Part shown: piece after piece, positions 1 through 47,373 of the stretch
Numbering within the stretch: the stretch's first letter is position 1
Layout of the letters: each line of letters opens with the position of its first letter
Assembly (NCBI GenBank): GCA_900617105.1
Contig: UYFQ01000079.1
Coordinates: forward strand, 1 to 47,373
Direction: 5' to 3'
Source: Hydrurus foetidus
Lineage: Eukaryota
Length of the DNA: 47,373 nt
Program-made: the position numbers and the translations under genes
Notes under the pieces: model-generated
What the model saw: the letters and a program-made list of their open reading frames with translations, nothing else
What the model was told of the DNA's origin: nothing
Databases searched by the model: none

Positions 1-3000
1 AGGGGCCATCAAAACCCCAATGCGAACCAATACCGGGGCCGTGGGTCCGGCGGTAGGGTAAATACAACCCCCCGCAGGGACACAACCCTCCTCCCAACAC
101 TCGGCCGGGACAACACCAGGGTAGAACCTTGCCCATGACTGTGTGGCTGCCACATTCGATGATGATGTCTTTAATCTGACTGATGATCATCTCGAAGTGC
201 AGCCACATGTACCTATTCGTGAAGAATTTTTACATACCCCTTCCACCCTCGCTTCTCACCACCTTAACGTTACGGTTATTGTGCAGGATAAGGACAGGAC
301 AGGCCCAGCTAGCGAGCTGCGCGCCGCGGGAAAGGCCGTAATGGATACGGCCAATTATTCCGATAATTTTATTTCATATGACATGATTGAAAAATTAAAT
401 GCTACTCACTTATGTTATCCTGCTCTTAAAGCCATAACTGTTTGCAGCGGTCTCGATGGCCAATGCTATCTAAATAACGAAATTTGCGATTTAAAAATCC
501 TTTTTCATTCTTACGATGGTGAATGCCATAGCATCAGCCTACCCATGAGGGTCAATCGGAAAACCGACATCGACATTTTATTTAGCCGTGAAACGGTAAA
601 TAAGTATGATTTTGGACGTTAACTCCGTTTGCATTCGGCATTTCTCCTGAGCTAAGTGCTGAGAATAAGAGAAAGAGCGATGCTCGCAGACGCGAATTCG
701 AAAGAAAAGAAGCTTTGGATAAACTCGATCCGTTGTTTCAACACAAATATACGCGTCGTATGATAGCGTTGGGTACCGAACCTGATACAGCCGTAGTCGA
801 GTCTTTAACACCTCACTACGACAAGCTGAAATATCCAGGCGGTAAACCACCCTCTAAAGAGAGAAACACACGGATCTTCCGAGTATCCAAACAAGAAGAG
901 CATATTGCATGGTCAATCTTCTTCGAAGAGCAACGTCTCTTGTGTCCATACAATGTCGACATGTAACGATACTCAGATGGAGATCGAGGGAGTAGCTACC
1001 CAAGATCCCTGTGGTGTTGTAGGTTGTGAGCGACTGAATAGTGTCACTACTATTCTCGCAAAACGTACGGGTGATACACCGCACCTAGGTGGCGACCAGA
1101 TTCCCACCCCTACAAACACTTCTGAGGACTCTGATACCTTAGACTATGTCACTGAGCCTTTATGGCCCAGTGGTGTCGCACTCTCAGTTGACGAGATTGA
1201 CGATGGCAAGATAGATACGTTTGCCCCCTTCTTGGCGGAGAAACCTAGTCAAGATGACTTGCCCAAAGGGCCAGAGGATTTCCTCAAAGAGATTACCTTT
1301 GAAGGAGATGAAAGCTTTCAAAGGAAGCTCCGAGAGCTCTGTTCTGAATATTCAGACATCTTCAGTGATCAATTAGCTGAGAAACCAGCGTCACTTAAAC
1401 CCTTTGAGATTAACATCCCACTTGAGTTGTGGGAAAAAGACGAAAACCGTACGCCGGTACGTCCCCAGTCATCAACAAAAGAGGTTGCTCTCAAAGAAAA
1501 CCTTGACGAGATGCTTGCATCAGGGGTTATAGAGCGATCAGATGCCGCTTATTACAGTCATCCTGTAATAGTAACTAAGTCACCCGGTAAATTTCGAACC
1601 TGCATCGATTACCGGCCACTTAATAGGTGTCTTAAGCCGGCCTCATTCCCGTTACCAAATATCAAACACCTCTTTGAGAGGATCGGTAATAAAAAACCGG
1701 ATATTTTTGGTGTGATGGATTTAACCGCTGGTTACCATCAAGCACCGTTACACCCCGCACACCGCATTTTACGGCATTCATATGCTTTGCGGGGGTATTT
1801 CAGTTTACGAGACTGCCCTTTGGTCCGTGTCGAGCCCCTCTTACTTTCAAGAGCAGATGGTAACGGCGGTCCTCTATGGCCTTATCTATCATTGTTGCGA
1901 GATGTATCTCGACGATTGTATAGTATATGGCAAGGGTGAAGCAGAGTTTCTTACTAACTTGAAAAAAGTTTTTGCAAGATTTAGACTTAAGGGTCTAAGA
2001 CTCAAAGCTAAAAAATGCCGTTTCGGCCTTCCACGTATTGAATACGTTGGCAGAGTCGTTGACAAAGATGGTCTATCCATGTCAAAAGAGAAGATAGAAA
2101 CAGTTTTAAACTTTTCTATACCTAAAAATTTAACCTTACTCAGGTCATTTTTGGGTTTAGCGAACTATTTTCGACAGTTTGTACCAATGCATTCCACTTT
2201 GGTTAAGCCAATGCAGGATATGATTGATCACTCTGCTCCGAGACGTTCTGCTGTAGTTTGGACTCAAAAGAGCACCAACTCATTTGTTGACACAAAGATT
2301 GCTATATCTCGTTGTCCATTAATGTACTTCATTGATGACAATAAGTTAGACATCCGCTTGTATACAGACGCATCCGACTTTGGTATCGGTGGAGTCTTAT
2401 TCCAAGTTGTTGGTGCCATTTGGCAACCAATTGCTTTCATTAGCAAATCGTTGACACCCACACAAATAAGGTGGTCTACGATACAAAAAGAGGCTTATGC
2501 CATCTTCTATTGTTGTACACAACTCGATTATCTAATCAGAGATCGTACGTTCACTATCCATACGGATCACTTGAACATAACATATATGAAACAAAATCCT
2601 ACCTCAATGGTGGCGAGATGGTTCATTGCTATGCAAGAACTAGATTTTACCGTGGTATTCGTACCCGGTACTTCGAATGTTTTGGCAGACGCACTGTCAA
2701 GGCTATGTCCTAATCTGACAGAAATTGCTCTGCCGTTACGAACAGAAGAATTGGAATTACTTCCTACTTCATCATCTTCTTTCACTGTATCAGCTCTGAC
2801 GGTCATAGAACCGGCTTCAGACGATCAGTTAGAATACATTCAAATGTGCCACAATGCAATTGTCGGTCACAACGGCGTAGACCGTACCCTTACTCGGTTG
2901 TTTAGTTTACAACAAGTATGGAAAAACATGAAACAACATGTACGTACGTTCATACAGAACTGTCCGTGTTGTCAAAAGTTGAGTGCAAAAGATCCTAAGA

Positions 3001-4103
3001 TCAATGCGTCTCATTTTGCAACTTCAAATTATGCTATCTTCGATACGCTAAATGTTGACTATATTGGTCCATTTCCTGACAAAGGTTATATCCTAGTCAT
3101 CATCGATACATTCACACGATGGACAGAATTGTTCTGGTGTGCAGACGCAGATGCTAAATCAGCAGCTGACTGTTTGCTTGCGCATTTTGGTCGATTTGGA
3201 TCACCAAATATGATTAGATCTGATCGAGGATCACATTTCGCAAATGAATTGATCAAAGAATTCTTAGATCTTTGTGGGACACCACATAATCTCACCCTTG
3301 CTTACTCGAAACAAGAGAATGCAATTGTTGAAAGAGTCAACAAAGAGGTGAATAGACACTTAAGAGGTTTAGTTTTTGATAAACAAACCCTTGAGGGATA
3401 TGCTAAGTCAATCCCATTCGTGCAACGTATCATTAACGGTTCAGTTAATAGACGCACAGGTGTCTGCCCCGCTCATTTATTGTTCGGAAACAAACTTGAT
3501 TTGAATCGTGGTATTCTCACTCCACACTTAAGTGTCGGAACACATTCAAGATCAACGTACATATCAGATTTGATAAGTGTACAAGACAAAGTACTTGAAA
3601 CTGCGGTTCAAACTTTGTTAAAAGCGGATGCTAAAAACGCCGCGTCAGCTGAATCAGCGACTGTGTTCCCCGTGGGGTCATATGTCTTATGCCGATACAC
3701 TGATCGACCTCCAACTCGATTACATACTAAGTGGCATGGCCCTTACTGTATTGTCTCCTTTAAGGGGTCCGAGTATGTTATCGCTAATCTTGTAAACCAC
3801 AAGACACGAAGTGTTCACGTCAAGAATTTGAAAATATTCAATTATGACCCAGAGGTAGATATACCTGCTGACACTGCTCGTCGCGATTACATGGAGTTCG
3901 TGGTTGAGAAAGTTCTGGGTCACGCTGGTGACACCAAGAAACCGACTACAATGTCGTTCCATGTTAAATGGCTCAACTACGATGACTCTCATAATACATG
4001 GGAGCCGTGGAAATCACTACGGCTCTGTGAAGCACTCCATGATTATTTACGGGATAATAGAATGAAGCATTTCATTCCCAAAAACATTGAGACATCAGCC
4101 TAA
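1..4103 (+). pseudogene. Element A gag-pol polyprotein, broken by several 1-nt frameshifts
   Basis: PR-like AVMDTA; RT motifs CIDYRPLN, DLTAGYHQ, RLPFG (third frame, 1771-1835), YLDD; RNase H TDASDFGIGG; IN zinc-binding H/C residues, DDE motifs (VDYIGP, RSDRG, IVER) and KWHGPY; chromodomain FHVKWLNY...NTWEP. Frameshifts near 56-58, 124, 610-613, ~900, 1767-1770 and 1835-1838. Confidence 0.9.
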
Positions 4104-4434
4104 GTTGCTGATCTCGAACGTATTATCTTTTGAAGATTTTTCCTAATTTTTCCCTCTATGAGGTTTTTATGGTTTTAGTCAGTAAAAATCTGACATAATT
4201 ACGTATCGAGGTCTCGTGCGCAAGTACATGGTACTAGGCAACCACCTTGTCACCTTGACCGACCCACCACCCAGTCTATTTGTATAGATTTTTATTTATT
4301 TTTTATTATACATTTCAATGTATTATGAGATTTACATATTTGTAATCTTTTTCTTTATTCTTCCTTTAGTTAGTTTTAGTTGTATTAGATTTTTGTACAA
4401 AACGTGGTGGTCGCGTCATAGGTTCTTTTTCTTC

Positions 4435-4457
4435 AGAAAAAAGATAAGTGGGGGTGA
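4435..4457 (+). other. Polypurine tract of element A
   Basis: AGAAAAAAGATAAGTGGGGGTGA directly before the LTR-initial TG. Confidence 0.8.
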
Positions 4458-4668
4458 TGTGGTCGGACCGGCTATACCGGGCCTACGGGCCGTACCGGAC
4501 CTAGTCCCGATCCATCCGATCCTACCGCCTACTGTACACATACATCTCTAGCGCAGCTGCTAGCTAGCTCTAGCCTACTCGTAGAAGTTTATCCTAGCTT
4601 CTAGCTTAGTCTTGTAACTAACTAACTAACACCTCCATTCTATCGACCTATCTTCTATCCGGACTACA
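4458..4668 (+). repeat. 3' LTR of element A (211 bp)
   Basis: Begins TGTGGTC and ends GACTACA (imperfect inverted termini). Similar in size to the other LTRs here and shares CCGATCCATCCGAT with the B2 LTR. Confidence 0.8.
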
Positions 4669-5453
4669 GTTTATACGATAATCGCATTTGCGAATATAAA
4701 GTGCAACAGAATTCAGCAGTGACAGCGAAAACCTCCAGGGTGCACCCCATATCAGCGTCAAGGAAAACACGAGTTCAACATGAGTTCGTCCGCGCGGCTA
4801 ATGATGGCGCCATCCCCAGGACCCCTAGTTGAGCGACTGAGCAGATGTAATAGAATGCAGCCGAATCTAGGCAGCGAATAAAATTTTTCCAGAGTTTTCC
4901 CCTATCTTTGTTGGGTGCAAAATTGGTAGTGGTGAGTTTCAGAGTTTAAGTCGTGCGCGGCACAAAGCAGCGCTATTCATTGGACTCAAGTATCTCTGTG
5001 ATTGAATAGATTTTTAAGGATTTCCGTCGGAATTATTAGTAAAGGGCTCGTGAGCTTCTTGCTGGAGCAACGAAAATGTTGGCGGCGATAATGGAGGGTA
5101 GCTCCTGGGTTTCCGTTGCGATGGAGAAAATTACCGCGGTTTTTAACTGGTGTCCAGGTAACATCTGCAAAGTTTCAGCCCCATCGGTTGAACTTTTAGT
5201 GTGAATGTGCTCTTCACCACGATCAATGAGTTGAGATTTCGCTCTGAGATGAGATGAGATGAGCAAGGCATTCTGAATCTCCAATTCGATTTCAAAATTT
5301 CCGGACCCCAATCTGGAATCAAGTTGTCGAAATTTCTGGACCCAAGTCTGGAATCGAAGTTTAGTTCCGTATAGGTTGGAAATGCCAATCACCTATATAG
5401 GGCCCTAAATAGGTGATTATTTGGAGAAAACCTACATAGGGCCCTATGCCTAA

Positions 5454-5646
5454 CAGCGAACCTATACGACATTTGTCGAAAAAATCAGACCGGCTGAAAA
5501 ACCGCCGGTTTTGGTTTTGCTGCACTCAAAAATGAAAGCAGGCACCCAAAACCAGGCCTTTTGAAAGCACCGCTTTTGATTTTCGGCCGCTTTTTCCCGG
5601 TTTTTCGCCCGGTTTTCTTGTCGAAAAATGTCGTATAGGGTCGCTG
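5454..5646. mobile_element. MITE-like non-autonomous DNA transposon
   Basis: Terminal inverted repeats of about 26 bp (CAGCGAACCTATACGACATTTGTCGA / TCGAAAAATGTCGTATAGGGTCGCTG) with TAA on both sides (5451-5453, 5647-5649). Confidence 0.6.
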
Positions 5647-6062
5647 TAAAGGCGAACGCAGGAAATTTCCGATTCCAACTCGGTCGCCAATAGAAAAAAT
5701 CGAAAAACCTTGGGTCGGTTGGAAATTTTCTTGAAATCCGATTCCGACTTTCGTGAAATCCGACGCGAATAAGGAGCGGCCTAAGAAGTTTATAAAACCT
5801 CTCCTGGAGAGGACATTTTTTTCTGCGGTCGTAATCGTAATACAGTACAGTACTGTACTGTACTGTACACTGTGGAGCAATGTAGCCGAAATTTCGCTGT
5901 ATTTTACGTACAGTTCCAACGATATACCAAGTACTGGCTGAAGTTTCGTATCACATACAATTTTTCAAATTTCAAATTCACTTACGCCCCATTTTTGGCT
6001 TCTCCAATTCTCCAACTCTAAACTGGAGCAGCCAGTAACCAACTCTTCTCCTGTCTTTACAG

Positions 6063-6996
6063 AACTCAAGCAGAATACGCAAAACCGATGATGCACTGAT
6101 GGTTGGTGTGAATGCAATAACCTCCACAACGACGAATATGATGCCTGTTGGTGTTGATGGTGATGGAATTATGTCACCGGTAAGGAACGAGGTAAGTGGC
6201 AGATCCTTCTGGTTCTTGTCGCAAGTTATACGTCGTGCATGTTCTGAGGACACTTTGATGTTTAGGAGTATCTCTACCCCGGGAATGATCTTCCTGAGGA
6301 CGCTTTCGCATCGCTGGATGATGGTGTTAACAGGAAAAGGGGATCTGTGACGAATAATTTGCTTCAAAGAGCAGGCAATTTCAAATCTAGGTGAGTGACA
6401 GCTTTCCTGACTGGATGACGTAATGATGAGTAGCATCGATGAGTTGAATAAGGCATCATATCATTCTACTATCGAACCTCGTTGTAGTATTTTGGCGCGC
6501 TTGATGCCGGTAGAAACTTAATCGAAGCTGCACAACTCCAAACCACATTTTTTGTCTGTTCGACATACAGTCTATTCCTGATTTCCCCCTTATGAACCGT
6601 CATAAAATCGTGAAAAATAATTTTCAGTACTCTGCGCTTTTCCTTCATCATTTACCTTGCAGCATAACTACTAGTCTTGATTTCATAGACGATCAAGTTT
6701 GCAGTTTTTTGAATGGCACTAAGATAGAAGCCAGCAACGATGGCAATATTGTCCGATTCGGCGTTGGCGAATTCGCAAATGAGACTGATGTATCTGCGAA
6801 TAGCAAGGCTGCTGTGGCTGACTATGATGGTCACAAGACAGAATCTGCAGAAAGCGCCCGAACATCTTTGGAGAGCGCGGAATCGAAAGGTCCCCGAACT
6901 GGCATGAAGGGAAGGGTGAGAACAACTCTCGAAAGAATAAACAGCACAGGGAAGAGGCTATCAGCCAGGTTTAGTGCGAAGGCGTTCAATGACTGA
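6063..6996 (+). CDS. 3' exons of an unidentified spliced host gene
   Basis: Acceptor tctttacag at 6062, donor GTAAGT at 6192, acceptor at 6265, donor GTGAGT at 6391; frame is kept across the first intron; last exon ends ...SAKAFND* at 6996. No family recognised. Confidence 0.4.
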
Positions 6997-8450
6997 CCTC
7001 CATGCCGCTGTCATTCGATATTAAATATGGGGTCGACATCCGAATAAAGCGCTCGTTTTCGCGTTCTTCAGAACGTCTTGCTCTACAGTACGGCAGCAGA
7101 TAAGTTAGAGGTCACCTTCGGCCTATTTTAAAATCAACTTAGCAATTCGGATTACGAAATCCGGAATAACTTCAGTATCTTTGGTCTGTAAATGATGCCC
7201 GCAACTAGCCCTGTGAGGTGTGACACACACACATCACATCATATAACTCACATCATTTAGCGATGCTTCATTAATTGGTCCTACTCAGTGGCTTATGAGG
7301 TACCTTTTGAACTTCGTCTCGTCCCGTCCCGTCTCAGCGGTATAATTTCTCCTGCTCTTTTGATTTTCAATAGCATCATAGCATTCTCACCTTCACTGTA
7401 TTTCATGTTTATCTCTCGTCGTTACTTTCTACCATAAAACAGGAGACTTGTGAGTCTCTCCTACTCTATTTTTAGCGTAATCAAATCACTAATGGTCGAC
7501 CGGAAAAAACCTCACATTTCACAAGAGATGGCAGTTGGTTGAATAACTTAAAAATTAGTTCGATTTTATTCTTGTTTTTTTCATAAGCAGTCTATACTTT
7601 GAGTCGATTTCAGTACGTAATTCATGTACATGATTTTGTTGCGAAACGAATTTGGTATCTTCAGACTTGGGCATCGACACAATGTCAGGATTCATCACCA
7701 CTCTGACAGAATTGATTCGTTGAAAATCAGCGGAAACTTCCTCATCTCTGCGGTGAAGTGCGACAAGTCAGTTGAAGTGGACGATACGATAGGAACACGA
7801 TGACCGGTCAACGAAGAATTGTTCAACCTGATAATCTCTGGATCGCTGTGAGAGATTTGATTTCTGAAGAGAATACTTAGGCCGATTAATCGAGTCACAA
7901 TATTACATTGGCTTCCTCTTCACCGGTCAGATGTTGACGTAACTTCTCAGAGAGTATCAGGCAATTTGATCATTTCTCACATTTGTATTGTATTGTACTG
8001 TACTGTACTGCGCTGCGCTGCCGCCCCATACAGCGTCTGTGCAGTATTTGGAATCATCCAAAATTGATGGCAATGAGATCACTTGCGTGACTCTTTCTTG
8101 TCTTCCCATCATTCTATTGCGCAAAAAAAGCGGCTTAATGTGTACCACCTTTTCGGTCGCCTGTCCGATTGAGAACAAGGAAAGTTCCTCATGTAAGATG
8201 CGTAATGTGACTCCGGACGTATCATAAACGCAACCACGTTCATTTTTCTCGTGGAATTGTTGCCGATATATTTGTTTAGAGACCACTAAAATTGCATACA
8301 GTCAAGCCTTGCGGCGCTACAAATTTTTTGCTGTAGCAATAATTAAGTTATTAACAAATGTACGGGTATCAATAAAGATGTAATATCTCATCAAGTCATG
8401 AATAGAGTTTGAGTAGAATTGCAACGAACGGACTGACACCATCTATCAGT

Positions 8451-9140
8451 CTAATTGTCTAATTTCTGGAACCCGACGAATGCGATGTACGTTGTCCAGA
8501 TTACAAATGCAGTATTTGTATACAGGAGCTGGTAAGTAGTCGAGATGACAGAGAAGTTCACTGTCTGCACAATTCCCCAGAACACGCAAGACCTCTTCAT
8601 GGTTGGAATCAAATCTTTCTTCAGTTTTTTCTCTATTTGAGCCAACTTTTGACGTAGCGTAGAGGTCATGTCTCTTGTTGCTGTGACATAAGTGAAGAAT
8701 AGTGAATTTAAAATTGGAGACATGAAGAATTGGTTTATGGTGACTTTTTTCAACACGAGCGCGAAAGTGATGTTTTCCTGAGGAACAATATGATTCAGAA
8801 TCTTGAACCAATATGTTATAAGCCAACCATAAACAGTTGCACCGTATATGCTCATGCAGATACTGCGATACCACGAGTGCGTCTGAACTGCGTCCTGTGC
8901 ATCATTATGACTTGTGGCATTAGCTTTTGATCGCTCAAAAGCCTGAGATATTGAGTCACTGACCACGCAGAGAGATGAGGCTGTTAGAACGTTAGTAAGA
9001 AGCGGTCGAAGCTTCAAACTTTTCGAGTATTCCGTGCTAAGCGAAAATATCAATCTCTTCGGAAGTTCAATCGACAAGGCTTCCGCTCGATTCAGAATGT
9101 GCAACGAAAGGAGCCCTGCCAACAGTGAAGTGAGTTGCAT
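8451..9140 (-). CDS. Mpv17/PMP22 family membrane protein (229 aa)
   Basis: RPLLTNVLT..SDSISQ, KKVTINQFFMSP and WGIVQTVNF..YTNTAFVIWTTY match the family pattern. The ATG at 9140 starts a hydrophobic signal-like peptide. Confidence 0.88.
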   Translation of the reverse strand: MQLTSLLAGLLSLHILNRAEALSIELPKRLIFSLSTEYSKSLKLRPLLTNVLTASSLCVVSDSISQAFERSKANATSHNDAQDAVQTHSWYRSICMSIYGATVYGWLITYWFKILNHIVPQENITFALVLKKVTINQFFMSPILNSLFFTYVTATRDMTSTLRQKLAQIEKKLKKDLIPTMKRSCVFWGIVQTVNFSVISTTYQLLYTNTAFVIWTTYIAFVGFQKLDN

Positions 9141-9519
9141 GACGGAGATGTTTCGGCAAGGAGTCGCTTTCACTGATTTTGAACCAACGCTGTGTGTGAA
9201 AGATGGCAGAACGGATGCAAGATGAATGCATGAGCATTTGGCTGCTACAGAACTGGCAATGTTCTTCTGAAACCAAACGTCGAATATCAAACATCAAACT
9301 GCCCAGCGGATCCCAGACCCGCCCTAGTCCAGGTTCAGAAACGCTGTCCCATCTCGATCTCCCTTCACACATCGCACACTCGCACACTCCACTCTCAACT
9401 CTCAACACGCTGGAAACGACCAGTGAATTAGATTGCAAAAATCTTTCTTTTACTTTCTTTGCAGAGCAACGTTACCGTGCTCGGAATGCTCTAGATTTGC
9501 GATCGGCGACTTCCTTGGA

Positions 9520-12500
9520 ATGAATTCGACTGAACGGATGAGAGACAGTATTCGCATCTTAGATACTATAGCACCAATAACTGGGATAGCTTTCGATGAT
9601 GACCACAAAGTTCTGTACTCTGGAGCAGGTGGCCAAATAATAGCCTACGCAAACATTGGAGTGATTGACAGAAACGCTGATCTTGCTCAAGTCGGGCCTG
9701 TAGATTTGTTTAGCATAGACACAATACATGGAATTAAACCTCTGAAACACAGCTTGCCAAGAGTCGTTGTATTTGGTGGCAAAGCTGTGTCCATCGTAAC
9801 ACTCTTATTGAAAACCGGATATGAACAATCAACCAATAGTTGTAGGCTGGTCGTTGACATGATTAAAGAAAATTTAGATGATCTCGTCTTGGATTGCACC
9901 GTTATCGATGATAAACTATTTATTGGCTATGCACACAATTTTGTAGATGTATTAGTTGAAAATAAGTCTCTAGCGAGATTTGAGCGAAATTGTCGAGTTC
10001 AATGTCCATCAATCTCTGCTCTGTTTTCCCTGTCGATAGTCGGTGGGAATGATAATGGCGATGCGAAGGACCCTTTGAAGGTTCTTGTTGCAAGCGGTAC
10101 AGCTTTTGGGAAGATAATTCTCTGGAACTTCCACATTCCTGCAGTAGAGAGTCTCATTGAAAGCACTGTGCCGAGTGTGAGCATTGTTGATGTCTTGTCA
10201 AACCATGAAGGTGACTTCACGCTGTGATTGGAAGGCTGCACACAACTTCTAATGCTTCGCAGGATGCTTCGTTAACAACCCTCTACTCTTTATACAGTTG
10301 TTTGACGGTGTGCTTCTTAGGTTTTTTAACCACCTTACACACTTCGAGTCTCATGAACCAACTGATCAAATTTTGGCGATTTGTTTGTCAGGAGTTATAT
10401 TTCGAATTCAGTGGTCTAAAATGAGAAATAGAATAGCATCAGTGTCTGATGATCGCACGGTGCGGGTGTGGGACCTGACAGACTGTGGAAAGGGTATACA
10501 GGTATCATCGATTTTCTTGCTCCTGATCATGACTGTCAGATGGAGTTGAAATTGCTGTTTGTGCTGTTTCACCTTTGGAGAAGTAGGCACCTTTCATTAT
10601 CCTGCACTGATAGACAATCAGGTGAATATCGGACTACTATTACGTGTCATAATTGACCAATGTCCCACTGTTATTGAAGGTGTTCATCGGTTGGGGTCAC
10701 ATCAGCCGATTGTGGGATGTGGTATTTGTCGGACAGAGTGAGGATAAAGTTGCCACCAGCTCTGAAGACGGAACCATCAAGCTGTGGAACATACACAGCA
10801 GCACCTGTGTCGCCACTTTACGTGGCCACTCCTCTGATGTATGGTGTCTAGCGCTGGCCAGCCATACAGGAGATACCCAGACCCTATTCAGTGGGGGTAA
10901 TGACGGATCAGTGAAGGCCTGGTCACTTGAGGCCCATGGGATATCCTGTCCAGAAGACCCCTCCTCCACCCTTGTAACACTCCCCATTCCGTGTGCATCT
11001 TACCGTGTAGGTGCCCCTGTGTCTGTTGCTTCGAGGAGAACCAACGGTGTTAGTGCTGTGACTTTGAGTCCCTCAGGGGCGTGGTGTGTAGTGTGTCTGT
11101 GCGAGGGAGGTGTGTGGGTCGTAGATGTCCTAGCTGCTCTCTCTCGGAACACCAATACCAAAACCAATACCGATGCTAGTAGCAGCAATGGAAGCCAATC
11201 TGAGGTGGCCCATGAGACGCATCAGCAACCCTCCTCAAATCATACAGCAACAGAATCATCAACATCAAAATCAACAAAAAAATCAACAAAAGAATCAGAA
11301 TCAGAATCAGAGAGAGTCGGGTGGTACTACTTGACCAAATTAGAACGCGCCGTGACAAACGCTGACGTCATCTTTAAAAGCCAAGCTCAAGGTGTTCAAG
11401 ATGTTGATGTTGATGCTGACTTTGGGGGCGACAGATTAGGGGAGGAGAAAGGATCACAGGAGAAGGGGAAGGAGTTCGCGATCATTGCGTGCGCACACAC
11501 TGACGGTTACGTTTCCCATGTGGATGTATTTCTCCGTGATGGGGGAAGTACGGGAAAGGGTCAGTCTGGATCAGTGGAGTTCACCACTCACACGCATGCG
11601 TGGAGAGCACACGACATGCGCACTATAAACGTGTGGCATGCAGAGATGCCGTGCCATGACCTTAAAAGTTCAAGTGCGAGTAATCGGTATTTGATGACTA
11701 GTTCCGTGAAGGGCACCTGCAGACTGTGGGGGGCGGGTCGGGGTCAGGTTCCAGACCAAGGTCCAGGGTCATCCCCCCAGCTGCTGCTAGACTGCGTCAC
11801 TGGCAAGGGTCAAGTAGCAGCATGTGTGTTGCTGCATCGAGACACTCTCATAGTCGGTGACTCGAGAGGCGGCATCAGTATATTCAGACTAGGTGAGGAA
11901 CGTTCTTCAGAGCATTCTGCGGAGTGTTCGGATAAACCCTTAGGAATAATTCGTGCGGATGTGTTTATCCCCCATGCCCATGGGAGTGAGTTAGTGTCGT
12001 GTCTAGTGGGGAACAAATACACAGGAGGTTTCTACTCAGCAGGCCATGACGGGTGTGTGTGTGACTTCACTCTGTGTGGGGACCTGGTCAGCAAGTTGAA
12101 GTGCCTCCCCATCAAGTCTCCGGATAGAATAGTGGTGGTAGGAAAGGGAGAGAGGGCCTCCATCTATGTAGGTGGATATTTCGGGTGCTTGTATCTCGTG
12201 TGTGACGTTAGGAGAGGCTACGAAATGATGAGGATAGAGGGAGGGGGCTGGAAGAGGTATGTACGTACGTGATTGATTGACTGACCTCCTTGATCGGCTA
12301 CTGGGACGTGATCTCATCTCCGGTACTATCTGACCTCGGCACATCTTTGCCACTTCGACTTGTGGCAACATGGATATCTGAACTATATTGTTAGATACTC
12401 CTACTAATTTCCCCCTTCTTCTCTGTTCCCTTTTCTCTTTTTTTTATCTCTCTTCCGTTCTCTCTCTCACTTTTCTCTCTTTTTCTTTTCTCTCTTTTTC

Positions 12501-15500
12501 TTTTCTATCAATTGCAGGCCTAGTCACGCTGTGTTGCATTTTCCAGGGTACGGACAGACCGACATGCAGTCAGAGACGGTGTGCAATTCGCTACCCACCG
12601 TAGTCTTCGTGTGTCCCGCGCCACTTGTAAACGACACAGTCTTGCTACTGTGCGACTCTGGTCTCAATTCTAGAAACATTGGTCCAGGTTCTGGAATGAA
12701 GATCCAAGTTCCTCTCCACTTAGGCACAACTTCCCAAGGGAAAGTTTCTTACTGTGCAAAGATTCTCATGTCTTGCTCTCTTCTCCAAAACACATCTTCA
12801 ACTTCACCTTCAACTTCAAGTTGCAAGAGTTCAGATTCGGATAGTAATGGCCGGTATCGTTGCAGAACCGTGTTCACAGCTGTGGGTGGGGAAGACGGCA
12901 ATCTTAAGGTGTTTAGATACACACATAACAGCGCATGCGTGGAGAGCAGATGCTCTGCTTTTCTACAAGAGGTGAATATGCCGGGTAATGTTGCCATCAA
13001 GTCTCTGACATATGCAGCATCGAGCAGAAAAGAAGCAGGAAGAGAAAGAGGGAGGGAAAGGGAAAGAGGTAGTGGTGCTCAAGCAATGCTGAATGCACGT
13101 CAAAATGACAGTGAGAAGGAAGAGAGCAAAGCAATGGGATGTGCAAGAGATGTTGATGATAGCGGGATGGAGGGCATTGTCGTGGCAGTGGGGGGGAGAC
13201 TAGCGTACAGTATCTGGTCGTACGATCTGAGAAGCCACTTACCCCTTAACAGAACTACCTCTCCCAAAGGAAGTAACGATCATGATGATGTGCCCCACTC
13301 TAGTAGTGTGTTCAGCTATTTGACATCAGGATTCATCAGTGAGAAGGCCGGTCAGGATCACAGAATACTGTGTGTGCAGTGCGTGCTCACTCCACGTACG
13401 TACGGTGCGTATCATAGGAGGGGTAGTGTATGTGAGAAGGAGAAGAAGGACAGGGACAGTGTGTGCAGCCCATCTGGTGATTGTGATGACATCGGAGGAA
13501 GAGGAGCAGTAAAGGGAACAGGAGTTGAAAGTAGTGGGGCAGAGCAACTGGCTGATGGAGAAAATGTAGGCAGACATAGCAGAGTAGAAACAGATGTACA
13601 CCGACAGACCGTGGGTCACATTCCAAACTGTGTCGATACGGCTGAAGAATACTTGGTGGCCATGGGGGATTCCAGGGGTAGAGTCACGGTTGCGATGTAC
13701 AGACATGGGTTTGATGAGGAAGGTACGTGCGCGGATAACACACCACACTCCATGTCACCACCACACCACACTACACACATTTCCTGTCGCCACCCTTACT
13801 GACGCCCATGTCAGGACATGATGAGTAATCATACATTCCTTCATTTTATCCGACTGGCGATGTACCTATCACAGTAACTGACGTTGTAGTTATCCTTCAC
13901 TCAGCTTCTACTCATGACCCTAGCGAAACAGTTCGGTACCCCAAGAGAAGGAACAGGTGAGTGTGAGTGGGTGATGTCAATTTGTACACTCGCTGCTTTT
14001 TGTTCTCACTCCAACTTCAATCGTATGTGCGGGAATCAGCCCTGGGGGACATTATCACCGTATTCTGTCTCTTCTAGGACCTAGCGTTTACCTGATATTA
14101 CATCTATCTACTCTGAACGCAACACACTCACACATAAGACACACCATCAAACAGCACATATCTTATACGGACATATGTATGCACATGTACATGTTCTGCA
14201 GACTGGTGGTGCTTGAAGAACTGGACCTTAACGGCTCTGGGTGTCCTGTGCTTTCGTGTGACGTCATCACTCTGCACTCCCCACACAGCACCTCTCAAGG
14301 GGTCTCCGTTCCTTCACCTGATGGCGGTGTGAGCAGTAACAGTAGTAGTAGCAGTAGTAGTGGGTGCTGTGACGGAAGCAACCCTAAACAAAACGAATTC
14401 AATGTAAAAGAAGTGAAGGAGATGGTGCAAACCGAATGTATTCTTTTTCTTGCATGTTTCGGAGACACAGCGGGGGACGTCAGTGTGTGGCTGCTGGCTG
14501 GCTCAGTGGTGCCCTGCTGTGCAGATCCTCAGGGCTGGTAAGGATTCACATCTGTAGTAGTTCGGAAATATTGTTTGTGGTGCCTATTGAATGGCTCATG
14601 TTTATTTCAATGATGCATGTGTCTTTCGCTTTCAATGAAATGCACTGGTTCATCGACTGACCGACTCTCTCGCTTCTATTCCTCTCTCTTATCGTGTAGG
14701 AGAATATTGAGCTCGAGTGTCAAGCTGTTCAGCTATCTCGCACACTCATCAGGCGCCAACACATTGTCGCTTATACAGACCAACACCCATGACTCACCCC
14801 CCACATCTACAGACTCACCGACCACTCCCCTAGGGGGAGAGGGAGAGAATGCAGATCTTGGATGTGTATGGAATGTGATGATAGCCAGTGGAGGAGATGA
14901 CCAGGCGATATCTGTCTGCTCTGCCAGCATATCAATCGAAATGCCGGGTGAAAGAAAGTCAGGGACAGTCGACTCTGAGGTGAGTGCGACATCTTCATCA
15001 GTACTGCCTTTGATTTCTTGACTGACTTCATGCAGCTCTCACGCATTGTGGTGTTGCTTGATTAAACATTCTGACATGATTGTCGTTATTTGCGCTGTGC
15101 AGTATAATGTAGCGTACCGCACCTTTGGTCACAGCAGTTGTGGTGTATTGTGCTGTGGCGAGACCTTTTTTTCATGGCCACATCAACATGATATGGAAGA
15201 CTCTTTTTCTGTCTCAGAACGGTATAGATCCGACTTGACTAGACCAGACCAAACTGTACTAAATTAAAGAAGAGAATGCAGAAGTGCTGTGCACAACTGA
15301 TCTCATCTTATCTCATTTTTTCTCATCTTAATTATCACTGCCAATCGTTGTCCACCCGCAGAGTAACGACAATGCAAGGGAGGGAGCGCTACCCTCTGTC
15401 GCAGTCACAGTGACTCACTCCTTCTCGCGAGCTGACGGATGTGCGGGTTCAGCAATAAAGGGCGTCAAACTCATACTTAATCGCACTACCTCCTCCTCCT

Positions 15501-16180
15501 CCTCCTCCTCCTCCTCCTTAGCTGTTGCATCAACTTCAACTTCAACTTCAAGAACACATGCACCTTCTTCATCCTCTGTAACTGATACTGAGAATGCCGA
15601 TGGGCGGAGAGGAAGAGGGGGCACAGCTGGGAATGACGTCAGCATAATGAGTGTGGGGTACGATCAGAGACTGTCCCTATGGAGGCCCTTGTCCTTGTCC
15701 GTCCCCCCTAGGGACAGCACTGCTTCCTCCTCTAGTGCATGTGTGGGGGAGAGGGTCACTTCCAGTGTCATGCTTGGTGTAGTGCAACAGCCACAGTGCG
15801 TCAAGGATGCCGCAGCTGATGGCTGTAAAGAAGAAGAAGATGATGATGATCATGATGGTCACAGTGATGGCGACAGTGAGTCAGAGACGTGTGCCCCTCT
15901 TAGGAAATCTTTCTGCACCAGCTCTGCTGACATAATGCGGAATAGAGATCTGATGTTGAAGTGGGTGTGCGGCAAGGCGGTGCATATCGGTGATGTGTGT
16001 GCTCTCGATGTGCGAGCAGTGACTGACATCTCTCCCACTGTTGAGGGAACGCCCTGCACGGAGATGATAGATGAGATGATACAATTATCGACTAGATCGG
16101 AAGATCCTCCACTCAACTTAGTTGATGTAGTCGTTGTTGGCGAAGGATTCCAGTTGCTCACAGCAAGTTGGAGAGACTGA
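9520..16180 (+). CDS. WDR6: WD40 protein, WDR6/Trm734-like (tRNA 2'-O-methylation cofactor); 8 exons: 9520-10210, 10392-10501, 10680-12256, 12518-13722, 13905-13956, 14202-14537, 14700-14979, 15362-16180 (1689 aa)
   Basis: GT-AG introns join in frame (5070 nt total). WDR6-type motifs HEGVIF, SVSDDRTVRVW, GHISRLWD, GGGWKRP, GDSRG, AHSSGAN, ASGGDDQAI, SVGYDQRL, VVGEGFQ. Confidence 0.82.
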
Positions 16181-16370
16181 ATGTCTAATCACCCATCTTT
16201 CTTGCAGTAGCTATTCATAATCTCGCGCCATTAAAATTGCTGCAGCTTCATCTGAATTTTCACAACTTAATCACGTGCTGCAGAATGTAATTTATTTTAT
16301 TCCAGTCTAACAATGTAGCAGCAGAGGTTCTACGCAGTGAATCAGATACTGTACTGAATGTAAGGCGTCT

Positions 16371-17306
16371 CTATCTACCGAGTATGTCCGTAACAGCTGT
16401 GCCTAGGAGCACGTTGTCAATCAGCCGTACAGACCCTATCCGTATGGCGGAAGATATCACGGCACCGCCTTCACGATCCACAACACTAAGCTCCTTCATA
16501 TTTAGGTGAGAGGCTATAGACACGTATTCCACTTCAGTGACCATCGGTTCGGATTTCAGTGTTTCGTAGACTGCTGCTGAGAGGTCCTCACGAGAAGTAT
16601 CATTTATGTTGTTGTCAAACTTTAATTTGGCAGAATTCAATGCTTTATATAATATCTTTGCAACATTTCTTTCAGTTGGAGAAAGATATGTGTTTCTAGA
16701 GCTCATCGCGAGTCCGTCATTTTCTCGAAGGGTTTCGCATATATCTATCTTCACAGGCATATTCAGATCTTCCACCATGCGCTTCACCAAGATGCACTGG
16801 GAAATATCCTTCTGTCCGAAATAAGAAACTGTCGGTGTGACCATATTGAAAAGCTTACAAACGATTGTCGCAACTCCACGGAAAAAGTCGGGTCTCGCCT
16901 TGCCCTCGCTGATGTGACTGAAATCTGAAGGCTCTACGTGGCATAAAACATTCTTCCCATATATTTCCTCGAGATTAGGCGCAAACAACAAGTCAACACC
17001 AGTTGATTCTAGCATTGCCAGATCTTTCTCAAAAGTTCGTGGGTACTTATCGAGATCTTCTCCTGCAGAGAACTGAGTTGGATTGACGAAAATTGATGCG
17101 ATAACAATGTCGCACTCGATTTTAGCTTTTCTTGCTAACGATAAATGGCCGTCATGAAGAGCACCCATTGTCGGAACAAAACCAACTTTGCTGTTTCCCA
17201 GATTTAGTCGATGCTTTCTCAGTTCATCAATAGTTCGAACTATATGAATAGTCCTTGAAGAAAGTGTCCTTCTTACAGGTCCAACTCTTATCAATGTGGC
17301 TGACAT
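16371..17306 (-). CDS. panC: Pantoate--beta-alanine ligase (pantothenate synthetase)
   Basis: VGFVPTMGALHDGH (HIGH-like), SIFVNPTQF, FGQKD, DGLAMSSRN and RLIDN motifs; intronless. Confidence 0.96.
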   Translation of the reverse strand: MSATLIRVGPVRRTLSSRTIHIVRTIDELRKHRLNLGNSKVGFVPTMGALHDGHLSLARKAKIECDIVIASIFVNPTQFSAGEDLDKYPRTFEKDLAMLESTGVDLLFAPNLEEIYGKNVLCHVEPSDFSHISEGKARPDFFRGVATIVCKLFNMVTPTVSYFGQKDISQCILVKRMVEDLNMPVKIDICETLRENDGLAMSSRNTYLSPTERNVAKILYKALNSAKLKFDNNINDTSREDLSAAVYETLKSEPMVTEVEYVSIASHLNMKELSVVDREGGAVISSAIRIGSVRLIDNVLLGTAVTDILGR

Positions 17307-18256
17307 CGTTTCTTTTCAGTGATTCATTGATGACGGTGGCGTCTAATGCTGCTTTGCTACAGGTACTGAGAAGAAATGCAGCAGTCAGCAGCTTGCATTG
17401 CAAGAGATGCTCGAGTTTCGCGAGTTGAGTTGTGAGCAGACATCTGATCAGACATCAGACACACCATGGCATGAGACGTGTGGTAGTCCGACTGAATAAG
17501 CTGACTATCGAACCTAATTCCCCAAGAACTGACTATCGAACCTACTTCAACTTCAACTTGCTGTGTCAGACATTCAAGGCAGCGTTGTGTCTATAATCAA
17601 CCTATCAGTAGTTTGGGATGTAGTAAGTTATACCTTTGTGATCGCATTGACTTGACGACATGATAGATGATACACAACATACATTGTCATCGAATCCACC
17701 GGATTTCCCGACCATTTATTTAAGTGACACATAATGTAGAAAATTGGGAATGAAATATCTTTTCATCAGTATTCTTCGCCTATTCTGTTGTGAGCTTGCC
17801 TTCTAGAAGGTCGACGGAATTCCTGGTAACTCCTGCATGTCTGATGACCACCGCAACGGAAGAATATTTGCTGCAATTTCCATTATTTAGTGGCTTCAAA
17901 TATCATTTCAGAAAATAGAAAGGCGCAAATTAATCATGTAAACTCGTTGCCCAAGTAAGCAGTATTTCTACATAATCATACGTCCCTCAAATCGGATACA
18001 GCAGGTAGTCGATCGTAATGATAATCATTCAAGCAAGAAGTGCCATGGATATGAAGAATCAAAGAATGCATGTATAAATGTAAACTCTCCTACAGTATCG
18101 CATCAGCGCTGTAGAAGTGAAACGTGATTGAATCACGTCTAGGTTCATCACACGGTAGTCGAATGCAGAGATAAATGAGAGGAGAGGATAGGAAAAGAGA
18201 GGAGATTAGAGGAGATAAGGGAAAAGAAGGGAGAGACGTTCAAGCTGTCTGTTGCC

Positions 18257-20041
18257 CTACACCCTCCTCCGCATGGAAAGGTCGCATGGGTAGTGATCCA
18301 CGTACGCATGCGGCCTCGCTCTCTCCGCCAGACACTGCTCCTTGATGTTGTCCAAGCCCAGTGCCTTCCTCATAGAGAGCTGCATGGCCAGCATCTCGAT
18401 GGCTCCCCCCTGAGGGATGAGTCTCGTTGAGGTGGGTATGTCCGTCATGGAGGAGTTCAAGCGGTAGTAGCGGAACTTGGGTGCAGCAGATTCCACTCCA
18501 GCCCGAAGTGCTTCAATATTCCCTTGAGAAACTCCTCGCAAAATTTGAATCAATGGGTTGACGTAGTTTCCATCTTGAAAGGACCCACCGGTGGAGTGTG
18601 ACGCATGCAGAATGTCGTAAGTCATCGTGCCATCCGGCAGTCTTCCTAATAGACTCCGTGTGTTGTTGAACTTCCTCAACAGCGCTTCTGCCGGAAACTG
18701 CACCACTGCTTGAGGCATCTGCAATGAGAAGGATCCATGGTCCACAGGACCCCCTGTCTGACGGGTGAAGGCCCACACCAAGTCGTCACTCAGCACGACA
18801 GGAATGCACCCGAAGTTAAGCACGTCATACATTCTCTTAGAGGAAGGGGAGTCACCAACAGGCACAGGACAGAAAGTGGCTGCGCGAAATCCGTGCTCCC
18901 TCTCAGCTTGCACTGTCCTCACATCGGGAACTATACCGGGTATAGCGGTGCTGTTCAATATGAGGGACTTCATGGCTCTACGCACAGCAACGCAGTCACC
19001 GTGCATGCCCCCCGCGTAGTACAGCAAAGCTGTTCTGTTGATGAACTCGGCATGCAACTTCCCGCTGAATAGATCAGGGTCTGTTGTAGGATAAGGCAAG
19101 ACGATGTTCTTTAGAGTGCTGCAAATGGGATATTCCTTCACAAAACTGAGAGAGTACTCCACACCGAGAAAGATAGGCGGATAGAGATGCGACATATAAT
19201 GGAAAAATCCTCTTTTCCCTGTTTCGTGCCTAAAATTTGTTACAGGAGCAGGCATCGCAATAATGTGATCAGATCCCCCTTTTGCAAACCAGTATTTGTC
19301 GGTAGTATTGAATAGTTTAGTCCACTTCGAGGACTGCCCCTTCTCAACTATGTCAAGTAGTGCCTGCTCTGTAGTTGATGGCTGCCGTTTCGCTGCGCCT
19401 TTACTGCCAAGAGTATGACGGTACTCCGCGTCCCTTATGAGAGGTAAGTAGAAATAGTCTGCCTCCAGAGGATTGAATGTGCGTCCGCAAAATTGTGTAA
19501 AGAAGTCAGTCATGATGTATTCCAAGGCGAACTGCTCTAGAATACACTTCTTACAAATATGCAGCGTCTCATTTGCACGTGCCTCGCGACCAAACCGTAT
19601 TGACGGGATATATGATGGTACCTCATATACATAAACTTTGAAGTCGTACTTGCAAGAATTTGAGATCGCCTCGTGACCTTTTGAAACTGATGATGGTTTG
19701 TCGAAGTGGTGACCTGATTCACTGATTCCTCCATAACTTACAGGATTTTCCGTGCGGTCAAGGTGGCTGGAGTTGCGAGAGCCAACGTGTCCTAATGTCA
19801 CATTATCCCTGTCTCTTAATTTGGGATGCTTTGCATGACCTCTCTTATCGCCATCTTCTGGAGTAAAATGAGTTGTTGATTTGGATGTCGCTGATAGAAC
19901 TTCCCGATCGAAAGCAAAAAAATCTATTTTGAAGAGGCTGAGGAGTGACTGCTTTCGACTGCTTAGTTGCAGGATCGACTGTATCGCTATCACTATAACT
20001 GCGCCTACCAGCAAAGAGAAAAAAACTAACGTGACTTTCAT
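18257..20041 (-). CDS. Exostosin-like glycosyltransferase (GT47)
   Basis: N-terminal signal anchor; FKVYVY, EADYFYLP, GGSDHI, FCPVPVGDSPSSKRMYDVLNFGCIPVVLSD. ATG at 20041; a further short 3' exon is possible. Confidence 0.88.
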   Translation of the reverse strand: MKVTLVFFSLLVGAVIVIAIQSILQLSSRKQSLLSLFKIDFFAFDREVLSATSKSTTHFTPEDGDKRGHAKHPKLRDRDNVTLGHVGSRNSSHLDRTENPVSYGGISESGHHFDKPSSVSKGHEAISNSCKYDFKVYVYEVPSYIPSIRFGREARANETLHICKKCILEQFALEYIMTDFFTQFCGRTFNPLEADYFYLPLIRDAEYRHTLGSKGAAKRQPSTTEQALLDIVEKGQSSKWTKLFNTTDKYWFAKGGSDHIIAMPAPVTNFRHETGKRGFFHYMSHLYPPIFLGVEYSLSFVKEYPICSTLKNIVLPYPTTDPDLFSGKLHAEFINRTALLYYAGGMHGDCVAVRRAMKSLILNSTAIPGIVPDVRTVQAEREHGFRAATFCPVPVGDSPSSKRMYDVLNFGCIPVVLSDDLVWAFTRQTGGPVDHGSFSLQMPQAVVQFPAEALLRKFNNTRSLLGRLPDGTMTYDILHASHSTGGSFQDGNYVNPLIQILRGVSQGNIEALRAGVESAAPKFRYYRLNSSMTDIPTSTRLIPQGGAIEMLAMQLSMRKALGLDNIKEQCLAERARPHAYVDHYPCDLSMRRRV

Positions 20042-21166
20042 GATACATATCAAAATCTGGTGTCGAGTGACATCTGGATCTTCCTATCAGCAGCCGCACC
20101 AAAGTCTCCACCAATCAGTTTGATTACATCATGACTTTAATGCTGGCAGATGGAGGATGTTGAAAGAAGTTGCTGGAGGAGATCGAGCGAGATTCATGAT
20201 CCGATCTGGGATCCGATCAAGATTCTTCTTCCTTCTCAAGCGTTTCACAAAAGTCACATGCCGTACTAAATTTGAAGAAAAACTACCGAATTTACGGAAT
20301 GAGGTCATCTAATTCTCTTCAGCAGACTGTAGACTGTGAAAGATGGTGATAACTGCATGATGTGACGACAAGCGAAATGCGAAATGCTATGAGATGGCTA
20401 CTAAGCTTATTTCCACGGATGACGCCATCGTTGGACTGAATGACATTTGGTCATTTAACACATCACTTCAACTCTATATGGAAATGACATGCCCAGATTC
20501 TACGGATTTTCCGATTCTTCGAATCAAAGATGTGATGACTGGGCTGTTCGGACATTTATATGTCAACAGCATGGAACATGCATGTGTTACGTTACGTTGC
20601 TGTGAGTTCAAAGTGAGTCGAAATGATGTGGACACAAAGGAACATTTCTCCGCTCAGCCAATACGTGATGCGTCATCTCCCCACTCTGACTACTGCTTTA
20701 CAGGAACAGCTGTGATTATTGGAATTATTTCTTGCAGCTTCAATCAACTTCAATACTAGTCTGTATGTCAATTTTGTTCCTGTAATTTTTAACTTTATTT
20801 TTATCAAACCAGATGCGGGAGAGAAGAACGAAATAGAAACAAAGATGGATTAATGACATGAAGTCAAACGCAGCACTCCAGACAGAATGTTATGAGACTG
20901 ATGGCTGGTTGTAAAGAATCTACGATCCGTTACTGAGGATGATCGGCTAGGAGTGCTCCATCCTCTACTGAGAAGACGAAGCTACTTCCGCACTGCACAA
21001 TAACGTGCAGCATGGAAGCGGGAGCGGAAGGCAGTTGAAATGATGTAATAAAAATGCGTTGAGCAGAGTCTAATACGCGTAATGTGAGATGCATCTCACC
21101 AATGCCATCAGCGCTGTTGGCTTTGATAAATAGACACCATGGTGTCGGACTGAAACAGTGTCCATC

Positions 21167-23681
21167 CTAAATCTCAAATATTGATTTCTGTACGGATTTG
21201 TAGTAATCGTACGTGTCACAGTCGTACATACTCATGAGAGCTGTGTCCTCCCAGTTATACTCCGGTTCCAACACTGTCGCATCGTCTGCATTCCGGCATA
21301 ATTCGGTATAATCCAGCATGGTCATGTAAAAGATGAGATTGAAGATGAGAAAGTGCGTAAGTCACTCAGTCAGTAAATGAGTGAGTGAGTGAGTGAGTGA
21401 GTGAGTGAGTGAGTGAGTGAGTGAGTGAGTGAGTGAGTGAGTGTGGTGAGTGAGGTGAGTGGTGGTGAGTAGGTGAGGTGAGTGAGGTTGGTGGTGGTGG
21501 TGGTGGTGAGTGAGGAGGAGTGAGTGGTGGTGGTGTGGTGGTGAGTGAGTGAGTGAGTGAGTGAGTGAGTGAGTGAGTGAGTGAGTGAGTGAGGATGAGT
21601 GAGTGAGTGAGTGAGGCATTCTGAAAAAAGCAAATGCGCGTCAAGTGTTAGGGATGTCCCAACTTCGCTTGCAAGATATCGATAAGTTGTTGATCAGTTT
21701 TTCTATCGATTTTCCTGTTACAGCAATTACAACACTTTCTACTGCACCACATCTTCATCACACACTGCATCATACGTCACAGCCCCACTGAACTGACACG
21801 CAGATGCTTAGAGTATCCTATCACACCACTAATGAACAGAAATGCTGCACTCTCATGCGTCATCATAAACATGAACAATCCAAACGCAGTACGCACCATC
21901 GTCCAAGTCCATCTGGAATTTGGAAGGCCCAAGATCCGTTGCTAGAAGATCTCTGTCAGAGGCTGCTTTGCGCATGGACTGCAGCACGGCTCCTGCTGCT
22001 TGACGGGAGTATGTCATAGCGGAGGAGAGGGTCTTCATCCGGTGGGTCATGCGAGTGCCGTTCCCTTGGGGTGAAACAGTCCCACTGTCCTCTGCACTCT
22101 CACTCCCACTCTCATCATCATCATCGTCATTCTTGCTACGAGTCATACCGTATTCAGTGTCTGTAGTCAGGGCTGTTGCGGTATCTCCCCCACGGTGCCT
22201 CCTCGCCCAGTTACGGTAGCTCAACCCGTTCTCTCCATCCCAAGGGCGGGCCAACCCGTTCTGGTCTGCGTATTTCCTGAGCGGCAGTATTGCAGCTGCA
22301 TGTACGATGAACACGTACTTATGCAAGAGGTCATATGAGACGGATCTCTTCTGCTCCGAGACTGGCATCTTTGTTTGCTTCGTGAGTCTGTCGATGGACT
22401 TGTTGATCACATTCATTCTCGTCACGTGTTTCTCGATCAGATCCTCGGCAGCTTTGCCCATGCTCACTGCTTGAGCCTCATCTGATATACCGTGCATGTA
22501 ATGCGGATCATCTTGATGGAACATCTTGATCTTTCTCGTCACACCTACACGCTTGATGCGAGCATTTCTGATGTTTATTTGCTCAGCAACTATCATCTCT
22601 TCCCTTGCTCTGATGTCTGAGATGTCCAGTGCAGTTCGTTTGCTGTTCTCCAACAGAACACCCCTTAGACCTTCTTTCGTCTTCAGCCAAGATAATATGT
22701 CCAATTCAAGCTCCTAAGAGAATGAGGGAAATCCAGAATCAGTCAGTCAGTCAGTCAGTCAGTCAGTCAGTCAGTCGGTCAGTCAGTCAGTTAGTCAGTC
22801 AGTATCCCAGTCGGTTCAGTCAGTCAGTCAGTCGGCAATCGAGTCAGTCATTCATTCATTCAGTCAGTCCAGTCGAAGTAATCAGTCAGTCAGTCAGTCG
22901 TCAATCAGTCAGTCAGTCAGTCAGTCAGTCAGTCAGTCAGTCAGTCAGTCAGTCAGTCAGTCAGTCAGTCAGTCAGTCAGTCGAGTCAGTCAGTCAGTCA
23001 GTCAGTCAGTCAATCAGTATTACTGTACGCTTCCCATTTTTCACTTACGTGGAAGATGTCGAATATAAGAATCTCTTCTGCGTCTCTTCTCACCGCTTCC
23101 TCTTTGGTATACACCGCAATGGACAGTACCACAGCAGACTTCTCGCATGGCAGCTGATGCCTCTCATCGATGCAGTCGCACTGAGGGAATTTAAACGGTT
23201 CTGTGTCGGCTATTTGTCCGTACGGAGTAACGAACAGTCGTAGGGCGTCTTTGAGCAGGTCTACCGTAAAGGGGAATACCATTTCCGGCATAGCCCCCTC
23301 AATCAGACTGAACACAGAGGGACGACCCGTTGGGTAAATAGCACTCTCTGGATCTCTTCTCAGCAACGCATGTAGACTGAGTGCCCAGCACTTAACTGGC
23401 TCTCCATTTCGTCCCCATGGTCTGGATGTCTTAGTGAGCACTGCAGGTCCGTACATGTCGTCCCTCTTTTTGAACAACGACTCTAAAGTCTGGTACACAG
23501 CAGTGAGGATGCGCATGTACAGCTCCGCCTCTCTCGTCTCCCTGAGCGCTGCCAGCCGTTTCACAATTTCCACTCCACTGGACGGGCAATTGAAATAGTC
23601 TGCGTTGAGGTACTCGTGCATGCTGAGGTCGAAACTGACACAGTCTAGTGGGGAGAGGAATCCTATACCATCCTCAAGCAC
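21167..23681 (-). CDS. Unidentified multi-exon host gene, 3' part (exons ~23681-23049, 22713-21897, 21285-21167)
   Basis: Long open exons, donors GTAAGT (23048) and GTGCGT (21896), in-frame acceptors; microsatellites are confined to the introns. 5' exons not located. Confidence 0.6.
21378..21614. repeat. (GAGT)n/(GGT)n intronic microsatellite
   Basis: Seen directly. Confidence 0.95.
22738..23011. repeat. (CAGT)n intronic microsatellite
   Basis: Seen directly. Confidence 0.95.
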
Positions 23682-24048
23682 TACGACATGAGATAAGAAG
23701 GGATGAAATAAGTCGGAGGAAGGGAATTTATCAATATAGGATTAGATAGGATAGGGTAAGATAGAATGCTAACTTGTGATGGCTTCTGTTTGCATGGTAG
23801 ACTCGAAAAGAGACGAAAAGAGAAGACTGCGGAGGAGAAAGAAAGAGAAGAGAGCTTGCAGCAGATTGACTCAATTTGATTTGGTTGGTTGGAGAGAGGT
23901 TGTACCCTGAATGCATACAAATTCACCCTTATCGACGCATCTCATTCAATTCACTTCAATTCAATTCAATTCAATTAATTCTGAGAGCAGGAATCACAAT
24001 GAATGTGTACAGAAAGATCGATTATTCGTACAGTTCATTACGTTTTCT

Positions 24049-24130
24049 GTCTAGTCTAGTCTAGTCTAGTCTAGTCTAGTCTCAGTCTAGTCTAGTCTAG
24101 TCTAGTCTGGTCTAGTCTAGTCTAGTCTAG
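24049..24130. repeat. (GTCTA)n microsatellite
   Basis: Seen directly; abuts the large array. Confidence 0.95.
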
Positions 24131-27100
24131 CAGTGCAGTGCAGTGGGTGCAGTGCAGTGCAGTGCAGTGCAGTGCGGTGCAGTGCAGTGCCAGTGCAGTG
24201 CAGTGCGTGCGGTGCAGTGCAGTGCAGTGCGGTGCAGTGCAGTGCAGTGCAGTGCAGTGCGGTGCAGTGCAGTGCAGTGCGGTGCGGTGCGGTGCGAGTG
24301 CGGTGCAGTGCGGTGCGGAGTGCGGTGCAGTGCGGAGTGCGAGTGCGGTGCGGTGCAGTGCGGTGCGGTGCAGTGCGGTGCGGTGCGAGTGCGTGCAGTG
24401 CGGTGCGGTGCGGTGCGGTGCGGTGCAGGTGCGGTGCAGTGCAGTGCAGTGCGGTGCGGTGCAGTGCAGTGCAGTGCAGTGCGGTGCAGTGCGGTGCGGT
24501 GCGGTGCGGTGCAGTGCGGTGCGGTGCAGTGCGGTGCGGTGCGGTGCGGTGCGGTGCGGTGCGGTGCAGTGCGGTGCAGTGCGTGTGCGGTGCAGTGCGG
24601 TGCAGTGCAGTGCGTGCGGTGCGGTGCGGTGCAGTGCGGTGCGGTGCGGTGCGTGCGGTGCGGTGCAGTGCGGTGCAGTGCAGTGCGGTGCGGTGCGGTG
24701 CAGTGCAGTGCGGTGCAGTGCAGTGCGGTGCGGTGCGGTGCGTGCAGTGCGGTGCGGTGCGGTGCGGTGCGGTGCGGTGCGGTGCGGTGCAGTGCGGTGC
24801 GGTGCGGTGCGGTGCAGTGCGGTGCGAGTGCGTGCGGTGCAGTGCGGTGCAGTGCGAGTGCAGTGCGGTGCAGTGCGGTGCGGTGCGGTGCAGTGCGGTG
24901 TAGTGCGGAGTGCAGTGCGGTGCAGTGCAGTGCGGTGCAGTGCAGTGCAGTGCAGTGCAGTGCAGTGCAGTGCGGTGCGGTGCAGTGTGGTGCGGTGCAG
25001 TGCGGTGCGGTGCGGTGCGGTGCGGTGCGGTGCGGTGCGGTGCAGTGCAGTGCAGTGCAGTGCAGTGCAGTGCAGTGCAGTGCAGTGCGGTGCGTGCAGT
25101 GCGGTGCGGTGCGGTGCGGTGCAGTGCGGTGCGAGTGCGGTGCGGTGCAGTGCAGTGCGGTGCAGTGCGGTGCGGTGCGGTGCAGTGCGGTGCGTGCGGT
25201 GCGGTGCAGTGCGGTGCGGTGCGGTGCGGTGCGTGCGGTGCGGTGCGTGCGGTGCGGTGCGGTGCAGTGCGGTGCGGTGCGGTGCGGTGCGGTGCGGTGT
25301 GCGGTGCGTGCGGTGCGGTGTGGTGCGGTGCGGTGCGGTGCGGTGCAGTGCGGTGCGGTGCGGTGCGGTGCGGTGCGGTGCGGTGCGGTGCGGTGCGGTG
25401 CGGTGCGGTGCGGTGCGGTGCGGTGCAGTGCGGTGCGGTGCGGTGCGGTGCGGTGCGGTGCAGTGCGGTGCAGTGCGGTGCGGTGCGGTGCGGTGCAGTG
25501 CAGTGCAGCGGTGCAGTGCAGTGCGGTGCAGTGCAGTGCGGTGCGGTGCGGTGCGGTGCGGTGCGGAGTGCGGTGCGGTGCAGTGCGGTGCAGTGCGGTG
25601 CGGTGCGGTGCGGTGCGGTGCGGTGCAGTGCGGTGCGGTGCGGTGCAGTGCGGTGCGGTGCAGTGCGGTGCGGTGCGGTGCAGTGCGGTGCGGTGCGTGC
25701 GGTGCGGTGCGGTGCGGTGCGGTGCGGTGCGGTGCGGTGCGGTGCGGTGCGGTGCGGTGCGGTGCGGTGCGGTGCGGTGCGGTGCGGTGCGGTGCGGTGC
25801 GGTGCGGTGCGGTGCAGTGCGGTGCGGTGCGGTGCAGTGCGGTGCGGTGCGGTGCGGTGCGGTGCGGTGCGGTGCGGTGCGGTGCGGTGCGGTGCGGTGC
25901 GGTGCGGTGCGGTGCGGTGCGGTGCGGTGCGGTGCGGTGCAGTGCGGTGCGGTGCGGTGCGGTGCGGTGCGGTGCGGTGCGGTGCGGTGCGGTGCGGTGC
26001 GCAGTGCGGTGCGGTGCGGTGCAGTGCAGTGCGGTGCGGTGCAGTGCAGTGCGGTGCGCAGTGCAGTGCGGTGCGGTGCAGTGCGGTGCGGTGCAGTGCG
26101 GTGCAGTGCGGTGCAGTGCAGTGCGGTGCGGTGCGGTGCGGTGCGGTGCGGTGCGGTGCGGTGTGGTGCAGTGCGGTGCGGTGCAGTGCAGTGCGGTGCG
26201 GTGTAGTGTAGTGTAGTGTTGTGTAGTGTTGTGTATTGTTGTGTATTGTTGTGTAGTGCAGTGCAGTGTGGTGCGGTGCGGTGCGGTGCGGTGCGGTGCG
26301 GTGCGAGTGCGGTGCGGTGCGGTGCGTGCGCGGTGCGGTGCGGTGCGGTGCGGTGCGGTGCGGTGCGGTGCGGTGCGGTGCAGTGCAGAGTGCGGTGCAG
26401 TGCAGTGCGGTGCAGTGCAGTGCAGTGCGGTGCAGTGCGGTGCGGTGCAGAGTGCAGTGCGGTGCGGTGCGGTGCGGTGCAGTGCAGTGCGGTGCGGTGC
26501 GGTGCGGTGCGGTGCGGTGCGGTGCAGTGCGGTGCGGTGCGGTGCGGTGCGGTGCGGTGCGGTGCGGTGCGGTGCAGTGCAGTGCGGTGCGGTGCGGTGC
26601 GGTGCGGTGCAGTGCGGTGCGGTGCGAGTGCGGTGCAGTGCAGTGCGGTGCAGTGCAGTGCAGTGCGGTGCGGTGCAGTGCAGTGCAGTGCGGTGCGGTG
26701 CAGTGCGGTGCGGTGCGGTGCGGTGCGGTGCGGTGCGGTGCAGTGCAGTGCAGTGCGGTGCGGTGCGGTGCGGTGCGGTGCGGTGCAGTGCAGTGCGGTG
26801 CGTGCGGTGGGTGCAGTGCGGTGCGGTGCGGTGCGCGGTGCGGTGCGGGTGCGGTGCGGTGCGGTGCGGTGCGGTGCGGTGCGGTGCGGTGCGGTGCAGT
26901 GCGGGTGCGGTGCGGTGCGGTGCGGTGCGGTGCGGTGAGTGCGGTGCGGTGCGGTGCGGTGCGGTGCGGTGCGGTGCGGTGCGGTGCGGTGCGGTGCGGT
27001 GCGGTGCGGTGCGGTGCGGTGCGGTGCGGTGCGGTGCGGTGCGGTGCGGTGCGGTGCGGTGCGGTGCGGTGCGGTGCGGTGCGGTGCGGTGCGGTGCGGT

Positions 27101-30100
27101 GCGGTGCGGTGCAGTGCGGTGCGGTGCGGTGCGGTGCAGTGCGAGTGCGGTGCAGTGCGGTGCGGTGCGGTGCAGTGCAGAGTGCAGTGCAGTGCAGTGC
27201 GGTGCGGTGCAGTGCAGTGCAGTGCAGTGCGGTGCGGTGCGGTGCGGTGCAGTGCGGTGCAGTGCGGTGCAGTGCGGTGCGGTGCAGTGCAGTGCAGTGC
27301 GGTGCGGTGCGGTGCGGTGCGGTGCGGTGCAGTGCGGTGCGGTGCGGTGCGGTGCAGTGCAGTGCAGTGCGGTGCGGTGCGGAGTGCGGTGCGGTGCAGT
27401 GCGGAGTGCGGTGCGGTGCGGTGCGGTGCAGTGCGGTGCAGTGCAGTGCAGTGCAGTGCGGTGCAGTGCAGTGCGGTGCAGTGCAGTGCAGTGCAGTGCA
27501 GTGCGGTGCGGTGCGGTGCGGTGCGGTGCGGTGCGGTGCGGTGCGGTGCGGTGCAGTGCGGTGCAGTGCGGTGCGGTGCGGTGCGGTGCGGTGCGGTGCG
27601 GTGCGGTGCGGTGCGGTGCGGTGCGGTGCGGTGCGGTGCGGTGCGGTGCGGTGCAGTGCGGTGCGGTGCGGTGCGGTGCGGTGCGGTGCGGTGCGGTGCG
27701 GTGCGGTGCGGTGCGGTGCGGTGCGGTGCGGTGCGGTGCGGTGCGAGTGCGGTGCAGTGCGGTGCGGTGCGGTGCGGTGCGGTGCGGTGCGGTGCGGTGC
27801 GGTGCGGTGCGGTGCGGTGCGGTGCGGTGCGGTGCGGTGCGGTGCGGTGCGGTGCGGTGCGGTGCGGTGCGGTGCGGTGCGGTGCGGTGCGCAGTGCGGT
27901 GCGGTGCGGTGCAGTGCAGTGCGGTGCGGTGCGGTGCGGTGCAGTGCGGTGCGGTGCGGTGCGAGTGCGGTGCGGTGCGGTGCGGTGCGGTGCAGTGCGG
28001 TGCAGTGCGGTGCGGTGCGGTGCGGTGCGGTGCGGTGCGGTGCGGTGCGGTGCGGTGCGGTGCGGAGTGCGGTGCGGTGCGGTGCGGTGCGAGTGCAGTG
28101 CGGTGCGGTGCGGTGCGCGGTGCGGTGCGGTGCGGTGCGGTGCGGTGCGGTGCGGTGCGGTGCGGTGCGGTGCGTGCGGTGCGGTGCGGTGCAGTGCGGT
28201 GCGGTGCGGTGCGGTGCGAGTGCGGTGCGGTGCGGTGCGGTGCAGTGCGGTGCGGTGCGGTGCGGTGCGGTGCGGTGCGGTGCGGTGCGGTGCGGTGCGG
28301 TGCGGTGCGGTGCGGTGCGGTGCAGTGCGGTGCGGTGCGGTGCGGTGCGGTGCGGTGCGGTGCGGTGCGGTGCGGTGCGGTGCGGTGCGGTGCGGTGCGG
28401 TGCGGTGCGGTGCGGTGCGGTGCGGTGCGGTGCGGTGCGGTGCGGTGCGGTGCAGTGCGGTGCGGTGCGGTGCGGTGCGGTGCGGTGCGGTGCGGTGCGG
28501 TGCGGTGCGTGCAGTGCGGTGCGGTGCGGTGCGGTGCGGTGCGGTGCAGTGCGGTGCGGTGCAGTGCAGTGCGGTGCAGTGCAGTGCGGTGCAGTGCAGT
28601 GCAGTGCGGTGCGGTGCGGTGCGGTGCGGTGCGGTGCAGTGCAGTGCAGTGCAGTGCGGTGCGGTGCGGTGCGGTGCGGTGCGAGTGCGGTGCGGTGCGG
28701 TGCGGTGCGGTGCGGTGCGGTGCAGTGCGGTGCGGTGCGGTGCGGTGCGGTGCGGTGCGGTGCGGTGCGGTGCGGTGCGGTGCGGTGCGGTGCGGTGCGG
28801 TGCGGTGCGGTGCGGTGCGGTGCAGTGCGGTGCGGTGCGCAGTGCGGTGCGGTGCGGTGCAGTGCGGTGCGGTGCAGTGCGGTGCGGTGCGGTGCGGTGC
28901 GGTGCGGTGCGGTGCGGTGCGGTGCGGTGCGGTGCGGTGCGGTGCGGTGCGGTGCGGTGCGGTGCAGTGCGGTGCGGTGCGGTGCGGTGCGGTGCGGTGC
29001 GGTGCGGTGCGGTGCGGTGCGGTGCAGTGCGGTGCGGTGCGGTGCGGTGCGGTGCGGTGCGGTGCGGTGCAGTGCGGTGCGGTGCGGTGCGGTGCGGTGC
29101 GGTGCGGTGCGGTGCGGTGCGGTGCAGTGCGGTGCGGTGCGGTGCGGTGCAGTGCGGTGCGGTGCGGTGCGGTGCGGTGCGGTGCGGTGCGGTGCGGTGC
29201 GGTGCGGTGCGGTGCGGTGCGGTGCGGTGCAGTGCAGTGCGGTGCGGTGCGGTGCGGTGCGGTGCGCGGTGCAGTGCGGTGCGGTGCGGTGCGGTGCGGT
29301 GCGGTGCGGTGCGGTGCGGTGCGGTGCGGTGCAGTGCGTGTGCGGTGCGGTGCAGTGCGGTGCGGTGCGGTGCGGTGCAGTGCGGTGCGCAGTGCAGTGC
29401 GGTGCAGTGCGGTGCAGTGCGGTGCGGTGCGGTGCGGTGCGGTGCGGTGCGGTGCGGTGCGGTGCGGTGCAGTGCGGTGCGGTGCGGTGCGGTGCGGTGC
29501 GGTGCGGTGCGGTGCGGTGCGGTGCGGTGCGGTGCGGTGCGGTGCGGTGCGGTGCGGTGCGGTGCGGTGCGGTGCAGTGCGGTGCAGTGCGGTGCGGTGC
29601 GGTGCGGTGCGGTGCGGTGCGGTGCGGTGCGGTGCGGTGCGGTGCGGTGCGGTGCGGTGCGGTGCAGTGCGGTGCGGTGCGGTGCGGTGCGGTGCGGTGC
29701 GGTGCGGTGCGGTGCGGTGCGGTGCAGTGCGGTGCGGTGCGGTGCAGTGCAGTGCGGTGCGGTGCGGTGCAGTGCGGTGCAGTGCGGTGCGGTGCGGTGC
29801 GGTGCAGTGCGGTGCGGTGCGCAGTGCGGTGCGGTGCAGTGCGGTGCGGTGCGGTGCGGTGCGGTGCGGTGCGGTGCAGTGCGGTGCGGTGCAGTGCGGT
29901 GCGGTGCGGTGCGGTGCGGTGCGGTGCGGTGCAGTGCGGTGCGGTGCGAGTGCAGTGCGGTGCGGTGCGGTGCGGTGCGGTGCAGTGCGGTGCGGTGCGG
30001 TGCGGTGCGGTGCGGTGCGGTGCGGTGCGGTGCGGTGCGGTGCGGTGCGGTGCGGTGCGGTGCGGTGCGGTGCGGTGCGGTGCGGTGCGTGCGGTGCGAG

Positions 30101-31860
30101 TGCGGTGCGGTGCGGTGCGGTGCGGTGCGGTGCGGTGCGGTGCGGTGCAGGTGCGAGTGCGGTGCGGTGCGGTGCGGTGCGGTGCGGTGCGGTGCGGTGC
30201 GGTGCGGTGCAGTGCGGTGCGGTGCGTGCGGTGCAGTGCGGTGCAGTGCGGTGCGGTGCAGTGCAGTGCGGTGCGGTGCGGTGCGGTGCGGTGCGGTGCG
30301 GTGCGGTGCGGTGCAGTGCAGTGCGGTGCGGTGCAGTGCGGTGCGGTGCGGTGCAGTGCGGTGCGGTGCGGTGCGAGTGCGGTGCAGTGCGGTGCGGTGC
30401 GGTGCGGTGCGGTGCGGTGCAGTGCGGTGCGGTGCGGTGCGGTGCGGTGCAGTGCAGGTGCAGTGCGGTGCGGAGTGCGCGGTGCGGTGCGGTGCGGTGC
30501 GGTGCGGTGCGGTGCGGTGCGGTGCGGTGCGGTGCGGTGCGGTGCGGTGCGGTGCGGTGCGGTGCGGTGCGGTGCGGTGCGGTGCGGTGCGGTGCAGTGC
30601 GGTGCAGTGCGGTGCGGTGCGGTGCGGTGCGGTGCGGTGCGGTGCAGTGCGGTGCGGTGCGGTGCGGTGCGGTGCGGTGCGGTGCGGTGCGGTGCGGTGC
30701 GGTGCGGTGCGGTGCGGTGCGGTGCGGTGCGGTGCGGTGCGGTGCGGTGCGGTGCGGTGCGGTGCGGTGCGGTGCGGTGCGGTGCGGTGCGGTGCGGTGC
30801 GGTGCGGTGCAGTGCGGTGCGGTGCAGTGCAGTGCGGTGCGGTGCGGTGCGAGTGCAGTGCGGTGCGGTGTGGTGCGGTGCGGTGCGGTGCGGTGCGGTG
30901 CAGTGCGGTGCGGTGCAGTGCGGTGCGGTGCGGTGCGGTGCGGTGCGGTGCGGTGCAGTGCGGTGCGGTGCGGTGCGGTGCGGTGCAGTGCAGTGCGGTG
31001 CAGTGCGGTGCAGTGCACAGTGCGGTGCGAGTGCGGTGCGCAGTGCGGTGCGGTGCGGTGCAGTGCAGTGCGGTGCGGTGCGGTGCGGTGCAGTGCGGTG
31101 CGGTGCGGTGCAGCGGTGCGGTGCGTGTGCGGTGCGGTGCGGTGCGGTGCGGTGCGGTGCGGTGCGGTGCGGTGCGGTGCGGTGCGGTGCGGTGCGGTGC
31201 GGTGCGGTGCGGTGCGGTGCGGTGCGGTGCGGTGCGGTGCGGTGCGGTGCGGTGCGGTGCAGTGCGGTGCGGTGCGGTGCGGTGCGGTGCGGTGCGGTGC
31301 GGTGCGGTGCGGTGCGGTGCGGTGCGTGCGGTGCGGTGCGGTGCGGTGCGGTGCGGTGCGGTGCGGTGCAGTGCGGTGCAGTGCAGTGCAGTGCGGTGCG
31401 GTGCGGTGCGGTGCGGTGCGGTGCGGTGCGGTGCGGTGCGGTGCAGTGCGGTGCAGTGCGGTGCAGTGCAGTGCGGTGCAGTGCGCGGTGCGGTGCGGTG
31501 CGGTGCGGTGCAGTAGTGCGGTGCGGTGCGGTGCGGTGCGGTGCGGTGCGTAGTGCGGTGCGAGTGCGGTGCGGTGCGGTGCGGTGCGGTGCAGTGCGGT
31601 GCGTGCTGAGTGCGGTGCGGTGCGGTGCTGCAGTGCGGTGCGGTGCGGTGCAGTGCGGTGCAGTGCGAGTGCGGTGCGGTGCTGCAGTGCGGTGCGGTGC
31701 GGTGCGGTGCGGTGCAGTGCGGTGCGGTGCGGTGCGGTGCGATGCTGTGCGGTGCGGTGCGGTGCGGTGCGCAGTGCGGTGCGTGCGGTGCGGTGCGGTG
31801 CAGTGCGGTGCGGTGCGGTGCGTGCTGTGCGATGCTGATGCGGATGCTGATGCTGATGCT
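24131..31860. repeat. 7.7 kb pentamer satellite (GTGCG/GTGCA)n, about 1,500 units
   Basis: Seen directly. Richer in GTGCA at the left end and mostly GTGCG further right; degenerate GTGTA/GTATT patch at about 26200-26255. Confidence 0.98.
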
Positions 31861-34233
31861 GTGCGGTGATGGTGCCGTGCAGAGGCATCTTTTTCTCGAA
31901 GATGCGAGTGAGTGCGGCAGTGCGGTGGGTGCTGAGTGGGCCATGTACTTGTACATGGTTCTCCACCACCTCACGAAACTGAGTCATGCAGCGCATCTCA
32001 ATCTCCCTTTTGTTGTAACAAAAGGCGAGATGGACTTCGAGAAATGCTCAGCTAGTGACTGCCCCAGCTGTGTGTCCGCGCGAAAGTAGCGCAGGACTAA
32101 TTGCGCTACTTGAGGGACCGTCAGTGTTTGGAGCCACACTTTACGTGTCTCTTCCGCATATGGATAATCTTGATCCGTATGGATCTGATCATCGATACAC
32201 CTGACTGCTTTAGTCGAGATGACTTGACCAACATCATAGTTGTTGGTCCACCTCTGGGAGTGTTCGAAAAACTCCCGTGCGGCCTCTTGTCCAATAATGC
32301 CTGACGCATTCACGTTGAGAACGTAAAGTACCGTTTGCAAGGCAATAGCGGAGATGGGTCGAGAACCATCGTCCACAGCACGGCCACCCACTACAAGCGC
32401 TGTAGATGCCGCATTGGGTGTGGCAAACTGTACCGCGGGTACGTTGATCGGTGACGTACGATCGTGTATGTACCGTGGTATCGGTGGTCGTACCGGGGGC
32501 GCTGCATTGGGGTCGGGACCGCCCCCTGCCGTTTGTGCACGGAATGCTGCTGTTTGCTGCTCGTAATCGATTTTGCGATCCGTTGCAGGCAGTACCACGA
32601 TGTCTGGAGGATCCAAGGGGAGTGGGTTAGGAACCCGAATTTCCCGTGGGATCTCCTGGATGACTCGTTGGGGTTGTGGGTTGTAATCCGTGTCACCGGT
32701 GAACGTACGTACGTATGTAGGCCGTTCCGGTGACCCTGGTGGGGAAGCTTGTCGCTTGCGTGATGTGGGACCCTCTTGTGGAGGTGACGCGCGTTTGCGA
32801 GGAACGTCCGCTGTGCGGGTTATTGTCTCCACATTTTCGGGGATGCGCGTATCGCGACTCTCGAGTAGTCGAGAGTTGTCGGTAACGCGTACGGTTGCCC
32901 GTGGAGTCGCACGTTCGTCCTCGTACTGGTTGTCGTTGTACTGACGACCGTCAGTATTACGGTTGCCCCGGTTGAAGGTATCCTGTTGGCGACGATTGTC
33001 TCCTTGAGGATAATCCCTTGGGGGACTGTCATCGTAACCCTGTGGGGGTTCTCGACGACTTCTCCTATTGGGGTTGTTGTCTCCCTGACGGAAACTGTCG
33101 TTGTTGTCGTCGCGAGAATTATCGAAACTGCGAGTGTTAGTCGAATAATTTCCCCTGTTTGGGTTGTCATTACGACGAGAATCCTCGTAATTACGATTAT
33201 CCCTTTGGGGGTTATCGTTGTGACGTTGGAAAGTGTCTCTGCGATTATCCCTGTTAGGGTTGTCGTCTTGTTGGCGATGGTCGTGCTCGCGACGCCCGTC
33301 ATTCTGACGTGGGTTGTCGTCGTTGCGACGATTGTCGCTGTTGCGTCGATCGTCGTATTGACGTCTGTTGTCGTCGTTGAATTGGGTGTCGTAGCCGCGA
33401 CGACCATCGTTGTCGTGACTGTCGTCATTCTGACGGTAATTGTCGTTATAACGACGATTATCGCTCTGACTTTTGTCGTTGCGGCGATCGTCGTTATATT
33501 GACGTCCCTCGTTATCGTAACGAACGTCGTTACGGTGCTCCGTACCGTATGAAGGGCCCGTATTACGGTTGTCCCTGGGAGGGTTGGAGTCATCGTAGGT
33601 ACGACGATTGTCGTTGTGACTTTGATTGTCATCATTAAAACGTCGATAATCGTTGTTGTTCCGATTATCGTCATTGTATTGGCGTTGGTTAGAATCGTGG
33701 CGTTGACGGTTATCGTAACGATTACCGTCACCACCGTCTTCGCTACCACTCTGTTGGTTCTGAGTGGGCGAGTAGTCGCCCGTTGCATCTCCGTCGACGG
33801 GGTTATTCCGACGAGTTGAGTTGTCGTAACTGTCGAGGCCCTGACGACGGAGGTATCGTTGCGGGGGTGAATCTATACGGCGGCGGGGGTTAGTATCGCC
33901 GTCGTCATCATCCCGGTCAGGGTTGCCGTTATGGCGTGTCTGATGACGATTTGCGTCTGACGAACGCAACGTGACATTGTCATGTTGTCGCGTCGTCTGA
34001 ATGTCGTCGTCGTCGTCGTTATGACGATTAGGCGGCGCCTGATTGGAACTGTTGGTAGGTCCCAGTATTGTTACTGGGAATACCGGGCGATCAGTTCCGT
34101 CAGACGCAGCTACTGCTGTCGGCGCTGTTGGTGTCGACTGAGTTATCGTAACTGTCGTCGCTGCCGGAACTACTTGAGTAGTTAATTCGGCGAGCGACGG
34201 CGATATCTCCGAAGAGTCATCGGATAACGGCAT
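31860..34233 (-). mobile_element. Truncated gag of another Gypsy family (element E) with a long N/D/R/Q-rich N-terminal region
   Basis: 749-aa ORF plus a frameshifted continuation (EIEMRCMTQFREVV...TRIFEKKMPLHGTIT) that resembles B2 Gag (NVELAAIARLRDIL...CKIIYKKLPLDNKFT). Runs into the satellite. Confidence 0.65.
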
Positions 34234-34651
34234 TGTTAAATGACTTATTGCTTGACAATTTCAAGTAGCGGAAGTCGCCAAAAAAAATTTGCAAGGGCTT
34301 CGCCTCGTGCCGTTTGGATGAAAATCAAACAGACGATTAGGCGAAGTTAAATAAGTCAAATAAAGTCTGGACGGATGAATGAATCAATCCGTACAGAATG
34401 AGCCGGGATTGGGAGACTTGCTCGACCAACCACGAGAACGGCGTGGAAGACAAAGCTATCCACGGACGTCAGCCAAGCAAAGCTTGAGGCGAGAGATGGG
34501 CAGAAGTTAACTGAGTTAACTCTACACAATAGTTTGGGATTGCTGAGATGAAACTCAAGCAACCACAAGACAGTCAAGTATCGGGAGATTCCGAGTGACT
34601 AAGTTTACGGCGACCAGACTTCGGAGACTTGCTCGCGATAGTAAGAATTGC

Positions 34652-34920
34652 ATCGGTGGTGTACTCTTCCAAATTGTCAACACCGTGTGGAGACCAATTG
34701 CCTTTATAAGCAAATCTCTATCGGCAACACAAATTAATTGGTCGACGATACAAAAAGAAGCTTATGCCATCTTTTTCTGTTGCCAACAACTCGATTATCT
34801 CATTCGAGACCGAAAGTTCACTATTCATACTGACCATATGAATTTGACTTACATGAAACAAAACCCTACCTCAATGGTAGCACGGTAGTTCATTGCAATG
34901 AGTCCATTTCTCCGACCACA
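34652..34920 (+). mobile_element. Relic of an A-family element: RNase H fragment plus an LTR terminus
   Basis: IGGVLFQIV...WSTIQKEAYAIF...NPTSMVAR*FIAM closely matches element A. Ends TCCGACCACA, the reverse complement of the first 10 nt of the A LTR. Confidence 0.85.
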
Positions 34921-37900
34921 GTGGTGCAGAGTTGGGGTTCACCACGTAGGCCCCGAAGGACCCTACGATTGATTACATCCCCAACCTGACATCCGGTGTC
35001 GATTTGTGATAGGGCGGCCATGCCACTATTTTGGTCCGTAGCTGGAGGAGGATTTAGGTGGGGACCGGTCTCGATCGCGGCGATCTTTGTCTTTGTCTTT
35101 GTCTTTGTCTTTGTCTTTGTCTTTGTCTTTGTCTTTGTCTTTGTCTTTGTCTTTGTCTTTGTCCGTTTGGCACGAGTCTTCTTCTTTGTCAATGCGGTCG
35201 CCAAAGCGGTAGCCGGGGATGGGGTCTGAGGAAGATATATGTGTACTTGTAAGTATTCGACAATCTTGTCAGGTATGATTGCCGATAAAAGCATTTGCAT
35301 TTTTGGCAAAATACGAGTTTCGGATTTATTTTCCGTATTCGGAAGATTGGACTCACGTTTTCCTTTGTACGCGCAGTCTTTGATTTCGCGAGTATTTGTC
35401 GATCGTTGTCGCGATTGGACCGGTCGTCGTGGCGATTGTTGGAATTGTTGTGGGCTTTGGCCTTGTTGTTCTTTTTGTTGTTGGTCTTGCGAGGATCTTC
35501 TTTTGCGACGGGAGCCATATCCATTTCGACGTCTTCAGTTGGGTAGACGTATGTTGCAGCGCCCCGATTATTGGTTGTCCTGGTCATTTCGCCGTTGAGG
35601 AGGATGTTTGGCACGAAATGGTTGTGGTCAAATCGTTTGAACTCTGTGGCAGTCGTGGATTGACTCCACGTGCAGCACGTGTTGTTGTAGTGTGGGTTCA
35701 TGAATTGTCGACAATCGTAACGATTGTGTCCGGCGCGACCGCAGGTGTGGCAAGTGTCAACTGTTTTGCTCAAGCCTGGGAAGACGTCGGAGTCTCATTT
35801 TGGTATTGTGCGACAGGAGGCGGAGAGCTGTGTAATGTTGCTGGGCGACAATGTGTCGGGCGTGATTTTGGTCTCGAAGTCGTAACGAAGACCACCCATG
35901 TTGGACGCGTTGATAACTGTTTGCCGAGCTTCACTGAGGCAGAGATTCATTCGGCACAACATGTTCGGGATGGAATCCTTTTTGTTGTTTCTTGTTTTGT
36001 CCTTTGTAATGTTCATGAAATTCTCGGTGAACTTATTATCTCAGTGAGCTCTGTGTAGATGATCTCACAGATCTTGTGTTGGCATTCGGCAGGTATATTG
36101 TCGTAACTTCTGTAGTATCCGAAGAGGATATCTCGGAGTCGCGCAATTGCCGCCAACTCTACGTTTGGGTTTTGCCATTTGATCTTCATTTGCCAGTTTT
36201 TTAGGGAAAGGTCCAGGTCATAGGTAGACTCTGTGGCACGATCACTGAAGAAGAGTTTCTTGAGGTCGGTTGCTATGTCGCGTATGGATAGGAGTTTGTC
36301 GTCGATGATGGGCCAAGTTTAACACATTTTGATTGTGTATCCGAGAGTCTTTCTATTTTGTAGTAGACTGTCTCGGATCACATGAACAGCTTCGTCTTCA
36401 ATCAGGTCTTTCCAAGGTGCATTAAACTGAGGGCGGTGAGCCTGGGTATAGAACTTTCGGGCTGTGCCGTCCATGTCCTTCAGTAATGTCTCACGTGTTA
36501 CATAAAACACTTCCTTCATGTTGATGAGGGAGGTTGTGAGTGCTTGGGGTGTCCTTTGTTGTTCGAAGATTGTGTCTGCCTCTTCGGTTTTGCGCTTGCG
36601 GTTCGAAGTGGCGGCCGCTTTCGTGGAAGCTGGTGCTGTTTTCTTTGCAGCTACTACCATTGTTTTCGACGTTTTGGATCTGGTAGCGCGTGTGGGTTTG
36701 TCTTCAGTTTGGACGGCAGTGAGGGTTTTCGCCTCCCTTGTTTTGGCAAGGGGTTTGATAGGCATAGACTTTTTCTTTTTCGGATTTGGAGATGGGGAAT
36801 CTTCCGCTTCCGACTCGCTTTGATCTTCCTCGTCTGATTGAGACTTGGTGTCGTCGTTGTCGTTGTCCCCCTCTTCTTCCTCGTCATTGGTTTGTTCTTC
36901 TTCCGCCTCTTCAGAGGCGTTGTCAGTAACTGAGACGTTATCATCGTCGGATAGGGTTTCCTTCGGAGATGCTTTGGTGCCAGTTTTGTCGTCGTCCTCT
37001 TCCGTTTGAGGAGGATTGATATCCTCTTCTTCTGCGGTTTAGAGTCGGAGTGGAGAGCCATCCTCGTCTGACTGAGGGATGAGACTCTGTAAGTCATTTG
37101 TCTCCTTCATCCAGGCTGACAAGTCTTTTAGTTCTTGATCTTCGAGATCAGATCGGTGGTCGGCCTGTTCCTGCAGCACTTCAAGTCGCGAACGATTACG
37201 TTCGCGTTCTTGTTGTTGCTGCAGGTAGCGTACCTCATTTGCTGCCAATTCGTCGGATACTCGAGTATGGGTGTTCGAGGCTTTGATAGCCGATTTCCCC
37301 ATCTCTTTCATGGAGTTGGCTATATTGTCTTCTCGAGCGAGTCGCTCGAGTTTAGCCTTCTCTTTTTCCGATAGGAAGAGGATATTTTGTGGTTTGGGGC
37401 GTTTAGAAGAGGAGCTAGCTTCGCTAAAGCTCTCCCTCTTGGTTTGTGGGGCCTTGACCATCTTGAAATCTTGGCCTGAGAATTATGACTGGAACTCTAC
37501 ATCTTGGACAGCGACGGGACTCGGACGCGGTGATTCAGGGAAAAGACGAGTAGGTTTTTCAGGTATGAGGAATCGTAGGTTAAGGATGTGGTAGGAGGAG
37601 TCAGGGGGATTGGAATGGTTTCGTGCGATTTCGGGAGGAAATCGCGACGAAATTGGGTAGTGGTCGGCGGCTTCGTAAGCTACGAAGCTGGGCTTCCCGA
37701 GCGAGACGCTCGAGTTTAGCCTTCTCTTTTTCCGATAGGAAGAGGATATTTTGTGGTTTGGAGCGTTTGGAAGACGAGCTAGCTTCGCTAGAGCTCTTTT
37801 CCTTGGGTTTTTGGGCCTTAACCATCTTGAAAACTTGGCGTGGGAAATCTCACTGGAACTCTGCGTCTTGGACAGCGACAGAACGCGGACGCGGTGATGT

Positions 37901-38595
37901 AGGGAAAAGAGGAGTAGGTTGGTAAGTTGTGAAGACTGGTAGGTAAAGGGTGTGGTAGTAGAAGTCAGAAGGATTGGATTGGTTTGGTGCGATTTCGGGA
38001 GAAAATCGCAACAAAATTCGGACGTGGGCAGCGGCTTCGTAAGGAACGAAGCTGGGCGTGGGCGCGTTGGATTTCGTTCGTGAACGAGTTTGGAAGGTGT
38101 TACTTGCTTGCAAGTTCCTTTCCTTCGTAAGCCTTCGAGTAGAAGAGCTCCACGATATTTGGGAATAAATCGCCAATGTTTGAGGTCGTTAACGACTACG
38201 ATTCAGAGGCTGTCAAGTTGACGAGACCTTTGTAGTAGTGTTTATGGTGGTTTTCACTCTTAAAAAGCTACACAACTTGTTTGCTCGGACTGTTTTACGG
38301 TCGTTGCGAGGTTTTTTGTTGGGTTCTTTGGGCAACTTGGATCTCAGAGATCGCTAGTTGGTTCCAAATAGATCTATTGTGGCCTTGCTAGGATCTTGGC
38401 ACTGGGAGCAGGACGGCTGGGAGCGGGGGCAAGAGAAAGGGGGTTGGGGGAGCTATTGCTATGGATAACAATGTGGTTAGCTTACAGGTAAACACAACAG
38501 ATATCATGGCAATGAATCGTGTGGATCGGATCGTCCTCGATCTGATCCGAACATACGCCTGTACCCGTACAGCCCGTACGGGTGTGCGGGCCACA
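34921..38595 (-). mobile_element. Degenerate Gypsy element B1 (5' LTR, UTR, gag with CCHC knuckle, start of protease)
   Basis: Gag closely similar to B2 but with nonsense codons (37039, 36319, 35795); CHTCGRAGHNRYDC; IDTGCQVG protease motif; cut at 34921. Confidence 0.9.
38378..38595 (-). repeat. 5' LTR of B1 (218 bp)
   Basis: TGTGGCC...GGCCACA perfect 7-bp inverted termini; homologous to the LTRs at 39703 and 44729. Confidence 0.92.
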
Positions 38596-38889
38596 CTTTA
38601 ATCAATAATAAATGTCGATATCATTTTTTACTTAGAGGTGCAAGATCGTCCAATTTTGAGCCGAGTACAATTGATGTATACGTCGATATATATGTTGCGC
38701 GATTTGTTACTATGCTAATTAACACTTACCACTCGGCATCATTACTTAACTTTGACATCATTCAGTTATTTCATAACATCAACACACTGTTACTCTCCAA
38801 CACTTCTTGCATATGCTCCTGTCTTTCAGCATCGTTGAACTGAAGAAACATCTCAGCTGCATTGGGTAATGATAATGACCTTTTGCATT

Positions 38890-39625
38890 TTAGTGCATTA
38901 GCAACAGAGAGGTTGGATGCGTATGTACAAAATCGTTCAAAGCTCGCGTTAAGATTGACATCGAGACCGGTGAATTATTCCTATTCGTATTGTTGGACCC
39001 TGGACCATTTGAGACGGGTGTCATTATGGACATAAAGCCTGATTTGAGTTCTGACAGCACACCACTTATTCCGTTAGATGTCGACGCCCGTGACCCAGCC
39101 TTGCGACCAAGAGGTGTCTTCATCTTAATGCTTGCCTTGCTCTCCTTCTTTTGTTGAGGTACACTGATGGTGAGATTTTCATTATAAAATAATGTATTCT
39201 AATAAAGAATTATACCAACCTTTTTTTGAATCACGATGTCATCTTCATCCTCGACTTCGTCTTCACTTTTCAAAGACAGATTGGGGTACATTGCTTTAAT
39301 CTCCTGCTGCGATAAAGTAGGCGATTGCTTAGGTGGGCTGGCCTTTCGTTCGATGCAGCAGCGGATAGTGAGGATGATGAGGTTGACAGATCTGATTGAT
39401 GCTCTACTGGAACTTTGTTCTCCATTCGGTACGCTGCTGACATGCATTTACTATCGCTTTCATCACCCGTATCGCTGTCCGCCAAGCTTCTTTTTCGTTT
39501 TCTACCGCAATCAATACTATCAATGACAGAGTTACCAAGAGCGTACTTCTCGTCTGCCTTGCTGGCTTTATCCATTTTCCTTAGTAATTCCAACTGCTTG
39601 GCTCTCTTCTTTATTTCATTCTCAA
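38890..39625 (-). CDS. Probable last exons of an unidentified host gene between two retroelements
   Basis: CTAAC branch point and CAG acceptor at 39626; charged low-complexity ORFs; one apparent frameshift; ends ...TSLLLMH*. Confidence 0.4.
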
Positions 39626-39702
39626 CTGTGTTGGAGTTAGGGGTAAAAGTTTGTTACGACGATGAACGCATAACAAAAATAGTCCATTCTGCAGTGCAGT
39701 AC

Positions 39703-39918
39703 TGTGGTCTCACTAGGACTCTGGGCTGGAACGGAGGGCTGCTAGAACGCGGGCGAAGGAAAGGGGGTGATGGGGCTGGTGCTATGGATAGCAAAGTGGT
39801 TAGCTTACAGATAAACACAGCAGGTATCATGGCAATGAATCGTGTGGATCGGATCGTCCTCGATCCGATCCGAACGTACGCCTGTACCCGTACCGCCCGT
39901 ACGGGTGTACGGGTCTCA
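39703..39918 (-). repeat. 3' LTR of element C (216 bp); polypurine tract at 39919-39934
   Basis: Minus strand reads AGATAGAGAGGGGCAC|TGAGACC...GACCACA; homologous to the B1 and B2 LTRs. Confidence 0.92.
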
Positions 39919-40112
39919 GTGCCCCTCTCTATCTAAAGGGGTGTACTAACTATCAAAATTCATCATCAAAATACTAACTATGAATAGATTCTAACTATTG
40001 AAAAACTATTTCAGACTGAAACCGGAAGTTTCGTACTGAATAAACCTCCATAAAACCCGTTGGGATTCAATGTAGGAGGAATCTTTATGATTTAGTGAAT
40101 CAAAATGTTGTG

Positions 40113-40268
40113 TTTTGGTTTTGGTTTTGGTTTTGGTTTTGGTTTTGGTTTTGGTTTTGGTTTTGGTTTTGGTTTTGGTTTTGGTTTTGGTTTTGGTTTT
40201 GGTTTTGGTTTTGGTTTTGGTTTTGTTTTTGTTTTTGTTTTTTTGTTTTGGTTTTGGTTTTGGTCTTT

Positions 40269-40324
<56 letters not shown>
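40113..40324. repeat. (GGTTTT)n followed by (TA)n in the 3' UTR of element C
   Basis: Seen directly, about 20 nt past the pol stop codon. Confidence 0.95.
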
Positions 40325-40333
<9 letters not shown>

Positions 40334-40344
40334 TATGATATCGG

Positions 40345-43300
40345 TTATCGGTAGTTCGCGATGAATTCGCGTGGTATTAAATGTTTAAGGTTCTTTTTTA
40401 TCAAAAATTCATGTACTTTTTGCGACTTGCGCATATGTGTCCACGGTTCCCAGGTGTTGTGTTCCTGAGTATAGTTGAGCCATTTCACATGAAATGTGAG
40501 TGTTTTGTAAGCTCGAATGTTACCTTTCATTTCTAAAATATCTTCGATGAAGAATTCTAGGTAGTCCCTACGAGCTATGTCGGTTGGGTCTACATGAGTT
40601 GGGTCGAATTGGAAAGGTTTTAATTGTGTCATGTGGTACACTTTTTCTTTATGTGTTATTAGATCGAGTAAAGTATACTCTGCGAAGTTGTGACTGACAA
40701 CTCGCATCGGACCACGCCACAGTGTGTGCATGCGTGTTTCCGGTGTTGTTCGCTGTTGCACAAGTACATATGTATCGACTCCAAATTGTGTGATGTTGGG
40801 TGATTGTTGTGCATTGTGGATGTCGTCTGATTCTTTGAGTAAACGTGCAGTGATTTGGATAAGTTCATCCTGCAACGTCAACATTGTATCTGTTGATTTC
40901 GATAGTGAATGGGATTTCAAATCGATTTCGTCTCGCGGGAGTAGGATATTGGCATCGAGGTCGATAGCGTTGCCATAGATGAGTTGTGCAGGTGACACTT
41001 TCATACGGTCGTTTACAGTTGAATTTAGTATTCTTTGTACGAATGGTAGTATTTCCGCGTAATTTTCCGTTGTTGCGCGTTCGTACGCGTATGCGGTGAT
41101 GTGACGATTTATTTCTTTGTTGATACGTTCGACGATAGCGTTTTCTTCTGAACAGTATGGTAATATTTTGTTGTGGGTTGTACCAACAATTTTCACGAAC
41201 TCATCGATAATGTGAGCGACGAAGTGTGGGCCATTATCTGATCGAAGTATAGATGGTGTGCCGTATCGGCCCACGTGTTCTATGAGTGCTTTGCACGCTG
41301 CTTTAGCTGTTGCATCAGGTGTAGCATAGAGTTCGACAAATCTCGAAAATGTGTCGATCATAACAAGGATGTATCCTTTATCTGGGAATGGTCCGATGAA
41401 GTCAATATTAAGACATTCCATTGGTTTGTATGTTGATGTCGTGTACCTATATGCATTGATGGGATATTTCATGGCCGACATCTTTTGGCAACAAGGACAA
41501 TTTTTTATGAATGTTTTTACTGCGTCACGCATTCCCAACCATATGTTATTTGATTTTTTTAAATTACGCAGAGTGCGTTGAACACCACCGTGTCCGACTG
41601 TAGTGTTATGACACTTTGCAATTATGTTATATTGCTCTGTCGTCAGCGGTTTGTGTGTCAGAATTGCAGCTATTATTCCTGTTTTAGGTAGCATTCTGTT
41701 TTTACATAGGCGAGACATTGCATCGGCAATTTCGTTTTGTTTCCCAGGGATATATCCTATCGTATATTCTAATTCTTGCAGGGCCATACGCCATCTGCTG
41801 ACCATTTTGTTCTTGTCTTTTTCAAGGAACGTAAGATTTTTGTGGTCTGTTAGAATAGTGAATTTACGATCTCGTAGCAGTGCGTCGAGATAGGTACAGC
41901 AATAATATAGCGCGAAGGCTTCTTTTTGTATTACTGACCATTTCAGTTGAGTCTTGGTAAGAGACTTGCTTACAAGAGCGACAAGTTGTTTTTCCCCGTC
42001 GACTTCTTGATACAAATAGCCGCCTATACCGTAATCCGAAGCATCGGTCATTAGGGTTATGGGCGCTGTATCGTGTATAAAATATAATAAAGGACTCTGT
42101 GCAATTAGATCTTTGATCTTTTGGAAAGAGTTCGCAGCGTCATCTGTCCAGATAAGCAATGATTGCTTTTTCGCTGCGTGATCGATCATTTTATGCAGTG
42201 GTGCAACCACGTTAGAGTGATTTGGTACATGATCCCGAAAATAGTTGGTGAGACCAAGAAACGATCTTAGTTCGGTCGTCTTTCTTGGCATAGGAAAGTC
42301 GGTCACACCTCTTATTTTTTTAGAGCTCATAGTTATACCATCTTTAGATATTTGTTTACCAACATATTCAACTAATTTTACATTTAGTTTAAGCTTTGCA
42401 GCTTTTAGTGATATGTTTTTTTCTTCGAGACGTTGAAACAATATTTCTAAATCGCAGAACTCCTCAAATCCATTACCATAAACGATTATATCGTCGAGGT
42501 ATACTTCACAAATGTGATATATTAGTCCCAGAAGGACTATTGTGGCCATCATTTCTTGGAAATATGAGGGAGCTCTTTTGGGTCCGAATGGTAGTCGGGT
42601 AAAGTGGTAAATACCCATAAAGGTGATGAACGCGGTGTACACGCGTGTACTCAGAGTTAGTGGGGCTTGGTGATAACCTGCAGTGAGGTCGATTACACCG
42701 AATGTGTCTGCCTTTTGTGAACCTAATCTCGCTAACATTTGTCTAATATTAGGAATTGGCCAGCTTGCTGACTCTGTTGCATCGTTGAGGTGACGGTAGT
42801 CAATACAGAATCGGTATGAACCGTCTGGCTTAGACGCAAGTGTAACTTGTGAGTAGTATGATGCCTCTGATTTGACTATTATACCCTGTTCTAGCATAGT
42901 ATCAACTTGTTTACGGATTTCAATTTGTTTCCGTAATGACGTTTGTCGGGGTGCTACACGATTCCTGAATACTTTCCATTCTGGATCCCGTACGGGTAGT
43001 CCAAACGGTGGAATACGTGCAGGTTCCGGCCCGAGTTTGTTGTTGAAAAGCTTAATGTGTTTGACACAGATTGCTCTTATTTTTACTATTTGGTCAGGGG
43101 TACCATCGATGTGTATTAAATCGATGAGGTACATTTTATCCTCTGTTGGATTGTCTTGGAAAGGAGCGAAGGTATCCTTCGACTTGTAGTCAATCTCTTC
43201 GGGTCCGAAGGGTTGAACCTCCGGGAGTTCTTCACGCTCCCGGAGTAGAGCAGCAACTAGACCACGCGTTTGAGCTGGTGCCTTGGATGAGGGAGTAGGA

Positions 43301-44728
43301 GTAGCTAATTCCGGACTCCTGTCGGTTGTTAAACCTAAATCACTGTGTCGGGGAGGTGACAACAAAACTGCTGCCTCGACCGTAGAGTGCACAGTGAACT
43401 CATCTAAAACAAGTTGAGCCGCTGCCGCAGCTGAACCTGTGGGACACCCGCATGATGCAGTGCATGTCTTGCTTGTACAAGCACCTCGAGCCACCAGGTC
43501 GTCTTGCCATCGACTGTCTGCGTCTGAGGGTTTTATCCCCTCCTGGCTAGTTATAACCAGAGGTATGTTGTGTGTGTTTTTATTTTGTTGCGTTGTGTCA
43601 GTGTAGGTGACGACATGTTCAGGTTCTGCATATAGCAGCTGTACTGGAATAGTTGTAAGAACGTCTGTTCTCGACTTTTGTAATTGTTTTGACGTCGGAT
43701 GTGGAAGAAGTTTTGTTCCGATTTGATCTACATTTTGGAAGAATTCTGGAAGAATTTTTACCAGGTTGAGATCTTTGATTGTTTTTAATCCGAGGATTAA
43801 ATCGACTTTGGAGTCTTCCGCAATTCGGACAGGAAGAGCGAAAGTGTATTTGAGAAAATCTTTTTTAAATGATACAACAATATCAAGCACATGTGTAGAT
43901 TCAATACATTGATTATTTAGACCGGAACACATCCATAAGGGAGTGTCCGTTGTGCGCAAGTGGGGTTCGCCTTGCAGGCCCCGAAGGACTCTACGGTTGA
44001 CTACGTCCCCAACTTGGCATCCGGTGTCGAGTTGTGCGAGAGCGGCCAAGTCGTTACTTGGGCTCGTATTTGTTGGAGGAGGAGGATTTCCCGGAGGTGT
44101 TGTTGTCGTCCCGGCGGTTGTCTTTGTCTTTCGCCGAGTCGCGCGACTCTTCCTTGCGGGAGTTGTCACGGTCGCGATCGGTAGCGCGGTGGTTGGGACG
44201 GTAACCGGGGATCGGATCTGTGGTAGAGATATTGTTACTTGTAAGTAATCGTCTATGTTTTCAGGTAATATCGCTGATAGTAGTTGTGTCATGTTTGGAA
44301 TTTTCTGACTGTCGTCAGAATGCAATGCATGCGCGTCAGTCAATGACAACTTACTTTTGCCTTTGTATCCGAACTCTTCGCCGGTTTTGTTGTTGACGTT
44401 TCCGCGGCTACGGTTTGCGTCACGATCGGTGTTGCGGTCGTTGGCGTTGTTGTTGTTGCGTTCGTTATCGCGATCGTTGTTGGTACGATCCGACTTCGCA
44501 TTGTTGTTGTTGTTGTTGTTGTTGTTTTTGTTATTGTTGTGTTTGTTTTTGTTGTTGTTGTTTTGGGGTTGTTTCTCTGGACCCTTGTCGGTGGTGTCTC
44601 CTTCCGTGGGATAGATGTATGTGGACGCTCCATGATTGATGGTAGTTTTCGTCATTACCCCGTTGAGGTAGACGTTTGGCACGAAGTGAGGGTGGCCGAT
44701 TCGGCGGAAATCGGCTGACTCCGGTGAC
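40345..44728 (-). CDS. Element C Gag C-terminus and Pol: PR-RT-RNaseH-IN-chromodomain
   Basis: LDTGCQVG, CIDYRHLN, RLPFG, YLDD, TDASDYGIGG, IDFIGP/RSDNG/IVER, LWRGPM, FHVKWLNY..NTWEPW. Confidence 0.95.
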
Positions 44729-44937
44729 TGTGACCACGTGGGGCTGTACGGGTACAGGCGTACGTTCGGACCGGATCGAGGACGATCCGATCCATCCGAT
44801 TCATTGCCATGATACCTGCTGTGTTTACCTGTAAGCTAACCACATTGTTTCCATAGCAATAGCTCTCCCAGCTTCTTTTCCCTCGCTCCCGCTCCCAGCT
44901 GACCCGCTCCCAGTGCCCAGATCCTGGCAAGGCCACA
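44729..44937 (+). repeat. 5' LTR of B2 (209 bp)
   Basis: TGTGACC...GGCCACA; homologous to the B1 and C LTRs. Confidence 0.92.
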
Positions 44938-45490
44938 ATACCGGTATTTGGAACCAGCTAGTGATCTCTCAGATCCAAGTTGACCAAACGTCCCAACAAA
45001 AAAATCCCGCAACGACCGTAAAACAGTCTGAGCAACAAGTTGAGTAACTCTTCAGGAGTGAAAACCACCCAAAACGATATAACAAAGGTCTCGTCAACGC
45101 GACAGCCTCTGAATCGTAGTCGTTCGCGACCTCAAATATTGGCGATTTATTCCCAAAATATCGTGTAGCTCTTCTACTCGAAGGCTTACGAAGGAAAGGA
45201 ACTTGCAAGCAAGTAACACCTCCCAAACTCGTTCACGAACGAAATCCAACGCGCCCACGCCCAGCTTCGTTCCTTACGAAGCCGCTGCCCACGTCCGAAT
45301 TTTGTTGCGATTTTCTCCCGAAATCGCACCAAACCAATCCAATCCTTCTGACTTCTACTACCACACCCTTTACCTACCAGTCTTCACAACTTACCAACCT
45401 ACTCCTCTTTTCCCTACATCACCGCGTCCGCGTTCCGTCGCTGTCCAAGACGCAGAGTTCCAGTGAGATTTCCCACGCCAAGTTTTCAAG

Positions 45491-47173
45491 ATGGTTAAGG
45501 CCCAAAAACCCAAGGAAAAGAGCTCTAGCGAAGCTAGCTCGTCTTCCAAACGCTCCAAACCACAAAATATCCTCTTCCTATCGGAAAAAGAGAAGGCTGA
45601 ACTCGAGCGTCTCGCTCGGGAAGACAATATAGCCAACTCCATGAAGACGCTGGGCAAATCGGCTATCAAAGCCTCGAGCACCCATACTCGAGTATCCGAT
45701 GAATTGGCGGCAAACGAAGCACGCTTTCTGCAGCTACAACAAGAACGTGAACGCAATCGCGTGCGACTTGAAGTGCTGCAGGAACAGGCTGACAACAGAT
45801 CTGATCTCGAAGATCAAGAACTGAAAGACTTGTCAGCCTGGATGCAAGAGACAAATGACTTACACAGTCTAAACCCTCAGTCAGATGAGGATGGCTCTCC
45901 AATCCGACCCCAAACCGAAGAAGAAGAGGATATCAATCCTTCTCAAACGGAAGAGGGCGACGACACAATCGGTACCAAAATATCTCCGAAGGAAATTCTC
46001 TCCGACGATGATAACGTCTCGGTGTCTGACAACGTCTCGGAAGAGGCGGAAGACGAACAAACCAACGACGAGGACGAAGAGGAAGACAACAACCCCGACG
46101 ATACCAAGTCCAAATCGGACGAGGAAGATCAAAGTGAGTCGGAGGCGTCAACCCCACCGTCACCAAAACCGAAGAAGAAAGAGGCGATGCCAATCAAACC
46201 CCTTGCCAAAACAAGGGAGGCGAAACAACTCTCTGCCGTCCAATCTGAAGACAAACCCACGCGTGCCACCAGATCCAAAACGTCCAAAGCAACGGTAGCT
46301 GCTGCAAAGAAAGCAGCGACAGCTTCCACGAAAGCGGCTGCCACTTCAAACCGCAAACGCAAAACCGAAGAGACTGACACAGTCTTCGAACAACAACGAA
46401 CACCCCAAGCACTCACAACCTCCCTCATCAACATGAAGGAAGTGTTCTATGTAACACGTGAGACATTACTGAAGGACATGGACGGCACAGCCCGAAAGTT
46501 CTATACACAGGCGCACCGCCCTCAGTTTAATGCACCTTGGAAGGATCTCATCGAAGACGAAGCTGTCCATGTGATCCGAGACAGTCTCCTTCAAAATCGA
46601 AAGACTCTCGGATACACAATCAAAATGTGTCAAACCTGGCCCATCATCGACGACAAACTCCTGTCCATTCGCGACATGGCCACCGATCTCAAGAAACTCT
46701 TCTTCAGTGATCGCGCCACAGAGTCTACCTATGACCTGGACCTTGCCCTAAAAAACTGGCAAATGAAGATCAAATGGCAAAACCCAAACGTAGAGTTGGC
46801 GGCGATTGCACGACTCCGAGACATCCTCTTCGGATACTACGGCAGCTACGACAATATCCCTGCAGACCGCCAACATGAGATCTGTAAGATCATCTACAAA
46901 AAGCTCCCTCTTGATAATAAGTTCACTGAAAACTTCATGAACATTACAAAGGACAAAACAAGAAACAACAAAAAGGATTCCATCCCGAACATGTTGTGCC
47001 GAATGAATCTCTGCCTCAGTGAAGCTCGGCAAACAGTTATCAACGCGTCCAACATGGGTGGCCTTCGTTACGACTTCGAGACCAAAATCACCCCCGACAA
47101 CTTGTCGTCCAGCAGCACAACGCAGCTCTCCGCCTCCTACCGCACAATACCCAAACGCGAATCCGACGCCTAC
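45491..47173 (+). CDS. B2 Gag, interrupted before the zinc knuckle
   Basis: Open frame after the 5' LTR/UTR; colinear with B1 gag until 47173. Confidence 0.85.
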
Positions 47174-47373
47174 TGTGGTCTTGGGCGGGGCCTAGGACGT
47201 TGGAGCTAAAAGTGGTGGTCGGTTGATGCAAGCGGTGGGCAAGGGAAGAAAGGATAGGTGGAGTAAACTTTTGTTAGTATTTTACAGTTGAGTATCTACA
47301 AGTGATGTGTACGCTAAAGTGCATTCACATCATATGTGGAACTAAGACCTAAAAGTGGAATCTGGGCGTAATA
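47174..47373. mobile_element. LTR of a further element (D) inserted in B2 gag, probably in reverse orientation
   Basis: Homology to B1 gag stops abruptly at TGTGGTC, the terminus used by other LTRs here; purine-rich like the reversed LTRs. Confidence 0.7.

Follow-up and report, generated by a model that had tools for sequence, protein, structure and literature searches.

Splice-like signals at the boundary of Gag and protease are conserved at the DNA level across ten lineages of Ty3/gypsy elements, including two copies in the window analysed here (the whole stretch of 47,373 nt), and the shifted frame to which they lead stops before the catalytic Asp of the protease. The signals, as read from DNA, make it likely that a Gypsy clade produces a spliced, Gag-only mRNA of the kind known from BARE1 and EVD. 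In some Copia elements, splicing is the known way in which an LTR retrotransposon with a single open reading frame (ORF) makes more Gag than Pol.

The first of the two copies, B1, lies on the minus strand and comprises a decayed gag with a CCHC knuckle (35357..37461) and a protease core (34920..35025), in which the catalytic Asp of an IDTG motif occupies 35000-34998 and which is truncated near 34920. RT, RNase H and integrase of B1 were absent from the 47,373 nt of the window. The gag is interrupted by stops at 37041-37039, at 36321-36319 and near 35795, and its frame changes near 36043 and 35400. Decay and the break near 35400 had already been recorded in the initial annotation; in the intact relative P0046, the match follows frame -3 as far as 35396 and frame -2 from 35414 on, and since P0046 reads through in one frame, the break is, on this sequence comparison, decay and not a signal. 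B1 is a dead copy, unable to make either protein, and stands as a fossil witness. A 364-bp tandem duplication of its gag start was seen at 37329-38057.

The second copy, element C (minus strand, 40345..44835), lacks the 5' part of gag and holds in one open frame the gag end, protease, RT, RNase H, integrase and chromodomain. Matches were obtained to RVT_1 (residues 669-827), RNase H (896-1021) and H2C2/rve (1067-1222), as well as to a chromodomain at the integrase C-terminus (PF00385, E=2e-7, residues 1431-1477). A polypurine tract precedes its likely 3' LTR (39795..39918, minus strand, putative boundaries). The order protease, RT, RNase H, integrase is that of Gypsy elements, with the integrase after RT and not before it as in Ty1/copia. 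Chromoviruses, of which CRR is one, likewise have the protease-RT-RNase H-integrase-chromodomain order, a CCHC Gag and an LTR with a polypurine tract. By domain order and chromodomain, the B1 family is therefore a chromovirus-like, chromodomain-bearing Ty3/gypsy family, to which B1, itself ending after the protease, is assigned through its homology with C. Gag-Pol is encoded in a single ORF in the intact full-length relatives P0005, P0141 and P0160 (2021-2086 aa), and the same layout was found in loci L005, L006 and L010.

The arrangement of the copies is complex. C, an unexplained 1.2-kb piece and B1 follow one another in tandem. The likely 5' LTR of B1, a TG..CA sequence of 124 bp (38472..38595, minus strand, putative boundaries), sits within a 162-nt repeat (38434-38595) that is 88% like the 3' end of C (39757-39918), despite a likeness between B1 and C of only about 60% in the protease region. 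Folding gave no support for self-priming at the LTR end. A second B-family piece, B2 (plus strand, 44741..47206), consists of an LTR remnant, leader and 5' gag, is 85-93% like B1 and stops short of the intron region. Its LTR is joined head to head with the C gag at 44741, with about 20 LTR bases missing, and this joint looks like the product of deletion or recombination and not of a clean insertion.

The initial annotation had placed in B1 a minus-strand donor, AAC/GTGAGT, with its G at 35356, and an acceptor, TCTTCCTCAG, ending at 35226, and these coordinates proved exact. They delimit a predicted GT-AG intron of 131 nt (35226..35356, minus strand), which in the Pol frame covers the Gag/protease boundary and the first protease strand and, unspliced, reads LLSAI..YLQVHIYLPQ. 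The joined frame also runs as had been claimed, from YKGK through H, PIPGYR.., a (KD)n run and ..KSSSSYGPK to the TAG at 35028-35026, over 66 codons. The stretch 35026..35225 (minus strand) would thus be dual coding, its -1 frame being the predicted last exon of spliced Gag and its Pol frame the protease loop; a GACAAA repeat expansion specific to B1 lies inside it. In C, the predicted homologous intron of 137 nt (44218..44354, minus strand), with donor AAAA/GTAAGT and acceptor CCACAG, is followed by a putative dual-coding tail exon of 54 codons (44054..44217, minus strand) that closes with TAA at 44056-44054. In both B1 and C, the tail stop is 25 nt upstream of the codon for the catalytic Asp. 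Other parts of the initial annotation stood only partly. The 3n+2 spacing holds for B1 and C and fails as a universal rule, as one related locus, L015, has a 3n+1 spacing and a +1-frame tail. The reported likeness of the B1 and C tails was recovered at both ends (PIPGYR and KSSSS..Y.PK) and not elsewhere, the middle being of low complexity and not alignable between them and the whole-tail BLASTP not significant (E=7); over the tail region, BLASTP of the Pol frame aligned 20 residues (E=0.04). The (KD)n run is not conserved, since the long run is special to B1 and the intact B-family protease starts P0029, P0172 and P0174 have a short stretch there.

As splice sites, the B1 signals are strong against the background of C pol. 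The donor fits the U1 consensus at 8/9 positions, which none of 170 GT sites in C pol does, and the pyrimidine tract (10/14) is equalled by 2.5% of 81 YAG sites. The B1 tail also contains a competing CAG at 35042, whose tract has 11 pyrimidines where that of the predicted acceptor has 10; use of this CAG would result in an in-frame cut of 315 nt. In C, no AG occurs at the matching position. The CTRAY branch motif was absent in C, L007 and L013 within the interval scanned.

To place these signals among distant relatives, we used a metagenome scan from which 20 loci were fetched, 14 holding the protease start and 6 lacking the region; viral contigs and a first metagenome scan had given no matches. 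The intron layout was present in 14/14 loci holding the protease start, once weakly and once in another phase, with intron lengths of 86-187 nt that are never a multiple of three. These Gypsy loci are only 41-53% identical to C in Pol (41-87% among lineages), and the retention of the layout at such distance points to an old, widespread route. In L001 and L003-L013, phase 1 of the Pol frame carries a GT 86-122 nt before a pyrimidine tract and CAG, the acceptor CAG is a Gln codon of the Pol frame, and the shifted frame ends 10-70 nt before the catalytic Asp, with TAA, TAG and TGA all used. L002 (161 nt, CAG acceptor) has a weak tract and a GTGATG donor that was chosen by hand. At the same structural place, L015 (1681-1867) has a strong donor and a TAG acceptor in another phase, 187 nt apart, and its tail is rich in Gly, Lys and Arg and ends 56 nt before the catalytic Asp. 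In L015 (213-6163), gag-protease and pol occupy separate, overlapping ORFs.

The donor codon is GGT, AGT, CGT or TGT, so that four amino acids (Gly, Ser, Arg and Cys) stand over a constant GT. In an 867-column codon alignment of nine pol frames, xGT was kept throughout in only two columns, both of an invariant Cys. The acceptor Gln is CAG in 10/10 lineages, in whose pol frames CAG makes up 13-42% of Gln codons; the corresponding chance product is 1.6e-6, for lineages that are not independent and with the B1 background taken from C. As controls, ten invariant downstream Gln columns had CAG in 0-7/9 frames and 21 invariant Gly columns had GGT in 0-8/9, and silent sites are therefore otherwise well scrambled. 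The signals could also be picked blindly, by taking the best acceptor at most 300 nt from the catalytic Asp and, at a distance of 50-250 nt upstream of that acceptor, the best donor in any phase. The homologous pair was returned in 13/17 records (four with ties: L003-L005 and L010), with a further tie in L015, and was missed in B1, L002 and element A among these 17; in B1 this is because the CAG at 35042 has the richer tract.

The codon positions of the overlap were compared. Between B1 and C, differences in the tail blocks fell on Pol codon positions 1/2/3 as 1/8/1, versus 10/7/24 in the flanks, that is, the 3' part of the intron and the protease core (Fisher p=6e-4, for blocks picked after the match was seen); fixed windows of 15, 21 and 30 nt on both anchors gave p=0.02, 0.06 and 0.12. 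In seven families of close relatives, single-step changes at positions 2:1:3 numbered 28:9:0 in the overlap (3 unclassed) against 16:26:10 outside it (5 unclassed), with p=0.0013 for position 2 versus 1, in a test that uses proteins only, excludes windows below 70% identity and may be biased by the amino-acid make-up of the loop. Position 2 of Pol is the wobble position of the -1 frame, and the excess thus fits constraint on the shifted frame. Both tests therefore support the selection on the spliced frame that the initial annotation had suggested, and the outcomes named there as contrary to it, constraint in the Pol frame only or a scatter of stops in the tail, did not appear in the readable DNA. 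Among the run variants listed, three of four tail variants are silent in the shifted frame, too few to count, and the donor GT and acceptor AG are untouched.

The tail also has a distinct composition. Lys and Arg account for 24/46 residues of the seven short tails, compared to 0.14 in the same frame over pol (p=8e-10). The open length of the shifted frame is not unusual, as 6-64% of pol positions give as long a stretch. The homologous tail is exposed in two database proteins from naturally frameshifted copies: P0017 shares PIP and S.SS..Y.PK with B1 and C in the alignment, and the last residues of P0011 are SSKYNPK.

The location of the tail was examined on a structural model of C. The region upstream of RT adopts a retropepsin fold in the model (pLDDT 80), with Ddi1 and retroviral proteases as best matches. 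LQVTIS forms a confident strand (residues 21-26), which, judged by the secondary structure of the model, would correspond to the strand that precedes the active-site strand in retroviral proteases. This strand is followed by coil over residues 27-85 (pLDDT 53-58), which includes the acceptor Gln at position 29, and then by a strand at 86-92 that runs into DTG. The tail exon coincides almost exactly with this modelled loop, and in short-tail relatives the loop is also short. According to the model, the intron would code for N-terminal protease strands and the second exon would be written over a low-confidence surface loop between two strands, so that unspliced RNA could still code for a folded protease. 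The Thr/Ala/Lys/Arg/Pro-rich loop reads as the shadow of the Asp/Arg/Lys/Ser-rich tail.

These observations fit a scheme in which active members of the family would optionally remove a short intron at the Gag/protease boundary. Removal would shift the frame into a short tail with a stop before the protease active site, resulting in a Gag-only mRNA. RNA that retains the intron would serve as the source of Gag-Pol and as genomic RNA, and the spliced RNA would supply surplus Gag that has a basic end of its own and lacks the protease. The rate of splicing would then set the ratio of Gag to Pol, as in BARE1 and EVD.

In the Ty1/copia element BARE1 of barley, an optional intron of 104 nt at the gag end shifts the frame to a stop three residues on (PMC3735527). 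The family described here resembles BARE1 in its single Gag-Pol ORF and in the short, optional, frame-shifting intron at the gag end that gives a Gag-only RNA. It differs in being Gypsy and not Copia and in a tail of 5-66 codons, constrained and lying over a protease loop, where BARE1 stops after three residues; moreover, splicing was shown in BARE1 and is deduced here. In EVD/ATCOPIA93 (shGAG) and other Arabidopsis Ty1/copia elements, the introns, about 300 nt long, take out the entire protease domain and are coupled to early termination (PMC5580714). Conserved donors and acceptors around the protease, and Gag-Pol from intron retention, are common to both systems; in contrast, the intron predicted here covers no more than the N-terminal protease strands, and the codons of the active site remain in the RNA, unused past the stop. 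The same paper reports that conserved splicing was not found in Arabidopsis Ty3/Gypsy. EVD and BARE1 are also the elements that a 2025 review names for the spliced-Gag strategy (PMC12786077), and the spliced cases described in sunflower are Copia as well (PMC7730604). Spliceosomal introns do occur in Ty3/gypsy elements, where Ogre splices between ORFs, CRR removes rt and Bagy2 makes an env RNA (all per PMC3735527), but none of these is described there as a short intron that shifts the frame ahead of the protease active site. In the literature searched, mostly outside subscription papers, this intron type was unreported for Ty3/gypsy, and the available text of PMC12477816 and PMC12465393 is silent on it. 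Among the sources found, a spliced, frame-shifting Gag intron is thus in print only for Copia-type elements; the family works like BARE1 and EVD without being a Copia member, and adds to them the Gypsy setting and the constrained tail over a protease loop.

Spliced molecules were sought in sequencing runs and in proteins. The run search gave six rows from two studies, none on record as RNA; in two of the rows, both labelled glacier metagenome, the share was small (0.05-0.07), and they were not used for habitat. The spliced joint was absent from contigs of the six runs aligned to C (X1-X4) or to B1 (X5, X6, X1 and X3), and contigs of X4, X6 and X1 span the acceptor or the whole intron unspliced. 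This absence weighs little because no run is recorded as RNA. Likewise, no spliced Gag was found among 174 fetched proteins. The searches covered 126 representatives, 2+2 further matches and 40 cluster members, and the blank is weak because such proteins come from gene calls on contigs.

The splice-like signals might instead be by-products of protein constraint and composition, with no splicing involved, since a conserved Gln follows a hydrophobic strand and the Gag end is rich in Lys. Many distant relatives, available as protein only, indeed have a Gln at the end of the strand, Ile, Ser and Leu codons are pyrimidine-rich, and both the run contigs without a spliced molecule (none recorded as RNA) and the non-significant whole-tail comparison of B1 and C agree with this view. 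Nevertheless, protein constraint cannot fix CAG over CAA as observed at the acceptor (10/10 versus 0-7/9 in control columns), and it leaves unexplained the GT under four amino acids, the 28:9:0 pattern in the loop and the other phase of L015, which makes such an origin quite improbable. A real tail frame reached by -1 ribosomal frameshifting near the end of the intron-like stretch seems even less probable, to the point of being very hard to credit. Frameshifting is the common route in Gypsy elements according to PMC3735527, and in both B1 and C about 14 codons of open -1 frame precede the acceptor; however, that frame has a stop at the donor itself, and the Pol frame of B1 and C contains no X XXY YYZ heptamer between a point 61 nt ahead of the donor and one 60 nt beyond the acceptor. 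The donor and the CAG would also be left without explanation, as would the +1 frame of the L015 tail.

A different question is whether splicing, if real, mainly serves surplus Gag. In spliced RNA that reaches the 3' LTR, the 3' UTR would extend over about 4 kb, a feature discussed for EVD as a trigger of decay (PMC5580714), and splicing could accordingly act in attenuation via nonsense-mediated decay or yield a minor regulatory form of Gag. Against this, the constrained amino acids and basic make-up of the tail point to a product that is translated and used, and single-ORF elements need some source of surplus Gag (PMC12786077 and PMC3735527), so that we regard a main role of this kind as unlikely.

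A spliced mRNA for surplus Gag, the reading we prefer, has consequences beyond these copies. The predicted junctions are exact, the overprinted tail in the protease loop offers a clear case of dual coding with graded length, and the likely main Gag product would be overlooked wherever such ORFs are annotated as a single polyprotein. More tentatively, a broad and old clade of chromodomain Ty3/gypsy elements may make its main Gag by splicing, with a basic C-terminal tail overprinted on the protease loop; spliced Gag and Gag cut from Gag-Pol would then differ in their ends, one with an RNA-binding or nuclear-targeting tail and the other without. This wider proposal is possible but somewhat doubtful; if true, it would be a general answer to surplus Gag in single-ORF Gypsy elements, and the overprinted exons, 5 to 66 codons long, would form a natural series.

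The remainder of the window holds further elements and host genes. In element A (125-4103), a third and decayed Gypsy element whose Pol is about 45% identical to that of C, the homologous Gln codon is CAG (284-286, plus strand), a shifted-frame stop follows two codons on, and the donor region is disrupted. A satellite built of 5-bp units (GTGCA/GTGCG) extends over 8 kb (24100-32050) and is adjoined by a Gag-like ORF at 31984-34260 (minus strand) with no Pfam match. One host gene gives a faint indication that the host eukaryote may be an alga. Host genes lie at 9400-23700, including, by eye, a WD-repeat-like multi-exon gene, together with a pantoate-beta-alanine ligase (16371-17315, minus strand) and an exostosin GT47 protein (18257-20083, minus strand).

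Follow-up and report, generated by a model that had tools for sequence, protein, structure and literature searches.

A predicted BARE1-like splice switch at the protease start in a clade of single-ORF chromodomain Gypsy elements

A clade of Ty3/Gypsy retrotransposons with a single open reading frame and a chromodomain, represented by element C in a 47,373-nt stretch of Hydrurus foetidus DNA (contig UYFQ01000079.1, assembly GCA_900617105.1; this whole stretch is referred to as the window), very probably uses a splice switch at the start of its protease which resembles that of the barley element BARE1. We assign this reading a probability of roughly 0.85, with the splicing itself inferred from the DNA. 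RNA in which the intron is retained would be read through to yield Gag-Pol, and removal of the intron would change the reading frame and make Gag terminate in a short basic or charged tail, so that optional splicing at the protease start would set the Gag:Pol ratio in elements that have only one frame. According to the protein model, the spliced RNA would lose the protease twice over, by deletion and by the stop codon. The occurrence of splicing, its partial nature and its control over the ratio of the two products are inferred from sequence data. We ascribe the predicted mechanism to the family, of which copy C is a rearranged member.

The original prediction had placed a 137-nt intron of length 3n+2 between a GTAAGT donor and a CAG acceptor in copy C, and all of its coordinates check (Table 1). 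Joining the flanks yields the charged tail and the TAA stop that had been foreseen (44056-44054) shortly before the protease DTG codons; 25 nt separate the end of the TAA from the catalytic Asp codon, and the distance from start to start is 28 nt. The donor is in phase 1, the cut separating the first base of a codon from the other two, and is the only match to GT[AG]AGT in the 4.5-kb ORF of copy C. Within the intron the Pol frame is open, and each of the other frames contains four stops. The intron has 39% GC and 25% T, compared with 50% and 8% upstream and 60% and 12% downstream. A CTTAC motif 28 nt upstream of the acceptor end is a weak candidate for the branch point, with conserved residues coded at the same place. 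A host WD40 gene of the window appears to contain GT-AG introns of 178-181 nt. A database search with host gene sequence returned environmental proteins at 99% identity and relatives from EukProt/MMETSP at 55-58%. The openness of the -1 frame alone was discarded as evidence, as such runs are common in the ORF of copy C, where 9 of 69 open runs in this frame reach 40 or more codons. When copy C was recoded synonymously, the -1 frame was open in 9% of the recodings, and open with a stop at the same place in 2%.

Table 1. Positions of the described features in the window
Feature	Position	Strand	Remarks
Likely 3' LTR of element C, TG...CA	39703..39918	-	88% identity to copy B 5' LTR over 162 nt
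Polypurine-tract-like run	39922..39934	-	Upstream of 3' LTR
Pol part of element C	40345..44740	-	Gag end, protease, RT, RNase H, integrase and chromodomain in a single frame (Pfam on ORF)
Protease catalytic DTG codons	44020..44028	-	
Dual-coded segment, copy C	44054..44217	-	Predicted 53-residue charged Gag tail plus TAA if spliced; protease loop in Pol frame
Predicted retained intron, copy C	44218..44354	-	137 nt (3n+2)
Acceptor CAG	44218..44220	-	AG ends at 44218; Gln codon closing the first protease strand
Branch-point-like CTTAC	44241..44245	-	28 nt upstream of acceptor end; matching place in copy B
Donor GTAAGT	44349..44354	-	Phase 1; starts at 44354
Inverted 5' half of element C	44741..47176	+	LTR remnant, leader and Gag; 88-99% identity to copy B 38575-35782
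Copy B, decayed and truncated relative	34890..38595	-	LTR, Gag, zinc knuckle and protease start in normal order
Homologous tail, copy B	35026..35225	-	65 residues, stop TAG
Homologous intron GTGAGT...CAG, copy B	35226..35356	-	131 nt (3n+2)
Element A, decayed and more distant	284..291	+	Homologous CAG, then immediate -1-frame stop

Element C belongs to the Ty3/Gypsy group by several lines of evidence. Protease, RT, RNase H and integrase follow each other in the order typical of this group (Pfam; the protease by fold), and Pfam places no integrase upstream of RT, as would be the order in Ty1/Copia. Among solved structures, the RT is closest to the Ty3 Gag-Pol (E 5e-79; next match outside Ty3, E 3e-30). 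A chromodomain (PF00385) scores above the cutoff at the integrase C-terminus of C, of A and of all seven Pol-bearing relatives scanned, and this combination of Gypsy domain order and C-terminal chromodomain is common to element C and to Tf1/Tf2, Tj1, Tcn1, MAGGY and the plant chromoviruses. A polypurine-tract-like run is present, and the TG...CA repeat is shared with copy B and with the inverted half of element C; downstream of the pol stop and ahead of the polypurine run, the 3' untranslated part contains (GTTTTG)n and (TA)n tracts (40112-40324). For the Gag region, all ESM Atlas matches were below 0.9 (a Retrotrans_gag cluster at 0.89, plus two clusters bearing no name), and we regard them as a lead only.

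The open Gag-Pol frame of the original prediction stands in its 3' part and falls in its 5' part. The unspliced ORF (44835-40345, minus strand; 1496 open codons) is open through the intron to the chromodomain, with RT, RNase H, integrase and chromodomain recognized by Pfam, but a complete Gag is missing upstream of it, as the 5' half of element C is inverted. The inverted Gag runs from an ATG at 45491 to just short of the zinc knuckle, which is absent from copy C and present in copy B. Thus, copy C does not extend from Gag start to Pol in one orientation, and normal Gag could not be produced from this copy itself. The inversion as assembled may be a real rearrangement or an assembly error. One breakpoint of the inverted half adjoins a short palindrome at the LTR start, and 471 nt of this half are 99% identical to copy B, for which gene conversion or an assembly error is possible. 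The relatives P0006, L001, L005, L006 and L010 run from Gag to chromodomain in one frame, and a single frame is therefore the normal state of the family.

The original prediction had proposed an alignment of family copies as a check, and this check came out in its favor: the GT, the CAG, the 3n+2 length and the stop in the alternate frame are conserved across copies which are about 50-80% identical in RT-RNase H. A Pol alignment fetched 20 metagenome loci, of which 6 lacking the protease region were dropped (L014, L016-L020); of the 14 that include it, L015 was treated apart as an outgroup, and the remaining 13 were scored together with the three window copies (n=16). An alignment of the Gag-protease region returned 141 pattern matches in metagenome contigs and 40 in viral contigs, none of which was confirmed. 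As the copies are kin, the counts in the set of 16 are not independent. The Gln codon at the acceptor is CAG in all 16 copies, with the qualification that this Gln was chosen after the sequences had been viewed and that in L003-L006 a second nearby Gln (CAA) also satisfied the automatic rule. When the best donor was picked blind and in any phase, it gave a 3n+2 intron (phase 1) in 15 of 16 copies; the single miss is the decayed element A, whose frame is broken around the expected donor. A stop in the -1 frame upstream of the catalytic Asp is found in 16/16. Intron lengths range from 86 to 212 nt with the blind donors and from 86 to 161 nt at the homologous donors, where the tails in the shifted frame have 4-65 residues. 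In a 26-row RT-RNase H tree, built without named reference elements, each of the two main branches carries the signals.

Comparison with other Gln codons puts these counts into proportion. Among 388 other Pol Gln codons from 9 lineages, 112 are CAG and 189 have a best donor in phase 1 (49%, not one third), and both features coincide in 14.4%, compared with 9/9 lineages at the predicted site. The pyrimidine share upstream of the acceptor is 0.74 versus 0.53 in the controls. None of the 10 invariant Gln columns is CAG throughout, and a single codon was kept in only 4 of 223 invariant columns, so that silent sites are saturated. The residue at the donor varies between the four that an NGT codon can specify (Ser, Arg, Gly, Cys), while the GT itself is constant; in near relatives known as proteins, Ser or Arg precedes Lys or Glu at this place in 22/22 matches. 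The splice signals are conserved far beyond what the protein needs. One could still suppose that GT and CAG merely follow from conserved residues and that the tail is accidental, given that the Gln is conserved as a residue and that long open -1 runs abound in the ORF of copy C, but we find this hardly credible in view of the saturated silent sites, of a GT that stays while its residue varies, and of changes that follow the shifted frame (see below).

The donors differ in strength, being weak in L002 (GTGATG) and in L003-L005 (GTACTC/G), and in the latter three the blind donor (212 nt) is not the homologous one (107 nt). In L008 and L009, a further strong donor in phase 1 (GTAAGA) precedes the main one by 18 nt; its use would produce an intron of 140 nt and shorten Gag slightly. 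In the outgroup L015 (39% identity in RT-RNase H) the comparable Gln codons read CAA, and Gag-protease lies in a different frame from the rest of Pol. A strong donor is present in L015 as well (1681-1966), with only 3n+1 acceptor candidates, and if it were used, Gag would likewise terminate in a charged tail; this is one case and was not counted.

No Pol-frame stop occurs in the intron in any of 10 lineages, which bears on the question whether Pol translation might begin within it. The intron could always be spliced from the full-length RNA, with Pol made from an internal start, either a promoter or an AUG, inside the intron. Copies C and B indeed have an in-frame ATG at the same place in their introns (+62), and overall such an ATG is found in 4 of 10 lineages; the other six lack it, and the Met is missing from the near relatives P0005-P0008. 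Moreover, the 5' part of the intron contains no Gag-Pol-frame stop in 10/10 lineages, compared with 42 stops in the -1 frame, a pattern that makes an internal start unlikely.

The residues coded by the intron had been interpreted as conserved pre-protease sequence. The AlphaFold model and structural alignments instead make them part of the protease, as its own first strands. The modelled protease region (mean pLDDT 78) was recognized as a retropepsin fold by fold search only, as the protease profile had no match among PDB sequences; the top structural alignment has a Z score of 11.8 and an rmsd of 3.1 over 103 aligned residues. Alignments to the proteases of Ddi1, RSV, EIAV and HIV open at model residues 15-18, already within the part coded by the intron, and pair them with the very beginning of those enzymes. 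The same part includes a strand modelled with confidence (model residues 23-28, pLDDT about 95), and the first strands would be coded by the 3' half of the copy C intron. In the model this strand is followed by a loop matching the tail exon (pLDDT about 44-60) and then by the catalytic core; read in the Pol frame, the dual-coded segment is a low-confidence loop rich in T/P/K/R. With the intron coding for the N-terminal strands of the protease, the tail exon comes to lie inside a protease loop, and the Gag tail is thus predicted to be overprinted there.

The dual coding claimed by the original prediction is borne out by a comparison of copies C and B. In the dual-coded anchors, which are the ungapped parts of the tail (24 and 15 nt) and were picked by eye, position 2 of the Pol codons has 9 changes and position 3 has 2, while in the Pol-only anchors 5 fall on position 2 and 22 on position 3 (Fisher p=4.8e-4). 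Position 2 of Pol is the wobble position of the spliced frame, so that the changes between C and B track spliced-frame wobble. The stop is conserved as such, switching from TAA in C to TAG in B, and in 21/22 near relatives known as proteins the residue pair where the tail ends permits a stop, compared with 28% of 748 loop pairs. Two database proteins, P0014 and P0028, slip into the alternate frame and have endings of the form Y-x-P-K like C and B. The substitution pattern demonstrates selection on the amino acids of the predicted shifted frame.

The tail might also be reached without splicing by -1 ribosomal frameshifting near the acceptor, since it sits in the -1 frame, which in C is open from 14 codons upstream of the acceptor. 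However, C and B have no slippery heptamer inside the intron, those of other copies are scattered (5 of 10 lineages) with no shared place, and frameshifting would not account for the conservation of donor, CAG and pyrimidine tract, so that we judge it extremely improbable. Among 169 related proteins no spliced form was found, which is a weak negative because the hits with a listed source come from ENA/JGI assemblies that behave as genomic DNA. The same count agrees with the view that the sites are real but serve another role, such as silencing through stalled spliceosomes, RNA export or packaging, with little Gag-only protein being made. According to the accessible part of the source, splicing of a cryptic Tf2 intron does feed silencing in fission yeast (PMC7175516). 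Such a role alone would explain neither the amino acid selection in the shifted frame nor the conserved stop, and we consider it very unlikely compared with a switch that produces Gag.

Several other observations were made in the window. PIPGY follows directly after the acceptor in C and B, and PIPG is found upstream of the expected donor in the lineage of element A (window 1-60, plus strand; Gag-Pol frame in P0010); PIPG is possibly a C-terminal Gag motif that was moved across the intron. The Gag start of copy B contains a 364-nt tandem duplication (37329-38057), and an RNase H fragment with 77% identity to element A (34652-34900) abuts the truncated end of copy B in opposite orientation. A GTGCG array of about 1538 copies (7.7 kb, 24133-31880) gives rise to very long spurious ORFs. 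The 758-codon ORF at 31984-34260 (minus strand), with Asp/Asn/Arg repeats, has no Pfam match; by eye, its end resembles an N-terminal Gag region of this group.

The proposal of a splicing switch that makes Gag is supported by the conservation described above, with the restriction that copy C is rearranged and with a different closest precedent: the original prediction had pointed to Drosophila copia and Arabidopsis Evade, while the nearest known system is BARE1. In this barley Ty1/Copia element, a 104-nt GT-AG intron at the protease start is alternatively spliced, as demonstrated by cDNA (PMC3735527, accessible text). The likeness comprises a single ORF and a short GT-AG intron of 3n+2 length that is U-rich relative to its flanks, with splicing of BARE1 leading to a Gag-only RNA (PMC3735527, same text); in the family studied here, too, the frame is open through the intron, GT-AG is conserved, the length is frame-shifting, the intron is U-rich and an early stop follows. 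In contrast to BARE1, the elements described here are Ty3/Gypsy (protease-RT-RNase H-integrase-chromodomain), and their splicing is predicted from the DNA. Furthermore, the stop of BARE1 lies three residues past Gag in the published description accessible to us (PMC3735527), whereas here the predicted tail has 4-65 residues and is dual-coded with the protease loop.

For EVADE, other Arabidopsis Ty1/Copia shGAG elements and Drosophila copia, the accessible text of PMC5580714 describes splicing centred on the protease, a stop due to a frameshift and a Gag-only mRNA, all as predicted here. Their introns are long, in contrast to ours, and take out the whole protease or most of pol, and early polyadenylation is a feature of theirs (same text). 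Conserved splicing features were not found in Arabidopsis Ty3/Gypsy elements according to this text (PMC5580714). Use of host splicing by Gypsy elements is known from Ogre, CRR, Cer1 CERV and env (PMC3735527 and PMC12786077, as far as accessible). Ogre and CRR resemble the present family in being Gypsy elements with spliced transcripts; Ogre splices between ORFs and CRR removes the RT, and the accessible descriptions present neither as a frame-shifting intron that ends Gag within an open Gag-Pol frame. Chromodomains are reported to be a reliable mark of chromoviruses in plants (PMC6317226, in part), and the strategies listed for chromoviruses in the accessible part of a survey are -1 frameshifting, an in-frame stop or a single ORF (10.1101/2022.12.06.519325). 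Unlike what is proposed here, that part names no splice switch (10.1101/2022.12.06.519325). A literature search covering mainly open-access papers, most of them by abstract, revealed no Gypsy element with an intron of the BARE1 type, and passages of PMC13547354, PMC5014426, PMC9940879 and PMC2864245 contained no Gypsy case either. Within this literature, Gag made by splicing is reported for Copia only; the family described here would work like BARE1 but is not Copia.

A wider reading, to which we give slightly less than even odds, is that an old, clade-wide switch explains the excess of Gag in many Gypsy elements of microbial eukaryotes that have one frame and a chromodomain, that it arose independently of that of Copia, that the first strands of the protease are the intron and the Gag tail is overprinted in an expandable protease loop, and that it may extend to fungal elements. 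To explain how Ty3/Gypsy elements make Gag in excess of Pol, the accessible literature gives frameshifting, read-through and degradation. The family would provide exact sites to test throughout an entire clade, would exemplify convergence of two LTR superfamilies, and would contain an exon overlapping inside a protease loop. It also offers a signature for which Gypsy collections can be scanned: a phase-1 GT, a CAG at the end of the first protease strand, and a -1 stop before the catalytic Asp. If this reading holds, including its reach into fungi, splicing would be a fourth general strategy by which Ty3/Gypsy elements set their Gag:Pol ratio.
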